In this document: piece by piece, positions 1 to 64,000 of the stretch
How positions within the stretch are numbered: the stretch's first letter is position 1
Layout of the letters: each line of letters starts with the position of its first letter
NCBI GenBank assembly: GCA_965226055.1
Contig: CBDDCA010000006.1
Span: forward strand, 160,001 to 224,000
Direction: 5' to 3'
Origin: Spirochaetia bacterium
GTDB lineage: Bacteria > Spirochaetota > Spirochaetia > WTKD01 > G963693115
DNA: 64,000 nt
Notes under the pieces: generated by a model
Told to the model about the DNA's origin: nothing
The model's database searches: none
Seen by the model: the letters and a program-made list of their open reading frames with translations, nothing else
Translations under genes and position numbers: made by a program

Positions 1-308
1 ACCCATGTTGTAGTAGCTGCACATGATACAAGTGCCTTTTGTGCGCTTCGTTCTAAACGTAAGCGCGGAGCTCCTTGTATTTCCTTCTCTATAACAATAT
101 CTTTCAGTATTACTTTCTTTCTTACTGCTTTTATAAACGCTTCTTTTGCAGCAAAAAACCCTGCCAATGTTTCCAATGCTTTATGTTCAATTTCTGACAA
201 AAGATCAATCTCGGCTTTTGCAAAATATCTCAACAAAAGATTTTGATTTCTCTGCCACCTTTGTAAACGCATTATCTTTACAATATCAGTACCAAGTCCA
301 AGTATCAT
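1..308 (-). CDS. acpS: holo-[acyl-carrier-protein] synthase (runs off the window edge)
   Basis: Not in the ORF track. My translation from ATG at 308 gives MILGLGTDIVKIMRL...LAGFFAAKEAFIKA, with the AcpS GxDIV and F-AAKEA motifs; follows cdaA-cdaR as in spirochaetes. Confidence 0.9.
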   Translation of the reverse strand, partial: MILGLGTDIVKIMRLQRWQRNQNLLLRYFAKAEIDLLSEIEHKALETLAGFFAAKEAFIKAVRKKVILKDIVIEKEIQGAPRLRLERSAQKALVSCAATTTW

Positions 309-362
309 ATAACATAGTATACCAAACCTATCAAATAAACATACTTATAATAATTATCAATT

Positions 363-1427
363 TTACTCTCCATCTGTTTCCACATTTTCTTGCAATGATG
401 TAGATGTTTCTTCTTTTTCATCTACTATTGTCGCTGGAGGCTCATCGGTAACAATATCATCAAGAAAATCAATATTGGGTACAGCGGGAGATTCAATAGG
501 TTCAATATTTTTTGTTTCCACTTCAATAAGTACTGATGTAGGCGATAAAGAAATAATTTCAATATTCGTTGCACGTGATAATGTAGGAATAAGTGTATAA
601 GTACCACTTTCAGATATAGATGATGCATCTAGTACAATAGTAGGAGTAAAATCATTCACATTCACTCTTCTTCCTTGCACAATAAGAGAAGCTGTTGGTA
701 TATCTGTAGTAACAAGCAGATCGTCAGAAAGATTTACTAGCTCCATACTTACTTCATTAATTGTTCTTACGGTAATAACCTGTTGTATGTTTGCAGTTAC
801 TTCCACTTCCTCAGGCTCTACATCCAGTGCTACATTAGTCATGTTAATCACTCTTACAATACTTGTAAAGTCTCTTGTTTCGTTTGCTAGATTTATTTCC
901 TGTGTTTCTACTACTTCAATAGGAAGAACAACTGAACGAGGCCCTGTTACTTTAATATCCGTAGGAACAACACTAAACCCTTGAAATCCATATTGCGGAG
1001 GAGGAGCATTAACAAACACAGGTAACACACTCACTGTTTTTGTAATTTTCCGTTCAATATTACTTTCTACAGTACTGGGGTTTGGGGCTACTTCTATATT
1101 ATTCAAATCAAGAAATACACCACTACGGATAATTTGAATATTCTCAGTATATATTCCTTCTGCATCATATAAACTAAAATCAATAACCGCAGCTACATTG
1201 TCTACACTAATTCTTGACAAAGCAGCACGACTCCCTTTTAATAATACAGTCACCGACTTAGGAGGAGGCTGAATAAATGTAAAACGAGTATCAATCTTTG
1301 CAGTAAGAGGTACTGTAACATATTTTTCTTCTGTATTTATTACTACAGAAAAAAACAAATATGTTATCAGAGCAAGACCTAAAGCAAAAATATATTCAAC
1401 TAAGGTTTGAATACGTTTAGTGTTCAC
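363..1427 (-). CDS. cdaR: CdaR / YbbR-domain regulator of diadenylate cyclase
   Basis: N-terminal TM helix, repeated YbbR-like beta domains (P..V.V.L.G), overlaps cdaA stop. Confidence 0.8.
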   Translation of the reverse strand: MNTKRIQTLVEYIFALGLALITYLFFSVVINTEEKYVTVPLTAKIDTRFTFIQPPPKSVTVLLKGSRAALSRISVDNVAAVIDFSLYDAEGIYTENIQIIRSGVFLDLNNIEVAPNPSTVESNIERKITKTVSVLPVFVNAPPPQYGFQGFSVVPTDIKVTGPRSVVLPIEVVETQEINLANETRDFTSIVRVINMTNVALDVEPEEVEVTANIQQVITVRTINEVSMELVNLSDDLLVTTDIPTASLIVQGRRVNVNDFTPTIVLDASSISESGTYTLIPTLSRATNIEIISLSPTSVLIEVETKNIEPIESPAVPNIDFLDDIVTDEPPATIVDEKEETSTSLQENVETDGE

Positions 1428-2239
1428 TGAGTATCCTCTGTACTAAGATAGTTTTCTAACTCTACATTTACAAAAGAATCTTCAAGGATAAGTTTAGCAT
1501 AATGGCATATTTTTTCTATAGGCAAGTCATAAAATAACTGACCTTGATATACCAGCGTAATTGCTTTTGTTTCCTCAGACAATACAATAACTACTGCATC
1601 GCTATTTTGGGAAATACCTACTGCAGCTCTATGTCGAGATCCAAGCTGTGGTGGAATATCAGCCCCTAATTCCAATGGAAGAAAACAGTTAGCAAACACA
1701 ATTCTATTGTGTCTAATAATAACCGCTCCATCATGTAAAATAGTATCATGAGAAAAAATAGAAACCAGTAGCTCTGCAGAAATAGTAGCATCTAAAGCAA
1801 CTTTATTAGAAACTAATCCTTCTATATCAATATTTTTCTGCAAGATAATAATAGCACCCCGATTAAGTTTTTTTAACAAATTGATAGCACGAGCTATATA
1901 AGTAAAATTAGGAAGCAATATTTTTTTCTTAAATACATTGAGAGTACTACTAAAAAACCTTCTTGTGATCATTACTCGTAACTCGGGCTGAAATATAATT
2001 AAAGCACCAAGTAATATAATACCAATGGTGTTATTCAACACCCATAATAATGTTTGAAGATTTAATAGAAAAGCAAGCGCATATAAAACAAAAAAGAAAA
2101 CAAGACGTATAAAAAATATATTTGAACGAATTGTCTTTAATAACTTATAAGCATAAAAAAAGATGATACTTAAGCTAAATACATCTAACACCTGTCTTAT
2201 AACATTATAGATATTAAGCTGTATTACATCGTTTAACAA
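1424..2239 (-). CDS. cdaA: diadenylate cyclase CdaA
   Basis: 3 N-terminal TMs, IIFQPELR, HDGA and GSRHRAA DAC motifs. Confidence 0.93.
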   Translation of the reverse strand: MLNDVIQLNIYNVIRQVLDVFSLSIIFFYAYKLLKTIRSNIFFIRLVFFFVLYALAFLLNLQTLLWVLNNTIGIILLGALIIFQPELRVMITRRFFSSTLNVFKKKILLPNFTYIARAINLLKKLNRGAIIILQKNIDIEGLVSNKVALDATISAELLVSIFSHDTILHDGAVIIRHNRIVFANCFLPLELGADIPPQLGSRHRAAVGISQNSDAVVIVLSEETKAITLVYQGQLFYDLPIEKICHYAKLILEDSFVNVELENYLSTEDTQ

Positions 2240-2581
2240 AGCTACTTCTTACCCTAATACATAGTATCTATAAGATACAATAGGCAAATATACCTATCTA
2301 ATAGAGGATACATACATGAGTCATACATTTATAAGAATTATTTTTTCTTTTTATGTCTATTTTTTCGCAATCTTTTCTTAAACTTATGCTTAGAAATTTT
2401 CTTTCTTTTTCTTTTTCTACCACATGGCACAGATAGTTACCTCTTTTTACCTTATAATACTATTAGTGTAGCATAAACTATAAATTATAGCAATATACTA
2501 GCATATAATTTTTTGGACTGTTACTCTCTCGTACACTCTATAGAAATACTGTAGTAACAGCCCCTTACTGCTCTTTAGGTT

Positions 2582-2616
2582 CTATAGCAAGAAAGAGCTA
2601 TCCTTTCTTGCTATAG
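2582..2616. terminator. hairpin downstream of the large lipoprotein gene
   Basis: 14-bp perfect inverted repeat ctatagcaagaaag / ctttcttgctatag. Confidence 0.6.
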
Positions 2617-2635
2617 GTATGTATTTCTATACTTG

Positions 2636-5600
2636 CTACGATGAAGGACATGCTACTTTATCAGTTCTATCCTTTGGCCACTGTGTGCCTTTTGTATTTT
2701 TATCAGCCATAGGAGAACCGGCAAAATAAGTAGAAGTTATCTGTGTCTTACATAGTCTCCATTTTGATAAATCTTGATCAAATGAAGAAGCACTGTGAAA
2801 TATAAAATCAGCTGCAGTAATTTTACTCACATTCCAATTTCCTATGTCTTTATCAAATGCAGTAGCCCTAAAGAACAAAAGCTGCATATTTGTCACTTCA
2901 CTTACATTCCAGTTTCCTATATCTTGATTAAAGGCATTTGCATTATTAAACATACCATTCATACTCTGAACTTGACTTACATCCCAACCTCCTATGTCTT
3001 GGTTAAATGTAGTCGCACTACTAAACATACTACCCATAGAAATAACTTTACTCACATCCCAATCTCCTATATCTTGATTAAATACAAAAGCAGATTCAAA
3101 CATAGAATTCATACTCTCTACATTACTGGTGTTCCACTGTGTTATGTCTCCATTAAAAGTACTACTATCATTATTGAATAAACTACTCATATCAGTAATA
3201 GCACTGGTGTCTATCATGTTGAGGTTGGGGCTATTGGTGTTTTGTCTCCCTGCTCCTCTTTCTGCAGTGATAATATCTTGCAGTGCTTTCTTTGTCGTTG
3301 GTCTATAATAGCTAGCTACTTGTCCTGCTAGTTTCACCAGCCCTGTCTCTACATTGATAGTCGCAAGTACTTTTCCTCCTGAATAAGATCCCGAAGTAAT
3401 TGTACACTGCACTACCCCGTAGTTATACTCAGTTATAGTAGAGTCATGTATGTTTGATTTATTTGCTATGCCTGCTATTGTTACTGTATTGGTATTTTTT
3501 GCAAATGTTACTGTTAGGCCTGTTTCTTCTTTGAGTGTGCTGTTATCGTTATCTATTGTGCTTTCATCACAGGTAAAGGTAAGTCCACTAGGACTGATAC
3601 TGGTAAGTACTCTCGTTGTATTTTGTGCGAGTGCTGTGCCTACTGTTGCTGATACCTTTGTGGCATTTCCTATCACTACTGCTAGCGTGCTGGCAGATAC
3701 TGCTGTTGCTTCTGCCGATACCTTTGTCTTTTTAAGGCTATTTACTGCTACTGCGGTGATATAGTACTTTGTATTCAATCGTAGATTGCGTATTGTATAG
3801 CTTGTTGCTCCTGTTGGCACATCGTCTTTTTCTGCTCCTTCTTGTGCATCGCTTGCCGCTTTTGCTTGCGTTTTTACTGTTGCTCCATCTATGTTTGTTT
3901 TTGAGGCTGCATAGTATACTATATAGTCTATTTGATTATCTCTTAAATCAGTTCCGTCTGCTGTCGTTCCTTTTACGGTAGGGGCTGTTATGGTAAGTAC
4001 TATGGTTGCTCCTTGTGCATTTGCTTGTATGGTGGGCTTTCCTGGTGCGGCATAGGCTTCTTTTGCGATAAACTCCTTGCGTAGTCCTGTTGCTTCTTTG
4101 CTGGTATCGGTGCTGTTTACTGCTTGCACTACTATTTCGTAAGTTGTGCCTACTGTCAATCCTGTCAGAGTGCTGTTGGTTGTGCCTGCTGCTACTGCTG
4201 TGGAGCTTCCTGCTGCTGTTTTTATTTGTGCTACTGTCCTTGTTGTACTGCCACTTTTGGCTACTTTGTATACTTTGTACGATACTTGTGCTACTGTTAG
4301 GGCATCTCCTTTGTTTGTTTTGTGGCTTGCATTGAGGCTGGGGGCTGTCCACGATATTGTTGCACTTCCTCCTGTTACTCCTCCTACTTGTATGTTGCTT
4401 ACTTCTGCGGGGGCAGTCGCCTGTGATGCGGTTGTTACACTTGCCACTGTCGATACTGCTTTTTTGCTTGTGTCTGTTTTTACTGCTACTTCTACCACAA
4501 AATGATACTTTGTTGCTCCTTTTATTGCTACTACTGGTGCTGTGTCTTCAGATACGCCTAAACTGCTAAGGGCAGAGACAGTGTACACTCCGCTACTTGC
4601 TGTGCCTATACTTACTCTTCTGCCTCTTTGTACTTCTGCTACTGTAGGGGTTGTGTCTTTCTGTAAGCCGTACACTGTGTATACTAGCTCATCATTGCTT
4701 GTTACTGTTGTGCCATCTTTGTTTTTTGCTCCTGTTATTGTGCTTAACTGTGTGAGTACGAGCTTTATTGTTCCTGCTGTGTTTGTTGATGGTGATACTA
4801 CCAGCTTGCCTGTTAAGGACGATGTAGGGGCTGTTGCTTTTGAGGTGGGGATAGTGCTTAATTCTAGTTTTTGTATCAGTGCAGGGTCTTTACTTTGTGC
4901 TTTCTTTGTTGCATAGGGATTGAGGCTGTTTATTGCTTCTATGCCTATGGTGTACACTGCTCCTTTTGTTCCTATAAATGTTCCTCGTAAGCTGCTGTTT
5001 CCTGCTATCTCTTGTGTTTGTACTCCTCCTATTGCTTTTATTTCTGCTATGCTTTTAGTACTCTGGTCTCCTGCTACTATGTATACTTTGTACTGTATTT
5101 GTGCCTGTGTGAGTTGTCTGTCATTGGGGGCTTTGTGCTTGCTGGTAATTGTTCCTTTTTGAAACTCGTACTGTACTGTATCGCTTGTTTGTGTTGATGT
5201 TTCAATAAACAGAGTGAGATTCTCTGGTGCGGGTGGGACAGTGGATACTGCATCATATACTGCTACTTTGCCAGTGAGTGTTGTTGGGGGGCTTACTCTG
5301 TTATTTTCTACTGTGAAAAAGGTAAAGCTATAGCTTTTTGCATTTGCTTGTGTTGATGATACTTCTATGCCATCTGCTATGCCAAAGCTAATGATGGTTG
5401 CTGTTCCTGTTATGCTTTTTTCTGCTACCAAGTTTGTGCCATCTAACATACGCAGGGTGTAGTACTTATTTGATCCAGGAGCTTGCTTAAAGGTTGCTTT
5501 TATTTGTATAACTCCTGTTGTTTTGTCTAGAGCAGGCTTGTTTTGAAAGAGATCTTCTGAGGGAGCTGTGAGTGAGTTGGGGGTAGTTATGTCTTTTGTT

Positions 5601-7336
5601 GCTTGGGTGCTTTTATTTTCTGAGTAATCATAGGTGAGTATTGTTATGGTGTATGTTTTTCCTTGCACAAGTTCTTCTACAAAGAATGCTGTCGTGGGAT
5701 AGGGTATTTTCTTCTCGTTCAGTACTGCAGTGCTTGTGCCTTTCTCTGCTATGCTTATGCTGTATTCTTTTATGTCCTTGTTATTGGCTTTTGTTACATC
5801 GGGGGCTGTCCATATTATCTGTGTGCCTATCTTTGCTGCTGATACAAAAGGATAGCTTGCTTGTATGCTTGTCACTGCATCGGGGGCGGTGCTATCTGCT
5901 GATGTGGTTACTGTGACTGTTGCTTCTGTTCCTTTGTTGCCTGCACTGTCCATTGATACGACTGCCACTGTATACTCGGTGGTTGCTTTGAGATCTGTTA
6001 TCTGCGTGTTTCTTACTGTTCTCTCTGTTATTGTCACTGTCTTTGCGGGAGTACTACTGTCCTTTTCTGTTGCTGTTATAGTCACTCCTGCATAGTCTCG
6101 TACATCGGGGGCTTGCCAGCCTACTACTATGCTTGTTGCTCCTCCTACTACACTTACATTGGTCGTAGGCTTTGTTGTCTTGTCTGTTGTTGCTTGTTCT
6201 TTTGACACTGCAGTGGAGTACTTTCCGTTTTGAGAAACATACACCTCTACTTTGTAAGTAAGCGTGCCATAGAGTTTTGTGAGTGCTATGCCATCTTTTG
6301 CTACATACACAGTGGCGTATTCTCTGTTATCTGCACTTGCTCCGCTGAGTGTTGCAGTACTGCTATTGTTCACAGTTTCTTCTACTACTACTGTATTTGT
6401 TGCGGTTGCTATCACTCGTACTAAGAGGCTTTTGTCCGTAAAGGTAACATTTCCCCACTTGATAAGTAGGCTTTCATCGGCTGGGCTATTGCTTTTATCG
6501 TTTGCTGTTACTGTAAGGTCTGCCTCTGGCAGTGGCGTTACTGTTTGTGAAAGCTGTGATGCTTGCACGCCTGTCAGTACTGTTGTAGGACTGCTTGTGT
6601 TATCATTTCTGTCTTTGTAGCGTATTTCTACATCATAGGATATGCCTGCAAGCGTGGAGACTTTTGAAAGTATAACTTCTCCTTGCTGTAGGTTCTGCAC
6701 GGTAGCTTGCGCAAGCACTATGCCACCAGTCGTGCTTTTTACCACTATCGTTGCTTCTGCTATGTCTGTCTTGCCTGATGCAAGTCGCTCTTTGTCCCAT
6801 GTTATTTTTATGCCATCCCCCGACTTCTCTACTCCTACCTGTGTCAATGTGTCCTGTGGTGCAGTAGTATCTATCAGTGTTGTAACAGAGCGTGTTGTTT
6901 TTGGTGATACTTCTGTGTCTTTTTGTGCCTCTATCTCTACAGTGTAGTCGGTGAGTGCTTGTAAGCCTTTGAGTTGGTACGATTGTCCTTGTTGAAAGAG
7001 TGTTTGATATTCTATTGCAGGAACACGCACTTGTATAGACTGTGCTGGTGCAGTTGATGTAGCTTTTACGACTACATGCGTGGCTTCGCTGGGAGCTTCC
7101 CAGCGTAACGAGAGTGTCCCATCGTTGCTTGCTACTTGTATCTGCACATTGGACACTGATGCGAGTGTCGGGGTTACTGGTGTTCCCCCTCCGCCTGATG
7201 AGGAACTGCTACTGCCCCCCGAACATCCTACGAGTACAAGGGTAGTCATTGCTAGCACTAAAAATAGTGCTACAACTATAAATATGTTCAGCTTACCATT
7301 AAGCCGATAGTTTAGTTCTTCATTACTTTTTTTCAT
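2636..7336 (-). CDS. large surface lipoprotein with fibronectin type III repeats and C-terminal BspA/DUF285 repeats
   Basis: Start moved to ATG 7336 (AGGAG RBS upstream); lipobox LVGC then Ser/Gly linker; FN3 motifs (W.AP, L...T.Y.V.V); C-terminal FNQDIGxWDVSxVxxM repeats. Confidence 0.85.
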   Translation of the reverse strand: MKKSNEELNYRLNGKLNIFIVVALFLVLAMTTLVLVGCSGGSSSSSSGGGGTPVTPTLASVSNVQIQVASNDGTLSLRWEAPSEATHVVVKATSTAPAQSIQVRVPAIEYQTLFQQGQSYQLKGLQALTDYTVEIEAQKDTEVSPKTTRSVTTLIDTTAPQDTLTQVGVEKSGDGIKITWDKERLASGKTDIAEATIVVKSTTGGIVLAQATVQNLQQGEVILSKVSTLAGISYDVEIRYKDRNDNTSSPTTVLTGVQASQLSQTVTPLPEADLTVTANDKSNSPADESLLIKWGNVTFTDKSLLVRVIATATNTVVVEETVNNSSTATLSGASADNREYATVYVAKDGIALTKLYGTLTYKVEVYVSQNGKYSTAVSKEQATTDKTTKPTTNVSVVGGATSIVVGWQAPDVRDYAGVTITATEKDSSTPAKTVTITERTVRNTQITDLKATTEYTVAVVSMDSAGNKGTEATVTVTTSADSTAPDAVTSIQASYPFVSAAKIGTQIIWTAPDVTKANNKDIKEYSISIAEKGTSTAVLNEKKIPYPTTAFFVEELVQGKTYTITILTYDYSENKSTQATKDITTPNSLTAPSEDLFQNKPALDKTTGVIQIKATFKQAPGSNKYYTLRMLDGTNLVAEKSITGTATIISFGIADGIEVSSTQANAKSYSFTFFTVENNRVSPPTTLTGKVAVYDAVSTVPPAPENLTLFIETSTQTSDTVQYEFQKGTITSKHKAPNDRQLTQAQIQYKVYIVAGDQSTKSIAEIKAIGGVQTQEIAGNSSLRGTFIGTKGAVYTIGIEAINSLNPYATKKAQSKDPALIQKLELSTIPTSKATAPTSSLTGKLVVSPSTNTAGTIKLVLTQLSTITGAKNKDGTTVTSNDELVYTVYGLQKDTTPTVAEVQRGRRVSIGTASSGVYTVSALSSLGVSEDTAPVVAIKGATKYHFVVEVAVKTDTSKKAVSTVASVTTASQATAPAEVSNIQVGGVTGGSATISWTAPSLNASHKTNKGDALTVAQVSYKVYKVAKSGSTTRTVAQIKTAAGSSTAVAAGTTNSTLTGLTVGTTYEIVVQAVNSTDTSKEATGLRKEFIAKEAYAAPGKPTIQANAQGATIVLTITAPTVKGTTADGTDLRDNQIDYIVYYAASKTNIDGATVKTQAKAASDAQEGAEKDDVPTGATSYTIRNLRLNTKYYITAVAVNSLKKTKVSAEATAVSASTLAVVIGNATKVSATVGTALAQNTTRVLTSISPSGLTFTCDESTIDNDNSTLKEETGLTVTFAKNTNTVTIAGIANKSNIHDSTITEYNYGVVQCTITSGSYSGGKVLATINVETGLVKLAGQVASYYRPTTKKALQDIITAERGAGRQNTNSPNLNMIDTSAITDMSSLFNNDSSTFNGDITQWNTSNVESMNSMFESAFVFNQDIGDWDVSKVISMGSMFSSATTFNQDIGGWDVSQVQSMNGMFNNANAFNQDIGNWNVSEVTNMQLLFFRATAFDKDIGNWNVSKITAADFIFHSASSFDQDLSKWRLCKTQITSTYFAGSPMADKNTKGTQWPKDRTDKVACPSS

Positions 7337-7433
7337 AATGATCTCCTTGTTGGTATCTATTATTGTGTAATTATCATTACACCTAAGCATCATTATAGTA
7401 CAAATACTATTTTTTGTGTTATCTCTATAAATT

Positions 7434-7452
7434 AAAAAAAAAAAAAAAAAAA
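7434..7452. repeat. A19 homopolymer upstream of the lipoprotein promoter
   Basis: 19 consecutive A; TATAAT on the minus strand at 7392-7397. Confidence 0.8.
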
Positions 7453-7833
7453 TGCGATGAAATACACAAAAATATACAGCAAAAAAAGTGATAATAATGC
7501 TATAATAGAGATATTATGAACCACAAAGAACCTATGCAACTCATTGTTGCCAGCTCAAATATCCATAATAATACAAGAGATACATCAAATACTTCCACAT
7601 AAGATAAAGCAGAGAAATCTGTGACATAGATATATCAAGAACAATATTTGTACTTGGCAGGTACAATTTTCAATCAAAACAATACTTATACATAGTATTA
7701 CAATATGAGTAATAGTGTAAGGAACTGAGGATAGCTACCGCCCCCCAGCCCCCTGCTGACTCCCGTGTAAACATCTTACAACAGGAGAAAAAACATAATT
7801 ACATCAGAAAAAAAATGGAGAAAGTAGTATACT

Positions 7834-8418
7834 ATGCATATGGCAGAACAATATGTAACAACAAAAAACAATAGCAAAGATACGAAAAAAACGAATAAAG
7901 CTACCTCTATCAAAAAAAAGCCATCCTCAAAAAACACAGAAGATAAATCATTAAAAAAACCTACTACTCACTATGAGTTATTATCCAAAGAGATACATCA
8001 CGTAGAAGACAAACTATCAGAAAAAATAGACAATGTAGAAAATAAGCTATCAGAAAGAATAAATCATGTAGAAAACAAACTATCAGAAAGAATAAATCAT
8101 GTAGAAAACAAACTATCAGAAAGAATAGACCATGTAGAAAACAAACTATCAGAAAAAATAGACAATGTAGAAAGTAAGCTATCAGAAAGAATAGATCATG
8201 TAGAAAACAAACTATCAGAAAAAATAGACAATGTAGAAAGTAAGCTATCAGAAAGAATAGATCATGTAGAAAGTAGAGTATTAGAAAAGATAGACGGTGT
8301 AGAGAATAAACTTGATAGAGCGATAAAAAACTTAAGTGATAAACTTACTCCTATTTATTGGATTCTTGGAATACAAATAACAGCAATATTAGGACTTATA
8401 TTTTATCTTCATAGATAA
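7834..8418 (+). CDS. BDR-like (Borrelia direct repeat / DUF1640-like) coiled-coil protein
   Basis: 11-aa repeats (K/R)ID(N/H)VE(N/S)KLSE and a C-terminal TM helix. Confidence 0.7.
   Translation: MHMAEQYVTTKNNSKDTKKTNKATSIKKKPSSKNTEDKSLKKPTTHYELLSKEIHHVEDKLSEKIDNVENKLSERINHVENKLSERINHVENKLSERIDHVENKLSEKIDNVESKLSERIDHVENKLSEKIDNVESKLSERIDHVESRVLEKIDGVENKLDRAIKNLSDKLTPIYWILGIQITAILGLIFYLHR
7992..8314 (+). repeat. 33-bp tandem coding repeat (about 9-10 units)
   Basis: recurring catgtagaaaacaaactatcagaaagaata-type unit; boundaries approximate. Confidence 0.85.
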
Positions 8419-8490
8419 ATATAGGTTTGTATAAACAAATAAATAGCAGTAAGAGAAATACCAAACTCCAAGAGCCTTCTTTATTACAAG

Positions 8491-9000
8491 CTAGTGCGTA
8501 TAAGATATTGTAGAGGATGCACCTGAACACAAACCTTCATATATACTATAAAGGAAAAGAATTGTAAAAAGTATGATAAAAAGGGTAGGGATAAAACGTT
8601 CTATTGTTGTCAACAAGGAATATTTATTAGATCTATTTTCTGTATGTTTCAATATTTTCCATTCTTCTGTAAAGCATGCAAAAGACAGTTTTTCTTCTAT
8701 CTTTTGAATAACTTGAAATTTTCCAGCATTTAAACATTTGTATGAGCGTATGTTAAAAAACCACACTATAGAAAAAAGCAATCCAAAAACACTCATTCCA
8801 ATAATCAATAAAGTATCTACTATTTTTAATCTAAGAAAAGCATAGCTTGTAGTAACAAGAAGAGAACAAAGAGTAAGATAAAAATTATTACTCCGTAATC
8901 TTCTATCGCTAACATTCTCTGCTGTTTGTACATACATTTTGTATATTTCTATCAGATCATTCTTTTCATTATCTTTATCTGTATTATTATCAGTATCCAT
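8491..9000 (-). CDS. small 3-TM membrane protein, RipA/Rip1-like family (putative defence effector)
   Basis: YKMYV...SDRR...NNFY, two TMs, W...IRSYK.LN..KF.VI..IE, third TM; directly downstream of the TIR gene. Confidence 0.6.
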   Translation of the reverse strand: MDTDNNTDKDNEKNDLIEIYKMYVQTAENVSDRRLRSNNFYLTLCSLLVTTSYAFLRLKIVDTLLIIGMSVFGLLFSIVWFFNIRSYKCLNAGKFQVIQKIEEKLSFACFTEEWKILKHTENRSNKYSLLTTIERFIPTLFIILFTILFLYSIYEGLCSGASSTISYTH

Positions 9001-9006
9001 TATTAC

Positions 9007-9411
9007 CTACCTATAATACCTAATAGCTTGCACTATACTATTAGTATTCCATCCCACAATTTCATCAGCACAATCTTTTGCATGCTGAGATGTATATATG
9101 CTTCCCCATGGTGCTATAGCTATAATCGGCTTTTTCCATGTGTTCTCTGCGATATCTATTTCAATATCTATCCAATCACTATAGGTACAATACACTCCAG
9201 CAAGCACCAAAAAAACATGACAATTTCTTATTTTTTCTTTTATTTTTGCTCTTAGTTGTTTTTTTGTTCCATTAGTATGAATAGGATCATCTCTTGGCGC
9301 AGATAAATTTTTGTAAGAAAAATAACCACGCTTATTTAGTAATGCTATTAAGTTATCATATTGATATTGATATTTCCATGAATGGCTTATAAATAAATTA
9401 CATGTTCTCAT
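9007..9411 (-). CDS. TIR-domain protein (MTH538/DUF1863, ThsB-like)
   Basis: LFISHSW start, S.WIDIEI with catalytic Glu, KPIIAI, VGWN..SIV.AI. Confidence 0.85.
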   Translation of the reverse strand: MRTCNLFISHSWKYQYQYDNLIALLNKRGYFSYKNLSAPRDDPIHTNGTKKQLRAKIKEKIRNCHVFLVLAGVYCTYSDWIDIEIDIAENTWKKPIIAIAPWGSIYTSQHAKDCADEIVGWNTNSIVQAIRYYR

Positions 9412-9545
9412 ATTATGATACCTCTTAGTATTACTTACTATACTATTAGTATACCATAATTCAAGGTTTCTTAAATATGTTTTCCAAAATACATCGTACT
9501 AGGAAACCATAGTATGCAAAATACTGTATAATAATTACATACATA

Positions 9546-11039
9546 ATGCTACATACAGAAGAAGCTATACAAGAAATATCCGTGTCACAGCTTACTGGCA
9601 GTAAGTACTTTACACAAAGTCAGGCGTGGGCAAAATTAAAATCCAGCACTGGATGGATGACACATGCATTTAAGCAGACAATACATCCGACCATTGATGA
9701 AAAATATCTTATTTTTATAAAACAAATTCCATATCTAGGATATTTAGCATATATCCCAGACGGACTTCTTTCTTCTTTAGAACACTTTAGTGAAACAACT
9801 CCTATTACGCAAAAACAAGATTCTTTGGACAATGTTCTTGACAATAAAGCAAAAATCAAAATACTGCAAAAACACATCACTCAAGCACTTGAAATACTCT
9901 CTCATACCCATATATTTTTACAAACAACATACGAATATAAGCTCATAAGTGTACGATGGGATGTTCCACCAATACTAGAAATAAATCGTACCTTAGCATC
10001 AATATATAAACCAGAAAAATTTTTTAGGAAAATAAAAGAAAAATTTCACACCATATACACAAAATCGTCTAAACAAGTACAGTACAGCATAGATTTACAA
10101 AATACTACCCAAGCTCCAGCAACTGTATTTATTCATCTTAATAAGAGAGATGAATACAATATCATCCAAAAGAAAACAAACAGTGATCTTTTACTTCAAT
10201 GTAAGAAAAAAACTCGTTATAACATTCGCTTAGCAGAAAAAAACAATATCGAAATTAGAACAGATGTTTCTCTCAAAGATTTTCATGCTTTACTACTCGT
10301 TACTGCAAAGCGAAATCGCATTGCAGTTCATTCACTTGACTATTTTCATGCACTCCAGCAAGCAGTACAAAAAGAAAAAACAATGGAGCTGATAGTATAT
10401 GGAGCATACTTTCATTCACAGCTTATAGCAGCTATTGTAGTCTTGTATCAGTATAATGATCTAACAAAAAAGTTACATTCAGAAAGACATTTTAAGCACT
10501 GTGTAAAAGATTATACTACTCAAAAAAACAAAGAAGAACCCGAAGACCTAGCAGAGGATGATGAAAGCAATATACACACTTCAACTCGTACTATGTATCA
10601 AGATGTATCTCTCCATGACATAGACAATATAGAACCTAGCATTCAAGAGCAGAATACACACAGTGATAAACATACAGGAAAAGTAACATACTTGTATGGA
10701 GCGTCAAGTAATCAGCACAGAGAACTTATGTCTACATATCTTTTACAATGGCATGCTATAGTTGATGCAAAACTGAAAAAATGTGATTACTATGATTTAT
10801 ACGGAATATCACGTGGAAAAAATACCCTCAAAAAATCTAGCAACAGACTGCAGGGGCTTTACAAATTTAAAACAGGTTTCACAAAAAATGTATGGATACG
10901 ACCATTTGCGGTGGATATATATGAAAAAAATCTCTCTTCTGCAGTACGTAAAAATATATTCAATACCTTGAACAAACTAAGGTTATGGTATTATCATAAC
11001 TTTAAGAAAAAATCCATCACACACAACAACAGTAGCTAG
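9546..11039 (+). CDS. FemAB/FemX family peptidoglycan aminoacyltransferase
   Basis: FTQS..WAKLK, KKKTRYNIRLAEK, YLYGAS, YDLYG, GLYKFKTGF. Confidence 0.85.
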   Translation: MLHTEEAIQEISVSQLTGSKYFTQSQAWAKLKSSTGWMTHAFKQTIHPTIDEKYLIFIKQIPYLGYLAYIPDGLLSSLEHFSETTPITQKQDSLDNVLDNKAKIKILQKHITQALEILSHTHIFLQTTYEYKLISVRWDVPPILEINRTLASIYKPEKFFRKIKEKFHTIYTKSSKQVQYSIDLQNTTQAPATVFIHLNKRDEYNIIQKKTNSDLLLQCKKKTRYNIRLAEKNNIEIRTDVSLKDFHALLLVTAKRNRIAVHSLDYFHALQQAVQKEKTMELIVYGAYFHSQLIAAIVVLYQYNDLTKKLHSERHFKHCVKDYTTQKNKEEPEDLAEDDESNIHTSTRTMYQDVSLHDIDNIEPSIQEQNTHSDKHTGKVTYLYGASSNQHRELMSTYLLQWHAIVDAKLKKCDYYDLYGISRGKNTLKKSSNRLQGLYKFKTGFTKNVWIRPFAVDIYEKNLSSAVRKNIFNTLNKLRLWYYHNFKKKSITHNNSS

Positions 11040-11053
11040 TCTACAATAGCAAC

Positions 11054-11551
11054 ATGGTTACTATTTTTATAGACGCAGATGCCTGTAAAAAACATATACG
11101 AGAATATCTTATCAAATTTATCTTAAGGAAACATAATAGCTTTATTCAACTTATGATAGTATCAAATAAAGTAATTCCTAACATACCTAAACAGACAAAT
11201 ATTCACTCTATACAAGTCTCTCAAACACCAGAAGCTACTGATACATATATCCTATCATGTGCGAAAAAAGGAGACTTAGCCATAACACGAGATATTTTGC
11301 TTGCACAAACACTCATAGAAAAAGAGGTAACAGTAATAAACGAGTTAGCCGAAATATATACGAAAGATACAATTATAGCAAGAAAACAACGTGCAACACA
11401 AAATGCTGAACATAGAACCTTCATACGAAAAGAAGAACAGCTACATTCAAAACATGCAACATTACCTCCATATGTAGAAAAAGAAAAACAAAAAAAGAAA
11501 GAGATTGCAAAATTTGCACACTACCTTAACACATGGAAACAATGCATGTAA
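11054..11551 (+). CDS. YaiI/YqxD (DUF188) family protein
   Basis: IFIDADAC, GDLAITRDILLA motifs. Confidence 0.85.
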   Translation: MVTIFIDADACKKHIREYLIKFILRKHNSFIQLMIVSNKVIPNIPKQTNIHSIQVSQTPEATDTYILSCAKKGDLAITRDILLAQTLIEKEVTVINELAEIYTKDTIIARKQRATQNAEHRTFIRKEEQLHSKHATLPPYVEKEKQKKKEIAKFAHYLNTWKQCM

Positions 11552-11609
11552 TGGTGCTTTTTATAAACACTTCCTCCTATAGAAAATGACACAATATTCC
11601 ATAAATCCC

Positions 11610-12407
11610 TTATAAATACTTCTGTAAGAAAGATACAGATATGAGCTTTCTTCCTAATAACTGAACCCATTGATGCAACAAAAAATGCACAAACTGTGAC
11701 AGCAACTGAGAATCAATGCAAGAAAACATTTCAATGGCACTGTTAGTTTCTCTGTGAGTTTCTAATGGTGGAGTCCTTAGTTGTGATACAGTTTGCAATA
11801 CAGAAACTAAAGAAGCAGAAAGAATACATTTTTCTTTATCAAAAAGAGGCACATTATTATGTAGCAAAGGAACAATTTTGCCACTATGATATAACAGCCA
11901 CCGTTGTGTATCATTACCATGCGGTTCAATAGCTATTGTCGAAACATCAGGTTGCCACCCATTATTAGAAAGACTTTGCCATAGAAAAAAAGCAAGACTT
12001 TCTTTCCAGTATGCATCATTCGAATCAATAAGATATAACAATACATCTACCAATAACTTAAACTGTGCACGATGATCTGCTCCCACCACATACCGCACTA
12101 GTTCTACACAAACACAAGCAGTATAATACAATAAAAGACTGTAACCAAGATACTCACCATTTCTATACACATCAATATCCTTAAAAGTGTAGGTATTGTT
12201 TTTCTTTTTTGTAACAAATACCTTCCCCATCGTAAATACAGAAAGAGTTCTTTTATGTAAATTACTGCTTTTACGAGCACCATACGCAGTAGCATACACC
12301 ATGCCATGTTCAGTATAAAACCCTAACTGCTGATGAATATCTGCTTTTTGTGCCATATATACAAGCACCCCTCTAAAAGAATGGTTATACTCTCCCATAC
12401 ATACCAT
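11610..12407 (-). CDS. recO: DNA repair protein RecO
   Basis: N-terminal OB-fold signature T..G.V.A.AYGARKS followed by helical region and GWQPD. Confidence 0.7.
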   Translation of the reverse strand: MVCMGEYNHSFRGVLVYMAQKADIHQQLGFYTEHGMVYATAYGARKSSNLHKRTLSVFTMGKVFVTKKKNNTYTFKDIDVYRNGEYLGYSLLLYYTACVCVELVRYVVGADHRAQFKLLVDVLLYLIDSNDAYWKESLAFFLWQSLSNNGWQPDVSTIAIEPHGNDTQRWLLYHSGKIVPLLHNNVPLFDKEKCILSASLVSVLQTVSQLRTPPLETHRETNSAIEMFSCIDSQLLSQFVHFLLHQWVQLLGRKLISVSFLQKYL

Positions 12408-12429
12408 GATATGATATACTTATGTATAT

Positions 12430-12864
12430 ATGCAAGAAATAACATCACTTATTCCTCATCGACATCCATTTCTCTTTGTTGATGAAATTTCAGAATATAA
12501 CCAAGACAAAATTATTGGTTTTAAGACATTTACTGATGATGAATTTTTTTTCCAAGGACATTTTCCTCAATACCCTATTGTACCGGGAGTACTTCTTGTA
12601 GAAGCAATGGCTCAATGTGGAGGAGCAGGAGTCAAAGCATTACAAGAAAATTCTGAAGATACATTATTTTTTCTCGCCACAGTACAATCAGCAAAGTTTC
12701 GTTCACCAGTATTACCAAACAATAAAGTGCGTTTTGAAATAGAAAATATCAAAATAGGAAAAAAAATCATTAGCCAAAAAGGAAAAATTTTTATCGATAG
12801 CAGTAATACTATTGCAGCCGAAGCACAATGGATGTGCATTGTAAGCAATAAAGACAATCTTTAG
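12430..12864 (+). CDS. fabZ: 3-hydroxyacyl-ACP dehydratase
   Basis: IPHRHPFLFVD, FFQGHFP..PIVPGVLLVEAMAQ. Confidence 0.95.
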   Translation: MQEITSLIPHRHPFLFVDEISEYNQDKIIGFKTFTDDEFFFQGHFPQYPIVPGVLLVEAMAQCGGAGVKALQENSEDTLFFLATVQSAKFRSPVLPNNKVRFEIENIKIGKKIISQKGKIFIDSSNTIAAEAQWMCIVSNKDNL

Positions 12865-12874
12865 GAGTATCCTT

Positions 12875-14803
12875 ATGTATAGCTCAATTCCACAACGAAT
12901 AAAGACAATAAGCGATGAGTTTCCGTACAATACCATATGCTACACAAAAAATACCGACAACAACTACGAAGAAGTGTCTTATTCTCATTTTATGAGTGAT
13001 GTATACCGAACTGCATACTTTTTAAGTAAACAATGTAAAGTAACAAAAGGTACTCGTGTAGGAATAATAAGCGAAAATAGAAAAGAATGGCTTGAATGTG
13101 ATATTGCCATTTTATCATTACGTGCCATTGATGTCCCTCGTGGCACTGATACGAGTATTGCTGATATTTCATTTATACTTGAACATACCGAAGTAAAAGG
13201 AGTTATTTTTGAAAAGTACAGCTCATACCAAGCATTACTCAAATACAATGCTCCCCTTTGTAAAACATTTTCTTTTGTTATTTTTCTTGACACTCCTCCT
13301 CAAAAATTCTATAGGCAGATTAACGCAGTAAAAACAACAACAAGCATAACAAAAGATAACTGCTCTTTTTATACCTACCAAGACATAGAAAAAATAAAAC
13401 TAAGCGTAAAAGAAAGTGATAGTATAGAAAAAAAAATAGCATCAGTTGAATTAGATGATACTGCCACCATCATCTATACATCAGGAACAACACAAAACCC
13501 AAAAGGAGTATGCCTTAGTCATCGCAATTTTTTATTTCAAATCGATAGAATTTGTCCAAAAGTACTTTCAATAGAATTTACCACACGACTCCTCACAATA
13601 TTACCAATTTGGCATGTGTTTGAAAGAGCCGTAAACTACATCATCACGTGTAGAGGAGGAGCACTTGCATACTCTAAACCAATAGGAACAATTTTATTAG
13701 AAGATATCAAAAAAATAAACCCTACTCACCTTACCTCTGTTCCTAGAATATGGGAAAGCATTTATAATTCAATACAAAAAAAAGTAAAAAATAGCTCTTT
13801 TATCAAGAGAGCTATTTTTTCTCTTGCTTCCATTATTGGACACGCATTCAATTATGCTCAACACTTAAAAAATAATACTATTCCAACATTTAAGCAACGA
13901 TCCTTCTTTCTTGACACTTTCATAGGAACTCCACTCTTCTTATTACTATATCTCCCTCATGCACTCTTTGATCTGCTTGCTTTCAAGAAGATTCGCACTC
14001 TATTAGGAAAGCATTTTGTAGCTGGAATATCAGGAGGAGGAACACTTGCTCCTAAAATAGATCATTTTTTTCAAGCTGCAGGCATAAAAGTACTCAATGG
14101 ATACGGACTTACAGAAACCTCTCCTGTCATTGCAGTACGCAATGAGTATACACCCGAAATGTCTGGTGTAGGAAAATTTCTACAAGATATTCTCTATAAA
14201 GTAGTAGATAGCAATGGCAACATTGTGCCAGTAGGAGAAAAAGGCACTCTCTACATTAAAAGCGAACAAGTAATGCAAGGATATTATAAAAATAAACAGG
14301 CAAGTTCCGAAGTACTCAGTGACGATAGATGGTTTAACACTGGAGATTTAGTTCGTGTTTCAGAAGAAGGAGACCTTGATATTATAGGACGAATGAAAGA
14401 CACCATCGTATTAGCAAATGGAAAAAACATCGAGCCAGAACACATAGAAAATCTTTTATGTCAATCTCACTATATCGATTCAGCTATGGTAATTGGACAA
14501 GATCAAAAAACGCTATCTGCCCTTATCGCTCCAAACCATCACCATATACTTGAATATGCAAAAAGCATACAAAAATCAGAACTAACGGTAAAACAATTAT
14601 GTAATGAACAAGCAATTACCCATCTTATTCGTAAAGAATTACATAATCAATCTACACATCTCTCACAATTTGAAAAAATTGGAGATTTTATTTTAATTTC
14701 AACCCCTTTTGAAATAGGAAAAGAATTAACTCAAACGCTAAAACTAAAACGATTCTATATTCAAAATATATATAAAAAAGAAATTGCTTCTATAACGAAA
14801 TAG
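12875..14803 (+). CDS. long-chain fatty acid-CoA ligase (AMP-binding)
   Basis: IIYTSGTTQNPKGV, GYGLTET, WFNTGD, GR.KD. Confidence 0.92.
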   Translation: MYSSIPQRIKTISDEFPYNTICYTKNTDNNYEEVSYSHFMSDVYRTAYFLSKQCKVTKGTRVGIISENRKEWLECDIAILSLRAIDVPRGTDTSIADISFILEHTEVKGVIFEKYSSYQALLKYNAPLCKTFSFVIFLDTPPQKFYRQINAVKTTTSITKDNCSFYTYQDIEKIKLSVKESDSIEKKIASVELDDTATIIYTSGTTQNPKGVCLSHRNFLFQIDRICPKVLSIEFTTRLLTILPIWHVFERAVNYIITCRGGALAYSKPIGTILLEDIKKINPTHLTSVPRIWESIYNSIQKKVKNSSFIKRAIFSLASIIGHAFNYAQHLKNNTIPTFKQRSFFLDTFIGTPLFLLLYLPHALFDLLAFKKIRTLLGKHFVAGISGGGTLAPKIDHFFQAAGIKVLNGYGLTETSPVIAVRNEYTPEMSGVGKFLQDILYKVVDSNGNIVPVGEKGTLYIKSEQVMQGYYKNKQASSEVLSDDRWFNTGDLVRVSEEGDLDIIGRMKDTIVLANGKNIEPEHIENLLCQSHYIDSAMVIGQDQKTLSALIAPNHHHILEYAKSIQKSELTVKQLCNEQAITHLIRKELHNQSTHLSQFEKIGDFILISTPFEIGKELTQTLKLKRFYIQNIYKKEIASITK

Positions 14804-14843
14804 CCCCAGCACCATAGTAGATACAATCATATACTCGTGCTTT

Positions 14844-15839
14844 CTAGCTTCCTTTTCCATACACTACATACGCATCATCAAAACCATTTTTTCTCCAACG
14901 TAGCAACTCAACTCCTACTTCCGATGAAGAAAAAGGACCAACAAGTACTCTATAGTATTTTGAATGAACTGCTTTATACACTTGTAATCTTTCTCTCATA
15001 TTTGCCGCAGCAATGATTTGATTGTTTACAAATATATCCGTTGAAGGTAATTTATTATAGCTGATAATTTGAATGTACATTCCTGTACTCAATACAGAGA
15101 TAAGGCTCATTTCTCCTTTTATCTCCCTGTTAACATCAGTAGGCTGAGAAGCAATATATGTTTGAGAAGGATTTTCTACGATAACATCTTTTTTCGGACT
15201 TTCTCCTTCAAACTCACTCGGTTGCACAGACACAATATCTCCATAAGGAGCCTCACTTACCACTCCACTAGGAGTATCAAGAGGGACATATTGAGGAGTA
15301 ATTTTTTCAACTAAAAAAGTATTCTCTGGTTCTGTTACAGGAACATTTGGTTTTTCATATGTATATATTGCACTAGGATCACTTTCCAATATACCAGCAT
15401 CCTTTGGAACATCCATATCCTCTGCATTTTCTGGCATCACAGAAAATGTTGCTCTATCAGGACTATCAGAAGGATACTGAGCTGGTGCTACATCCTGACC
15501 ATCATTGCGAGAAAGTGTATGTGCATCAGGAGGAGATACAATACCTATAGGCTCCTTGTCTAATAGAAACTCATCTACTTTTGGACTCATAGGAGGAATA
15601 TCAATATCAGAACTAGGAGGAGTAGCATGTAGATCTAAACTTGGTATAGGATCATTAGTCTGCCCTTCTGGTATATAAATATACTCATCTTGAGGAATAA
15701 TATCTGGTAAAGAACGCTGACCAGGAGTAAGCTGAAAATTTGACTTTACATTTGTTTGTGATGAAATAGGAACAACAACCATCATAAAAAATAAGAGATA
15801 ACAGAATAAAAAATAGCTATTATTATTTTTTGCACTCAT
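14844..15839 (-). CDS. SPOR-domain protein
   Basis: signal peptide, Pro/acidic linker, C-terminal YIQI..Y...YRVLVGPF...GF.DAYV. Confidence 0.75.
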   Translation of the reverse strand: MSAKNNNSYFLFCYLLFFMMVVVPISSQTNVKSNFQLTPGQRSLPDIIPQDEYIYIPEGQTNDPIPSLDLHATPPSSDIDIPPMSPKVDEFLLDKEPIGIVSPPDAHTLSRNDGQDVAPAQYPSDSPDRATFSVMPENAEDMDVPKDAGILESDPSAIYTYEKPNVPVTEPENTFLVEKITPQYVPLDTPSGVVSEAPYGDIVSVQPSEFEGESPKKDVIVENPSQTYIASQPTDVNREIKGEMSLISVLSTGMYIQIISYNKLPSTDIFVNNQIIAAANMRERLQVYKAVHSKYYRVLVGPFSSSEVGVELLRWRKNGFDDAYVVYGKGS

Positions 15840-16008
15840 CTTCTATTACAATCGACATAATTATAGAGTAATTAAAGTCTAATTTTTTTAATATCAATAT
15901 AACATATTATACACTATTAAAGAGTAAAGGAAAAACAATACATAAAACACTATAATAAGAAAAGATAATTGATAAATTACATAATCAGAAAATTACACAA
16001 ACTACAAC

Positions 16009-17541
16009 ATGAAACATCATTACTACTTTATTGGAAATACCCCAAGCACTCATTCTCTTATCACAGCATTACTATCAAAAAATAATGATACTAAACATGT
16101 ACCTATCCATATTCTTAGTACAGTACATAATGATAATCAAAACAATACCAATCATAGCATCCATAATAAACAACAATGCTCTATAATAACAGCCCCTTTT
16201 ACTACACAAACATTACAACAATCCATTGATACAGTAAACAAAGAGTATACTCATACCACACAAATACATATTATTATTACATGCTCTTCTCTTTCCTTAA
16301 AAGAATTACAATATATCTACTCCTTATCGTTAAAGTACACCCATTGTGTAGTCTCTATGTTACCTCACATGTTTTCAAAAATAGAACATATCACCTTTGC
16401 ACACCTCAAAAAACTTTCTTTAGAAGATACATTATTCAATGCCTCTCCAATACAATTAGATCCCATACATCTTTCCTATTTTAATACAAAACGAGTACTT
16501 ATCACAGGAGCAGGAGGAACCTTTGGATCAGAAATAGCCATTCAATTACTCCATACAGATATATCAGAACTATACCTATTAGGACATGGAGAATATTCCG
16601 TTTATAAAACATATAGAAAATTAACCCACCTTCAATCTCTTGGAATTGGCACACATATACAATGCATCCCCCTATTATGTGAACTACAAGACAAAGATAT
16701 GATTGAACATACTATGAATACAATACAACCACATATTGTATTCCACACGGCAGCCCATAAACATGTAGATCTCATTGAACAGAATCCTATCATTGGTATT
16801 AGCTCTAATATTTTTGTAACTCAATTTACTATAAATGCTGCAAAAAAAGCAGGAGTAGCATACTTTGTATACATTTCCACCGATAAATCAGTTGATCCTG
16901 CCTCTGTATATGGTGCAAGCAAGCTCGTTGGAGAAGAGATAGTATATACTTCATATACTCCCCAAGATCATTCCCCTATGCATACAGTCGTTGTTCGTTC
17001 AGGTAACATACTAGGATCAAGAGGAAGTATCTTACCTCTCTTTCATCAGCAAATAAAAGACAATAGTCCAATAACGGTAACCTCTAAAGCGTGTAAACGA
17101 TTTTTTATCCACTGTAATGAACTCATAAGTACATTACTCCACTATATTCAACAATACCATACACACAAAAAAGCAATCATTGCTATATATAAAGATCCTG
17201 AAACTTCAATATATGATGTAGCAACAAGTATACATAGCATATACAATGCTATACTCCCCAACCAGCCAGCAATAAAGATAATAGGATTACGCAAAGGAGA
17301 AAAGATCACCGAAACATTTACATTTCCTCAAGAAACAAGCCTTGCTTTAGAACTCCCTAATACATATACTATAACAAGAGACAATACTTTTTCTCCTATC
17401 AATAATATCGCAACATTATGCAACACACTCTATAGCATATGCTACAAGGACCCAACACAGGCTACCTTATATTACGATCATACAAAAGCCATCTCATTAC
17501 TAAAAAAACATATACCATCATTTTGCCCTTATTCCTATTAG
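16009..17541 (+). CDS. CapD/PglF-like nucleotide-sugar dehydratase (polysaccharide biosynthesis protein)
   Basis: ITGAGGTFGSE, HTAAHKHV, STDKSV.P.SVYGASK, GNILGSRGS, GLRKGEK. Confidence 0.85.
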   Translation: MKHHYYFIGNTPSTHSLITALLSKNNDTKHVPIHILSTVHNDNQNNTNHSIHNKQQCSIITAPFTTQTLQQSIDTVNKEYTHTTQIHIIITCSSLSLKELQYIYSLSLKYTHCVVSMLPHMFSKIEHITFAHLKKLSLEDTLFNASPIQLDPIHLSYFNTKRVLITGAGGTFGSEIAIQLLHTDISELYLLGHGEYSVYKTYRKLTHLQSLGIGTHIQCIPLLCELQDKDMIEHTMNTIQPHIVFHTAAHKHVDLIEQNPIIGISSNIFVTQFTINAAKKAGVAYFVYISTDKSVDPASVYGASKLVGEEIVYTSYTPQDHSPMHTVVVRSGNILGSRGSILPLFHQQIKDNSPITVTSKACKRFFIHCNELISTLLHYIQQYHTHKKAIIAIYKDPETSIYDVATSIHSIYNAILPNQPAIKIIGLRKGEKITETFTFPQETSLALELPNTYTITRDNTFSPINNIATLCNTLYSICYKDPTQATLYYDHTKAISLLKKHIPSFCPYSY

Positions 17542-17560
17542 AACAAATACCCTATTATTA

Positions 17561-18229
17561 TTACTCTCCATCAATATAGTACACCATATTTTTATCATAT
17601 ATATCTTCTTCATCATGGCTTACTAACAATGCAGGTATACCACTATCTTGTATATTTTTCCATACCCAATCACGCATAGTTTTTCGTAAAGAAGTATCAA
17701 GTTTAGCAAAAGGCTCATCCAATAACAAAAATTTAGGAGCAGAAAGCATTGTGCGTATAAGTGCTAGTCGCGACTGTTGTCCACCCGACAGAGTATGCGG
17801 GTACATACCAGCTACATACTGTTCAAGCTGTGCTTTTTCAAGCATATTGTGTACAAAACCTTTCCTTTCATGTTTTGGCAGTGGCTGAGACAAAGCAAAC
17901 AATAAGTTTTGGGCAACAGTCATATGAGGAAAAAGCAATCCTTCTTGTGATAGTAACCCTATTCTTCGTTCATGTATTGGCTTTACATCAATACGCTCAC
18001 CATCAATACGCACTTCACCACTTGTATCAAACACCGAAGTATCAATAATCCCTGTGATAAAATTGAGTAATGTACTTTTTCCTGAACCACTGCTTCCCAT
18101 GATAGTAAGCACTGAACCACCGTATAAATGATACTGCAAATTATGAACAAGCACTCTACGAATTTCATGCTTTTTGGGATATTTTACTATTTGCCTATGT
18201 ACAATATGTATATTGTTTAGCTCAACCAT
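17561..18229 (-). CDS. ynjD: ABC transporter ATP-binding protein (YnjD-like)
   Basis: Walker A GSSGSGKS, LSGGQ, LLLDEPF; operon with ynjBC-like genes. Confidence 0.8.
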   Translation of the reverse strand: MVELNNIHIVHRQIVKYPKKHEIRRVLVHNLQYHLYGGSVLTIMGSSGSGKSTLLNFITGIIDTSVFDTSGEVRIDGERIDVKPIHERRIGLLSQEGLLFPHMTVAQNLLFALSQPLPKHERKGFVHNMLEKAQLEQYVAGMYPHTLSGGQQSRLALIRTMLSAPKFLLLDEPFAKLDTSLRKTMRDWVWKNIQDSGIPALLVSHDEEDIYDKNMVYYIDGE

Positions 18230-18264
18230 ATTACTTTTTCATATATGCTATCATATCTCTATAC

Positions 18265-19989
18265 TTACAAAGATACCTTACGCATTCCTTTTTGTAAATG
18301 AGAGGTATAATGCCCTACTAATAAAATCGTTCCATTCAATACCATCAATAAAATCCCTAGTATACTAATTACTTGCCTGTTTGCCCCCGAATATAAAGCA
18401 ACAATCAACTGAGTAATAGTTTCCCATCTTCCTTCTCCAATAAACTGTGTAGTAACATATTCAGCAATACTCACTAACATACCAATAAGCATAGCATGAC
18501 TTATCGGAGTAATGATCATAGGCAACTTTATTCTAAAAAATGCAAGCCAATACTTTTTACCAAGGACACGTGCTTGTATCATATAATAATTATTATATGT
18601 CTTAAAAGTACCATATAATAAAAATACTATATAAGGAACAATACGCAAAGTATGTCCCCACAGTAACGCAAAGTAGCTTCCATTTATATTGATATACAGA
18701 AAAAAAATATGCATGCCAGTAATATACACAATAGTAGGCATAAGGAGCGGAAACATAATAAGCGTTAAAATAGGAAACTGAAAACGCCAACGAAGATAAT
18801 TCAACAATTCTAGAAGTATCACTGCAAAAATAGTAGACAATACAGTACTATAAAATGCTAAACATACAGTACTGACAACTGAGTTAAAAAAACGGAAAAA
18901 GAAAGAAAATTGTCTATCAATACCAAAAACATTGGGTATTATCAAAGGAAAATCCCACCGAATGATCCAACACCATAAAAACAGCAATGCAGTAGAAAAA
19001 ACAATAACACAAGAAAATACCATAAACGCAGATACAGACAAGTAGTTTGCCACTGTATCATGTACTACTACCTTACTTGCATTGACATAATTTTTGTGTA
19101 ACATAAAATGAAATACCTTAAACAGTGCATACCATATCACAAGACTTATAAAAGAAACAAAGCATAACCCTACGCAAAGAATGTTTGCAGTAATATATTT
19201 TTTTTGAGAATACTGAGACAACAACTCTTGAATAATCACTCCATATGAAGACGGATTTTTAGGACCAAGAATCATTGATATATCAACTGGCGCAAGAGCA
19301 TAAGAAACAGAAATAAGCGTTGGAACAAATAATTTAGGCAAAATCTGTGGAATGATAACAAACACCCAAGTACGCAACTTATTATGTCGTAACAGCTTTG
19401 ATTGCAGTACATGATGTTGTAAATTGTATTCTTGTAACACAGCAACTAAAATAAACAAAAGAAACGTAATCAATTTAATAATTACTACAATAGACATACT
19501 TATACCATAAGAATCGTATACCGTTGTAATAGATCCAACAACACTCTCTCCCTTGAAAAAAGCAAGTATCCTAAATATAATCCCAGAAGGCATAATTAAA
19601 AATGCAAACCCAGTAGCTAACGACACGTGAGGAATAGACAAAAAATACATAATCCACTGTATGAAAGCATTATTATAGTTACTACTCAGCAAGTACCCAA
19701 ACAAAAATATAAAGAACAAAGTAATAAGCACAATACACTGTGCTCGTATAAATGTTTTTATGAGCTGAAAAAAATATATAGGATCAAACAATACTTCAAA
19801 AAAAGACACTGTTTGTTCAGAAGCTGTCCATATTGGAGTAATACCCATTGAAGTAAGAAGAGAAAATACCATTCCTAACAAAAAAGGAAATATAAAAATA
19901 ATAACAAGAACAAAAAGTAATATAATACTCCTCAGTTTTTTATTATTCTCTACTTCCTTCTTCATGGGACGTAAAAACAAAAGTGCCAT
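18265..19989 (-). CDS. ynjC: ABC transporter permease, duplicated domain (YnjC-like)
   Basis: about 12 TMs, PH...A.G.AFL..PSG motif. Confidence 0.75.
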   Translation of the reverse strand: MALLFLRPMKKEVENNKKLRSIILLFVLVIIFIFPFLLGMVFSLLTSMGITPIWTASEQTVSFFEVLFDPIYFFQLIKTFIRAQCIVLITLFFIFLFGYLLSSNYNNAFIQWIMYFLSIPHVSLATGFAFLIMPSGIIFRILAFFKGESVVGSITTVYDSYGISMSIVVIIKLITFLLFILVAVLQEYNLQHHVLQSKLLRHNKLRTWVFVIIPQILPKLFVPTLISVSYALAPVDISMILGPKNPSSYGVIIQELLSQYSQKKYITANILCVGLCFVSFISLVIWYALFKVFHFMLHKNYVNASKVVVHDTVANYLSVSAFMVFSCVIVFSTALLFLWCWIIRWDFPLIIPNVFGIDRQFSFFFRFFNSVVSTVCLAFYSTVLSTIFAVILLELLNYLRWRFQFPILTLIMFPLLMPTIVYITGMHIFFLYININGSYFALLWGHTLRIVPYIVFLLYGTFKTYNNYYMIQARVLGKKYWLAFFRIKLPMIITPISHAMLIGMLVSIAEYVTTQFIGEGRWETITQLIVALYSGANRQVISILGILLMVLNGTILLVGHYTSHLQKGMRKVSL

Positions 19990-20014
19990 ACCTTATACTA
20001 TACAGTGTAATACA

Positions 20015-21298
20015 TTACTTGAGATACCGATTTTTCCAAAATTCCTGTATAGGTTCTTCCCACGTACTATGAAACTCTCTAATAGTTGTTTTTCCTATAT
20101 CTTTTGGAGGGCCTGCAGGGTGTGTACTAGAATCATTTCTAAATACATATTCATCCTCTCTCTCTAAAACATCCCTATCTAACACAGTAGGATCTCCCCA
20201 GTACTGAGGATCAGCCTTACGAGCTTGTGCTTCAGGAGAAATAAGAAAATTTATGACAACAAGTGCTGCTGGCTTAGAGGTAGCATTGAAAGGCACTGTC
20301 AAGAAATGAGCGTTTGCTATCGTCCCTTCATCCAATAAAAACATCCTTACATCATCAGAAAATTCTTTACTAAGCACTTTACTTACCGCATCATAAGGAT
20401 TAAATGTAAGCCCATACTGTATTTCTGAATCCTTAAAAAGCGTTATCATTTCTGAATAACTATTTGGAAACGATGTTCCTTGTTTCCATAGATACGGATG
20501 TATAGTATCAAGAAACAACCATACCCCATTATTAGCAATAAAGTGTTGCTGTTCACTACTAGCAGTATACGGACTGTACAGCATGGCCATGCCTTGTTTA
20601 TCAGCAAAAAGATACATCATGTTTTTGAGAAATGTATTTCCTGTAAAATCAAGATATGGGACAGGATACGTAAACATTCCAGGATGTTTCTTTACCTCTT
20701 CTTGTAACTGAAACAGATTATAAAACGCACTTGTTTTGCTTGAACGATGAAAAAAACTTAATTGAGCCGTCCCCCACGGAACCTCTAAGCCATCAGTTTT
20801 TATAGTAAAATCTTCGTACAATACAGGATTATTCTCATCCAAATACTTTTTGTTAGGAAGAATATCTAAAATATTCCCTAAAAACATATCCTCATTTTTC
20901 ATAACATTAAACGCTTCTCCATTAAGCCACACAATATCAATACTTCCCGTATCATAATTACCAGCAGCTTTTTCCTGATGCAAACGCCTTATTGTCTCCA
21001 TAGTATCTTGTACAAGCACGTGGACAAGATTGATATTATAGATTTGCTTAACTTGCTTTCTTACCCACTGTATATACTGATTTATTTGATTAGATCCCCC
21101 CCATGCATTAAAATACACCGTCTTCCCTTTAGAAAACTCCTCTATTGTTTGCCAATCTACAGAAAACACATCAACACTTGCCTTTTCTTTCGCAGCACAA
21201 GAGAGAAACAATACAGCATATAATACAATACATACACTCATACATATTGAAAAACAGAGAGCTGTCTTACTTTTTTGAAACCTATATGTAGTACTCAT
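20015..21298 (-). CDS. ynjB: ABC transporter substrate-binding lipoprotein (YnjB-like)
   Basis: lipobox FLSC, VYFNAWGG, DIVWLNGE, PWG.AQL, GTIAN.HFL. Confidence 0.8.
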   Translation of the reverse strand: MSTTYRFQKSKTALCFSICMSVCIVLYAVLFLSCAAKEKASVDVFSVDWQTIEEFSKGKTVYFNAWGGSNQINQYIQWVRKQVKQIYNINLVHVLVQDTMETIRRLHQEKAAGNYDTGSIDIVWLNGEAFNVMKNEDMFLGNILDILPNKKYLDENNPVLYEDFTIKTDGLEVPWGTAQLSFFHRSSKTSAFYNLFQLQEEVKKHPGMFTYPVPYLDFTGNTFLKNMMYLFADKQGMAMLYSPYTASSEQQHFIANNGVWLFLDTIHPYLWKQGTSFPNSYSEMITLFKDSEIQYGLTFNPYDAVSKVLSKEFSDDVRMFLLDEGTIANAHFLTVPFNATSKPAALVVINFLISPEAQARKADPQYWGDPTVLDRDVLEREDEYVFRNDSSTHPAGPPKDIGKTTIREFHSTWEEPIQEFWKNRYLK

Positions 21299-21582
21299 GA
21301 TATACCTGCTATAGTATGTACAAACACTTAAATATAAAAGAAAATCTCATTACCATATTTACATTTTAGCATATAGTGAGATAAATACTATACATATCCT
21401 GTCAAAAATACAATCACATCAATAGCAAAATATGAGTATATAAGATTTATCAATATTTTTAATACGCATCTTGATTTTTTATATTATTATACTAAATTAT
21501 ATATTGTAAAAAAATATAATGTATCAATATGTGATTTATCTCTATATTACACCATACATTGATATAAAAAAGGAACGGTATT

Positions 21583-22392
21583 ATGAATAAAATATCTCCT
21601 CTATGCACCTTGTTTATAACAAGCATTATGCTATTACTTAATAGCTGTGATATCATAGATCCTATTGATCTTCAATTACAACCACACTCTTATTCTCCTC
21701 CAACATGGATACAAGGAAAATGGGAACACGAGCAACTTACTATAACAGCTCTTGAAAATAACATTATTATTTGCGAAACAAAATATGTAGAAATAACTAC
21801 TAATTTTTCAAATATGATGAAATATAATGTAAAAGAAAACAAATCAACATCTCACCCCACATATCGTATTTCATTTAAGGAACAAGATTCACATTTGGGA
21901 GAAATAAACAACATCTATGAATTTATTAAGCAAAATGATAACACATTAATCTATAATCATTCAATTGAAATTGAAAACCAACAGCATAATTCAAGTAAAG
22001 CTACCTATACACTAACAAAACAAACTCCTCTTTATTCTTATTCTCCTCCAGCATGGATACAAGGCTCTTGGACATATAATGATATCACAATTACGCTGTC
22101 AAAAAATAATATTACAATCGTCAGTAACGATCTATGGATTGATTTCTCAAAACATATGATAGATAACATAATAGAAACAATACATGAAAATAATAATACA
22201 TATAGTATTGCTACTCAACAATACCATGAAGGTATAGGAAAAACAACTCAACAATTTACATTCATGAAGCAAGATAACTCCACATTAGTCCATACACATT
22301 CATCAGTACATTTAGAGAGCATATCAGACATAACGATTTATATACTAAAAAAGCAACAAAACACTCCTCCAATACTATACTATAACAAATAA
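21583..22392 (+). CDS. hypothetical lipoprotein with two homologous domains
   Basis: lipobox LNSC; SYSPP(T/A)WIQG.W occurs twice. Confidence 0.7.
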   Translation: MNKISPLCTLFITSIMLLLNSCDIIDPIDLQLQPHSYSPPTWIQGKWEHEQLTITALENNIIICETKYVEITTNFSNMMKYNVKENKSTSHPTYRISFKEQDSHLGEINNIYEFIKQNDNTLIYNHSIEIENQQHNSSKATYTLTKQTPLYSYSPPAWIQGSWTYNDITITLSKNNITIVSNDLWIDFSKHMIDNIIETIHENNNTYSIATQQYHEGIGKTTQQFTFMKQDNSTLVHTHSSVHLESISDITIYILKKQQNTPPILYYNK

Positions 22393-22405
22393 AGCACTTT
22401 ATTTA

Positions 22406-23158
22406 TCAATGTATCAATTTTTCTGGATTACTGTATCGTATAAGTGCCTTCGCTAACACATCTGTTGCATCAATAAGTAATGTATCTACCATGTTTTGAA
22501 ACAGAACCACTGGTATTTCAGTACAGCCCATTATAATCGCTTGTACTGTATACTCATCTTGCAAATCCTTTGATACCTGTTGTAATATCATCCTAGCTTC
22601 TTGTGAAGGAGGAGAAGACTGTGCCTTTATACCATATGCAGCATTGTATATACTTTGATGTACAAGCTCTTTTTTCTTCTCATTTGGTACACATAGCTCA
22701 ATATCATATTTTTTGAGTATATCACTATATAACTTAGATGCATATGTTCCTTTTGTTGCAAGTAACCCTACTCTATATATACTATTCTGTACAAGATACT
22801 CTGCAACTTCTTCAATCATATGGACAAAACGCATATCAGACATAGTATGTTTCTGTAATAAACTATCAATCTCTTCATGTATAGGAGCAATATGTGCCGT
22901 ATTACAAGGAATACCAACCGTATAACATCCTAGTCCATATAATTGAGTAATAACATCAAATATATCAAGTGCTGGATTACGTAATGTTCTATCATAAAAA
23001 TACGCTGTTCTATCTTCTATTGCATGAGCACAAGAAATATGATAGATAGGAATATGATCTTGATCTTGAACTGCTTTTGTATTTTTTATTACTTTAGCAT
23101 GTAAATCAACTCCAGCGAAAGGGCCAACTCCGCCAATAATGCCAATCTTATTTAGCAT
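22406..23158 (-). CDS. aspartate/glutamate racemase family protein
   Basis: IGIIGGVGP, PCNTAH and GCTEIP two-cysteine motifs. Confidence 0.92.
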   Translation of the reverse strand: MLNKIGIIGGVGPFAGVDLHAKVIKNTKAVQDQDHIPIYHISCAHAIEDRTAYFYDRTLRNPALDIFDVITQLYGLGCYTVGIPCNTAHIAPIHEEIDSLLQKHTMSDMRFVHMIEEVAEYLVQNSIYRVGLLATKGTYASKLYSDILKKYDIELCVPNEKKKELVHQSIYNAAYGIKAQSSPPSQEARMILQQVSKDLQDEYTVQAIIMGCTEIPVVLFQNMVDTLLIDATDVLAKALIRYSNPEKLIH

Positions 23159-25352
23159 CTAATATCTCATCACTATCAAAATAAAGAGTATCATACTCAT
23201 GAGATACTTCACCTTCATCCTCACGAAGCAACGCATCTATAGGATCAGAAATTCCTAAACCATAGCTATTTTCTTCTATTGTTTTTTCTATTGTATCACT
23301 CACTGTACTATCACTACTCTCTTCTTCTATAGAGCTTCCTTGCTTGACATATCCAAACAACTGGTATACGCTCGTAAATTCCTTCTTTCCTTTTAATTGC
23401 ACTGCTTCTAAGGCCTTATACTTAAACTCAGGACCCAACATTGATTTAGTTGTTTCTGAAATCAATATTTTTGTACTATATTCTTTATTGAGACCTTCTA
23501 ATCTACTAGTAACATTCACCGTATCACCTAATACAGAAAAATTAAATTTCTGTACAGAACCAAGTACTCCTACAAGAGCATGTCCCGAATTTACTCCAAT
23601 ACGAGTTGCAAACCGTATCCCGCTTAATGAAGCAATTTTTTCATTTATTATCTTATGAGCAAGTTGCATCTTTAATGCTGCTAGACACGCTTGTTCAGCA
23701 TGATTTTCATTTTCATCAAACACACCAAACAGTGCCATAATAGCATCTCCAATAAATTTATCAATGATACCATTTTGATCAGCAATAACATTACACATCT
23801 CCGTAAAATAGATACTCAATGCATCCGAAAGCTGTAGCGGAGAAAAATTTTCGGTAATACTAGTAAAAGAGACAATATCACTAAACAAGATACTAATATT
23901 TTTTTTATGTTCCATTCGTAACGATATTTCAGTATTCTTTTGTATGGAATCCACAATAACTTCTTGCGGTACAAATTTCTTAAAGGAAGACAGACTCTTT
24001 ATAACTCGATTATAGACTTCTCCTATATTTTTTATCTCTGTTACTTTCATCTTGCTCTGGTTATCTTTATACGAATTATCTAATTGTAATGAAATTATTC
24101 CTCCCATCAGATCAGATATATCCCCTATTTTATCTGATATGTTTTGTGTAAGCCTTGAGTACAGAACAAGGGCTATAATAAACATGATAGTCAACAATAC
24201 AATACCCAACTTTAATGTATTATAAAAATCTCCTACTAAGGTTGTATCTTCTAACACAAAAATGAGATTCCAATCTATACCATTAAATGTGTTCATATTG
24301 ACAGACGTATATATATACTTGCTTCCTTCATAAGAAAAAATATCGGTAAATGTATTTGAATTTATATTGATATTCCCTAAACTATTAAGAGACGAAGAAG
24401 GAAACAAAATATCAGTAAGAATCCTAACAATACTTTTTTTATCTAATTGATCCACTTGCTGTTCTCTCCTTTGAGAGAGATTATAAAGCATGTACTTTAT
24501 TTCACTACTTACAGCATAATCATCAACCTTAAATAACTGTATACCAGAAGCACGATTAGTCGTTCTTTGTTGTAATGTTGATCTATTATTCAAAAATATA
24601 TCATGATACGCTATAATGTTATCGTTATTATCACTGATAAGAGTAGCTCCTATATTACTAAAAGGTAACTGTACTATAAAATCAGCCAAATAGCTTAGGC
24701 TTATATCAATGGATATAACTCCTTCAAAGCCATCTACATTCACCTTTCTTGTCCCCGTTATTCCTAAAATTTTGTCCGAAAAGAAAATATAAGGTTCTGT
24801 CCATTTAATGTTACTAGCATTAGCATTTTGATACCATGGTCTTTTTCTTGGATCGTAGCCTTGTTCTAAACTTGATTCAGAGTATTCAGGAAATATAAAT
24901 CTGTTTTCTTTATTTTGATGTATCCATTCACTCACTATCTTTGACTCTGTCCTATATACATAGCGTTTACTAATACTATTATCAACCATTCGCTTGGCCA
25001 TATAAAAATTACCATTAAAATCAGCCATGTACAAGGCATTGATATTCACATCCGACTCTAAGAAACCAGACATAACATCATACCAATAATTAGGATCTGT
25101 TACCTCAAATATATCGCTACGGGCAATGTTATATAAAGAGTCAAGGGCATTTTCAGCATTAACAAAATATGCTTCAAGTTCACCTATTATATTTGAAGTT
25201 GCCACTGCTCCAAATTCTTTTGCTACTTTTAAGGATATAGAAGAATTTTGACTATAAAAAAGAGATATTATTGTAATAAACAACACTATAATCACTGTCC
25301 CCATCACAGTAATCAATAGAGCTTTTAAGGAAATTGATGTTCTATTTTTCAT
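23148..25352 (-). CDS. membrane adenylate/guanylate cyclase with Cache sensor domain
   Basis: TM-Cache (YDPRKRPWY)-TM, FSDIVSFT, DKFIGDAIMA, GDTVNVTSRLE. Confidence 0.92.
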   Translation of the reverse strand: MKNRTSISLKALLITVMGTVIIVLFITIISLFYSQNSSISLKVAKEFGAVATSNIIGELEAYFVNAENALDSLYNIARSDIFEVTDPNYWYDVMSGFLESDVNINALYMADFNGNFYMAKRMVDNSISKRYVYRTESKIVSEWIHQNKENRFIFPEYSESSLEQGYDPRKRPWYQNANASNIKWTEPYIFFSDKILGITGTRKVNVDGFEGVISIDISLSYLADFIVQLPFSNIGATLISDNNDNIIAYHDIFLNNRSTLQQRTTNRASGIQLFKVDDYAVSSEIKYMLYNLSQRREQQVDQLDKKSIVRILTDILFPSSSLNSLGNININSNTFTDIFSYEGSKYIYTSVNMNTFNGIDWNLIFVLEDTTLVGDFYNTLKLGIVLLTIMFIIALVLYSRLTQNISDKIGDISDLMGGIISLQLDNSYKDNQSKMKVTEIKNIGEVYNRVIKSLSSFKKFVPQEVIVDSIQKNTEISLRMEHKKNISILFSDIVSFTSITENFSPLQLSDALSIYFTEMCNVIADQNGIIDKFIGDAIMALFGVFDENENHAEQACLAALKMQLAHKIINEKIASLSGIRFATRIGVNSGHALVGVLGSVQKFNFSVLGDTVNVTSRLEGLNKEYSTKILISETTKSMLGPEFKYKALEAVQLKGKKEFTSVYQLFGYVKQGSSIEEESSDSTVSDTIEKTIEENSYGLGISDPIDALLREDEGEVSHEYDTLYFDSDEILDAK

Positions 25353-25396
25353 ATATTTTTTAGTAGTTTAGTAATTAGAATAGCAACATCACATAC

Positions 25397-26677
25397 CTAC
25401 CGTATATCCTGATATTTCTTAGTAAAATTATTATACAGTACACTCGTTAAAGCTGTATTTGTATGCATAATAATAGTTGAACGTAAAGGCTCTATAACAA
25501 TATCAATAGATATTAAAAATAATAGCGTTGTTTCAACAGGAATACCTATTGAAGATATAACTACCGCTAAAATACTTAATGTAGGAGTACCTGAAATACC
25601 AAATGTAGCAAGCCCTGCAAATATCACTGCTACAGCAAGAAACATATAAATCATGCCACTTAACTCTATATCATATAACTGAGCAGAAAAGATAGTTATC
25701 AAAGAAAAGTAAAAAATGTTCCCAAAACGACCTATCACCATCAATATAGGTAATACTGATTTTGAAAATACATAATTCACCTTAAATTTTGAAGAGAGTG
25801 TATTGATAAATATAGGCATAGTAACTATGCTGTTTCTCACTACAAACAGAGCAACTAAAGGATGAAAAGAAGCCATAGCTGAAGGTAACAATTTCTGTTT
25901 TGAGCTTACTGCGAGCATAACAACATTAGCACATAATAAGAGAAATCCAAAAATATAAAAAATAAGCACTAACTTACCAGTAGCAAAAATAACATTCATA
26001 TTCATCTTTGCAAATTCTGAAGCGGTAATACAGACTACAAAAATTGGTAACAATACCATTAAATATGATATTAATGTTGAAAATACCTCATATATTTCCT
26101 CAAAAAAACCAATAATAAGATATTTTCGACGCACCCCTCTTTTAGGAAGGGAGCCAATTGATAAGCCAAATAAAATAGAAAAGATGAGTATAGAAAAAAT
26201 ATGACTTGAAGACAATGAATTAAAAATATTTGAAGGGATAATCTTCAATAAAAAACTAATAAATCCTGTCTCAACCGTATCTTCTCCTGACAAATTTACT
26301 TCTACCACCTCACTCCGTAAATTTACCTGCTGTGATAGAATATCTTTACTCTCTGTAGATATATCCCCTGGAGTAAATAATACCCCCACCAGTATCCCTA
26401 ATAGAGCATATATAATTGATACAATTCCTACAAATAAGATAATTCTACCAAAAAAGCGCTTTAAGTAATCATTAGTAATAAATTTTCCTATACTACAAAT
26501 TATCGCAGATACAATTACAGGGATAACTGCCATGTTTAATAGTAATAGATAAATAGTAGAATATACAGAAAGATATGTTCCTATAATTTTATGTGAAGAA
26601 CCAATATAGATTCCTATTATTATTGATAATAGTAAGGTTATTGGGTTTTTTAGAATGTAAACTATATATTTTCTCAT
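25397..26677 (-). CDS. dicarboxylate/amino acid:cation symporter (DAACS/SDF), divergent
   Basis: LL.M.V.P.I, IIPSNIF, FSILFG motifs; multi-TM. Confidence 0.75.
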   Translation of the reverse strand: MRKYIVYILKNPITLLLSIIIGIYIGSSHKIIGTYLSVYSTIYLLLLNMAVIPVIVSAIICSIGKFITNDYLKRFFGRIILFVGIVSIIYALLGILVGVLFTPGDISTESKDILSQQVNLRSEVVEVNLSGEDTVETGFISFLLKIIPSNIFNSLSSSHIFSILIFSILFGLSIGSLPKRGVRRKYLIIGFFEEIYEVFSTLISYLMVLLPIFVVCITASEFAKMNMNVIFATGKLVLIFYIFGFLLLCANVVMLAVSSKQKLLPSAMASFHPLVALFVVRNSIVTMPIFINTLSSKFKVNYVFSKSVLPILMVIGRFGNIFYFSLITIFSAQLYDIELSGMIYMFLAVAVIFAGLATFGISGTPTLSILAVVISSIGIPVETTLLFLISIDIVIEPLRSTIIMHTNTALTSVLYNNFTKKYQDIR

Positions 26678-26685
26678 ATGTATTC

Positions 26686-27537
26686 TTACTGCTTATTTCT
26701 TACAAAATCTCTAAAATTATACTCATCAAGAAGCCTTCTTGTATCCTGTTGAATATTCATTGACTCTAGTACCCTATTTAAGTAAAACACAAAATGGAAT
26801 TCAGAAGGATGCACTGCTATAGCAATTGGATCTATTTGATCTTCAAGTATCACTGGCTTCAAAGTTAAGTTACTACTAGGCTGTGACTGCATTATTTTGA
26901 ATATCTCAAGCTCATCCCGATATATTGCAAACACTTCTCCATTTATCCCTGCATCTATAACATTTTCCCATGAATCTAATGAATCTATTTTAGCATGAGG
27001 AAAATTCAAATTTGCATATCGTTCATACGAAGAATTTTTAATGACACCAATATTCTCCTCAAAACTTTTTAAGAAAGATTTTAGCTCATTGTCTTTTACT
27101 CCAAACTTTGCTAGTTTTACTTTATTTATCAGTAATGCTTGACTAAACACAATATAGGGATCGGTATACAATACCCGTCTACTCCTCGCTAAGGTAAGAC
27201 TCAATTTAGAAGAAGCAAAATCAATCTCTTTATTAAGTACTAAAGGAATAAGATCATTAAATCCTTGTGCTGCCCTACTAATTCTCAAATCTACCCCAAT
27301 ACGGTTTGCTACTTCTTTTGCTATATCTACATCTAATCCTACCATAGTCCCATCAGAGCTTTCGTAATAAAAAGGAAACTGATCTACTGCAGTCATACCA
27401 ACAACAAGATATCCTCTTTCCTTTATCTCATCTATCTTAGCAGTGCTTATGCTTCCTGGTGTCTGAGTAAAAGCAGATATAGCACCTATTACTAATAAAA
27501 ATACCAACATTAACGATTTATTCATTCTCATCTCCAT
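26686..27537 (-). CDS. amino-acid substrate-binding protein (SBP family 3)
   Basis: IKERGYLVVG, G.DVDIAK, T..R...V.YT.PY. Confidence 0.85.
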   Translation of the reverse strand: MEMRMNKSLMLVFLLVIGAISAFTQTPGSISTAKIDEIKERGYLVVGMTAVDQFPFYYESSDGTMVGLDVDIAKEVANRIGVDLRISRAAQGFNDLIPLVLNKEIDFASSKLSLTLARSRRVLYTDPYIVFSQALLINKVKLAKFGVKDNELKSFLKSFEENIGVIKNSSYERYANLNFPHAKIDSLDSWENVIDAGINGEVFAIYRDELEIFKIMQSQPSSNLTLKPVILEDQIDPIAIAVHPSEFHFVFYLNRVLESMNIQQDTRRLLDEYNFRDFVRNKQ

Positions 27538-27548
27538 ACTTAAAATAG

Positions 27549-28850
27549 TTACTCTTTAGGTTCAATAACAGGCCCCTCATGTATTGATTGACCTGTTTTT
27601 TGATACTGTGAGTATAAAATTGCTGTTAATACTGTATTAGTATTAACAATTATAGTGGTACGTAAAGGATCAATAATAGTATCAATAATCAACAATATTA
27701 CTAACACAGTTTCAAAAGGAATACCAAGCGGTTCTACTATTAGCCCTAAAAGACTTAATGTGGCAAAACCACTTGCTCCTGCCGTAGCTACTCCTGCAAA
27801 CACAATACTTATACAAATAACTACCAATGCAGACACAGACAAATCAGTGTAATAAAGCTGAGCTGCAAAAAGAGTAACAAGAGCAAAATAAAAAATATTA
27901 CCAAAACGTCCTAATACTGTCATCAATGGCATAACAGATTTTGCAAATGAATGATCTACTCCTAAATCTTTTTTAAGAGAATCAATAGCAACAGCCATAG
28001 AGGCAATACTATTTCTTGTGGTAAATGCAATAATAGAAGGGTAGGCAACTATTCCAGTAACCTTAAAAAAACTTTTTTTCACACTTACTGCAAGTGCCAC
28101 ACTATTTGTTACTAACAATAGTATACCAAATATGTAAAAAGTAATAATCAATTTCGCACTTGCAAAAATAATATTAAATCCTGACCGTGCAACCTCTGAT
28201 GACATAATACATATAAGAGCAAAAGGGAGCAGCAACATAACATATGAAATAATACTTGAAAATATAAGATATATTTCTTCAAAAAACTCTACCACATATG
28301 CTTTATCACCCTTTTTAGGAATAGCCCCCACTGCAAGTCCAAATATAATGGAAAACACTAATACTGCCAGCACCTGATTTGAAGCTAAAGAGTTAAATAT
28401 ATTATCAGGAATTATCAATAGTAAAAAATCTTGAAGCCCATTATCCTGAGCTGTATCGGTTTCATCCAATCGTATACGTAATATCTCACTTTGTAAACTT
28501 ACTTGTTCAGACATTATTTCTCTACTTTCTTCGGATATATTACCGGGACGAAATACTAAGCCAATAACAATTCCTATAATAGCATACAAAATTGATACGC
28601 CAATAAGTACTAATATAATCTTCCCCAATAATTTCTGCATGCGAGAATTAGATACAAAACGACCTAAACTGGTAACAATGGCAGATATAAGGATAGGAAG
28701 TACTGTCATTTTAAGTAAAATTTGATATGCGTCACCATAAATTGACAAAGATAAACCTAATCCTTTATAGTATAAACCAATAAAAATACCTATCCCCATT
28801 GCAACAATTGATGTCAATGGATGTTTAATAAACTTCACAATAGTGTTCAT
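27549..28850 (-). CDS. dicarboxylate/amino acid:cation symporter (DAACS/SDF)
   Basis: LLKMTVLP, IIPDNIF, D.LRT..VN motifs; paralog of 25397-26677. Confidence 0.8.
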   Translation of the reverse strand: MNTIVKFIKHPLTSIVAMGIGIFIGLYYKGLGLSLSIYGDAYQILLKMTVLPILISAIVTSLGRFVSNSRMQKLLGKIILVLIGVSILYAIIGIVIGLVFRPGNISEESREIMSEQVSLQSEILRIRLDETDTAQDNGLQDFLLLIIPDNIFNSLASNQVLAVLVFSIIFGLAVGAIPKKGDKAYVVEFFEEIYLIFSSIISYVMLLLPFALICIMSSEVARSGFNIIFASAKLIITFYIFGILLLVTNSVALAVSVKKSFFKVTGIVAYPSIIAFTTRNSIASMAVAIDSLKKDLGVDHSFAKSVMPLMTVLGRFGNIFYFALVTLFAAQLYYTDLSVSALVVICISIVFAGVATAGASGFATLSLLGLIVEPLGIPFETVLVILLIIDTIIDPLRTTIIVNTNTVLTAILYSQYQKTGQSIHEGPVIEPKE

Positions 28851-28864
28851 AATTATCCTCTTCT

Positions 28865-29725
28865 TTATTTATTTTCTTTATATAACTGTAAAATTATTTG
28901 GGAATCAGTCTCTAAATCTATAGTCTCTAATACTCTGTTAATGAAAAATAAGAAATGGTATTCATTAGGATGTACTGCTATTGCTATAGGATCAGTGTTA
29001 TCTTTTAATAATACAGGCTTTAGCACTAAATTGCTATTAGCATTTTCTTGTATTACCTTAAATATCTCTACTTCATCTCTGTATATTGCAAAAACAGAAC
29101 CAGTAAGAGCAGCATTTACCACTTCTTCCCATGTATCAAATAATTCAATCTTTGCAAAGGGAAAATTACTCTTTGCATAACGAACATAGGAAGATCCTTC
29201 TACTACCCCCAAAGTACCAGAAAAACTTTTTAGCAAAGTATTTAATTTATTATTATCAATATTTGCTCTTGCTAGTTGTACTCTATTAAGAAATAACGCT
29301 TGACGCAATACAATATAAGGGTCTGAATATAATATCTTCTTTGATCTATCAAGGGTTCTGCTCAATTTTGATATAACTAAATCTACTCTCCTCTCTACTA
29401 CTAATGGAATAAGCGCATCAAACGAGGGAGCTTCACGATTTATTCTCAATGCAACATCCAATCGTGCCGCTATTTCAAGTGCTATATCTATGTCTATACC
29501 TGCCAGATTTGTTACATTTGTTTCAACTTCTGTATCTCCTACCTTGCTAGTATCAAGAGTATAATAAAATGGATAATTATCTACTGCTGTCATACCAACA
29601 ATAATATACCCTCTTTCTTTTATTTCTTGAATTTTTTGTGCATACTCTAATTGAGAAAAGAGAGCAGGAGATACAAAAAATATCATACATATGCTAATAA
29701 TGTTACATATATGTCGTTTTATCAT
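28865..29725 (-). CDS. amino-acid substrate-binding protein (SBP family 3)
   Basis: clear paralog of 26686-27537. Confidence 0.85.
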   Translation of the reverse strand: MIKRHICNIISICMIFFVSPALFSQLEYAQKIQEIKERGYIIVGMTAVDNYPFYYTLDTSKVGDTEVETNVTNLAGIDIDIALEIAARLDVALRINREAPSFDALIPLVVERRVDLVISKLSRTLDRSKKILYSDPYIVLRQALFLNRVQLARANIDNNKLNTLLKSFSGTLGVVEGSSYVRYAKSNFPFAKIELFDTWEEVVNAALTGSVFAIYRDEVEIFKVIQENANSNLVLKPVLLKDNTDPIAIAVHPNEYHFLFFINRVLETIDLETDSQIILQLYKENK

Positions 29726-29900
29726 AATTACTCATTTCTTTTTAAATTACTTACCGTTATTATCGCCATATTTCTGGGATTCCTTTATATTTTTTTATAT
29801 ATCTTCATATATAAAACTGCATTACCAGTAGTATTATAATAATATTTACACACTTTTTCAAGTAGCATGTAACAAAATTGTGCAAAAAAACCGAAAAAAA

Positions 29901-30374
29901 CTATTTTTTTTGTTCTGTTGTATTACTGGTAAGCATCTTATTATCATTTTTAAAATAAATAGGAAACAAAAGACTACAGAGTAATACTGTATAAACAATA
30001 AGTGTATATGTTATAACTCTTAGGAGTTGTGTATGCGGTATTATATAGTATAATAGGATATGTATTATTACAGACAGAGATATTATACTTAGAGCTATTA
30101 GTTTGATAATACCGATTCTTATTAGTGTTTTTCTAAAAAAAGGTTTGTTGTTTGTTACACTTGTTACTATTGTTGTAAATATATGTTGTAGTAGTTTATA
30201 CACAAAAGGGAGTGTAATTATCAGTATAGTTATTATTCCTGTGGGAATAACATAGCTAACTAAAAAATCTGATAAGGGTATTGAGTTATATATCATATGA
30301 TTTATCCCTATCATAGGGATAAGCAATATAGCGAGTACCACTAATATTGTAGTATATATAGTTGATTTTTTCAT
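29901..30374 (-). CDS. hypothetical 4-TM membrane protein
   Basis: four hydrophobic segments; AGGAG RBS upstream. Confidence 0.6.
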   Translation of the reverse strand: MKKSTIYTTILVVLAILLIPMIGINHMIYNSIPLSDFLVSYVIPTGIITILIITLPFVYKLLQHIFTTIVTSVTNNKPFFRKTLIRIGIIKLIALSIISLSVIIHILLYYIIPHTQLLRVITYTLIVYTVLLCSLLFPIYFKNDNKMLTSNTTEQKK

Positions 30375-30499
30375 AAAAAACTCCTCTATGATTATTTGTT
30401 TATATCAATTATCGTTTATTGCTGCCTTTAGTATAGTATATTGGTATACTATTATTGTAGATTCAAGCATTGCATGTGATACACACATTGTACTATATG

Positions 30500-31684
30500 T
30501 CAAATAGTACATTTATCTAAAGCACATAGTATATCAGTATTTATATGTAACTGTACTATCTCTCCTTCTTGAGGCCATTGTTTGCCTATGTCTTGTAATG
30601 TAATAATTTTTAAGCCCCTAAACATAGGATGTTGACTTTCTACTATGACTTTATAATGATTTCCCATAAAATACTTTTTTTCAACAAGCCAATTTTCTCC
30701 TTGAAATCGAGCAGATATATTGGAACGTATGTCTACCATATGGGGACGTACACATACAAAAAACTCTTTCGTTGTCTTAAAATCTTGATAGTTTAATACT
30801 TTCTCTTCAGGAATAAAACCACATGGAGAGCATAGTTGACCACAAATGCTTTGTTGTATAGGCAGAAAATTGACATCATCAAAATATCGTGCTATTGCAT
30901 GCGTTTTTGGACTATTGTATAGCTGAGAAGGACTTCCTTCTTGTATAATTTTTCCTTCACTGAGTAACATAATTTTATCAGCTAAATACATTGCTTCTGT
31001 CGATTCATGGGTTACCATAATCACTGTAGTATTTGAGGCTTTAATCTCTTGTAATTCTTCAATCAAAGCAAAAGAGGTAGCACTATCAATACTGCTAAAG
31101 GGCTCATCAAGCAACAAGAGGCGCGGATCTATTACTAATGCACGAGCAAGTGCAACTCGTTGAATTTGTCCTATTGATAGCTGATCAGGATACCGTTTTG
31201 CGTACCCTGCAAGCTTTATCTTATATAAAATATTCACTGTTTTTTCATATCGTTCATCTTTTGGCAAATGAGAAATACCGTACTGTATGTTCTGTTCGAC
31301 AGTAAGCTGTGGAAACAACGCATGATCTTGAAATAAAAATCCAACACTACGTTTTTCAGGAGGGACACATACAGTAGGTGATGAATATATTTTCTTATAC
31401 ATACTGATAGTTCCTTGAGAGGGCTGCTCAAAACCTGCAAGTAAGCGTAGTATAGTACTTTTTCCTCCTCCACTTGCTCCTCCTAAGACTGCGTATTCCC
31501 CTTCTTTCAACAAAAAAGAAAGGTTTTTTAGTACTTGTGGGAAAGCCTCTTTCTGTGCTTGTGTGCCTTGGGTTCTATTACGAGAAAAAAAATGCTGTAT
31601 CTTAGAAATACTGTTATGGGAAGCATATGAAAATGAGAGATTAGTAACATTAAGAAATTCTTTTTTTATATTGCTCATATACAC
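30500..31684 (-). CDS. fbpC: Fe3+ ABC transporter ATP-binding protein
   Basis: GASGGGKST, VPPEKRSVGFLFQD.ALFP, LLLDEPF; operon context. Confidence 0.8.
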   Translation of the reverse strand: MYMSNIKKEFLNVTNLSFSYASHNSISKIQHFFSRNRTQGTQAQKEAFPQVLKNLSFLLKEGEYAVLGGASGGGKSTILRLLAGFEQPSQGTISMYKKIYSSPTVCVPPEKRSVGFLFQDHALFPQLTVEQNIQYGISHLPKDERYEKTVNILYKIKLAGYAKRYPDQLSIGQIQRVALARALVIDPRLLLLDEPFSSIDSATSFALIEELQEIKASNTTVIMVTHESTEAMYLADKIMLLSEGKIIQEGSPSQLYNSPKTHAIARYFDDVNFLPIQQSICGQLCSPCGFIPEEKVLNYQDFKTTKEFFVCVRPHMVDIRSNISARFQGENWLVEKKYFMGNHYKVIVESQHPMFRGLKIITLQDIGKQWPQEGEIVQLHINTDILCALDKCTI

Positions 31685-31688
31685 TTTA

Positions 31689-33296
31689 TCATACCCTTCT
31701 TTGTTTCATAAGTCCACCATATACGGGCAAACTTACTATAATACCAAGCCCAACTAATACTAAGGCTACCACACTTGCCTCAGCGAGCTGTTCATTGTTC
31801 ACTAAATTGTACACTTTTATCGCAAGAGTTTCAAAATTATAAGGCCGCAGTATATTCGCTATGGGAATATCCTTTATCATTTCAATAATAGTCAGCATAG
31901 TAGCAGTAAAAATAAATCCTTTGTTTATAGGAAGACATATCTTCCATAATGTCTTAATAGGCGATATTCCCATAGATCGTGATGCTTCTTCATATCGAAC
32001 ATTGGCAGTATGAAATCCTACATTTATAGGAGCAAGAGCAATGGGAATATAACGATATACACAAGCAAACACTAAGGCATATATGCCTCTACTTACAAAT
32101 AATGTAAATACTGCTACAGAAGGAAAAAGAGTATCTATCCAATGGATAATACTGAGTATAAGTATAACAATAACAACACTTGGTACTGCATATCCTATCG
32201 ATATAAGAGAAAAACTCGTTTTATATATACCTTTTCTCGTAAGTCTACTGGCATAACTTAAAAGCACACTAAGAGGTATTTGTATACACACCACTAGTAT
32301 ACACAGCAGTACAGTATTTAATAAAGGAGGGACTACTTTTGCTATTATAAAGGGAGAAAAGAGTACTGGGGCTGCCCACACAAAAAGCTGAATAACAGGA
32401 ATTACAAATCCTAGCATTACTGGTACTAAACAACATACCATAACAAAGATTCCTGTAGTAACAGGTAGCTGAGTAACACGTACTTGCATTGCTTTCATAG
32501 TATGAAACGCATGTTGCTTCTTTTCAATATAATTCTTGCATAATAGAAGAAATATCATACATACTACCACAATCAATGACAGTATTTTAGCTATACTCAT
32601 ATTTTGATAAAACAGGAGTACCCTTACTATTCCTGTTGATATAATCTCATACCCTAAGTATTGATAGGTCCACTGTTCATTTATAAGCTCCATAGCTACG
32701 AGCAAAGAAACACTCATAATACTTGTAAAAGAAAGGGGTATTCCAAGGGTAATAAATAGATTACTCCGTTTCTTATTCATAATTTTTGCACTATCAATTA
32801 AAGATTGTGGAAATTTAGTAAAAAAAATGTATTGTACAAGAAAAATAAACGGGTATACATTACAGGCAAGAACAAAGATAAGCACTACAAAAGAAGGCAA
32901 CGATGCCATTGTTTTTCCTAGTAAGGTGGTAGCACCAAATACATGAGTCATAAACCCATCATAAGAAAACGCATTGCGCCATGTTATCGCTCCAATATAG
33001 GAAGGCACAAGCAACGGAAATACCTGCAAAAAAATGATACATGTACGTGCAGGAAAACGATACATAGCACAGAGCCATGCTATTACGCTGCCTAAAAAAA
33101 TTACGCTACTTAACACTAATACAAGTATAAACAGAGTATTACGAAAATAGCGAGGAAATACTTGTTTCCTTAGAAACGAGAATAGCTGTATATCAAAATC
33201 ACGGGTATCAATGAAAACAACTAATACAGGGATAAGCACTAAACAGGCTACTGAAAAAAGTAATAGTTTCCAAACAACATATGAATTACCTTTCAT
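31689..33296 (-). CDS. fbpB: Fe3+ ABC transporter permease
   Basis: two permease halves, EEASRS.G, LRPYNFETLA. Confidence 0.85.
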   Translation of the reverse strand: MKGNSYVVWKLLLFSVACLVLIPVLVVFIDTRDFDIQLFSFLRKQVFPRYFRNTLFILVLVLSSVIFLGSVIAWLCAMYRFPARTCIIFLQVFPLLVPSYIGAITWRNAFSYDGFMTHVFGATTLLGKTMASLPSFVVLIFVLACNVYPFIFLVQYIFFTKFPQSLIDSAKIMNKKRSNLFITLGIPLSFTSIMSVSLLVAMELINEQWTYQYLGYEIISTGIVRVLLFYQNMSIAKILSLIVVVCMIFLLLCKNYIEKKQHAFHTMKAMQVRVTQLPVTTGIFVMVCCLVPVMLGFVIPVIQLFVWAAPVLFSPFIIAKVVPPLLNTVLLCILVVCIQIPLSVLLSYASRLTRKGIYKTSFSLISIGYAVPSVVIVILILSIIHWIDTLFPSVAVFTLFVSRGIYALVFACVYRYIPIALAPINVGFHTANVRYEEASRSMGISPIKTLWKICLPINKGFIFTATMLTIIEMIKDIPIANILRPYNFETLAIKVYNLVNNEQLAEASVVALVLVGLGIIVSLPVYGGLMKQRRV

Positions 33297-33353
33297 ATAT
33301 TATATAGTATAATCATTTTACTATTGCATAGTACACTATATGCATAATAACAA

Positions 33354-33385
33354 ATGTGCTACTAATACCTATATTAGTAGCACAT
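33354..33385. terminator. intergenic hairpin between fbpA and fbpB
   Basis: 14-bp inverted repeat atgtgctactaata / tattagtagcacat. Confidence 0.55.
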
Positions 33386-33417
33386 ATATTACCATATATT
33401 ATAATAGACAGAAAAGA

Positions 33418-34485
33418 CTAATTCCATCCATTAGCATCTGCAATTTTTGCAGCTTCTCCAGAAAAGTCTTGGTATACATTCAAATCTGTCAACTGTGGAG
33501 AGAGTTTTAAGTCACCCCAAGAGCGTAATAGCTCAGATGCTTCTACATCATTTACCGCAGGATATTCCCCATTTTCATTTGTCAACTTACTTTGTGAGTT
33601 TTGTGCTAAATAATGACTAATAAATGCTTCTGCTGCTTCTCTATTTTTAGAGTATTTACCTATTGCCATTGCTGAAACATTTACATGAGTATTGTCAGGA
33701 AGAATTATCCCTATTCTTTCTCCTACTTTCCTATCTGCTTCTACATCTGATTGTAATAATAAGTGTACATAGTAGGTATTTACTAATGCTATTTCTCCTT
33801 CTCCTGCTATAATAGCACGCATTTGATCTCTGTCATTTCCCTGTGGCGTACGTGCTAAATGCTCTGAAAAGCCTCTTACCCATGTTGCTGCTTGCTGTTC
33901 TCCCAACATACTTATCATGTATGCAATAAATGCATTATTATAAGGATGTGTCGCACTTCGTGTCAATACAGAAGGAGCATCAGGCTGTGCTAACTCATTA
34001 TATGTTTGCAGCGGTGTATTACCAACTTTAGGCATCGAATTTTGCTTATCATATGCGATAGCTCTTGCTCGTACAGTAACAGCGACCCAATGAGAATCTC
34101 TATACAGAGGATCTACTCTATCCGCAATCATGTTACTTTCAGTAAAGCTGGAAATGTCAGCAAGCAAACCGCTATTTTTTGCTTGTGATACCTTTGTTAT
34201 TTCAGGGAGAAAGAGGATATCCATATCAGTATCCTGCCCTTCCTGTTCTAAACGAAGTACTAGCTCGTTTGCTTTCCCATCAATAACATTCACTTTGATG
34301 TTCGTTTTACTTGTAAACTCATCAAACAAAACATAATCTATATCATAATGTCTGCTAGTATAGACATTTACCACTTTTTGTGTGTCTGAATTTTTATCGG
34401 CATTTGAACTAGAATCGCTAGAACCTCCTGCCCATGCAAACACCACACTAGAAAATAAAAGAACAAAAAATACGAAATTTCGCAT
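33418..34485 (-). CDS. fbpA: Fe3+ ABC transporter substrate-binding protein (FbpA/FutA)
   Basis: VNVYTSRHY, GNDRDQ, NTYY iron-ligand motif, N.EYP. Confidence 0.9.
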   Translation of the reverse strand: MRNFVFFVLLFSSVVFAWAGGSSDSSSNADKNSDTQKVVNVYTSRHYDIDYVLFDEFTSKTNIKVNVIDGKANELVLRLEQEGQDTDMDILFLPEITKVSQAKNSGLLADISSFTESNMIADRVDPLYRDSHWVAVTVRARAIAYDKQNSMPKVGNTPLQTYNELAQPDAPSVLTRSATHPYNNAFIAYMISMLGEQQAATWVRGFSEHLARTPQGNDRDQMRAIIAGEGEIALVNTYYVHLLLQSDVEADRKVGERIGIILPDNTHVNVSAMAIGKYSKNREAAEAFISHYLAQNSQSKLTNENGEYPAVNDVEASELLRSWGDLKLSPQLTDLNVYQDFSGEAAKIADANGWN

Positions 34486-34877
34486 ATTAACCTCTCTTTT
34501 TTATTGTATTTTATCTTTATATTATATCAATTTTTATTAAGTGTCAATAAAAAATAAGCAAAAATTAAAAAAAAGTAAAATATTGCATATATAATTAGCA
34601 TTATTAGTGTTATTAAAGGAATACTACTTACATATACTACTATAAAGTTAATAAATAAACTAAAATATGTATTAAAATAATAATTTTAAGCATACCATGC
34701 ACGACTCTAAAAATCAATACGAGTAATGCAATCTTATGGATCCAAGAGACAATATTTCTATTGCTTTTTTATCTGTGCATTCAAGTATTACTGCAACAAA
34801 AGAGAAAAAAGAACAAAAAATACTACGCATAAGAACAGTTTGCCTCCCTTCTTATGCGTTTTTATGTACTGCGAATC

Positions 34878-35285
34878 TTATTTAGTCTTTTTGTATTCTC
34901 TAGAGAATCCATCTTTAAGCAGTACATTTTCTGTTATTGTATTATTCTGAGTTTTTGAAAATCGGACATTGAGTTTTTCATTTTTACATGTTCCTCTGAC
35001 TTCATATTTTGATAGGGTGCTGCTATCATCTGATATTTCAGTACAATCTTGCAACATATTTACTATAACTGCCTTATTGGGAACATCCGCAATCACATTG
35101 TCGTTTTTAAATTGTATGCGTATTGTTATTCTCTTAGTGCTATCATAGTGTTCCCATATTCCTTGTATCCATGTTGGCGGGCTGATCCCTTCTTTGGTAT
35201 TATTGGTACTTGCAGTACTGGTACTTGTTTGTTCACACCCTACTATAAATAACAGTAATGTAAAGAATAGATATACATATTTCAT
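34878..35285 (-). CDS. hypothetical lipoprotein
   Basis: lipobox IVGC; SPPTWIQGIW motif shared with 21583-22392. Confidence 0.7.
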   Translation of the reverse strand: MKYVYLFFTLLLFIVGCEQTSTSTASTNNTKEGISPPTWIQGIWEHYDSTKRITIRIQFKNDNVIADVPNKAVIVNMLQDCTEISDDSSTLSKYEVRGTCKNEKLNVRFSKTQNNTITENVLLKDGFSREYKKTK

Positions 35286-35310
35286 ATAATGCCTCCTTTT
35301 ATTTACTATG

Positions 35311-38300
35311 TTACTTATTTTTGAATAATATATCTACCTCTACTGACCTATCTGCTACTACTACGATAGTTGCATTATCTCCAAGTATTTTAGGATAAGT
35401 AACAGCACTGTGATTTTCAATAATATCCCTAATGAAATTATTCATATTTTTCCCTCCACTTATTTTTTGAGTTGGATGAACAGTAGGAATAGAATAGATA
35501 TTCTCTTTTGACAATCCATTTCTTTGGACAAGACAAAAAGGTGGAGAGGTGTAGGTATCCAATCCTAAATCAAATATGTAGGCATACGAATACCAAATAA
35601 CATTTCCTGAATAATCAAAACGCATGTTAGAATACTTATTTCTAAATTTCTGATAGAGATTTTTCTGGATAGTATGTTGTACATTGGTGCGATTTACTGT
35701 ATATTTTGCTTGATACTGTATGGCGTCATTGTCGCTATCATCGTCATCAGCATAGCATAGCGAAATAAGTTTCAATCTTGTAAAGACTTCCTGATGGATA
35801 TACATATCACTCATATTTTGAGTAGTATTGATCAAAGCAGTATCAGTATACGATTGAATGTCCTGTAATGCGGTAATAGTTACTGTAGCAGTTCGTTCAT
35901 CAGTAACAGAATCTGTTGAATAGTGTACTGATGAAACAAAAGTATCCTGTAGCATATCAGTATAATCTGCATCACGAAGATAATTACGAAACGGATCTTC
36001 TCCTGCACTATAGATTGTCGTTCCCCAAAATTTCCAAGACTTCATCAGTCTTACTAAATGAGAAACATATATATCAAACTGTATGGTATATCCATTGTTT
36101 TGTATAGCAAGCGTACCAAGTTTTACAGTGCTAGTGTTTTCTGTGGTAGTATGAAAATCATTATAGTCGACAGCTATATTTAACATATCGCCACTACGGG
36201 TTGCAGTAAATGTAGAGGGTCGTGTAGCCTCTTTTGTGAAAGTATAACTTTCTATGGCATCAGTATCAAAGTAAAGCTTAAGATCAGTGCTTTGTACAAA
36301 TGCTCGAAAGGTATCAGATTCTCGATACTGTGTTACGAGCACATAGGTATCAATACGTTTTCTTTCTATATCATAGGCAGGGATGTACTTACAACCCCCT
36401 TTTACGCGTTTTTTATATTTAGCAGTATACCCTGAAGGAAGAGTACCATCGTCATATATATCAAGACATATTTTGTTTGGCATGGGTAACTTTTTAGGAG
36501 TTACTGTTACTTGATTTGTTCCTATAGAATCTTTTGAACGTACGGTAAAGGTATGCGGAATAGTAGCATACTTATGTGCATTATCAACACTTCCTTCAGC
36601 AATAGTTTCAAAAGTAAACCGCAGAGGCTTTGCTATAAAATACTTATATTCTGCAGGTAAAAGATACAGCTCATAATTGTTTGTATCTTTTTTTTTTATT
36701 ATTTTATTAAAATGCGAGACATCTATACTGCTACTAAGAGATGTAGGCTTGAAATGACTAAAATACAATGATTTTATTTTTGCAATAGAATCATATGTCG
36801 TGGTTACTGTTACGGTATATGTTTTTGTATAAGTCCCGCTTTCGCTGGTTACGGTATACTGTATATCCTTTGACACATCAATAGGAGTTACTGCAATAGG
36901 AGTAACACTTGCTCCATCACTGAGCGTAATAGTGGGAATAAATATCGTACTTGCTTGATATGTATTATAGCGAACTGCAAAGGTAATGATCCCTTTTGTA
37001 TGATCAACGATTCCTTGTACATCACTTACTTCTTCTTTCATATGACTATTTTTTGTTTTTTCCAATACAAACGATTGTATTTGAGCTTCATTTGATTTTA
37101 TCAATGTTATTTGCACAGTATAGGTTTTGGTATTTCCATCAAAATCAGTTATGATGATTTGTTGACTCTGGTTCTCATCTAATGTAAGTCCTTTTGTAAG
37201 ATCAGGAACAAGTGTTTTATAATTTCCAAGCAAAGTAGGAATAAGTGCTAATTCCTTTTTTGTACTGTCATAAACTTTATTGTATATACTTGTAGGAAGA
37301 GCTATGGTGATAGTGTTGGTTTTTTGATCTACTACTCCCTTGTAGGCAAGAGGAAGCACAGGATTTTTTGCTACTTCAAATTCAAATGTTTGTATAACAG
37401 TACTATCTATACTGCTTGGGATATCCTCAGCAATACGAGTGCTTACTTTATAACTTTGACTGTAATCTCCTTTTTTTAAAGTATAAAAAATAGGCTTTCC
37501 AAAATCACGTTTTAGTCCAGTATCAGGAGTGAGTGTTCCTCCATGTACAGTAGTGATAGTAGGAACAAATTCTTTTGAAGTGCTTACTGTAGCTTGTTTT
37601 ACTAAGAGTACTATTTCGTTAGTGATGCTGTTGATAATACCCTCTATATCCTCACTTTCTACAATATGAGCATTGTTCTTTTTTTCAAAGATAAATGAAT
37701 TTATATAGGGTTGCTTAGCAGTGACAGAACGAGATTGTATAACTACTTGTACCTCATATATATGATCTACTCCATTTTTTGTGAGTGTATAGAATACAGG
37801 ATGTGTAAAATCTTTTGCTGTTCCACTTGCTATATTTGATGTTACTCCTTTTGGAAGCGTAAAGGTAGGCGTAAACACAGGGCTTGTGGCAAAGGTATCA
37901 GATTGAACTATCAGCGTTACTTTTTTTCTCGTGGTATCAACGATACCTATAGCATCACTGAGTTCTTGTTCTCCCATATGAACATTGTTTTTCTTTAAGA
38001 AACGAAATGTTTCAAAGGTAGCTATATTACTTCTCACAACAGAAGGAGCACTAATGACTACTTCGACACTGTATGCTACACTATTATTATTTTGTGTAAG
38101 TGTGTACAACACAGGCTGTGAAAAATTTTGTGGAGTATTATTTTTTTTATTTGATACCATATTTGATGGTAATACAAAGGTGGGAGTAAACACACTATTT
38201 GCATCAAAAGTGACTTGGCTTACTATGAGGAGTATTTTTTTATTAGTCGTATCAATAATGCCTTCTATATCGGTGGCTTCTGTAATATGAGCATTTTTGC

Positions 38301-39078
38301 TTTTTTCAAATGTAAAGCGAGTAAAAGAAATAATTGACTTATCCTGTATCTTAGGGATACTATCTTTTATGACTACGATGTCAGTGGTATAACTTATACT
38401 GTCATTTTCTTTTGATAAGTTATAGGTAATAGGAACCTTAAAATCTTGCAACACTTTTACTTTTGGCGTCACTTCTACTCCTTTTGGTACAGTAAAAGCA
38501 GGAACAAGCTGTGTTGTTTTTGTGAGAACACTGTGAGGTACTGGCAAAACAATACGATGCTGTGCAGTATCTATAATGCCAGTAATATCTTTTGTAAGCA
38601 CAGGATTATCTTTGCGAAAAAAAGCAAACGATGTAAATTGTAAGCCATCCTTGTGCAACAACAAGCCTTCTGATTGTATGACATATTCTACTGTATACAC
38701 TACCGTTTCACCATCACGGGTAAGAATAAATTTTTCATCTGTTATATCTATTTTTGTATTATTTTGAGGAACAACAATAACATCATTACCCACAGTAAAT
38801 TGCACTATATATTCGGTAGTTTTGCGTACTGATTCATGATCCATAATAAGCAAAATGCGCTTCTTATCTATATCAATAAGCCCTTTCACTGCTTTCTGTA
38901 ATGTACTGTTCTGCTCTTGAGGCAGCACAAAACTTTGAAATGCAAGAGGAGCAAGCTCAGGAACATCAGAGCCTGTACTTGATGAGCTTTCTGTATCTTC
39001 AAACATCTCAGAACAATCTAATGAGATGAAAGATACAAAAAGAACGCATGGAAATAGTAAAAAAAATATATGTTTCAT
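35311..39078 (-). CDS. large surface protein with about 7 Ig-like (DUF5018-like) repeats
   Basis: signal peptide with Cys; ~100-aa repeats F.F.K.KN...GIID...I.L.V...PTF......DF..PV.YTL. Confidence 0.75.
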   Translation of the reverse strand: MKHIFFLLFPCVLFVSFISLDCSEMFEDTESSSSTGSDVPELAPLAFQSFVLPQEQNSTLQKAVKGLIDIDKKRILLIMDHESVRKTTEYIVQFTVGNDVIVVPQNNTKIDITDEKFILTRDGETVVYTVEYVIQSEGLLLHKDGLQFTSFAFFRKDNPVLTKDITGIIDTAQHRIVLPVPHSVLTKTTQLVPAFTVPKGVEVTPKVKVLQDFKVPITYNLSKENDSISYTTDIVVIKDSIPKIQDKSIISFTRFTFEKSKNAHITEATDIEGIIDTTNKKILLIVSQVTFDANSVFTPTFVLPSNMVSNKKNNTPQNFSQPVLYTLTQNNNSVAYSVEVVISAPSVVRSNIATFETFRFLKKNNVHMGEQELSDAIGIVDTTRKKVTLIVQSDTFATSPVFTPTFTLPKGVTSNIASGTAKDFTHPVFYTLTKNGVDHIYEVQVVIQSRSVTAKQPYINSFIFEKKNNAHIVESEDIEGIINSITNEIVLLVKQATVSTSKEFVPTITTVHGGTLTPDTGLKRDFGKPIFYTLKKGDYSQSYKVSTRIAEDIPSSIDSTVIQTFEFEVAKNPVLPLAYKGVVDQKTNTITIALPTSIYNKVYDSTKKELALIPTLLGNYKTLVPDLTKGLTLDENQSQQIIITDFDGNTKTYTVQITLIKSNEAQIQSFVLEKTKNSHMKEEVSDVQGIVDHTKGIITFAVRYNTYQASTIFIPTITLSDGASVTPIAVTPIDVSKDIQYTVTSESGTYTKTYTVTVTTTYDSIAKIKSLYFSHFKPTSLSSSIDVSHFNKIIKKKDTNNYELYLLPAEYKYFIAKPLRFTFETIAEGSVDNAHKYATIPHTFTVRSKDSIGTNQVTVTPKKLPMPNKICLDIYDDGTLPSGYTAKYKKRVKGGCKYIPAYDIERKRIDTYVLVTQYRESDTFRAFVQSTDLKLYFDTDAIESYTFTKEATRPSTFTATRSGDMLNIAVDYNDFHTTTENTSTVKLGTLAIQNNGYTIQFDIYVSHLVRLMKSWKFWGTTIYSAGEDPFRNYLRDADYTDMLQDTFVSSVHYSTDSVTDERTATVTITALQDIQSYTDTALINTTQNMSDMYIHQEVFTRLKLISLCYADDDDSDNDAIQYQAKYTVNRTNVQHTIQKNLYQKFRNKYSNMRFDYSGNVIWYSYAYIFDLGLDTYTSPPFCLVQRNGLSKENIYSIPTVHPTQKISGGKNMNNFIRDIIENHSAVTYPKILGDNATIVVVADRSVEVDILFKNK

Positions 39079-39237
39079 TATGACCTCCGTATATATTATG
39101 CCTCTAAAGACTCAATACATTTCATATTGATTGAACAAAATAGCACATGTTTCATATTATCTTTTGTGATATACTATAAGAGTATTCAATAACAAGAATA
39201 TGGTATTTGTTATACTATACAGATAGGAGGATACATA

Positions 39238-39930
39238 ATGAAATTAAAAAACATATTTTTTGTACTTATGAGTACATCATTGTTTTTGTATTCGTGTTCA
39301 GTAGGAGACGCAAGCTCCTCTGTTACAAAAGACTGCATATCAACCCCTACAGTAGGAAGAGCCGAATATTCCATAACATTTAATGCTACATGGAGTAAAG
39401 CAAGCCATCCTAGAGAATTTCCATCAAATCCACATTTTTCTCCCATTGTAGGAATGGTGCATAATGATTCCACTTCTTTATTTGAGACAGGCACAAAAGC
39501 CAGTGCAGGAATAAAAAGCATGGCAGAAACAGGAAACGCATCTGCCCTTGTAGAAGAAATAAGCAAAAAAATAAAAGCAAAAACTGCCCAAGAATCTTTT
39601 ATAGGAAAAGGAATACCATCATCACCGGGAACAACGAGTATCATATGTTCAGTGCAACCCTCCTTTCCTCTTGTCAGTATAGCATCTATGATAGCCCCCA
39701 GTCCTGATTGGTTTGTAAGCGTAAGAAATGTAAATCTTTTTGAAAATGGAGCATGGGTAGACAGGAAAGAAGTGCATGTAAGAGTCTATGATGCAGGAAC
39801 CGAAGCAGGAAATACCTTTAAGTTTGATAATCCTTCTGAAGATGGAACTATACATAGAATTACTACAGCGCCATTAGCAACAAACGGAGTAATACCTTCT
39901 ATGGGAACATTTACCTTTGTCAAAAGATAA
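39238..39930 (+). CDS. Spondin_N domain lipoprotein
   Basis: lipobox LYSC; YSITFNATWS, HFSP, MAETG, SMIAPSPDWFV, YDAGT. Confidence 0.88.
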   Translation: MKLKNIFFVLMSTSLFLYSCSVGDASSSVTKDCISTPTVGRAEYSITFNATWSKASHPREFPSNPHFSPIVGMVHNDSTSLFETGTKASAGIKSMAETGNASALVEEISKKIKAKTAQESFIGKGIPSSPGTTSIICSVQPSFPLVSIASMIAPSPDWFVSVRNVNLFENGAWVDRKEVHVRVYDAGTEAGNTFKFDNPSEDGTIHRITTAPLATNGVIPSMGTFTFVKR

Positions 39931-40021
39931 GTACCCAAAAAAGATGAAATTTCAAGCAGGACAAAGGAGTAAAAAAGAGCAAAAAAAATAACAACAAACA
40001 TATTTATTTGTAGGAGGTAAT

Positions 40022-41029
40022 ATGAAAAAAATTAGTATACTTTTTTTATACACAATAACAGTATGCACTGTGGTATTTGCTGGGGGACAAGATGAGGGAA
40101 GCCCTACTGTATTCAAAATAGCTGCAGGACTCCCTGACACACATTTTGAAATTGCAGCACTTCGTCTCTTTGAACAATACATTGAAGAGAAAACAGAAAA
40201 TGCAATAGATGTACAGATCTTTCCTAACAATCAATTAGGAGATGACAAAGAGGCAATAGAACTTATACAGCAAGGGGTAGTGCAAATGAATCCTACAGGT
40301 ACTTCTGCACTCTCTAATTTTGAAAAAAGCTTTAATTTATTGTCCACTCCCTATCTTTTTAAGGGACAACAAGATGTTGACAGACTACTGGAAGGAAAAT
40401 TTGGACAAGAACTATTAAAAACACTAGAAGCATCAAATCTTATTGGCTTAGGTTTCGGAGTATTAGGATTCACCAATATTTCTAACAGCAGAGCCCCTAT
40501 TAACACAGTGGAAGACATAAAAGGACTAAAATTAAGAACCGTTCAGAATGCTTTTTTACTAGATTTTTTCAAAGCAGTCGGAGCTAACCCAGTCCCTATG
40601 TCATTTACAGAGCTATTTTCAGCTATGCAACAAGGAGTGGTAGATGGGCAGTTTAATCCCCTTACTACTATTCTCACTAATAACTTTCAAGAAGTACAAC
40701 CATATATTTCTCTTACAACTGATATAGCAGCACTCGTAGTGTTCACTATGAGTAAAAGTTATTTTGAAAGCCTTAGTACAGAATACCAACAATTTATACG
40801 TGAAGGTGTTGCTATTGCATCCGAACACATGAAAGAGCAATGGCAAAATCAAGAGCAAAATTCCTATGAAAAGTTAGTTGCAAGTGGAAAAACAAGTATA
40901 AACGAAGTATCAGATAACACAAAACAAGCGTTATTTCTAAAAGGATATGATGTGATAGAGAACTATGGAAATAAGAGCAATCCACAATTATTTTCATTGT
41001 TAAAAGAAGAAATGGGAATACAAGAGTAA
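40022..41029 (+). CDS. dctP: TRAP transporter substrate-binding protein
   Basis: FPNNQLG, DIKGLKLRT, PMSFTELFSAMQQGVVDGQ.NP. Confidence 0.92.
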   Translation: MKKISILFLYTITVCTVVFAGGQDEGSPTVFKIAAGLPDTHFEIAALRLFEQYIEEKTENAIDVQIFPNNQLGDDKEAIELIQQGVVQMNPTGTSALSNFEKSFNLLSTPYLFKGQQDVDRLLEGKFGQELLKTLEASNLIGLGFGVLGFTNISNSRAPINTVEDIKGLKLRTVQNAFLLDFFKAVGANPVPMSFTELFSAMQQGVVDGQFNPLTTILTNNFQEVQPYISLTTDIAALVVFTMSKSYFESLSTEYQQFIREGVAIASEHMKEQWQNQEQNSYEKLVASGKTSINEVSDNTKQALFLKGYDVIENYGNKSNPQLFSLLKEEMGIQE

Positions 41030-41047
41030 TAGTTACTATATATTTAC

Positions 41048-41521
41048 ATGACAATAAAAAAGATAGATGATGTACTAGTAGTAATACTGCTTATCAATTT
41101 AACAGTTATCACTTTCTTGCAGGTTCTCTTCCGATTTGTATTTCAAGCGCCTCTTGATTGGTCAGAAGAAGTGTCTCGCTTTACTTTTATCTTTTTAGTA
41201 TATCTCGCTTCTACTATCACTATACGAGATAAAGTAACGATACGTATTGAGTTTATTGATACTTTCTTACAAAAGAGAAAACAGCTAGCATACATACATA
41301 ATATTTTTATCAATGGTATCTGTACCTTGTTTTTATTCTTTATGGCTTATCTGTGTATATCTTTAGTAAAGAACGCTTTTTTTGTAAAACAAGTATCTCC
41401 TGCATTAGGGCTTCCTATGTGGATACTCTATTTTCTCCAAGGAAGTTTGTTTGCATTAAGCGGAATACAGTATAGTATTATTCTTATGTCCACATTACAA
41501 AAAAAATCTACAAAGGCATAA
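41048..41521 (+). CDS. dctQ: TRAP transporter small permease
   Basis: QV.FRF...W.EE.SR, SPALG.PM. Confidence 0.9.
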   Translation: MTIKKIDDVLVVILLINLTVITFLQVLFRFVFQAPLDWSEEVSRFTFIFLVYLASTITIRDKVTIRIEFIDTFLQKRKQLAYIHNIFINGICTLFLFFMAYLCISLVKNAFFVKQVSPALGLPMWILYFLQGSLFALSGIQYSIILMSTLQKKSTKA

Positions 41522-41522
41522 T

Positions 41523-42806
41523 ATGATTCCGCTTATTATACTATTTTTGTTTATCATACTTACTATCATTGGGTTTCCTCTTGTATACGCATTGGGAATA
41601 GCAACAGTGATATATACTTTCATTGAAGGCATACCTCTTTCCATTGTAGTACAGACTGCTTTCACCAGCTTAGATAACTTTTCTTATGTAGCTGTGCCGT
41701 TATTTATATTTGTCGGTAACCTTATGGATACAGGCGGTCTCTCTAGGCGTTTGATACGATTTTCTACCAGCATACTCTTAAAGATACCAGGAAGTGTGGG
41801 AGCAATAACAGTACTTTCATGCACATTTTTTGGCGCTATCAGTGGTTCAGCAAGTGCTACTACCGCTGCTATAGGGGGAATGATGATTCCCGAAATGAAT
41901 AAAAAACAGTACCCTCCCGGATATTCAGGAGCATTAGCTGCCACAGCAGGAACTCTCGGAGCAATGATTCCTCCCTCTATTGTTATGATTATCTATGCAG
42001 TAGTTGCCGAAGTGTCTGTTACCGATATGTTTATAGCAGGATTTATCCCTGGAATTTTGATTGCTATTGCTTTAATAGTATTCAACATATTGTATGCTCT
42101 TATAAAAAAAATAGATATACCCCACACAAAAGAAAAGTTCTCTATAAAAAATATTACAAGTGCATTTTGGGATGCAAAGTGGGCTCTGTTATCTCCTGTC
42201 ATAATTCTTGGAGGCATCTACTCAGGAGTGTTTACTGCTACAGAAGCAGCGGTTATTGCTACTATATATTCAATACTCGTAGGAATGTTTATTCACAAAG
42301 AAATTACCATACACGATTGTAAGCACATACTCATCAAAACATGTAAAACTATAGGAAAGGTTATTATTATTGTACCATTTGCATCCACTCTTGCAAGACT
42401 GTTGACACTCAATCAAGTTCCTCAACAAATAGGAAATATGGTATTATCCATAACACAAAACCCGAGTATAATATTACTCATTGTAGTATTGCTGGTATTC
42501 CTATCAGGCATGTTTTTAGATGCTACACCAATTATTTTGATATACACTCCTTTATTTCTTCCTGTTCTCAAAAATATGGGAGTATCTCCTATTCATTTTG
42601 GTATAATTATAACTATGGGAGCAATGATAGGTGCAGTAACACCGCCAGTAGGAATAAATCTCTTTGTAGCACAAGGTATCGCAAAAGTGAGTTCATTAGA
42701 TATTATGAAACATGCAGTATTATTTATAGTAGTGTTCATACTACTGTATATTGTTATCACGTTAATCCCTTGGTTTTCTCTTGTATTATTATCATTTATG
42801 CGATAA
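41523..42806 (+). CDS. dctM: TRAP transporter large permease
   Basis: AVPLFI..G.LM, ISGS..A, MIPPS, TPPVG.NLF. Confidence 0.92.
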   Translation: MIPLIILFLFIILTIIGFPLVYALGIATVIYTFIEGIPLSIVVQTAFTSLDNFSYVAVPLFIFVGNLMDTGGLSRRLIRFSTSILLKIPGSVGAITVLSCTFFGAISGSASATTAAIGGMMIPEMNKKQYPPGYSGALAATAGTLGAMIPPSIVMIIYAVVAEVSVTDMFIAGFIPGILIAIALIVFNILYALIKKIDIPHTKEKFSIKNITSAFWDAKWALLSPVIILGGIYSGVFTATEAAVIATIYSILVGMFIHKEITIHDCKHILIKTCKTIGKVIIIVPFASTLARLLTLNQVPQQIGNMVLSITQNPSIILLIVVLLVFLSGMFLDATPIILIYTPLFLPVLKNMGVSPIHFGIIITMGAMIGAVTPPVGINLFVAQGIAKVSSLDIMKHAVLFIVVFILLYIVITLIPWFSLVLLSFMR

Positions 42807-42821
42807 TACAAAAAGGAGCAT

Positions 42822-44057
42822 ATGAAACAATATTATTTACTTTTGAAGAATGGACATTGTATAGATCCATTCAACAACATAGATTCTGCTATGGACATTG
42901 CTATAGCAGACGGAAAAATAGCAGCAGTAGCCCCTCATATAGCAGAGGAAGAAGCTGAGAAACACATTGATATGTCAGGCTTATTAGTGAGTCCAGGACT
43001 TATTGATGCACATACCCATTGCTATCACAGTAGTGGCCTGCCTAAAGTGTGGGCAGGAGATTATAGCGTACAGCCTGATTACTATAGCTTTCGTAGTGGG
43101 GTTACCACTATGGTAGACACTGGGAGTGCAGGAAGCTATAATTTCGGACATTTCAAAACGACTGTCATTGACAGGGCAAAAACAAGAATACTTGCCTATC
43201 TTAATATTGCTGATTATGGAATGACAACATTGATGGTAGAACAGTACCCAGACACAAATGATAGTGAATCATTTATTAGTACTTGTAATGCATATCCACA
43301 GGACATAGTTGGCATAAAAATAGCTCATTATTGGAAAAAAGACTGGAAAGATGTTGAGTATGCACAAAAGGTGCAAAAAGAGGTACGCCTGCCTATTATG
43401 GTCGATTTTGGGGTGTTTAAGAAAGAGCGTCCTTACTACACACTTGTGAGTGATGTATTAAATCCTGGAGATATAAGCACTCACTGCTTTAGAGCTCCTG
43501 TACCTGTAGTGGATGAAAACAATACAGTATATCCTTTTTTATGGAAAGCAAAAAAGCGAGGCATAAAATTTGATCTTGGACATGGAGCAGGAAGTTTCGT
43601 TTTCAGAAATGCTATACCAGCAATGGAACAAGGGTTTCTCCCCGATTCTCTTTCTACTGATATACACGGACTTTGTATAAACGGAAATGTGTATGATCAA
43701 ACAAACCTTTTGTCAAAAATACATGCTTGTGGTTCACTCTCATGGTATGATATTTTTCGATTATCAACATCATCCCCTGCTGCCTATTTGAACAGAACTG
43801 ACATAGGAAATATGAGTATAGGAGCTGAGGCAGATATTGCAGTATGGTCTCTCCGAAAAGGAGCATTTAGATTTCAAGATATTGCAGGAGCATACATTGA
43901 AGGCGATGAAAAACTGGAATGTGAAATGACATTTCGAAAAGGAGAAGTTATGTGGGACATCAATGCACGTATGGCAACTCATTATAAGCATATGCCAAAA
44001 TTATATGGCTTAGAAACATGGCGAGAAGAATTGGTGCGACCACCAAACAATACATAA
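42822..44057 (+). CDS. amidohydrolase / deacetylase family metallohydrolase (dihydroorotase-like)
   Basis: PGLIDAHTH, GVTTMVDTGSAG, FDLGHG.GSF, STD. Confidence 0.85.
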   Translation: MKQYYLLLKNGHCIDPFNNIDSAMDIAIADGKIAAVAPHIAEEEAEKHIDMSGLLVSPGLIDAHTHCYHSSGLPKVWAGDYSVQPDYYSFRSGVTTMVDTGSAGSYNFGHFKTTVIDRAKTRILAYLNIADYGMTTLMVEQYPDTNDSESFISTCNAYPQDIVGIKIAHYWKKDWKDVEYAQKVQKEVRLPIMVDFGVFKKERPYYTLVSDVLNPGDISTHCFRAPVPVVDENNTVYPFLWKAKKRGIKFDLGHGAGSFVFRNAIPAMEQGFLPDSLSTDIHGLCINGNVYDQTNLLSKIHACGSLSWYDIFRLSTSSPAAYLNRTDIGNMSIGAEADIAVWSLRKGAFRFQDIAGAYIEGDEKLECEMTFRKGEVMWDINARMATHYKHMPKLYGLETWREELVRPPNNT

Positions 44058-44061
44058 GAAT

Positions 44062-45198
44062 ATGACTATCTATGAAGAATTAGGGATAACACCATGTATT
44101 AACGCGGCTGGCACTTATACTGTGATTGGAGGATCACGTATGAGTGAGAAAACGCTAAAGCATATATGCGAAGCTGCACAACAGCATGTGTCTATTGAAG
44201 AATTACTAGAAATAGTACAAAATAAAATCGCACATATGACACACAATCAAGCAGCGGTAGTGTGTAATGGAGCTGCGTCAGGATTGTATCTTACTGCACT
44301 TGCCTGTGTTTCATTGAAATTAAGGAAAGCTACTAAGTATATTAGTATTTCTGAACTTCAACAATATGAAATTCTCGCAATGAATGCCCACCATATACCC
44401 TATGATTTTGCAGTCACGCAAACAGGCATACAACAACGTTGGGTGGGATGTTCTAGTATAGCAGGAAGCATGAGCAAGGAAGATTTAGAGCAGGCTATTC
44501 ATGAACGAACGGTGGCATTGTTTTATTATGTCTCTTCTCCTGATGGACTTGATGCAGCAGGTGCACTCTCATTAGAAGAGACTATTGCAGTAGGAAAGAA
44601 GCACAATGTGCCTGTTATTGTTGATGCAGCAGCACAACTTCCTCCTGTAGAAAACCTCTGGAATTTCACTGCAATGGGAGCTACAGCAGCGCTCTTTAGT
44701 GGAGGCAAAGATCTATGTGGTCCGCAATCAAGCGGTCTCATTGTAGGACAGAAAACACTGTTGACTATTATTCAGCAGACAAATTTTCCTCATTACGGAT
44801 ACGGAAGAATGCTAAAAGTAGGGAGAGAAGAAATAGTAGGCTTATACAGTGCAGTAAAGCAGTACTTAGAAAAAGATCATACGCATAGAAATACATGGGT
44901 TGAAACAATGGTATCTGATATACTAAACGCATTTACTGACAGTGAGGTATACACAATGGAACGTGCTTTTCCTAACGAGGCACAACAGCCCCTCGCCTAT
45001 GTAAGAATAGCATTAAAAAACAATAGGAGCATCCATGTGCTAGAACAAGATCTTAGAAAAGAAGCTATTTCTATTTTTGTAAAGTCCGAGAAAAATGTAC
45101 TGTACATAAACCCTATGACATTACAAGAAAACGAAATATCCCTTGTTATCAAAAAACTAAAAATAATTGAAGACAACTACATAAGGAGTAAGCAATGA
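44062..45198 (+). CDS. SelA-like PLP enzyme (DgaE-type ammonia-lyase family)
   Basis: INAAGT.T.IGGS, VDAAAQ, FSGGK...GPQ.SG, R.LKVGREEI. Confidence 0.82.
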   Translation: MTIYEELGITPCINAAGTYTVIGGSRMSEKTLKHICEAAQQHVSIEELLEIVQNKIAHMTHNQAAVVCNGAASGLYLTALACVSLKLRKATKYISISELQQYEILAMNAHHIPYDFAVTQTGIQQRWVGCSSIAGSMSKEDLEQAIHERTVALFYYVSSPDGLDAAGALSLEETIAVGKKHNVPVIVDAAAQLPPVENLWNFTAMGATAALFSGGKDLCGPQSSGLIVGQKTLLTIIQQTNFPHYGYGRMLKVGREEIVGLYSAVKQYLEKDHTHRNTWVETMVSDILNAFTDSEVYTMERAFPNEAQQPLAYVRIALKNNRSIHVLEQDLRKEAISIFVKSEKNVLYINPMTLQENEISLVIKKLKIIEDNYIRSKQ

Positions 45199-45590
45199 TA
45201 AAAAGAATACCTAACAATGCCATCCAGCATAGTACTGCAGGCCCCTATTCGCCTGTGTTAGAAGTAGCGTTTGATACATTAGTATTGATATCAGGACAAG
45301 CCCCCATAGATATGGATGGCACTGTTGTAGGAGCTAGCATAGAAGAACAAACAAGGTTTACTATGGATAACTGCATAAAACAACTCAAAAATGCTCAGTG
45401 TACATTAGACAATGTATTTAAGGTAAACGTGTATCTTACAGATCTTGATCTATGGCCACGTTTTAATGAAGTATACAAAACATACTTCTCTCTTCCATAC
45501 CCCTGTCGTACGGCAGTGCAAGTAGGCTTACTCTACACATTCTTAGTAGAAATAGAAATGTGGGCAGCAAAGAACAATACCAGCACATAA
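45195..45590 (+). CDS. RidA/YjgF family enamine deaminase
   Basis: GPYS, SGQ.P, FNEVY..YF..P.P.R, VEIE. Confidence 0.9.
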   Translation: MIKRIPNNAIQHSTAGPYSPVLEVAFDTLVLISGQAPIDMDGTVVGASIEEQTRFTMDNCIKQLKNAQCTLDNVFKVNVYLTDLDLWPRFNEVYKTYFSLPYPCRTAVQVGLLYTFLVEIEMWAAKNNTST

Positions 45591-45649
45591 AACAATAGAG
45601 CGTGTTTTTCCTTCCTCTCTCTACTTTTTCTGACAATATAAAAGACACA

Positions 45650-46476
45650 TTATCTACTACGTGAAAATCTCCGAAAAGACGATACCACATGGTATATGAG
45701 AGTAAAATTTATTACATCCATAAAAAGCTCAAGGAGGAGAATATAACTTTCAGCATTTTTTATAGTAGAAAGAGGAACTATGAGCTTAACAAATATGGTG
45801 AGCAACTGTGGATTTACACACATTAAAAATAGTGCATACCCTATAAAACATATGGACACTATATGTTTTAATAGTTTTAATTTCTTTATAATACATATAA
45901 ATTGAATAAAACAAATAATAAGAATATCAATAAGTATAGATAAATAGGAATATTGACATGGAAAATGGAATATATATGAAGATAAACCCGATCTTGCTAG
46001 TTTAATAGTACTTAGGGGAAAAACAGGAAGCGTAGCAACAAATAAATTCAATATAACAATCCAGAATAACCCTAGCAACCAATCTTTACCGTGTTCACTA
46101 ACATAATATGAAAAGAACAAACTAAATTTATCTAATGGATTTTTTTCTTTTTTACGATGTTTCTCTAATTCTTTTACATAGTACTGATGTGCTTCTATGC
46201 TATTGCTTTGCTTATAAAACTCATTTTTAATAACACGATATGTCTCTTTATCATCTACTGTTTCTACCTCAGCTCCAAGAAAAAATAAATTTCTTTCTAT
46301 ATGCACTCCATACAGATCTATTTTTTTAAATTTTCTATTCATAAAATAACCATGTTTCTCAAAGCTACAATATGAAAAATCAGCCTTAAGTTCCTCTTCT
46401 TCTTTTTTCTCTTTTTTATCAAAGTACACAACACCCTCAAAAGTAGTATTTTTAAAAATTATCTTATCGTTAAACA
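45650..46476 (-). pseudogene. 3' part of the pentapeptide-repeat membrane protein gene, split by IS30
   Basis: Removing the IS rejoins it in frame with 47558-49613 (...SNFRYAM|FNDKIIF...); C-terminal TM helices. Confidence 0.85.
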
Positions 46477-47557
46477 CACGAGTTCAAGGATTAAATGCGA
46501 CAAAGGAGCAAAAAAAGTAAGAAAAAATAAAAAAAGGAGACACTCTATAATTGTATAAACGAAACAAATTAGGAGGTCTCCTTTATGAGTATACCAAAAA
46601 ACTCATTTCGTCATCTGACAGACAAAGATCGTACTATTATCGCTACGCTCCGTCATGCAAAGTACAGTATCAATGCTATAGCCAAACGCCTCAGTGTCCA
46701 TCGCAGCACTGTCTATCGTGAAATACAACGCAATGGAGGCAAACATGTCTATAATGAAGTCATTGCTCACAGACAGGCAAGAAAACGATGGGATAAGAGC
46801 CATAAAAAACTCTCTATTCCTTCTCATACTATTCGTACCTATATCGTTTTTCACCTTATATTCGATGGCTGGTCGCCTGAACAAATAGCAGGAAGGCTCA
46901 GTATTGATATGCCTCAGTATACTATCAGTCATGAGACAATATATCACTTTATTTATCGTTTTGCTCCTCATTTGACACAGTATCTGCGAAAACAGCACCA
47001 AACACGCAAAAAAAGAAGAGTATCTCGTTCTTTTTCTGTTTCTCGTATCCCTCATCGTGTCTCAGTACACGAACGAGGCGATGTTTCTAATGAATATGGC
47101 CACTGGGAAGTAGATCTTGTTGGCTCTTCTTCAAAAGCTACTGTGCTTGCTTTAGTGGAAAAACATACCCGTTATGTTCTTTTTCATAAGATACCTGACA
47201 AAACTGCTCATACCGTACAGTATGGCATGCTCTTTGCTCTAAGGAACATACCACGCCATTTATGTAACAGTTTCACTTATGATAATGGGAGTGAATTTAT
47301 GCTCCATACTGAAATAAATACACGCCTGAATGCTCGTTCTTATTTTTGTACTCCTTACTGTGCTTGGGAAAAAGGATTAGTCGAACATTCTATTGGATTA
47401 TTACGTCAGTACTTTCCTAAGAAGACTTTGTTTCATAGAGTCAAGCAAAGTGATATACTACAAGTACAAACGCTTATCAATCATAGACCACGAAAATGTC
47501 TTCATTTTTTGACCCCTGCTGAAGCCTTTTCTGTCGCATTTAGTCCTTGAATCCGCA
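46477..47557 (+). mobile_element. IS30-family insertion sequence with 3-bp target duplication (ACA)
   Basis: imperfect terminal inverted repeats (cacgagttcaaggattaaatgcgaca / tgtcgcatttagtccttgaatccgca); ACA at 46474-46476 and 47558-47560. Confidence 0.9.
46585..47550 (+). CDS. IS30 family transposase
   Basis: HTH (IA..L..H.STVYREI.RN), WSPEQIAG, GHWEVD, TYDNGSEF, WEKG.VE, IN.RPRK.L. Confidence 0.95.
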   Translation: MSIPKNSFRHLTDKDRTIIATLRHAKYSINAIAKRLSVHRSTVYREIQRNGGKHVYNEVIAHRQARKRWDKSHKKLSIPSHTIRTYIVFHLIFDGWSPEQIAGRLSIDMPQYTISHETIYHFIYRFAPHLTQYLRKQHQTRKKRRVSRSFSVSRIPHRVSVHERGDVSNEYGHWEVDLVGSSSKATVLALVEKHTRYVLFHKIPDKTAHTVQYGMLFALRNIPRHLCNSFTYDNGSEFMLHTEINTRLNARSYFCTPYCAWEKGLVEHSIGLLRQYFPKKTLFHRVKQSDILQVQTLINHRPRKCLHFLTPAEAFSVAFSP

Positions 47558-49613
47558 ACATAGCATATCTAAAATTTGATATTTTTTTAAAAATAACATG
47601 ATCAAAATCAGCATCTTGTTTAAATTTTGACTTTCTAAAAATAGCATTTTCTGCAAAAGAAACACACCGAAAATATACTTTTTCTTTAAAAGTAGCTGCA
47701 GAAAAATCAACAAATCCTTTAAAGGATACCTTTTTATCCCAATTTAAACCAAATTTAGTTTCTTTTTCAAATATAGCTTTACGAAAAACTACCTCTACAA
47801 ATAATTCAACAGCACAAAAATCTACTTCTTTCTTAAAATTAACTTCACTAAAGTCTACTTTTTTCTCAAAAGTAGCTCCATTAAAATTCACTTCCTCTTC
47901 AAATTTAGCACTACAAAATTTTGCTTCCTCCCCAAATTTAGCACTACTAAAATCTGCTTTCTCCCCAAAGGTAGTATCACTAAATTTTGCTTCCTTTTTA
48001 AATGTAATATTCCAAAAATTTGCTTTCTCTCCAAAGGTAGTACTACTAAAATCTGCTTCCTTTCCAAATTTAACTTCCCAAAAATTTGCTTCCTTAAAAT
48101 TAGCATTATTAAAACTTACTTTCTTTTTAAATCTAGCAGCTCTAAAATCTGTTTCGTCTCCAAAGGTAACATCACTAAAATCTGTTTCATCTCCAAAGGT
48201 AACATCACTAAAATCTGCTCTCTCCCCAAAGGTAGTATCACTAAATTTTGCTTCCTTTCCAAATCTAGCATTACTAAAATCTGCTTCCTCTCCAAATTCA
48301 GCACTACTAAAATCTACTTCCTCTCCAAAGGTAACACTCCAAAACCTTGCTTCCTTTTCAAATCTAGCATTACTAAAATCTGCTTCCTCTCCAAAGGTAA
48401 CACTCCAAAACCTTGCTTCCTTTTCAAATCTAGCATTACTAAAATCTGCTTCCTCTCCAAAGGTAACACCCCAAAACTTTGCTTCCTTTTCAAATCTAGC
48501 ATTACTAAAATCTGCTTCCTCTCCAAATTCAGCACTACTAAAATCTGCTTCCTCTCCAAAGGTAACACCCCAAAACTTTGCTTCCTTTTCAAATCTAGCA
48601 TTACTAAAATCTGCTTCCTCTCCAAATTCAGCACTACTAAAATCTACTTCCTCTCCAAAGGTAACACTCCAAAACTTTGTTTCCTTTTTAAACTCAGCAC
48701 TACTAAAATCTGCTTCCTCTCCAAATTCAGCACTACTAAAATCTACTTCCTCTCCAAAGGTAACACTCCAAAACTTTGTTTCCTTTTTAAACTCAGCACT
48801 ACTAAAATCTGCTTCCTCTCCAAATTCAGCACTACTAAAATCTACTTCCTCTCCAAAGGTAACACTCCAAAACTTTGTTTCCTTTTTAAACTCAGCACTA
48901 CTAAAATCTGCTTCCTCTCCAAATTCAGCACTACTAAAATCTACTTCCTCTCCAAAGGTAACACTCCAAAACTTTGTTTCCTTTTTAAACTCAGCACTAC
49001 TAAAATCTGCTTCCTCTCCAAATTCAGCACTACTAAAATCTGCTTCCTCTCCAAAGGTAACACCCCAAAACTTTGCTTCCTTTTCAAATCTAGCATTACT
49101 AAAATCTGCTTCCTCTCCAAATTCAGCACTACTAAAATCTACTTCCTCTCCAAAGGTAACACCCCAAAACTTTGCTTCCTTTTCAAATCTAGCATTACTA
49201 AAATCTGCTTCCTCTCCAAAGGTAACACTCCAAAACCTTGCTTCCTTTTCAAATCTAGCATTACTAAAATCTGCTTCCTCTCCAAAGGTAACACTCCAAA
49301 ACTTTGCTTCCTTTTCAAACTCAGCACTACTAAAATTTACTTCCTTTTCAAATCTAGGACTACTAAAATCTGCTTCTCCTAAAAAATCACAATATGAGAA
49401 ATTATATATTTTTTCTTCTTTCTTATATAATTCACATAGTTCCGTAATGGCATTTGTATGTATATTATTGAGTACTTTTGCCCTTAGATCACCTTTTTCT
49501 GTTTCATACCACTGTATACATTTTCGAATATGCGGATATTTTTTCCATATATCCTTAAGTTCCTCGTTGTTGGATAGCTCTGCAAGTTCTTCTTGTGTTT
49601 TTTCTTCCATCAC
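47558..49613 (-). pseudogene. 5' part of the pentapeptide-repeat protein gene (IS30-interrupted)
   Basis: long run of 11-aa A.FxxAxFxxE repeats; the ORF-track C-terminus (LRIQG...) reads into the IS end. Confidence 0.85.
47800..49385 (-). repeat. 33-bp tandem coding repeats with near-identical 66/99-bp higher-order units
   Basis: units such as actaaaatctgcttcctctccaaattcagcact recur many times; boundaries approximate. Confidence 0.85.
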
Positions 49614-49644
49614 ATAATTATTATAGTTAATATATAAATATTTT

Positions 49645-49684
49645 GTTGTAGGTGAGCTGAAATTCTTTCTTTATATGATTTGAC
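49645..49684 (+). repeat. solitary degenerate CRISPR repeat A
   Basis: GTTGTAGGTGAGCTGAAATTCTTT[CTTT]ATATGATTTGAC: 30/36 identical to the array repeat (crRNA sense) plus a 4-bp insertion. Confidence 0.85.
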
Positions 49685-49745
49685 TTAACTTTAATATCAA
49701 GTAATGTAAAAAGCTACATAAAATATATATAGCACATAAGAATAT

Positions 49746-50228
49746 TTATGGATAATTACATATATCTATATTATGATATGTAAAAAAATCGGAAACAACA
49801 GTAGTAGAAGAATCATTATCAAAAAAATCATCCAATTCAGCTATTTTTTCATTATTCAACTTTTTAATCGCTTCTCGTTCATCAATTACAGCAAGTTTTT
49901 CCTCTAACCTTTGATTATGATAATCAGTTATATCATGTGTATCTTCTGCTTTCTTTCTCAAGTATTTAATCTCAATTTCCTCAAGTTTTTTATTTTTCTG
50001 TTCTCTTATTTTTCTTTGTTCAGAAAACCACAAAGAAAGAAAACTATAAAGGGCATCCTCTTTCAATTCCTCTAATGCGTAATTTTCAGTTTCTAAATAA
50101 TCATCTAATAAATATCGAACAGTAACACAATCTTGTAAATATCTATCAAAAAAAGATTCTTGAGATTCAATATTTTGCAAGAAAAATAATAATATACATA
50201 ATTGTATCAATGCAACTTTTCTTATCAT
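49746..50228 (-). CDS. hypothetical secreted helical protein
   Basis: signal-peptide-like N-terminus, charged coiled coil, AGGAG RBS. Confidence 0.6.
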   Translation of the reverse strand: MIRKVALIQLCILLFFLQNIESQESFFDRYLQDCVTVRYLLDDYLETENYALEELKEDALYSFLSLWFSEQRKIREQKNKKLEEIEIKYLRKKAEDTHDITDYHNQRLEEKLAVIDEREAIKKLNNEKIAELDDFFDNDSSTTVVSDFFTYHNIDICNYP

Positions 50229-50267
50229 ACCTACTCCTACTTTCTAATATAGCACTTATTGGTTTTT

Positions 50268-50303
50268 GTTATAGATAAACTGAAGTTCTTTATATGATAT
50301 AAT
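50268..50303 (+). repeat. solitary degenerate CRISPR repeat B (intact extended -10 TGATATAAT)
   Basis: GTTATAGATAAACTGAAGTTCTTTATATGATATAAT: 30/36 ungapped, all differences are G/A transitions. Confidence 0.9.
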
Positions 50304-50392
50304 CAATTATGATGACGAGTGAATAAAGCTACTTAAAATATTTACAGCTACTTTTTAGCAGTCATAATTAAATAGAGAACAGGAGAATTTTT

Positions 50393-51208
50393 ATGGACTA
50401 TACGCTATTTTTAAGTAAAAATGATACTGATCGTACATTACATGAGTTTGAGGGATTAGTGAAAGGTATTCTATTAGATAATGAACTAAATGAAAAGGAA
50501 GTGATAGCACTGAGAACATGGATTGATAACAATACACACTTTCTTTCTAAGAGTAATAAGGGTGTAACAAAAAACATTTTTACTGATTTATACTCCGCTT
50601 TTTATAGTAAATCAGGTGAGATTTTAATTGATGATATATTTATGTGTTTGCGTAATATCTCCTTCAAATCAATCTACTATAAAGAAGATACTACTAATAT
50701 ACAAATTTTAATAGGTTTGCTACGTGGTATTGTTGCCGATAGAGTTATAAATCAAAAAGAAATAAATAATCTTATTGTATGGTTAAAAGATCATTCTAGT
50801 TTACAGTCTATGTATCCATATAACCTATTAGTGAAGTTACTCCAAATAGGAACAGTTGATGAAGGAATTATTACAGATAATGAAGGTAAGTTGATGGAGC
50901 TTTGTATTGGTTTTGAAAGTGATTATGCTAATCAATCTGTTGTTAATAATGACATAGAAGTAATTTTTGCAAACAAACATTTTTGCTTTAGTGGCTATTC
51001 TGACAGTTATTCCAAGAAAGAAGTGCAAGAAAAAATAGAGAGTTTGAGTGGCTTTTATCATAAGAGTATGTGCAAAAAAGTTGACTATCTCATTTTAGGA
51101 GATAAAAAAAGTGAAGGCTGGGCTTATGGGAGCTATGGAAGAAAAGTAGAAAGCGCTCTAAATAATGGTATTCCCGTAGTTTCAGAATCTGTGTTATCAG
51201 TAACATAA
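50393..51208 (+). CDS. BRCT-domain protein with duplicated N-terminal helical (GI.AD..IN..E) domains
   Basis: two GI..D...N..E..L..W repeats; C-terminal FCFSG...G.....VDYLILG...W...SYGRKVE.A. Confidence 0.8.
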   Translation: MDYTLFLSKNDTDRTLHEFEGLVKGILLDNELNEKEVIALRTWIDNNTHFLSKSNKGVTKNIFTDLYSAFYSKSGEILIDDIFMCLRNISFKSIYYKEDTTNIQILIGLLRGIVADRVINQKEINNLIVWLKDHSSLQSMYPYNLLVKLLQIGTVDEGIITDNEGKLMELCIGFESDYANQSVVNNDIEVIFANKHFCFSGYSDSYSKKEVQEKIESLSGFYHKSMCKKVDYLILGDKKSEGWAYGSYGRKVESALNNGIPVVSESVLSVT

Positions 51209-51233
51209 GAATTACACACAAATATGTAATAAT

Positions 51234-51273
51234 ATTATAGATAAGCTAAAACTCTTTCTTTACATGATATAAT
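51234..51273 (+). repeat. solitary degenerate CRISPR repeat C
   Basis: ATTATAGATAAGCTAAAACTCTTT[CTTT]ACATGATATAAT: 28/36 plus the same CTTT insertion as copy A. Confidence 0.75.
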
Positions 51274-51313
51274 TGATTGTATCTCTAGTAATGGGTAAAT
51301 ACCCAATCAATAA

Positions 51314-52132
51314 TTAGAATTTTTCAACAAAATAAGACACCGTATTCTCTATTAAAGTTTGAGAGTGCGTCTTATCATCAGTTAATACATTGAATATATG
51401 ATCTGCATCTTCCATTTGTATAAATGATGTGCTTTTTGCTTTACTAGCATGAGATAAAAAGTCAGAGTCATCATACTGTAAAAAATCGTTAGTTCCACGA
51501 ATAACAAGTAAGTCGCCATCATATGTATCTATCACTGAGTATGAGTTCCATCCAATTAGTCCATATATAAATTGTCGCGATATTCTTTGTTCTGACCATG
51601 TAACCTCGTCATAAAAATCATTATTTGATAAAGAACGCAGATTAACATTGTCGTCATAATTTTTTGAAATTAGCCTAAATGAGCCATCATATGTTGGAGA
51701 CCAAAGTACAGTGACATCTACTTTTAGTGTAGTAATTACATAGGACGCTGTTAGTCCTCCTAAGGAAAATCCAATAACACCAATTTTCTTTGTTGGATAT
51801 TCTTTTTTTACTTTATTATATGCTTCCACTGACTCCTGTAGTCTACTTTCCATTGTTGATGTTACATAGTATTTGTTTCGTTCACCTTCGCCACTAAAAT
51901 TAAATCGATACGATGCTATATTTTTCTCCAAAAGTTCATTGGCAGTATCCTTAAATAAGTTTCCGACTTCATCATAATGACTTTGAAATCCATGAAGCAT
52001 AATTACAATAGAGTCAAATGTATCAGGACGAACAAACACTCCATTCTTATTGTCTTCTTTATTATCCTCTGTTCTTGAAGCACACGAAATTAACACTATG
52101 CTTATGCACATACATATAAATAATTTTTTCAT
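51314..52132 (-). CDS. alpha/beta hydrolase lipoprotein
   Basis: lipobox LISC, LHGF, GFSLGG nucleophile elbow, GTND, ADH. Confidence 0.88.
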   Translation of the reverse strand: MKKLFICMCISIVLISCASRTEDNKEDNKNGVFVRPDTFDSIVIMLHGFQSHYDEVGNLFKDTANELLEKNIASYRFNFSGEGERNKYYVTSTMESRLQESVEAYNKVKKEYPTKKIGVIGFSLGGLTASYVITTLKVDVTVLWSPTYDGSFRLISKNYDDNVNLRSLSNNDFYDEVTWSEQRISRQFIYGLIGWNSYSVIDTYDGDLLVIRGTNDFLQYDDSDFLSHASKAKSTSFIQMEDADHIFNVLTDDKTHSQTLIENTVSYFVEKF

Positions 52133-52346
52133 AAAAATCTCCTCATTGTAATAATGGTTTTGGCATTGATAAAAAAGAACAGATAAATAAAATGGACTAA
52201 ACCTGCCTCCTTTATTTAATTATACAAACTTTATACATGTTTCGCTTTGCTTCCTAGTATTTCTTTCTAAAGTATCTTTTTTTAGTTATCTATGCCCACC
52301 CCTAAAAATTACTACAGGAGTTTTATATTTGTACGATATAAAGTAT

Positions 52347-53291
52347 ATGCCTAATGTTGTCATAGAAGTACAGCATGATAACAATCATATCTCTCATAGA
52401 CGTGGTTTTTTAGAAATTGCTCATAATCGTACTACTGTAAAAGCAGTTGCTTATGATGAGATTGCTGCTCTTATTATGAGTTCTCATGCATCTACTATTT
52501 CCAATAGGGTATTACAGACATTAGCAGAACAAGGGATTCCTGTTATTATAGCAGGGAAAAATTTTCAACCGCTTTCTATAGCATTACCGCTCATTGGCAA
52601 TCATGATATTAGTACTCGCTTACGATATCAAATACAGGCAAGTGAACCTCTAAAGAAACAGGTATGGGCAAATATTGTACGTCAAAAGATTAAGAATCAG
52701 GCCACTGCACTTGCATACTTACAGAAAGATGAAGTTGCTATAAAACAAATACAAAGGTTAGCAACAAAGGTACTCAGTGGCGATACCACAAATATAGAGG
52801 CACAAGCTGCGAGAAAGTATTTTTCTGTATTATTTGGCAAAGAGTTTAAGCGAGATAGAAACTTGAATGATATTAATGGCATGCTTAATTATGGGTATAT
52901 GGTAATACGCAGTGCCGTAGCACGTGCTATCACAGGCTGTGGATTGCATCCAAGCTTAGGAATACACCATAAATCATGGACTGATACGATGCAGTTAGCA
53001 GATGATTTTATAGAGCCTTTTAGACCTATTATTGATGTATTGGTGGCATTGCTGATAAAAAAACATCATATAAAAGAGGTCACTCCTCAAGTGAAACGGG
53101 TACTATGTGCAAGCATAGATCTCCCAGTACAAGCCCCTCGAGGTGTTACTACAATTACTAAAAGCATACAGTATTTTTTACAATCTTTTGCTACAATACT
53201 GACACATAAAGGGGGTAGCCTTTTTAAGACAACATTTCCTTTACTAAAAGATATACAAAAATATGCCATACAGCAGTATACAGAGAAGTAG
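52347..53291 (+). CDS. cas1: type II CRISPR-associated endonuclease Cas1
   Basis: GD..N.EAQAAR.YF, N..LNYGY..IRS, LG.HH, LADDF.EPFRP; ATG 52347 chosen. Confidence 0.95.
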   Translation: MPNVVIEVQHDNNHISHRRGFLEIAHNRTTVKAVAYDEIAALIMSSHASTISNRVLQTLAEQGIPVIIAGKNFQPLSIALPLIGNHDISTRLRYQIQASEPLKKQVWANIVRQKIKNQATALAYLQKDEVAIKQIQRLATKVLSGDTTNIEAQAARKYFSVLFGKEFKRDRNLNDINGMLNYGYMVIRSAVARAITGCGLHPSLGIHHKSWTDTMQLADDFIEPFRPIIDVLVALLIKKHHIKEVTPQVKRVLCASIDLPVQAPRGVTTITKSIQYFLQSFATILTHKGGSLFKTTFPLLKDIQKYAIQQYTEK

Positions 53292-53292
53292 T

Positions 53293-53619
53293 ATGCACAG
53301 CAAATATAAGATTATGTGGATCTATGTAATGTTTGATTTACCAGTTATTACCAAAAAGGAAAAAAAAGAGGCTGCTCAGTTTAAGAATGCCTTACTTGAT
53401 TTAAGTTTTGAAATGGTGCAGTACTCAGTATATACACGCATATGTGGAAGTACAAGAAAAGTAGAAGTCGTGAGTAAGAAAATAGAGCATATATTTCCTC
53501 ATCAGGGGAAAGTAGATATTTTAGCAATAACAGATAAACAACATTCTGATATTATCTGTTTACGAGGAGAGGATAAAGAACCTCTACCACAAAAAAATCA
53601 GCAATTTTTACTATTTTAA
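53293..53619 (+). CDS. cas2: CRISPR-associated endonuclease Cas2
   Basis: MW..VMFDLPV, F.M.QYSVY.R, ITDKQ, QxLLF C-terminus typical of type II. Confidence 0.95.
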   Translation: MHSKYKIMWIYVMFDLPVITKKEKKEAAQFKNALLDLSFEMVQYSVYTRICGSTRKVEVVSKKIEHIFPHQGKVDILAITDKQHSDIICLRGEDKEPLPQKNQQFLLF

Positions 53620-53644
53620 GTGATTTTGTATTTTTGCTTTCTTT

Positions 53645-53684
53645 AAAAAAAGCCCCAAATTCCTATACAATAAGAATTTGGGGG
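53645..53684 (-). terminator. intrinsic terminator for minus-strand array transcripts
   Basis: stem ccccaaattc / gaatttgggg followed by a T7 run on the minus strand. Confidence 0.7.
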
Positions 53685-53689
53685 AAGAT

Positions 53690-56600
53690 ATTATATCATA
53701 TAAAGAATTTCAGCCCATCCACAACTGAATTATCATTTTCAAAAACTGTTTTTAAATTATATCATATAAAGAATTTCAGCCCATCCACAACAGCCAATGA
53801 TTACAGATAATAAAAGAAAAGATTATATCATATAAAGAATTTCAGCCCATCCACAACTAGAAGATACTAGTATTTCTTGTAGAAAATTATTATATCATAT
53901 AAAGAATTTCAGCCCATCCACAACTAAATCAACTCTAAATCATATACTCTATTAATTATATCATATAAAGAATTTCAGCCCATCCACAACAAAAGAAATA
54001 TTAAAAAAAAAACATAAAAAATTATATCATATAAAGAATTTCAGCCCATCCACAACAAAAATTTTACTAAAAGAAGTCATTGTAGGATTATATCATATAA
54101 AGAATTTCAGCCCATCCACAACAACCCATATGAACGGCTAGGAATTATACGCATTATATCATATAAAGAATTTCAGCCCATCCACAACCACTTTGGAGTC
54201 TCACCATCAGACGCACGAATTATATCATATAAAGAATTTCAGCCCATCCACAACAAATATGAAGTTTCATTGCAATACATAGAAATTATATCATATAAAG
54301 AATTTCAGCCCATCCACAACTGGCGACGATTACTTAGATGAAAAAGTCTATTATATCATATAAAGAATTTCAGCCCATCCACAACAATGATGGATTATAA
54401 ATATAGCATTGAAATTATATCATATAAAGAATTTCAGCCCATCCACAACCCCGAGAGTGTTCTTGTTAATAGCACGATGATTATATCATATAAAGAATTT
54501 CAGCCCATCCACAACAAAAAGCTAGTTCTTTTATTTCAGCGTTCGATTATATCATATAAAGAATTTCAGCCCATCCACAACATGGTTTCGAGCCTATAAC
54601 ATGATATACAAATTATATCATATAAAGAATTTCAGCCCATCCACAACACTTGCAGCAACGCAACGCGAAGTTAGACGATTATATCATATAAAGAATTTCA
54701 GCCCATCCACAACGATACGAAGATCAGACATACGAGGATGCACATTATATCATATAAAGAATTTCAGCCCATCCACAACTAACTAGTCCAGATCAAGTTA
54801 ATTTATCTAATTATATCATATAAAGAATTTCAGCCCATCCACAACTATAATGTGCATGGCATCGATCATGCCAGAATTATATCATATAAAGAATTTCAGC
54901 CCATCCACAACTGCCTCAAGTAGCAAACCCCGAAGGAGTGTATTATATCATATAAAGAATTTCAGCCCATCCACAACGAAGTAATCTTTATGCCAGTTAC
55001 GACGGAGATTATATCATATAAAGAATTTCAGCCCATCCACAACGTATAAAAGCAGCATTTAATAATCAATTTAATTATATCATATAAAGAATTTCAGCCC
55101 ATCCACAACTATAAGGCTAGTTGGTGACAGATTTAGGATATTATATCATATAAAGAATTTCAGCCCATCCACAACTACCAGGTATAGAAGGAAAATAATA
55201 TGGTCATTATATCATATAAAGAATTTCAGCCCATCCACAACAAAAGGCACAAGTGCCACAGTACTGAGCGAATTATATCATATAAAGAATTTCAGCCCAT
55301 CCACAACAAGAAAGCGTTCATTGTGTACTCTTCCGATATTATATCATATAAAGAATTTCAGCCCATCCACAACTATTCCCATTTATCGCCTTTTTTTACA
55401 ATCATTATATCATATAAAGAATTTCAGCCCATCCACAACTAAAAACGCGGGAGTTAACCCGTTAATGTTATTATATCATATAAAGAATTTCAGCCCATCC
55501 ACAACCTCCCGGCTTATGGCATACCACAATTATAATTATATCATATAAAGAATTTCAGCCCATCCACAACGACAGCAACAACAGACCGCCTACCTGTGAA
55601 TTATATCATATAAAGAATTTCAGCCCATCCACAACGTGCTTGACACATCAGATGAAGTGGAAGTAATTATATCATATAAAGAATTTCAGCCCATCCACAA
55701 CGTCAGCCGACAGCAATTACATCGGTAAATAATTATATCATATAAAGAATTTCAGCCCATCCACAACATATTTGATCAGTGGACACAATTTATTACAATT
55801 ATATCATATAAAGAATTTCAGCCCATCCACAACAAGGATAGACACATGTACGAAATGGAGCAAATTATATCATATAAAGAATTTCAGCCCATCCACAACT
55901 AGTAAGAACTCAGCCACTCGTAAAGCCAGATTATATCATATAAAGAATTTCAGCCCATCCACAACGAAAAAGTGCCAACTGATAAAGCATTAGATATTAT
56001 ATCATATAAAGAATTTCAGCCCATCCACAACGATCGCGGTTGGCTTAGAAAAACTAAAGAAATTATATCATATAAAGAATTTCAGCCCATCCACAACATA
56101 ACGAAAAGTTAGTTACAAAGAGATACGATTATATCATATAAAGAATTTCAGCCCATCCACAACAGAGTATATCGATTGCGATCATTCGGATCTATTATAT
56201 CATATAAAGAATTTCAGCCCATCCACAACTACAAAAGCAGATATTCAAGCGAGAAGACAATTATATCATATAAAGAATTTCAGCCCATCCACAACTGCGA
56301 TAGGGGAAGACCATACATCGTACGTATTATATCATATAAAGAATTTCAGCCCATCCACAACCATGATGGCAGGGGCTTTTGGCTTTGAGGGATTATATCA
56401 TATAAAGAATTTCAGCCCATCCACAACTACAAGATAGGCTAACGCTTTCTCTGTTTTATTATATCATATAAAGAATTTCAGCCCATCCACAACACAGGAG
56501 TTATTAAAGAGGCAGATCGCATTATTATATCATATAAAGAATTTCAGCCCATCCACAACAATTTTTGGCATATGGCGCGCACATTCAACATTATATCATA

Positions 56601-58735
56601 TAAAGAATTTCAGCCCATCCACAACACGTTATATCGAATACCTCAATGCCTCTTTATTATATCATATAAAGAATTTCAGCCCATCCACAACAACATTCCA
56701 ACCGCAGACAAACGAGCAGTAATTATATCATATAAAGAATTTCAGCCCATCCACAACTGGATAGCTGAAGTCCATATATGATATACTATTATATCATATA
56801 AAGAATTTCAGCCCATCCACAACATGTGGTTTCAGGGTAAGAAAATCAATCCAATTATATCATATAAAGAATTTCAGCCCATCCACAACACAACATGCAA
56901 AATTTGTACAAGCCCTAGCATTATATCATATAAAGAATTTCAGCCCATCCACAACATCTGAACAGCCAGTTATGAAGTCAGAACTATTATATCATATAAA
57001 GAATTTCAGCCCATCCACAACATTTTTGAGCAGTGGACGCAATTCATTACAATTATATCATATAAAGAATTTCAGCCCATCCACAACTATAGTTTGCAAC
57101 GGAAAGCAAGTACTAGAATTATATCATATAAAGAATTTCAGCCCATCCACAACCGTATCGGTATCTCTGTAGAAGTCATTAAAATTATATCATATAAAGA
57201 ATTTCAGCCCATCCACAACTAACATTGATTACGCACAGAAAAATTACATATTATATCATATAAAGAATTTCAGCCCATCCACAACAAGCTGTCCAATTTC
57301 TTCGTCAAACATGCCATTATATCATATAAAGAATTTCAGCCCATCCACAACCAAATTCTGAAGATTCTACAGGACTTCAGAATTATATCATATAAAGAAT
57401 TTCAGCCCATCCACAACCTAAGTTCATTATTTTTTATTGAATCATTTATTATATCATATAAAGAATTTCAGCCCATCCACAACAACTCATAGGAGAGGGC
57501 GATAATATTACAGATTATATCATATAAAGAATTTCAGCCCATCCACAACATTGGGACAAACCCATACCAGATATAAATATTATATCATATAAAGAATTTC
57601 AGCCCATCCACAACAAAGACATATTGTGGAATTATTTCGGCTTGATTATATCATATAAAGAATTTCAGCCCATCCACAACATGCCACAGGTGGCAAACCC
57701 TGAAGGAGTTATTATATCATATAAAGAATTTCAGCCCATCCACAACATTTTTTGTTTCGATATTATAGCTCCGTAAATTATATCATATAAAGAATTTCAG
57801 CCCATCCACAACCTGCTTACGGAGTACCAAAGTTATAGGAGTATTATATCATATAAAGAATTTCAGCCCATCCACAACCGCCTAATGTTTTCCCATATTT
57901 TATGGGTTATTATATCATATAAAGAATTTCAGCCCATCCACAACATTAAAAGTTATTTTATTATCTTGTATAGTATTATATCATATAAAGAATTTCAGCC
58001 CATCCACAACATAGTCCATGTAGGCAACAAAGTCAGAGCAATTATATCATATAAAGAATTTCAGCCCATCCACAACAGAGGCAATGGCAGACATATAAAA
58101 AGAGAATTATATCATATAAAGAATTTCAGCCCATCCACAACTAATATTTATTATTTTATTAAAGTCAGTGAATTATATCATATAAAGAATTTCAGCCCAT
58201 CCACAACATCACATGCAAAGTTTGTCCAAGCCCTCGCATTATATCATATAAAGAATTTCAGCCCATCCACAACTGGTTGGTTTCGCAAAACCAAGGAAGA
58301 TTAATTATATCATATAAAGAATTTCAGCCCATCCACAACAGGTATGCTTATACCTGTTGGAATCTGGGAATTATATCATATAAAGAATTTCAGCCCATCC
58401 ACAACTATAATCTTATTTATCATTGGAGCAATCCGATTATATCATATAAAGAATTTCAGCCCATCCACAACCAGCTTTCATACACACATACTTTGTACCT
58501 TATTATATCATATAAAGAATTTCAGCCCATCCACAACTAATACTAAACTTATTTGCTGCAAAGTCGTATTATATCATATAAAGAATTTCAGCCCATCCAC
58601 AACTACCATGTAATAGGTGTCGATTTTGCAGAAATTATATCATATAAAGAATTTCAGCCCATCCATAACTTAATGACTGCCAGAAATGACGAGATCGCAA
58701 TTATATCATATAAAGAATTTCAATCTATCCACAAC
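53690..58735 (-). CRISPR. type II-C CRISPR array, 77 repeats of 36 bp and 76 spacers of about 30 bp
   Basis: Repeat ATTATATCATATAAAGAATTTCAGCCCATCCACAAC (+), counted by eye; last two repeats near cas9 are degenerate; crRNA sense is the minus strand (tracr complementarity, TGATATAAT at repeat 3' end, terminator). Confidence 0.97.
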
Positions 58736-58740
58736 GACAA

Positions 58741-61700
58741 TTACTTTTTTGCAAAGGAAATTATGCCAGTAGGACTCATATGTACTTTTTGTAATTTATA
58801 CCCCTGTAATTTAGCGAGAGAAGTATATCGTTCCCTTACTCTTACTTTTTGATCATCTTTTTTTTCTTCTTTTATTTCTTTTGCACGTGCAGCATCATTG
58901 GCTTCATGCAACTCTGCAAGATCCAGATCTATACTCCCTGACATCTTACACACTCGATATAGCTTTCCTTCGGGAGCATGAGGAGGGTAGAGCATGACAG
59001 TATCATTATTGTGTAAGCGCATAAGCATTTTTTGAGTAGGGTATTTCTTTTTCCACTGAGGCACATAGTTTTTTTTATTTGCATGATATCTCGTTATCAT
59101 TTCTCCTTGCCATTTTCCTTCTTCATCTTCGTATATTTCATATGCCCAGTTTCCTGCTGAAATATACCCTTTATATGCTTTTCCTTGTTTGTCTTTTTGA
59201 ATGCCTATTACTGTCTCTTTTGTAATGATTTTTACTTTTCTTATCCCAGTTTCTTGAAAGCATTGCTCTAGGGCTTCTTTTATATTTCCATTATGCCTAT
59301 TACAATAATCTTGTAGCAATTTTCTTGTTTTAGGGCTTGCTATTTTCTTAATCATTGGTACAGTTAAATCCAAAATATTCTTGTGAATTCCCACATACCG
59401 AGCTTTCTTTGTATCCTGTGTACTCGTATCAGATCCTGGTACGCGGAAGCTATAGGCTTGCTCCTCAAGTAACTGCCCTGTCTTTCCTCTGTCACTTTTA
59501 TGTGATACTATTATTTTCTGCATACTCCGTTCAACATCTTCACGAAATCCTTCCCATGGAGCAGGAATAGCCTCTCTATGCTTTTGACTAAACAAATGTA
59601 TATCTGCATATTCTGCAGCACTTGCCCATTGCGATACTTTATTCAGTATTCCTCTCTCAATACATCCTACCACAACAGCATCCACTGCATGATGTCTATG
59701 ATCGTCTCTATTCTTTTTGCCATCATCCCCTAGCACTTTATTTAGTCCCCACATATGTCGTAACCAAGCACTGAGTTTTCCTGGTGAAACCCATATATCC
59801 ACAGGATGAGATTTTTCTTTCAAGCTCTCAAGATAATATTGAGCTACCTTTGCAAAATACTGAGATGAATGTAATTGATGTGCTAAAAATCCTTCTTCTT
59901 GTTCAAAACGTTTCATAGCATCACTTTTAAAACGCCAGCTTTTATTAGAAGGAAGCAGATTTGCATTGTTGTCTATGCTTTTCCATTTGTTAGTAGTTCC
60001 CCATGCTTCATGGGGAGTTTTGTTCATCTTTTCCTTATTTGCTCCTGATTTACAGAGTACTTTATTAGCAAAGCTATTATCAAGGGTACGAGAAAAAGGC
60101 AAAATATGATCGATATGCGTAGCATGAGAAAATACATCATCTTTTGTTATCTTCTCATTTGAATAAGGGCAACGTCTATCATTAGGATTATCTGATAATT
60201 CTTTCCATAATCTATATTTTTCTCTATCACTACGAGAAGGAGATACTATGCCATAGTCATCTTCTAATTCTTTGTTTATTTTTTCATTTTTCGCTTGGTT
60301 ATCTCTTAGTTTTTTATCATAATCACTTTTGGTTTGTTTTCCCATAGAAAAATCACGCAATAATTCTAGCACTATTTGTTGGGGCTTGTCATATCTGCGT
60401 ATAAGCTCATTTACTACTTTTTGTAGCTGATTAAGTCCTACATGTACGGTTGGATTTGTTATCTTACCATATTGAGCTTCCTGTCTTTTTCGTCCTTTTA
60501 TTTTCTCATCAATGTCTTTTGCTTCTTTCTTGCCTATGCAGTATCGAGAGAGTATTTCCCCATAGTATGGCAACACACTATATCCCTTAGCACGTGTTCC
60601 TCGATGATCTCCGTAGCCAGCTTGCTTTACTGCCTCATCATAGGTGATAATATCTTTTTGTAGACACGCTACTATCTTGGTGAGTGCTGTCTTTGATAAG
60701 TTACAGTACCCTTTTGGCAACTTCACAATCTTAGATATGCATTCATCTGCTGTTTCTTTGTCAAGATTCCACTCACTAACACACAATACTTCTCGTAATT
60801 TTTCATCCGAATTTTCAGTATCTAAAAGGAGTGCTATAAAATTATTTTTTCTCTCCATATCCCAGTCTTGCCATATTTTTTTCCCTATAATTTTTGATAC
60901 CACTGCAGTAGTTCCATTATGCTTAAAATTTTTAGTGTCTACTCGTTCAAAATTGATAGATACTGTCCCTTCTAAATGATACTCTTTCTTTATATAGGTA
61001 GAAACATCCTTTGGCTTAGCACTGCTTGATTTATTCTCCAGATAGTTTTTTAGCTTATCTCGTAATAGTATATCTACAGGAAACTCTTCTCTATTATGAA
61101 ATATGCGTATATTGTGTATATCTTGTAGTATTCTAAATTCTTGTGCAATAGGCATTGCCCATGCACAACGATGCTCATCTTCAAAAATACACAGGCCTGG
61201 TGTTTGAGGCTTTAGTTTACGCTGATAAAATATTACCTCTTTTATTTTCTCGTATGCTTCATTGGAGAACAACTGGTGGGTATGAGATAGCTCCTTTTGT
61301 TGCTTCCATATCGTATCAAATTCTTTCTCATACATCTCACGTGAAAAATACAGCTCATAGTCAGTTTTTCCGGGAGTTAGCGATTTTGCCCTCACTGCCT
61401 TTTTCTGCTTAAAGCGACTGTAGAGATATTCCCCTAATGTTCGCATATTATTTTTATGCAGCTCTTTTTCTAACTCTTTTATGACAGGCTTGATTTTCCC
61501 TGTTTCATCATCTCCATCAGATAGTCTATTACTCTTAAAGCCTCTCCGCTGATTTATATGAAATATCGCTCGCCCAAATTCATGTGCAGAAATAGCTTCA
61601 TCCAATGCCTTTGCTCGTAGCTCATAGGGGTTTTTCTGCTGTAGTGCAAGACGCTCCTCCTTATCTGCAGGGAAAAACCCAAAATGAGTGAGCTGAGAGA

Positions 61701-61920
61701 GAATATGCTCCCGTCTTTGTAAGTATCTGTCTCTCCGTCTTCTTGCTGAACGGGCAGTTTGCCGTTCCTGATTGAGTGGTGCATAGGTCTTATCTGCTCT
61801 GCTATTTGAAAAAATACGCACTCCTGTGCCTTTTAGAGCAACTGGCGATCCTTCTTGTACTTCAAGGACTGCCCATCCTATCGAATTAGTGCCTAGATCA
61901 AAACTAAAACGAATACTCAT
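58741..61920 (-). CDS. cas9: type II-C CRISPR effector Cas9 (about 1059 aa)
   Basis: RuvC-I FDLGTNSIGWA, Arg-rich bridge helix, HNH IDHILPFS...N...NKVL, RuvC-III HHAVDA; ATG 61920 with GGAGG RBS; no csn2 or cas4. Confidence 0.97.
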   Translation of the reverse strand: MSIRFSFDLGTNSIGWAVLEVQEGSPVALKGTGVRIFSNSRADKTYAPLNQERQTARSARRRRDRYLQRREHILSQLTHFGFFPADKEERLALQQKNPYELRAKALDEAISAHEFGRAIFHINQRRGFKSNRLSDGDDETGKIKPVIKELEKELHKNNMRTLGEYLYSRFKQKKAVRAKSLTPGKTDYELYFSREMYEKEFDTIWKQQKELSHTHQLFSNEAYEKIKEVIFYQRKLKPQTPGLCIFEDEHRCAWAMPIAQEFRILQDIHNIRIFHNREEFPVDILLRDKLKNYLENKSSSAKPKDVSTYIKKEYHLEGTVSINFERVDTKNFKHNGTTAVVSKIIGKKIWQDWDMERKNNFIALLLDTENSDEKLREVLCVSEWNLDKETADECISKIVKLPKGYCNLSKTALTKIVACLQKDIITYDEAVKQAGYGDHRGTRAKGYSVLPYYGEILSRYCIGKKEAKDIDEKIKGRKRQEAQYGKITNPTVHVGLNQLQKVVNELIRRYDKPQQIVLELLRDFSMGKQTKSDYDKKLRDNQAKNEKINKELEDDYGIVSPSRSDREKYRLWKELSDNPNDRRCPYSNEKITKDDVFSHATHIDHILPFSRTLDNSFANKVLCKSGANKEKMNKTPHEAWGTTNKWKSIDNNANLLPSNKSWRFKSDAMKRFEQEEGFLAHQLHSSQYFAKVAQYYLESLKEKSHPVDIWVSPGKLSAWLRHMWGLNKVLGDDGKKNRDDHRHHAVDAVVVGCIERGILNKVSQWASAAEYADIHLFSQKHREAIPAPWEGFREDVERSMQKIIVSHKSDRGKTGQLLEEQAYSFRVPGSDTSTQDTKKARYVGIHKNILDLTVPMIKKIASPKTRKLLQDYCNRHNGNIKEALEQCFQETGIRKVKIITKETVIGIQKDKQGKAYKGYISAGNWAYEIYEDEEGKWQGEMITRYHANKKNYVPQWKKKYPTQKMLMRLHNNDTVMLYPPHAPEGKLYRVCKMSGSIDLDLAELHEANDAARAKEIKEEKKDDQKVRVRERYTSLAKLQGYKLQKVHMSPTGIISFAKK

Positions 61921-61937
61921 AAATACCTCCAATGGAC

Positions 61938-61966
61938 TTGACATATATGTATATATCCTATATTAT
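61938..61966 (+). promoter_or_regulatory. sigma70 promoter for tracrRNA
   Basis: TTGACA-17 bp-TATTAT immediately upstream of the anti-repeat. Confidence 0.65.
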
Positions 61967-61987
61967 TTAAGTATAGGATTTAATTCT

Positions 61988-62082
61988 ATTATATCATATA
62001 AAGGATTTCAGCAAAAAATCCATTAACAAGTGCCTTCGGGTGCACTAATCAGCCCATCACTTCGGTGATGGGTTTTGTTTTT
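61988..62082 (+). ncRNA. tracrRNA
   Basis: anti-repeat ATTATATCATATAAAGGATTTCAGC (24/25 to the repeat), lower stem ATCCATTAAC, hairpin gtgc-ttcg-gcac, terminator cccatcac-ttcg-gtgatggg plus T-run. Confidence 0.9.
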
Positions 62083-63054
62083 CTAAGAGGAAGTGTTGTT
62101 TTTCATCTTTGCGATATGCTTTTGCATCTTTTCCTTTGAGAAGATCTCATCATATACAGAATGATAAATTTTTCCATTTTTATATGCATTTGATACATCT
62201 CCTATAAAAGAACTAAAGTCTTCATTCTTTAAACATAACTTATTCATTGTTTCCCAATCAAGACGATCCTTATTTCTTGCAGGAAACAATACTCTCGAAG
62301 CATCAATGTCTTCTATGCTAAGCTCTATTATGCCTATGCCAAAAAAATTACTTAAGCGTGATAATTCTCCATGCACATCTTCATCTTTTTTTATATTAGA
62401 GGCCACTAGATAGCCCTCATGAGCCCACGATGAATTAGAGAGAGCTTGAAAAAAACTTTCCCTATAATTACTTCTATCTATCTTTATTTTTAATTCAAAA
62501 GAGAATAACTGAAGAGCATTCATATCAGATAATGTATTAAACTCAAGTATAGTCTTATCCCAATATTCCAAAGGTAAATAAAAACCTACTATATCGGGGT
62601 GTAACCATTCACCTGGATCATTCTTTTTCGATTTCTCATGGAATATTGTTTTCGTATATACCTTTTTTCTTCTGTTAAATTTTTTATTGTTATAGACGAA
62701 ATAAGATAATAATGGGTGCAAATCACGTTCTGAATATGATGAAACACTACTACTCTCTTGCTTAGGAGTGGTATCTACACTGTTTATAGGCAATTCTTCA
62801 TCTGCGAATTTAAGCTCATGTTTCCTTGATTTTAGAAAAAATTTCTGAGGATTTTTTCCTATTGAAAAAAATTTTGAAGATGAAATCTTTACATTTGTAT
62901 ATAAATGTGCCCCTAACGTCGCATAAGGAGTTTTTCCTTCACTTGTAAGCTCCTTGTTTAATCCTAAATCTACTCCTTTGTCCCAAATTTCTTGACTACT
63001 CAGAGGAGCATTAGCTCCCTTCAGTACCTCTTCTGCAAAATCTAAATATGTCAT
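62083..63054 (-). CDS. HARE-HTH + restriction-endonuclease-like protein (HrgA/COG2958 family)
   Basis: N-terminal GKTP.ATLGA HTH; ERDLHPLL, WLHPDIVG, SFELK, FQA.SNSSWA.EGYLV. Confidence 0.8.
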   Translation of the reverse strand: MTYLDFAEEVLKGANAPLSSQEIWDKGVDLGLNKELTSEGKTPYATLGAHLYTNVKISSSKFFSIGKNPQKFFLKSRKHELKFADEELPINSVDTTPKQESSSVSSYSERDLHPLLSYFVYNNKKFNRRKKVYTKTIFHEKSKKNDPGEWLHPDIVGFYLPLEYWDKTILEFNTLSDMNALQLFSFELKIKIDRSNYRESFFQALSNSSWAHEGYLVASNIKKDEDVHGELSRLSNFFGIGIIELSIEDIDASRVLFPARNKDRLDWETMNKLCLKNEDFSSFIGDVSNAYKNGKIYHSVYDEIFSKEKMQKHIAKMKNNTSS

Positions 63055-63124
63055 TTATATACCACCTGTAGTAACAGTATACTATATCTTTTAGAATAGC
63101 GTTACTCTCAAGCTATTTTTACGT

Positions 63125-63226
63125 GTTACATAGCATGTTCCATGTACCTTGTGCTATAAGACTATCCCCACCTCAAAAGCAACAGCCCCTGTTACATAGC
63201 ATGTTCCATGTACCTTGTGCTATAAG
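63125..63226 (+). repeat. 36-bp direct repeat around a 30-bp insert (ectopic spacer-integration footprint)
   Basis: GTTACATAGCATGTTCCATGTACCTTGTGCTATAAG at 63125-63160 and 63191-63226; the insert is the reverse complement of 4826-4855. Confidence 0.9.
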
Positions 63227-64000
63227 AGTGGCTACTTCACTGCGTAGGGTGTGTTGTCCTATGTGTACAAAATCTATACGAAGTGCTGCTAATAGTGTTG
63301 TTTCTGCATTGCTATACTGTCGTTCGGGTCCGATGAAATAGACAAAATGAAGTACATGCTCAACACTGTTGTTAGTATCGTTTTCATGCTCCATACAAGA
63401 CGTTTGCTCTTTATTGAATGCGGAAGTGGATGCTTGATGGGAGAATGTACGATGCAACAGTTCACAGAGTGAAGTTGCTGCGTTTTGTTGCACTATCACG
63501 GACAGAAATCTTGTAGAGGCATGTTCTTTTTGCTTGCATGTGTCAAGCAACGACAGTGCATTTTCTATTCCCACACATGTGTACACGGAGGGAACACAGC
63601 ACTCCTTGCCTTGCATAGCTCCCAACAATAACAACTCATCTGCTGTATTCCAAAACGATGCGTTTAGATAGCTTTTCTCTCCTAGTTCGGGAACATAGCA
63701 TATAATATTGCCCACTCCCATTGTACTGAGATCCCGCAGTAGTCGTGCCATTACAGGAGGACGCGGATGAGCAAGCACTATGGTAGATCTATAGCGTTTC
63801 GGAACAAACGGGATCTCTACACGAAAATGCATGTCTATGCCATCACTGTGTAGGGCTAGTATTCTTGCTGTGCCAAACCCTCTCTCAATAATGCCTGCTT
63901 CAAGCTCTGTCCCTTCTTTTGATTGCGATAATATGGTAGTAATATGTTTTGTTCGTATATCATGTGCAGAAAGATGCACACGATATGTTTGTACATCAGC
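63173..64000 (-). CDS. rsmE: 16S rRNA (uracil1498-N3)-methyltransferase (5' end beyond the window)
   Basis: LAHPRP, MGV, EKSY, FIGPERQY, IG..TLRSEVA SPOUT motifs; frame stays open to the window end. Confidence 0.85.
   Translation of the reverse strand, partial: ADVQTYRVHLSAHDIRTKHITTILSQSKEGTELEAGIIERGFGTARILALHSDGIDMHFRVEIPFVPKRYRSTIVLAHPRPPVMARLLRDLSTMGVGNIICYVPELGEKSYLNASFWNTADELLLLGAMQGKECCVPSVYTCVGIENALSLLDTCKQKEHASTRFLSVIVQQNAATSLCELLHRTFSHQASTSAFNKEQTSCMEHENDTNNSVEHVLHFVYFIGPERQYSNAETTLLAALRIDFVHIGQHTLRSEVATLIAQGTWNMLCNRGCCF

What the first reader, a model, noticed from the sequence alone, without database searches (positions are those of the whole stretch)
49645..51273. Whole genes bracketed by solitary CRISPR repeats upstream of cas1: a 'gene-sized spacer' array or Cas9-supervised cassettes
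Seen: three co-oriented degenerate copies of this locus's 36-bp repeat sit in three consecutive intergenic gaps (A 49645-49684, 30/36; B 50268-50303, 30/36; C 51234-51273, 28/36; A and C share a CTTT insertion). They bracket a secreted 160-aa gene (A-B) and a BRCT gene (B-C), and flank the pentapeptide/TM gene and the hydrolase next to cas1. B and C keep the TGATATAAT extended -10. B points at the BRCT start 89 bp downstream and keeps the tracr upper-stem pairing. Established: II-C repeats act as promoters (Neisseria); degenerate-repeat RNAs guide repression (Francisella scaRNA, type I CreTA). Inference: either the repeats act as cassette junctions and promoters, so the BRCT mRNA is a giant pre-crRNA processed at C by tracrRNA/RNase III, or they yield scaRNA-like guides that let Cas9 regulate neighbouring accessory or defence genes.
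Basis: partly seen in the sequence, partly recalled or inferred. Interest (0 to 1): 0.88.

Follow-up and report, generated by a model that had tools for sequence, protein, structure and literature searches.

The report
Decayed CRISPR repeats bracketing two optional genes
Three worn-down copies of this spirochaete's own CRISPR repeat sit between ordinary genes next to cas1, mark the exact ends of a two-gene block that some strains carry and others lack, and probably survive as promoters, not as RNA guides.

Summary
A (49645-49684), B (50268-50303) and C (51234-51273) are degenerate copies of the locus's 36-nt type II-C repeat (30/36, 30/36, 28/36). A and B are the only non-array, non-tracr hits at edit distance 8 or less in the 2.25-Mb genome. 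C's best genome-wide match is B.

New facts:
- The copies are inverted relative to the 77-repeat array.
- The real tracrRNA lies upstream of cas9.
- A sister species keeps the same A-orf160-B-BRCT-C layout at about 95% identity.
- Contigs from two other runs join exactly from A to C and carry one repeat with neither gene.
- Both genes are 3-fold less diverged at synonymous sites than eight neighbouring genes.

The 5' (guide-handle) parts of the copies decay as a neutral model predicts. Only the TGnTATAAT extended -10 of B and C is spared (P about 0.03). No seed match of 11 nt or more to any cas-locus promoter was found, and C pairs poorly with the tracrRNA.

Best reading: these are relics or duplicates of one solitary repeat. 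They now serve as recombination end points of an optional 1.59-kb module and as promoters. They are not scaRNA-like guides and do not make a giant pre-crRNA. No RNA data exist. This is a new variant of the known standalone repeat-like elements. Interest is moderate.

The parts
49645..49684 (+). Copy A: degenerate repeat (30/36 plus a CTTT insertion). The -10 is lost (TGATTTGAC). Left end point of the optional module.
49746..50228 (-). orf160: 160-aa ORFan with a hydrophobic N-terminus. Found only in this genome and the sister species.
50268..50303 (+). Copy B: degenerate repeat (30/36, all 6 changes in positions 4-18). Perfect TGATATAAT, 89 nt upstream of the BRCT ATG.
50393..51208 (+). BRCT-domain protein of 271 aa: a helical N-domain of about 190 aa plus a C-terminal BRCT. 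It belongs to a widespread family, some members of which are fused to a DEDDh exonuclease.
51234..51273 (+). Copy C: degenerate repeat (28/36 plus the CTTT insertion). Perfect TGATATAAT pointing toward cas1-cas2 through the antisense of the hydrolase gene. Right end point of the optional module.
51314..52132 (-). Alpha/beta-hydrolase gene of 272 aa with a lipoprotein-like N-terminus (read by eye). Present in all four laid runs.
47502..49613 (-). Pentapeptide-repeat protein gene. Its start lies 32 nt left of A.
52329..53291 (+). cas1
53263..53619 (+). cas2
53690..58735 (-). CRISPR array of 77 repeats and 76 spacers. crRNA sense is on the - strand. The leader lies at the cas2 end and the degenerate repeats at the cas9 end.
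58741..61944 (-). cas9 (type II-C size, 1067-aa ORF). The likely true start is the ATG at 61920, behind a GGAGG.
61978..62085 (+). tracrRNA: anti-repeat, two GC-rich hairpins and a T-run. The reverse strand of its anti-repeat carries TGATATAAT facing cas9.

Best explanation
A, B and C are decayed copies of this type II-C locus's own repeat. They descend from one solitary repeat that lies upstream of cas1, in the orientation opposite to the array.

Origin (inferred). That solitary repeat was probably left behind when the cas1-cas2-leader-array block became inverted relative to cas9-tracrRNA.

They are not guides (shown as far as sequence can). Their 5' guide-handle halves drift neutrally and no target exists in the locus.

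Two properties remain.
1. They are direct repeats, so recombination can add or remove what lies between them. A and C are the exact ends of a 1.59-kb module (orf160, B and the BRCT gene) that is present in some strains and absent in others (shown). The module looks younger than its neighbours (shown). So it was probably gained or exchanged, and not simply lost (inferred).
2. The 3' end of the repeat is a perfect extended -10 promoter, as in Neisseria and Campylobacter II-C repeats. It is kept in B and C. B probably drives the BRCT gene. C, like the single copy in strains without the module, probably fires toward cas1-cas2 through the antisense of the hydrolase gene (inferred; no RNA data).
For: - Real copies, not chance.
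- Inverted relative to the array, with the true tracrRNA elsewhere.
- Gene order. The same-family genome G005 has the standard order cas9-cas1-cas2 with a convergent array, a tracrRNA upstream of cas9, and no extra copies in the 18 kb examined. So the order here is derived.
- Sister species G001 keeps A-orf160-B-BRCT-C colinear at 95.5% identity over 4,374 aligned columns.
- Strain polymorphism. In 2 of 4 laid runs (X7, a 31-kb contig; X8), from two studies, contigs join 49679 to 51306 and 49645 to 51235. They carry one repeat and neither gene. The other 2 runs (X3, X5) carry the full module. A and C share too little exact sequence for a 31-mer assembly to collapse them (the last point is my reading).
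- Synonymous differences: 12.5 of 248 sites in the module against 291.7 of 1,877 sites in eight neighbouring genes, Fisher P about 1e-6.
- Decay is neutral-like. In simulations, the fraction pairing at least as well as observed is 0.11-0.56 for antisense pairing and 0.23-0.87 for sense pairing.
- The -10 is spared. By my hand count there are about 17 substitution events in the B and C lineages. None hits the 8 specified positions of TGnTATAAT and one hits the free n. P = 0.03.
- The rival BRCT -10 is broken in G001.
- The same motif faces cas9 in G000, G001 and G005.
- Repeat-borne promoters are documented for II-C systems (passages read in PMC5965381).
Against: - No transcript evidence of any kind. 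No RNA run is listed, so both promoter claims are inference.
- C points into the antisense of an 819-nt gene before reaching cas1. A promoter-like site also lies nearer to cas1 (52166-52193), although its -10 changes in G001.
- The P of 0.03 for the -10 rests on a hand count of events in related lineages and on an assumed mutation spectrum.
- Direction of the indel is unproven. The module is present in both species-level lineages, so simple parsimony favours loss in X7 and X8. One other small gene, 45195-45590, also has a low dS of 0.049. The intergenic stretch around B is more diverged (10 differences per 100 nt) than the flanking genes' dS, which does not fit a single recent transfer of the whole module.
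- The inversion origin has no support from synteny. No flanking genes are shared with G005, and the hydrolase gene sits between C and cas1.
- On the - strand the copies would pair with crRNA repeats as strongly as the real tracrRNA does. An RNA role in that direction is therefore not excluded.
Confidence: 0.55

Rival explanations
1. Regulatory guides (scaRNA, tracr-L, crlRNA or 'CRISIS'-like). Transcripts containing A, B or C plus the adjacent pseudo-spacer load into Cas9 with the tracrRNA and repress nearby genes.
For: Standalone repeats next to cargo genes regulate those genes in type I-C systems (10.1101/2024.12.27.630466: abstract and sections 5 and 23 read). Mini-arrays other than the tracrRNA are reported in about 6% of type II loci (passages of 10.1101/2023.03.03.530964). 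B retains -29.6 kcal/mol of pairing with the tracrRNA, far beyond shuffles (minimum -15.7) and random genome 40-mers (minimum -23.4). The copies are conserved in position in the sister species.
Against: No 3'-anchored pseudo-spacer match of 11 nt or more exists in the cas locus. The best are a 9-mer at 52147 and a 10-mer at 50335, with 128 and 38 occurrences genome-wide. The lower-stem part of every copy is degraded. C pairs at -16.4 kcal/mol. Pairing energies are what neutral decay gives. The copies evolve at intergenic rates between species.
Confidence: 0.07
2. Gene-sized 'spacers'. Cas1-Cas2 (or another repeat-directed integrase) inserted long DNA at a solitary repeat and duplicated the repeat each time, in an integron- or casposon-like gene capture next to cas1.
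For: The extra DNA relative to X7 and X8 is exactly one repeat plus one insert, 49645 to 51235. A and C share the CTTT insertion, as duplicates of one target would. The module is younger than its flanks. It lies directly upstream of cas1.
Against: Recombination between direct repeats gives the same product. The right flanks of A, B and C show no likeness to the conserved leader end (ATCTTCCCCC here, ACTTCCCCCC in G005) that anchors integration (my reading). B lies inside the insert and lacks CTTT. I know of no report of Cas1-Cas2 inserting kilobase DNA (recalled, not searched).
Confidence: 0.07
3. Anti-repeat elements read on the - strand. rc(A) and rc(B) lie in the 5' regions of the pentapeptide gene and orf160, and rc(C) lies in the 3' region of the hydrolase gene. 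These mRNAs would pair with the abundant crRNA repeats and be cut by RNase III, or would sponge crRNAs.
For: Duplex energies with the crRNA repeat are -36.4, -40.9 and -38.6 kcal/mol for rc(A), rc(B) and rc(C). The real tracrRNA anti-repeat gives -40.8, and the 0.1% tail of random genome 40-mers is -26.4. No terminator-like site separates the hydrolase stop from rc(C).
Against: Strong antisense pairing is the expected by-product of GC-to-AT decay of a G-rich repeat, because G-to-A changes become G-U pairs. The simulated means are -37.0, -39.9 and -32.8. None of the three has tracr-like hairpins and a T-run behind it. No RNA data exist.
Confidence: 0.08
4. Pure debris. These are remains of an old array with no present function. 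The -10 conservation is luck, and the A-to-C difference is a one-off deletion.
For: Neutral-like decay. Intergenic-rate divergence. A has already lost its -10. The arrays themselves have turned over completely, with 0 spacers shared between the 76 of G000 and the 192 of G001.
Against: The -10 is spared in B and C in two species (P about 0.03) and in the single copy of X7. The only other BRCT -10 candidate is broken in G001. An old array does not explain how whole genes came to lie between the repeats.
Confidence: 0.2

Closest known systems
[quoted passage not shown] 2023, 10.1101/2023.03.03.530964; passages read)
   Same: Degenerate copies of the locus's own repeat lie outside the array, in intergenic gaps of the cas neighbourhood. 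They are conserved in a close relative and lie next to non-cas 'cargo' genes.
   Different: There, the adjacent spacer is partly complementary to a cas or cargo promoter and the RNA acts as a guide. Here no target was found and the guide-handle half is decayed. The copies bracket whole genes and are inverted relative to the array. That paper's supplementary tables of type II loci could not be seen and may hold similar cases.
Repeat-embedded promoters of type II-C arrays (N. meningitidis, C. jejuni; passages of review PMC5965381 read)
   Same: The repeat ends in a perfect extended -10 (TGATATAAT), and B and C keep it. A relative with a different repeat (G005) also ends its repeat in TGATATAAT.
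   Different: There the promoters make crRNAs inside an array. Here a copy would drive a protein-coding gene (BRCT), and perhaps cas1-cas2. Start sites are unmapped.
CRISPR-supervised immune systems and crlRNAs, type I-C (Shu et al. 2024, 10.1101/2024.12.27.630466; abstract and sections 5 and 23 read); scaRNA and tracr-L (known to me from the passages)
   Same: Non-cas genes lie inside or beside a cas locus, each followed by a solitary repeat unit.
   Different: The defining match between the repeat unit and a promoter with a PAM was looked for and not found. The system is type II, not type I. The BRCT family is widespread and in general not CRISPR-linked.
Integron gene cassettes with attC sites (recalled)
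   Same: Genes are separated by related short repeats. A presence/absence difference ends exactly at those repeats. A promoter lies at the junction.
   Different: No integrase of that kind is present. Only one polymorphism has been seen. The repeats are CRISPR-derived. Ordinary homologous recombination suffices to explain what is seen.
Spacer loss by recombination between CRISPR repeats (PMC8047081; search listing and start of abstract only)
   Same: Loss or gain of the DNA between two direct repeat copies leaves one copy behind.
   Different: The unit lost or gained is 1.59 kb with two genes, not a 30-nt spacer. The two repeat copies are only 75% alike today.

Membership tests
Standalone CRISPR repeat-like element of a type II-C locus | Similarity to the locus's own repeat beyond chance, outside the array | tested here: met
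   A and B are 2 of only 3 non-array sites at edit 8 or less in the genome. C's best genome-wide hit is B.
Standalone CRISPR repeat-like element of a type II-C locus | Conserved in position in closely related loci | tested here: met
   All three are present and colinear in G001. One copy is present in X7 and X8.
Regulatory mini-array / scaRNA / crlRNA | Spacer-like segment partly complementary (seed of about 11 nt or more) to a promoter in or near the locus | tested here: not met
   No 3'-anchored match of 11 nt or more in C6:200000-224000. The PAM is unknown, so it was not used.
Regulatory mini-array / scaRNA / crlRNA | Guide handle kept able to pair with the tracrRNA | tested here: inconclusive
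   B -29.6, A -23.5 and C -16.4 kcal/mol against -40.8 for the repeat. All lie within neutral-decay expectation.
Regulatory mini-array / scaRNA / crlRNA | Expressed, processed and bound by the effector | not testable with these tools
   No RNA run is listed for this DNA.
Repeat-embedded II-C promoter | Extended -10 (TGnTATAAT) at the 3' end of the repeat | tested here: met
   B and C have TGATATAAT. G001 has TGATATAAT in B and TGTTATAAT in C. A has lost it.
Repeat-embedded II-C promoter | Transcription start a few nt downstream | not testable with these tools
   No RNA data.
tracrRNA (read on the - strand) | Anti-repeat able to pair with the crRNA repeat | tested here: met
   -36.4 to -40.9 kcal/mol, but this is expected from neutral decay.
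tracrRNA (read on the - strand) | Nexus and terminator hairpins with a T-run behind the anti-repeat | tested here: not met
   The only terminator-like site in 47000-53800 is at 53683-53653. The real tracrRNA, with two hairpins, is at 61978-62085.
Integron-like cassette array | Cassette turnover that ends at the repeats | tested here: met
   One A-to-C presence/absence difference in 2 of 4 runs.
Integron-like cassette array | Dedicated site-specific recombinase beside the array | tested here: not met
   Pfam on 10 neighbouring ORFs found only Cas1 and an IS30-like transposase (rve, HTH_38) at 46585-47550. That stretch has no match in the 32 kb of G001 compared.
Active CRISPR array (site of spacer integration) | Leader-anchoring sequence next to the repeat | tested here: not met
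   The leader end ATCTTCCCCC (G005: ACTTCCCCCC) is absent from the flanks of A, B and C (compared by eye).

The most novel reading that the evidence does not exclude
CRISPR repeats used as portable cassette junctions. A solitary repeat next to cas1 captures gene-sized DNA by repeat-directed recombination, possibly through Cas1-Cas2 itself. Each capture duplicates the repeat and places the new gene under a repeat-borne promoter. The result would be an integron-like gene-capture platform built from CRISPR parts, with the cassettes exchanged between lineages.
Probability: 0.08. Interest if true: 0.85.

Novelty: new variant of a known kind. Interest (0 to 1): 0.5.

Why it matters
Standalone repeats beside cas genes are currently read mostly as regulatory guides. 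This locus is a checked counter-example: the guide part is decaying, while the promoter part and the recombination property remain. It shows that II-C repeats, which carry their own promoter, can be recycled as promoters for ordinary genes. It also shows that they can act as the break points of an optional gene module next to the adaptation genes. If the gain of the module turned out to be repeat-directed, that would link CRISPR adaptation machinery to gene capture. On a practical level, annotators should not call every solitary repeat a crRNA-like regulator without finding a target.

Tried and rejected
- Chance. Rejected.
- tracrRNA relic at A, B or C. The true tracrRNA is at 61978-62085, and no hairpin or T-run tails lie behind A, B or C on the - strand.
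- Rfam. 0 matches at E up to 1 in 46000-64000.
- Selection for RNA pairing. 19 of the 20 substitutions in the copies are transitions, and the antisense RNAs pair as well as the tracrRNA. A neutral GC-to-AT decay simulation reproduces the energies, so I dropped this as evidence.
- orf160 as the antisense of a decayed BRCT duplicate. No residual similarity was found (tblastn best E 0.85; the family-profile hits on the + strand frames are not significant).
- Homology beyond the repeat. Only a 24-nt block in the right flanks of A and B stands out (3 of 800 background alignments score as high). The A-C and B-C flanks and all the left flanks are at background level. An apparent likeness of the A flank to the BRCT start is not separable from generic RBS-ATG context.
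- Spacers against the module. None of the 76 G000 spacers or the 192 G001 spacers hits window 49645-51273.
- Synteny test of the inversion idea. No flanking genes are shared with G005.
- More relatives. With the hydrolase protein, genome contigs returned only G001's record and metagenome contigs only one distant 49% fragment. The order holds 9 genomes. The 60%-identical BRCT homologue P0002 was not found in the 401 class genomes searched, so its context is unknown.
- Function of the cassette genes. There are no matches at E of 0.01 or better in PADLOC. orf160 has no family and no Atlas look-alike above 0.78. The N-domain of the BRCT protein has no PDB match at E of 0.001 or better.
- Expression. 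No RNA holder is listed.
- Supplementary tables of the two preprints could not be seen.
Full report
**Locus**

The window holds a type II-C CRISPR-Cas locus of a spirochaete. The sister genome's record is titled 'MAG: Spirochaetia bacterium'. The layout is:
- cas1 at 52329-53291 (+) and cas2 at 53263-53619 (+).
- A 70-nt leader.
- An array of 77 repeats and 76 spacers at 53690-58735.
- cas9 at 58741-61944 (-), whose stop codon lies 5 nt from the last repeat.

In crRNA sense the repeat reads GTTGTGG...TGATATAAT on the - strand. The slightly degenerate repeats (1 and 3 mismatches) lie at the cas9 end, so the leader is at the cas2 end.

The tracrRNA is at about 61978-62085 (+), divergent from cas9. 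It has an anti-repeat that pairs with the repeat at -40.8 kcal/mol with an internal bulge, then two GC-rich hairpins and a T-run. Read on the other strand, its anti-repeat places TGATATAAT about 60 nt upstream of the probable cas9 start. The same holds in G001 and G005.

**The observation**

A genome-wide edit-distance scan (2.25 Mb, both strands) found only three non-array sites at 8 or less: B (6), A (7) and the tracr anti-repeat (8). There are then 2 sites at 9, 13 at 10 and 106 at 11. C scores 12, so against the consensus alone it is not significant.

Other evidence shows that C is a genuine copy:
- With C as the query, its single best hit in the genome is B (edit 9), and A is one of only four non-array hits at edit 10.
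- A and C share a CTTT tandem duplication.
- B and C share G-to-A changes at repeat positions 4 and 10. All three share changes at positions 6 and 11 (and my reading).
- A contig of run X8 joins 49645 to 51235.

So the three copies descend from a common, already degenerate ancestor. They all lie on the + strand and are therefore inverted relative to the array.

**Relatives**

G001 is a sister species, with about 95% identity in the flanking DNA. It has the same A-orf160-B-BRCT-C-hydrolase-cas1-cas2 order at 95.5% identity. Its array has 193 repeats of identical sequence, and it shares none of its spacers with G000. An IS-containing 2.4-kb insert lies between its array and cas9.

G005 is in the same family, with a Cas9 44-47% identical. 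It has the standard order cas9-cas1-cas2 with a convergent array and a tracrRNA upstream of cas9. No extra repeat copy was found in the 18 kb examined. Relative to that order, the cas1-cas2-leader-array block is inverted in G000 and G001. A repeat left at the old distal end of the array would have the orientation seen for A, B and C, and would point into cas1. This origin is an inference. G005's flanks share no genes with this window, and the hydrolase gene now lies between C and cas1.

**Strain polymorphism**

Contigs of four public runs were laid on 49380-53689.
- X3 is identical to the window, and X5 is G001-like. Both carry the whole module.
- X7 has a 31-kb contig that is about 2.3% diverged across hydrolase-cas2. 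Its contig joins 49679 to 51306, with 36 C-flank-like letters between.
- X8 joins 49645 to 51235.
- X7 and X8 come from two different studies.

X7 and X8 therefore have one repeat copy, with an intact TGATATAAT, between the pentapeptide gene and the hydrolase gene. They lack orf160, B and the BRCT gene. The difference is exactly one repeat plus one insert (1,589 nt). A and C share no exact stretch near 31 nt, so assembly collapse is unlikely (my reading).

**Age of the module**

Between G000 and G001, dS is 0.047 for orf160 and 0.055 for the BRCT gene. Eight neighbouring genes range from 0.049 to 0.326. Summed, there are 12.5 synonymous differences in 248 sites in the module against 291.7 in 1,877 sites in the neighbours (Fisher P about 1e-6). 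dN/dS is 0.11-0.13, so both are real genes under constraint.

The divergence profile shows two quiet gene bodies (about 1.4-1.8%) separated by spikes at B (10 differences per 100 nt) and C (15 per 100 nt). This favours a more recent common origin of the genes, by gain or exchange, over old vertical descent followed by loss in X7 and X8. It is not clean, for three reasons:
- One other small gene is equally similar.
- The stretch around B is more diverged than a single recent transfer predicts.
- Plain parsimony favours loss.

**Guides or not**

- Sense RNAs would pair with the tracr anti-repeat at -29.6 (B), -23.5 (A) and -16.4 (C) kcal/mol. The repeat gives -40.8, and the 1% tail of random genome 40-mers is -16.7.
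- No pseudo-spacer has a 3'-anchored match of 11 nt or more in the cas locus.
- Antisense RNAs would pair with the crRNA repeat at -36 to -41 kcal/mol, as well as the tracrRNA does. This is because the changes are mostly G-to-A and so become G-U pairs.
- A neutral decay simulation with GC-to-AT and transition bias reproduces all six energies. The fraction of simulations at least as stable is 0.11-0.87.

So there is no sign of selection for pairing in either direction.

**Promoter**

All 14 substitutions in B and C (relative to the array consensus) lie in repeat positions 1-26. Across both species I count about 17 events in the B and C lineages. None falls on the eight specified positions of TGnTATAAT, and one falls on the free position (P = 0.03 under the biased model and 0.014 under a uniform model). 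The event count is my own, made.

The only other sigma-70-like site before the BRCT gene (TTTACA-16-CATAAT) reads CGTAAT in G001. Repeat-borne promoters are established for the II-C arrays of N. meningitidis and C. jejuni (passages of PMC5965381). B is therefore the likeliest BRCT promoter.

C faces the antisense of the hydrolase gene and then cas1-cas2. No terminator-like site lies between. A has lost its -10. None of this could be tested, because no RNA run is listed.

**The genes**

- The BRCT protein (AF2 model, mean pLDDT 89.9) has a C-terminal BRCT fold like those of RFC p140 and LigA, and a helical N-domain without a PDB match.
- Its family is large: 723 clusters at E of 1e-10 or better. 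Of 10 members scanned with Pfam, 5 carry an N-terminal DEDDh exonuclease domain.
- Distant homologues (28-33% identity) occur in 7 of the 399 other class genomes searched, and G000 and G001 match at 60-61% (9 of 401 in all). G016 has a homologue but gave no Cas9 match.
- orf160 is an ORFan.
- Neither gene matches a defence family at E of 0.01 or better.

**Comparison and verdict**

The nearest known kind is the standalone repeat-like element of CRISPR-cas loci.

What is unusual here is that the copies bracket whole genes, delimit a strain-variable module, are inverted relative to the array, and keep only their promoter part. I rate it a new variant of a known kind, with interest 0.5. The integron-like or Cas1-mediated capture reading is not excluded, and I put it at about 0.08.

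Noticed in passing
window 61978-62085 (+), with cas9 upstream region 61945-62010: The tracrRNA is divergent from cas9. The reverse strand of its anti-repeat carries the repeat's TGATATAAT about 60 nt before the probable cas9 start (ATG at 61920, behind a GGAGG). One sequence may therefore serve as both anti-repeat and cas9 promoter. G001 and G005 have the same arrangement.
   Followed up: partly
window 52329-61944, compared with L025 (G005): The cas1-cas2-leader-array block is inverted relative to cas9 when compared with the standard order in G005. The last array repeat ends 5 nt from the cas9 stop, so cas9 transcripts would run straight into the array.
   Followed up: partly
window 55242-55271 (spacer); genome C4:929-958: One spacer matches the organism's own genome 30/30, inside an ORF of at least 1,293 aa at a contig start. 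It also matches about 20 further copies with 1-3 mismatches. A G001 spacer likewise hits a multi-copy sequence. The PAM is unknown.
   Followed up: partly
window 52182-52242: A core of about 61 nt between the hydrolase gene and cas1 recurs 5 more times in this genome, and also in G001. In G001 one copy lies right after the cas9 stop, beside an IS with a 359-aa transposase. It looks like an IS or MITE end.
   Followed up: partly
window 46585-47550: This IS30-like transposase gene (HTH_38, rve) has no match in the 32 kb of G001 compared, which covers the corresponding region. The region left of A is rearranged between the two species.
   Followed up: no
window 47891-49376: The pentapeptide-repeat gene contains about 15 tandem copies of a 99-nt unit. 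This part aligns poorly with G001 (64-72% identity). X7 and X8 carry 81 other letters at 49518-49528.
   Followed up: no
window 53690-58735 compared with L023/L024: The arrays of the two species have identical repeats but share 0 spacers (76 against 192). G001's array is 12.7 kb and has 8 duplicated spacers.
   Followed up: partly
window 50393-50965 (N-domain of the BRCT protein): The helical domain of about 190 aa, with three G-x(3)-G-I-x(2)-D...E...L...W-like repeats, is widespread, sometimes follows a DEDDh exonuclease, and has no solved-structure match. It is an uncharacterised DNA-metabolism family.
   Followed up: partly

What the first reader, a model, noticed from the sequence alone, without database searches (positions are those of the whole stretch)
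63125..63226. Footprint of off-target Cas1-Cas2 spacer integration into rsmE, with a self-derived spacer
Seen: a 36-bp sequence is duplicated with exactly the array's 66-bp period. It resembles the repeat at both ends (GTT...TGcTATAAg versus GTT...TGATATAAT). The 30-bp insert (63161-63190, actatccccacctcaaaagcaacagcccct) is the exact reverse complement of 4826-4855 in the large lipoprotein gene 58 kb away, and the match stops at both 30-bp boundaries. Removing 66 bp restores an rsmE ending ...MLCNT-stop (TAA at 63119); the present ending is ...MLCNRGCCF-stop. Inference: a natural full-site ectopic integration of chromosomal DNA that remodelled a housekeeping C-terminus and created a two-repeat proto-array. 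It should not be autoimmune because the pseudo-repeat should not pair with the tracrRNA.
Basis: partly seen in the sequence, partly recalled or inferred. Interest (0 to 1): 0.85.

Follow-up and report, generated by a model that had tools for sequence, protein, structure and literature searches.

The report
Off-target CRISPR spacer insertions in genes
The enzyme that writes CRISPR memories in this uncultured spirochaete has pasted a 30-letter piece of the cell's own DNA into the end of a housekeeping gene, duplicating 36 letters of that gene just as it duplicates a CRISPR repeat, and three similar scars lie elsewhere in the same genome.

Summary
63125-63160 and 63191-63226 are identical 36-mers. 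The 30 bp between them is the exact reverse complement of 4826-4855, and the match stops at both ends.

The geometry equals that of the window's type II-C array: 36-bp repeat, and 69 of 76 spacers are 30 bp. The assembly holds one cas1.

A same-genus genome (G001) with the same cas9/cas1/repeat lacks exactly these 66 bp, and its RsmE ends ...MLCNT. A contig from another study also skips the 66 bp.

- The 30-mer has 10 identical chromosomal copies in a DUF285/fn3 lipoprotein family of about 40 members, so the donor copy cannot be named.
- Resemblance to the true repeat is modest: 15 of 36 overall (p = 0.10), ends only p about 0.01.

New: a genome-wide scan finds 36+30+36 structures at four loci and at no neighbouring period. 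The other three are in a defence HerA tail, a Cas13-like gene and an unnamed ORF.

Verdict: natural off-target Cas1-Cas2 full-site integration. This is a known kind (Nivala 2018), here recurrent and in type II-C.

The parts
63125..63160 (+). Pseudo-repeat copy 1. This is the duplicated target; it holds the last 12 sense codons' worth of ancestral rsmE, read on the minus strand.
   Evidence: Identical to 63191-63226. Single copy with 1 mismatch in G001.
63161..63190 (+). Ectopic 30-bp spacer. It now supplies codons RGCCF plus the TGA stop of rsmE on the minus strand.
   Evidence: Exact reverse complement of 4826-4855 and of 9 further genomic copies; the match ends at both borders. Absent from G001 and from the X5 contig.
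63191..63226 (+). Pseudo-repeat copy 2
63173..64000 (-). rsmE (16S rRNA methyltransferase family). It runs off the window; the full gene encodes 293 aa.
   Evidence: Pfam PF04452. Full ORF in L021. C-terminus compared with G001.
62083..63054 (-). Downstream HARE-HTH gene. The insertion lengthens the rsmE-to-HARE-HTH spacer.
   Evidence: Pfam PF05066
4826..4855 (-). One of 10 identical candidate protospacers
2636..7393 (-). DUF285 + fn3 lipoprotein gene (1585 aa), one of about 40 paralogues
   Evidence: Pfam PF03382 and PF00041. Paralogue table. The family covers 197,624 bases, 8.8% of the assembly.
52329..53291 (+). cas1, the only cas1 found in the assembly
   Evidence: Pfam PF01867, NCBIfam TIGR03639 type II Cas1. 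1 match in G000. Aligns to type II-A Cas1 structures.
53263..53619 (+). cas2
   Evidence: PF09827, TIGR01573
53620..53689 (+). Leader: the integration end of the canonical array
   Evidence: Nearly identical in G000 and G001; the degenerate repeats lie at the other end, next to cas9.
53690..58735 (.). Canonical array: 77 repeats of 36 bp; 76 spacers (69 of 30 bp, 5 of 29, 1 of 31, 1 of 28)
55242..55271 (.). Canonical spacer 's23', an exact match to a DUF285-family paralogue at G000 C4:929-958
58741..61944 (-). cas9 (1067 aa). No csn2 or cas4 lies beside it, so the locus has a II-C layout.
   Evidence: TIGR01865, RuvC_III, HNH_4
50263..50311 (.). tracrRNA anti-repeat. A second repeat-like copy lies at 49645-49698.
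   Evidence: Inverted repeats I1-I25. Duplex energies.

Best explanation
The window's type II-C Cas1-Cas2 integrase carried out a complete (two-ended) spacer integration at a non-CRISPR site, the last 36 bp region of rsmE.

Inferred steps, from the established chemistry of Cas1-Cas2:
1. The complex, loaded with a 30-bp fragment, attacked the two strands 36 bp apart. That spacing is set by the integrase's own ruler.
2. Gap filling then copied the 36 bp on both sides of the insert.

Shown here: the product (36+30+36), the donor sequence, the empty ancestral site, and the matching geometry of the cell's only adaptation module.

The fragment came from a 30-bp stretch present in 10 identical copies in a multicopy DUF285/fn3 lipoprotein family. 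It came either from the cell's own chromosome or from kin DNA.

The insertion was tolerated because it changes only the last residue of RsmE (T becomes RGCCF).

The resulting two-repeat unit is not a working CRISPR unit for Cas9, because its repeat cannot pair with the tracrRNA.

Three more scars of the same geometry in the genome say the event is recurrent in this lineage.
For: Geometry:
- Identical 36-mers 66 bp apart around a 30-bp insert.
- The canonical array has 36-bp repeats, and 69 of 76 spacers are 30 bp. In G001, 180 of 191 spacers are 30 bp.

Donor:
- The insert is identical to 10 other genomic 30-mers, and the identity stops at both borders in 10 of 10.

Enzyme:
- 1 cas1 match in the assembly, named type II Cas1 and Cas2 by NCBIfam.
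- G000 and G001 share 98% identical Cas1, 91% identical Cas9 and the same repeat, yet 0 of 76 and 0 of 191 spacers are shared. I take this as a sign of active adaptation.

Ancestral state:
- G001 has one copy of the 36-mer (35 of 36 identical) and exactly 66 bp fewer. Its RsmE ends ...MLCNT.
- An 18,564-nt contig of run X5 (another organism label, another study) skips the same 66 bp.

Reality of the sequence:
- In runs X1, X3 and X4 an 88-nt unitig (63132-63219) runs repeat-spacer-repeat. Its depths are 7.6, 4.0 and 5.3, like the flanks.
- The shared 38-mer forms a separate node at about twice the flank depth: 16.9, 8.0 and 9.1.

Specificity of the signature:
- With a 36-nt window, at most 3 mismatches and unrepeated flanks, periods 52-90 give hits only at 66 (4 loci) and at 72, 75 and 87 (tandem protein repeats).
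- Varying the repeat length with a fixed 30-bp insert gives hits only at 36 and at 42 (LRR).

Site choice:
- The terminal 9+9 positions of the rsmE pseudo-repeat match the true repeat at 11 of 18 (empirical p = 0.007).
- Those of the second site match at 14 of 18 (p = 0.0001).
Against: - No biochemical test was done.
- Overall identity of the pseudo-repeat to the true repeat is only 15 of 36 (p = 0.10), and nothing leader-like flanks the site.
- The PAM of this Cas9 could not be determined, so it is unknown whether the donor has one.
- The runs that hold the filled allele come from one study (2 samples). They probably include the source of the assembly, so they check the assembler, not the biology.
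- Only one same-genus genome exists in the collection for the empty-site test.
- Two of the three extra loci (C, D) show no likeness to any of the three repeats, and their inserts have no traceable source.
Confidence: 0.88

Rival explanations
1. Assembly artefact: the duplication and insert were created by mis-assembly of reads from the multicopy lipoprotein family.
For: The insert belongs to a repeat family that breaks the assembly (contig C4 starts inside a paralogue). All runs with the filled allele are from one study.
Against: Logan unitigs, built independently of the assembly, give in 3 of 3 organism-A runs laid the exact graph of repeat-spacer-repeat. The spacer path is at flank depth and the 38-mer node at about double depth. 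The loose ends at 63161 and 63190 are the lipoprotein-family flanks, that is, separate paths.
Confidence: 0.02
2. A Cas-independent repair event: a staggered break with fill-in, or template switching, captured a 30-bp fragment and duplicated 36 bp by coincidence.
For: Templated insertions with flanking duplications are known products of break repair (recalled). No enzyme assay ties Cas1-Cas2 to the site.
Against: Both lengths equal the CRISPR geometry of this genome. Four loci share 36+30, and no locus was found at periods 52-65 or 67-71. Two pseudo-repeats resemble the ends of the true repeat (p = 0.007 and 0.0001).
Confidence: 0.05
3. The integration is real, but the fragment was not the cell's own DNA. 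It came from DNA of a related strain or a mobile element carrying a DUF285-family gene.
For: All three G000 spacers with a traceable source come from this one family: canonical s23, the rsmE insert and the HerA-site insert. The family makes up 8.8% of the genome; 0.088 cubed is about 7e-4 by my arithmetic. The HerA-site insert matches no present copy better than 28 of 30. G001 carries near-identical copies of the rsmE insert (97%).
Against: The rsmE insert is identical to 10 resident copies. Exact scans of IMG/VR found 0 viral contigs with either insert. Copy number and recombination in a 40-member family could equally explain over-sampling.
Confidence: 0.25
4. The unit is a decayed or specialised mini-CRISPR array (for example a regulatory repeat-spacer-repeat) rather than an accident.
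For: Mini-arrays with degenerate repeats that regulate cas genes or host genes are known in other systems (recalled). The site lies 4.4 kb from the array, beside cas9.
Against: The repeat is ancestral rsmE coding sequence, present once in G001. It has no complementarity to the anti-repeat beyond background.
Confidence: 0.03

Closest known systems
Non-canonical (off-target) spacer integration giving 'neo-CRISPR' loci, Nivala, Shipman & Church 2018 (E. coli type I-E). The paper itself is not held. I know it here only from passages in PMC7054753, bioRxiv 10.1101/148544 and PMC6698737.
   Same: Cas1-Cas2 inserts a spacer-sized fragment at a non-CRISPR genomic site and duplicates a repeat-length stretch of the target. 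Those passages say that off-target events were detected in the genome, that they can spawn new arrays, and that there is 'circumstantial evidence' in two other species.
   Different: Here the event is natural and fixed, with no over-expression. The system is type II-C with a 36/30 geometry. The empty site is seen in a sister species and the donor sequence is identified. Four events sit in one genome, all inside protein-coding genes.
In vitro off-target integration by type II-A Cas1-Cas2 (S. thermophilus; PMC6895254, passages read)
   Same: The type II integrase has intrinsic sequence preference. [quoted passage not shown] The second attack is placed by a ruler that keeps the repeat at 36 bp.
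   Different: Those events were mostly half-site, on plasmids, in vitro. Here there are full-site, repaired, heritable products in a chromosome. The II-C leader lies on the other side of the repeat relative to crRNA sense (inferred).
Self-targeting spacers in canonical arrays (review PMC6990116: only the search listing and the start of the abstract were seen)
   Same: Chromosomal DNA is taken up as a spacer. This genome and G001 also have 1 of 76 and 3 of 191 exact self-matching spacers in their canonical arrays.
   Different: The spacer sits outside any array, between repeats that Cas9/tracrRNA cannot use.
Transposon or casposon insertion with target-site duplication (recalled)
   Same: The same chemistry: two staggered transesterifications, then gap repair and a direct duplication of the target.
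   Different: The 'element' is a 30-bp fragment with no terminal repeats or genes. The duplication is 36 bp, the length of the CRISPR repeat.

Membership tests
Cas1-Cas2 off-target full-site integration (neo-CRISPR footprint) | The direct duplication of the target equals the resident repeat length | tested here: met
   36 bp duplicated; the resident repeat is 36 bp in 77 of 77 units.
Cas1-Cas2 off-target full-site integration (neo-CRISPR footprint) | The insert equals the resident spacer length | tested here: met
   30 bp; 69 of 76 resident spacers are 30 bp.
Cas1-Cas2 off-target full-site integration (neo-CRISPR footprint) | The insert is a copy of DNA found elsewhere, with the match ending at the insert's borders | tested here: met
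   10 of 10 genomic copies match 30 of 30 and differ in the adjacent base on both sides.
Cas1-Cas2 off-target full-site integration (neo-CRISPR footprint) | An intact adaptation module is present in the same genome | tested here: met
   cas1 and cas2 ORFs are intact. There is a single cas1 match. No spacers are shared with G001 despite 98% identical Cas1. Enzymatic activity itself is inferred.
Cas1-Cas2 off-target full-site integration (neo-CRISPR footprint) | Relatives have the empty site with a single copy of the target | tested here: met
   G001 lacks exactly 66 bp. The X5 contig skips 66 bp. Only 1 same-genus genome was available among the 41 searched.
Cas1-Cas2 off-target full-site integration (neo-CRISPR footprint) | The target resembles the repeat or the leader-repeat junction | tested here: inconclusive
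   Whole repeat: 15 of 36, p = 0.10. Terminal 9+9: 11 of 18, p = 0.007. There is no leader likeness beyond a T at -1.
Cas1-Cas2 off-target full-site integration (neo-CRISPR footprint) | The donor carries the system's PAM | tested here: inconclusive
   The PAM is unknown. No phage protospacers were found. The 4 exact self-protospacers give no 3' consensus.
Cas1-Cas2 off-target full-site integration (neo-CRISPR footprint) | The integrase catalyses insertion at this site | not testable with these tools
   Needs purified proteins and the empty-site DNA.
Functional type II CRISPR unit (crRNA for Cas9) | The repeat pairs with the tracrRNA anti-repeat | tested here: not met
   Duplex energy is -5.7 to -6.6 kcal/mol, against -43.0 or -30.1 for the true repeat; 2000 random genomic 36-mers give -7.2 +/- 2.8 and -8.6 +/- 2.6.
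Functional type II CRISPR unit (crRNA for Cas9) | The repeat sequence is that of the resident array | tested here: not met
   15 of 36 identical.
Simple tandem duplication (slippage) | The whole period is repeated, so the segment between the copies resembles a flank | tested here: not met
   The locus passed the filter requiring that at most half of the 30 flanking positions repeat. The insert matches a distant locus instead.

The most novel reading that the evidence does not exclude
In this spirochaete lineage the type II-C adaptation module acts as a recurrent endogenous mutagen of protein-coding genes.

At least four fixed off-target integrations, with 0, 1, 3 and 3 mismatches between their duplicated 36-mers, have done the following:
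- added 22-residue in-frame inserts to two genes;
- rewritten the C-termini of two others.
The affected genes include two defence genes: a HerA ATPase and a Cas13-like double-HEPN effector.

Two of the four scars lie within 5 kb of a CRISPR array, which hints at local search by the integrase.

Every G000 spacer with a traceable source comes from one surface-lipoprotein family of about 40 members. This hints that the integrase samples recombination intermediates of that family, or that the CRISPR system interacts with it.
Probability: 0.4. Interest if true: 0.8.

Novelty: new member of a known kind. Interest (0 to 1): 0.64.

Why it matters
Off-target integration by Cas1-Cas2 has been shown mainly with over-expressed E. 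coli proteins and in test tubes. According to the passages I could read, natural cases rest on 'circumstantial evidence' in two species.

This locus has every element that can be read from sequence:
- the product;
- the donor sequence;
- the empty ancestral site in a sister species carrying the same Cas system;
- the matching ruler of the only integrase in the genome;
- a within-genome control showing that the 36+30 signature is specific.

Three consequences follow.
1. CRISPR adaptation has a measurable mutational cost and output in nature. The events include in-frame insertions in genes.
2. The four sites give natural target sequences from which the poorly studied II-C integrase's preferences can be tested.
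3. The same scan (resident repeat length plus resident spacer length, with neighbouring periods as control) can be run on any genome with CRISPR to measure how common such scars are.

Tried and rejected
PAM and spacer orientation. These could not be settled.
- Searching the array against 50,697 phage records gave 14 records, all partial matches of 74-91% identity and none a full spacer.
- Searches of 5 family genomes with both arrays gave only other arrays, repeat-straddling hits, and the self-matches s23, t102, t103 and t162.
- The four exact self-protospacers show no 3' consensus in the minus-strand crRNA sense. They do share a T-rich 5' flank (TTTCTTC, TTTATTC, TTTATTG, GTTAGTG), which remains unexplained.

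crRNA and tracrRNA strand.
- Rfam gave nothing relevant.
- 0 terminator-like sites were found.
- Folds of four candidate tails were no better than shuffles: z = -0.65, -0.80, +0.40, -0.58.
- Only the duplex energy (-43.0 against -30.1 kcal/mol) and the TGATATAAT motif inside the repeat favour the minus strand.

Source of the inserts at sites C and D. There were 0 exact matches in IMG/VR and 0 matches with up to 3 mismatches in G001-G004. Exact scans of IMG/VR for inserts A and B also gave 0.

Other samples. A 22-mer of the left junction gave 0 hits in the JGI metagenome contigs.

Empty allele in the organism's own runs. No contig of X1, X3 or X4 joins across the 66 bp. Contigs drop rare variants, so this says nothing about polymorphism.

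Candidates and readings rejected.
- A fifth candidate, C6:574153 (29 of 36), has only a 31-nt repeat in a signal-peptide-like region. I left it out as ambiguous.
- I first read site B as two successive integrations (R1-S1-R2-S2-R3). Alignment of the query's own entry (P0002) with 10 of the other 120 listed homologues shows that S2 and R3 are conserved HerA coding sequence, so only R1-S1-R2 is an insertion.
- A scan of about 87 kb of G001 loci already in hand found only G001's second canonical array. The whole of G001 was not scanned.

The Nivala 2018 paper is not held. No supplements were consulted.

Full report
THE OBSERVATION

The repeat finder lists one two-copy family at 63124-63161 and 63190-63227: 38 nt, 100% identical, spacing 66. 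A script confirmed three things:
- 63125-63160 equals 63191-63226.
- 63161-63190 equals the reverse complement of 4826-4855.
- The neighbouring bases differ on both sides.

The extra base of identity at each end (T at 63124 and 63190, A at 63161 and 63227) is shared by flank and insert. The split could therefore formally be 36/30, 37/29 or 38/28. 36/30 is the only split in which the whole insert is donor sequence.

The 36-mer occurs nowhere else in the 2,249,164-base, 6-contig assembly.

THE SURROUNDINGS

The window holds a type II-C-like locus:
- cas1 (52329-53291, +) and cas2 (53263-53619, +).
- A 70-bp leader.
- An array of 77 repeats of 36 bp (53690-58735).
- A 1067-aa cas9 (58741-61944, -) ending 6 bp from the last, degenerate repeat.

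Of the 76 spacers, 69 are 30 bp, 5 are 29, 1 is 31 and 1 is 28.

The ectopic unit lies 4.4 kb beyond the cas9 end of the array, at the 3' end of rsmE. rsmE is a Pfam PF04452 gene whose full ORF encodes 293 aa. On the minus strand the gene now reads ...MLCN-RGCCF-stop, with the last five codons and the stop supplied by the insert.

A Pfam Cas1 search of the whole assembly finds one cas1.

The assembly has two further 36/30 arrays, at C1:13500-14190 and C3:31-2043. Neither has cas1 nearby.

ANCESTRAL STATE

Of 41 genomes searched, only G000 and the single same-genus genome G001 match the region. In G001 the two halves of the query overlap by 38 nt. The alignment shows a clean 66-column gap and one copy of the 36-mer with one mismatch.

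G001 has the syntenic cas9 (91% identity), Cas1 (98%), the same repeat in 192 units and a near-identical leader. None of its 191 spacers is shared with G000's 76. Its RsmE ends ...MLCNT-stop.

The insertion is therefore derived and arose in a lineage whose adaptation module is turning spacers over.

READS

Logan unitigs of three runs (two samples, one study, probably including the assembly's source) give the de Bruijn graph expected for repeat-spacer-repeat:
- A left-flank contig ending at 63153.
- A separate 38-nt node at depths 16.9, 8.0 and 9.1.
- An 88-nt unitig (63132-63219) through the insert at depths 7.6, 4.0 and 5.3.
- A right-flank contig from 63198.
- Flank depths of 6.9/6.7, 2.8/3.9 and 7.7/5.0.

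The inference rests on the graph and the depths.

An 18,564-nt contig from a run with another organism label and another study joins 63123 to 63190, skipping the 66 bp. This is a second, independent empty site.

THE DONOR

The 30-mer has 10 other exact copies, on contigs C1, C4, C5 and C6, plus 3 near copies. All lie at the same position in paralogues of the 1585-aa lipoprotein gene at 2636-7393, which carries DUF285 and fn3 domains.

BLAST finds about 40 paralogues. Together they cover 197,624 bases, 8.8% of the assembly.

The canonical array also contains a spacer (55242-55271) that matches a paralogue of the same family exactly, at C4:929-958. G001's array holds three exact self-matches.

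IS THE 36+30+36 SIGNATURE SPECIFIC?

I compared every 36-mer with the one P bases downstream. I allowed 3 mismatches, masked the three arrays, and required that the flanking (P-36)-mers not be repeated.

- For P = 52-90, hits occur only at P = 66 (4 loci), 72 (2), 75 (5) and 87 (2).
- The 72, 75 and 87 hits are tandem protein repeats: the GATATATC...CCATTAAA LRR modules and the C5:471000 array seen.
- With 5 mismatches the picture is the same. With 7 mismatches one ambiguous extra locus appears at P = 66.
- Fixing the insert at 30 bp and varying the repeat length from 30 to 42 gives hits only at 36 and at 42 (LRR).

The four loci are as follows.

A. rsmE; 36 of 36 identical between the copies.

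B. C1:29389-29490; 33 of 36.
- The insert at 29425-29454 matches DUF285-family copies at 28 of 30, with the match again ending at both borders. 23 copies match within 3 mismatches.
- It lies in the variable C-terminal tail of a defence-type HerA ATPase (PADLOC PDLC04102, E = 7e-188).
- A homologue alignment shows that the sequence up to ...MKCW is conserved and that only R1-S1-R2 is extra.
- The locus is absent from G001.

C. C3:2883-2984; 35 of 36.
- It is an in-frame 22-residue insert in a 1018-aa protein next to the C3 array.
- It is absent from all 4 other members of that protein family, including the G001 orthologue and a G000 paralogue.

D. C2:50051-50152; 33 of 36.
- It is in-frame in a 433-aa ORF with no family match.
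- G001 has a single copy of the target.

In 3 of the 3 loci that have a G001 counterpart, G001 shows the empty state.

By my arithmetic, about 1.3% of the genome lies within 5 kb of an array. Two of four scars do (A at 4.4 kb, C at 0.8 kb), which gives roughly p = 1e-3. That threshold was chosen after seeing the data.

SITE CHOICE

I used all genomic 36-mers as background, taking the better of the two orientations.

| Site | Whole-length identity to II-C repeat | Empirical p | Terminal 9+9 matches | Empirical p |
|---|---|---|---|---|
| A | 15 of 36 | 0.10 | 11 of 18 | 0.007 |
| B | 18 of 36 | 0.0075 | 14 of 18 | 0.0001 |
| C | 13 of 36 | 0.32 | 5 of 18 | 0.82 |
| D | 16 of 36 | 0.047 | 7-8 of 18 | 0.19-0.39 |

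Combining the four whole-length values by Fisher's method gives about p = 0.004-0.008 (my arithmetic).

A and B share with the true repeat G1 T2 T3 and T28 G29. T31. T33 A34 A35. The stricter pattern GTT-N24-TGNTATAA occurs at only 16 places outside the array, two of which are site A itself. That pattern was defined after seeing the data.

This fits what is reported for type II-A integrases: intrinsic recognition of the leader-repeat junction, with the second cut placed by a ruler (PMC6895254, passages). It does not prove it.

CONSEQUENCES

The pseudo-repeat pairs with the anti-repeat at 50263-50311 no better than random 36-mers. The values are -5.7 to -6.6 kcal/mol, against a background of -7.2 +/- 2.8 or -8.6 +/- 2.6 and a true-repeat value of -43.0 or -30.1.

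That alone does not explain tolerance of self-derived spacers, because canonical spacers with exact self-matches exist too.

All four scars sit where proteins tolerate change: two in C-terminal tails and two as in-frame 22-residue inserts in variable regions. This is what selection would leave.

COMPARISON WITH WHAT IS KNOWN, AND VERDICT

Off-target integration that duplicates a repeat-length target is established for E. coli type I-E in vivo. It has been proposed as a source of new arrays, with 'circumstantial evidence' in two other species (Nivala et al. 2018). I could not open that paper. I rely on passages in PMC7054753, bioRxiv 10.1101/148544 and PMC6698737.

Two full-text searches for natural or type II-C cases returned only these papers and in vitro studies. 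I found no report of such scars in a II-C host or inside genes, but subscription journals are not covered.

I therefore file this as a new member of a known kind. It is unusually well documented and it recurs within one genome.

The organism is an uncultured member of the Spirochaetia, by the title of G001's record.

Noticed in passing
L037:1890-1991 (G000 C1:29389-29490): A second 36+30+36 scar lies in the C-terminal tail of a defence-type HerA ATPase. The copies are 33 of 36 identical. The 30-bp insert matches DUF285-family genes at 28 of 30. The pseudo-repeat starts GTTATGGATCAGCC, like the II-C repeat's GTTGTGGATGGGCT.
   Followed up: yes
L019:2883-2984 (G000 C3) and L038:1052-1153 (G000 C2:50051-50152): Two more 36+30+36 scars, 35 of 36 and 33 of 36 identical between copies. 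Both are in-frame 22-residue inserts. Both are absent from the G001 orthologues. Their inserts have no traceable source.
   Followed up: yes
L019:2291-5347 (G000 C3); paralogue at L020:10100-11893: A 1018-aa protein lies beside a 31-repeat 36/30 array that has no cas1. It carries RxxxxH motifs near both ends (RNYLNH and RNNVAH, conserved in its relatives). It has no hit in Pfam, NCBIfam, PADLOC or PDB sequences, and only 4 relatives among 5.8 billion proteins. One relative is the 597-aa neighbour of the C1 array. It is a candidate divergent Cas13-like effector that may borrow the II-C adaptation module.
   Followed up: partly
window 55242-55271; G001 array (L022): Canonical arrays carry exact self-matching spacers: 1 of 76 in G000 (from the DUF285 family) and 3 of 191 in G001. 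The four protospacers share a T-rich flank (TTTCTTC, TTTATTC, TTTATTG, GTTAGTG) on the side that should not hold the PAM if crRNA is read from the minus strand.
   Followed up: partly
window 2636-7393 and about 40 other loci of G000: A family of 4.7-kb DUF285 + fn3 lipoprotein genes makes up 8.8% of a 2.25-Mb genome. It supplies all three G000 spacers whose source could be traced.
   Followed up: partly
window 49645-49698 and 50263-50311: Two repeat-like (anti-repeat) sequences lie in the same orientation, each followed by a similar AAAGCTAC..TAAAATAT..AGC element. This may mean two tracrRNA genes, or one gene and a relic. The strand is unresolved.
   Followed up: partly
G000 C3:555-921 (L019): The C3 array holds two pairs of adjacent identical spacers. 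The partial spacer at the contig start recurs further in.
   Followed up: no
G000 C6:574153-574290: A 31-nt duplication at period 66 lies in the N-terminal, signal-peptide-like part of a 264-aa ORF. It could be an old scar or a protein-level repeat.
   Followed up: partly
L017/L018 (G001 C1:1472496-1477589): G001 has a second, larger Cas9 (open frame 1404 aa) with its own 36/30 array, whose repeat is different (ATTATACCATATAAAAAATTTTTACCGCCCCGTAAC). G000 lacks it.
   Followed up: no
window 47502-49613: A 703-aa pentapeptide-repeat protein gene whose DNA is a 33-bp periodic array (44 overlapping copies in the repeat finder).
   Followed up: no
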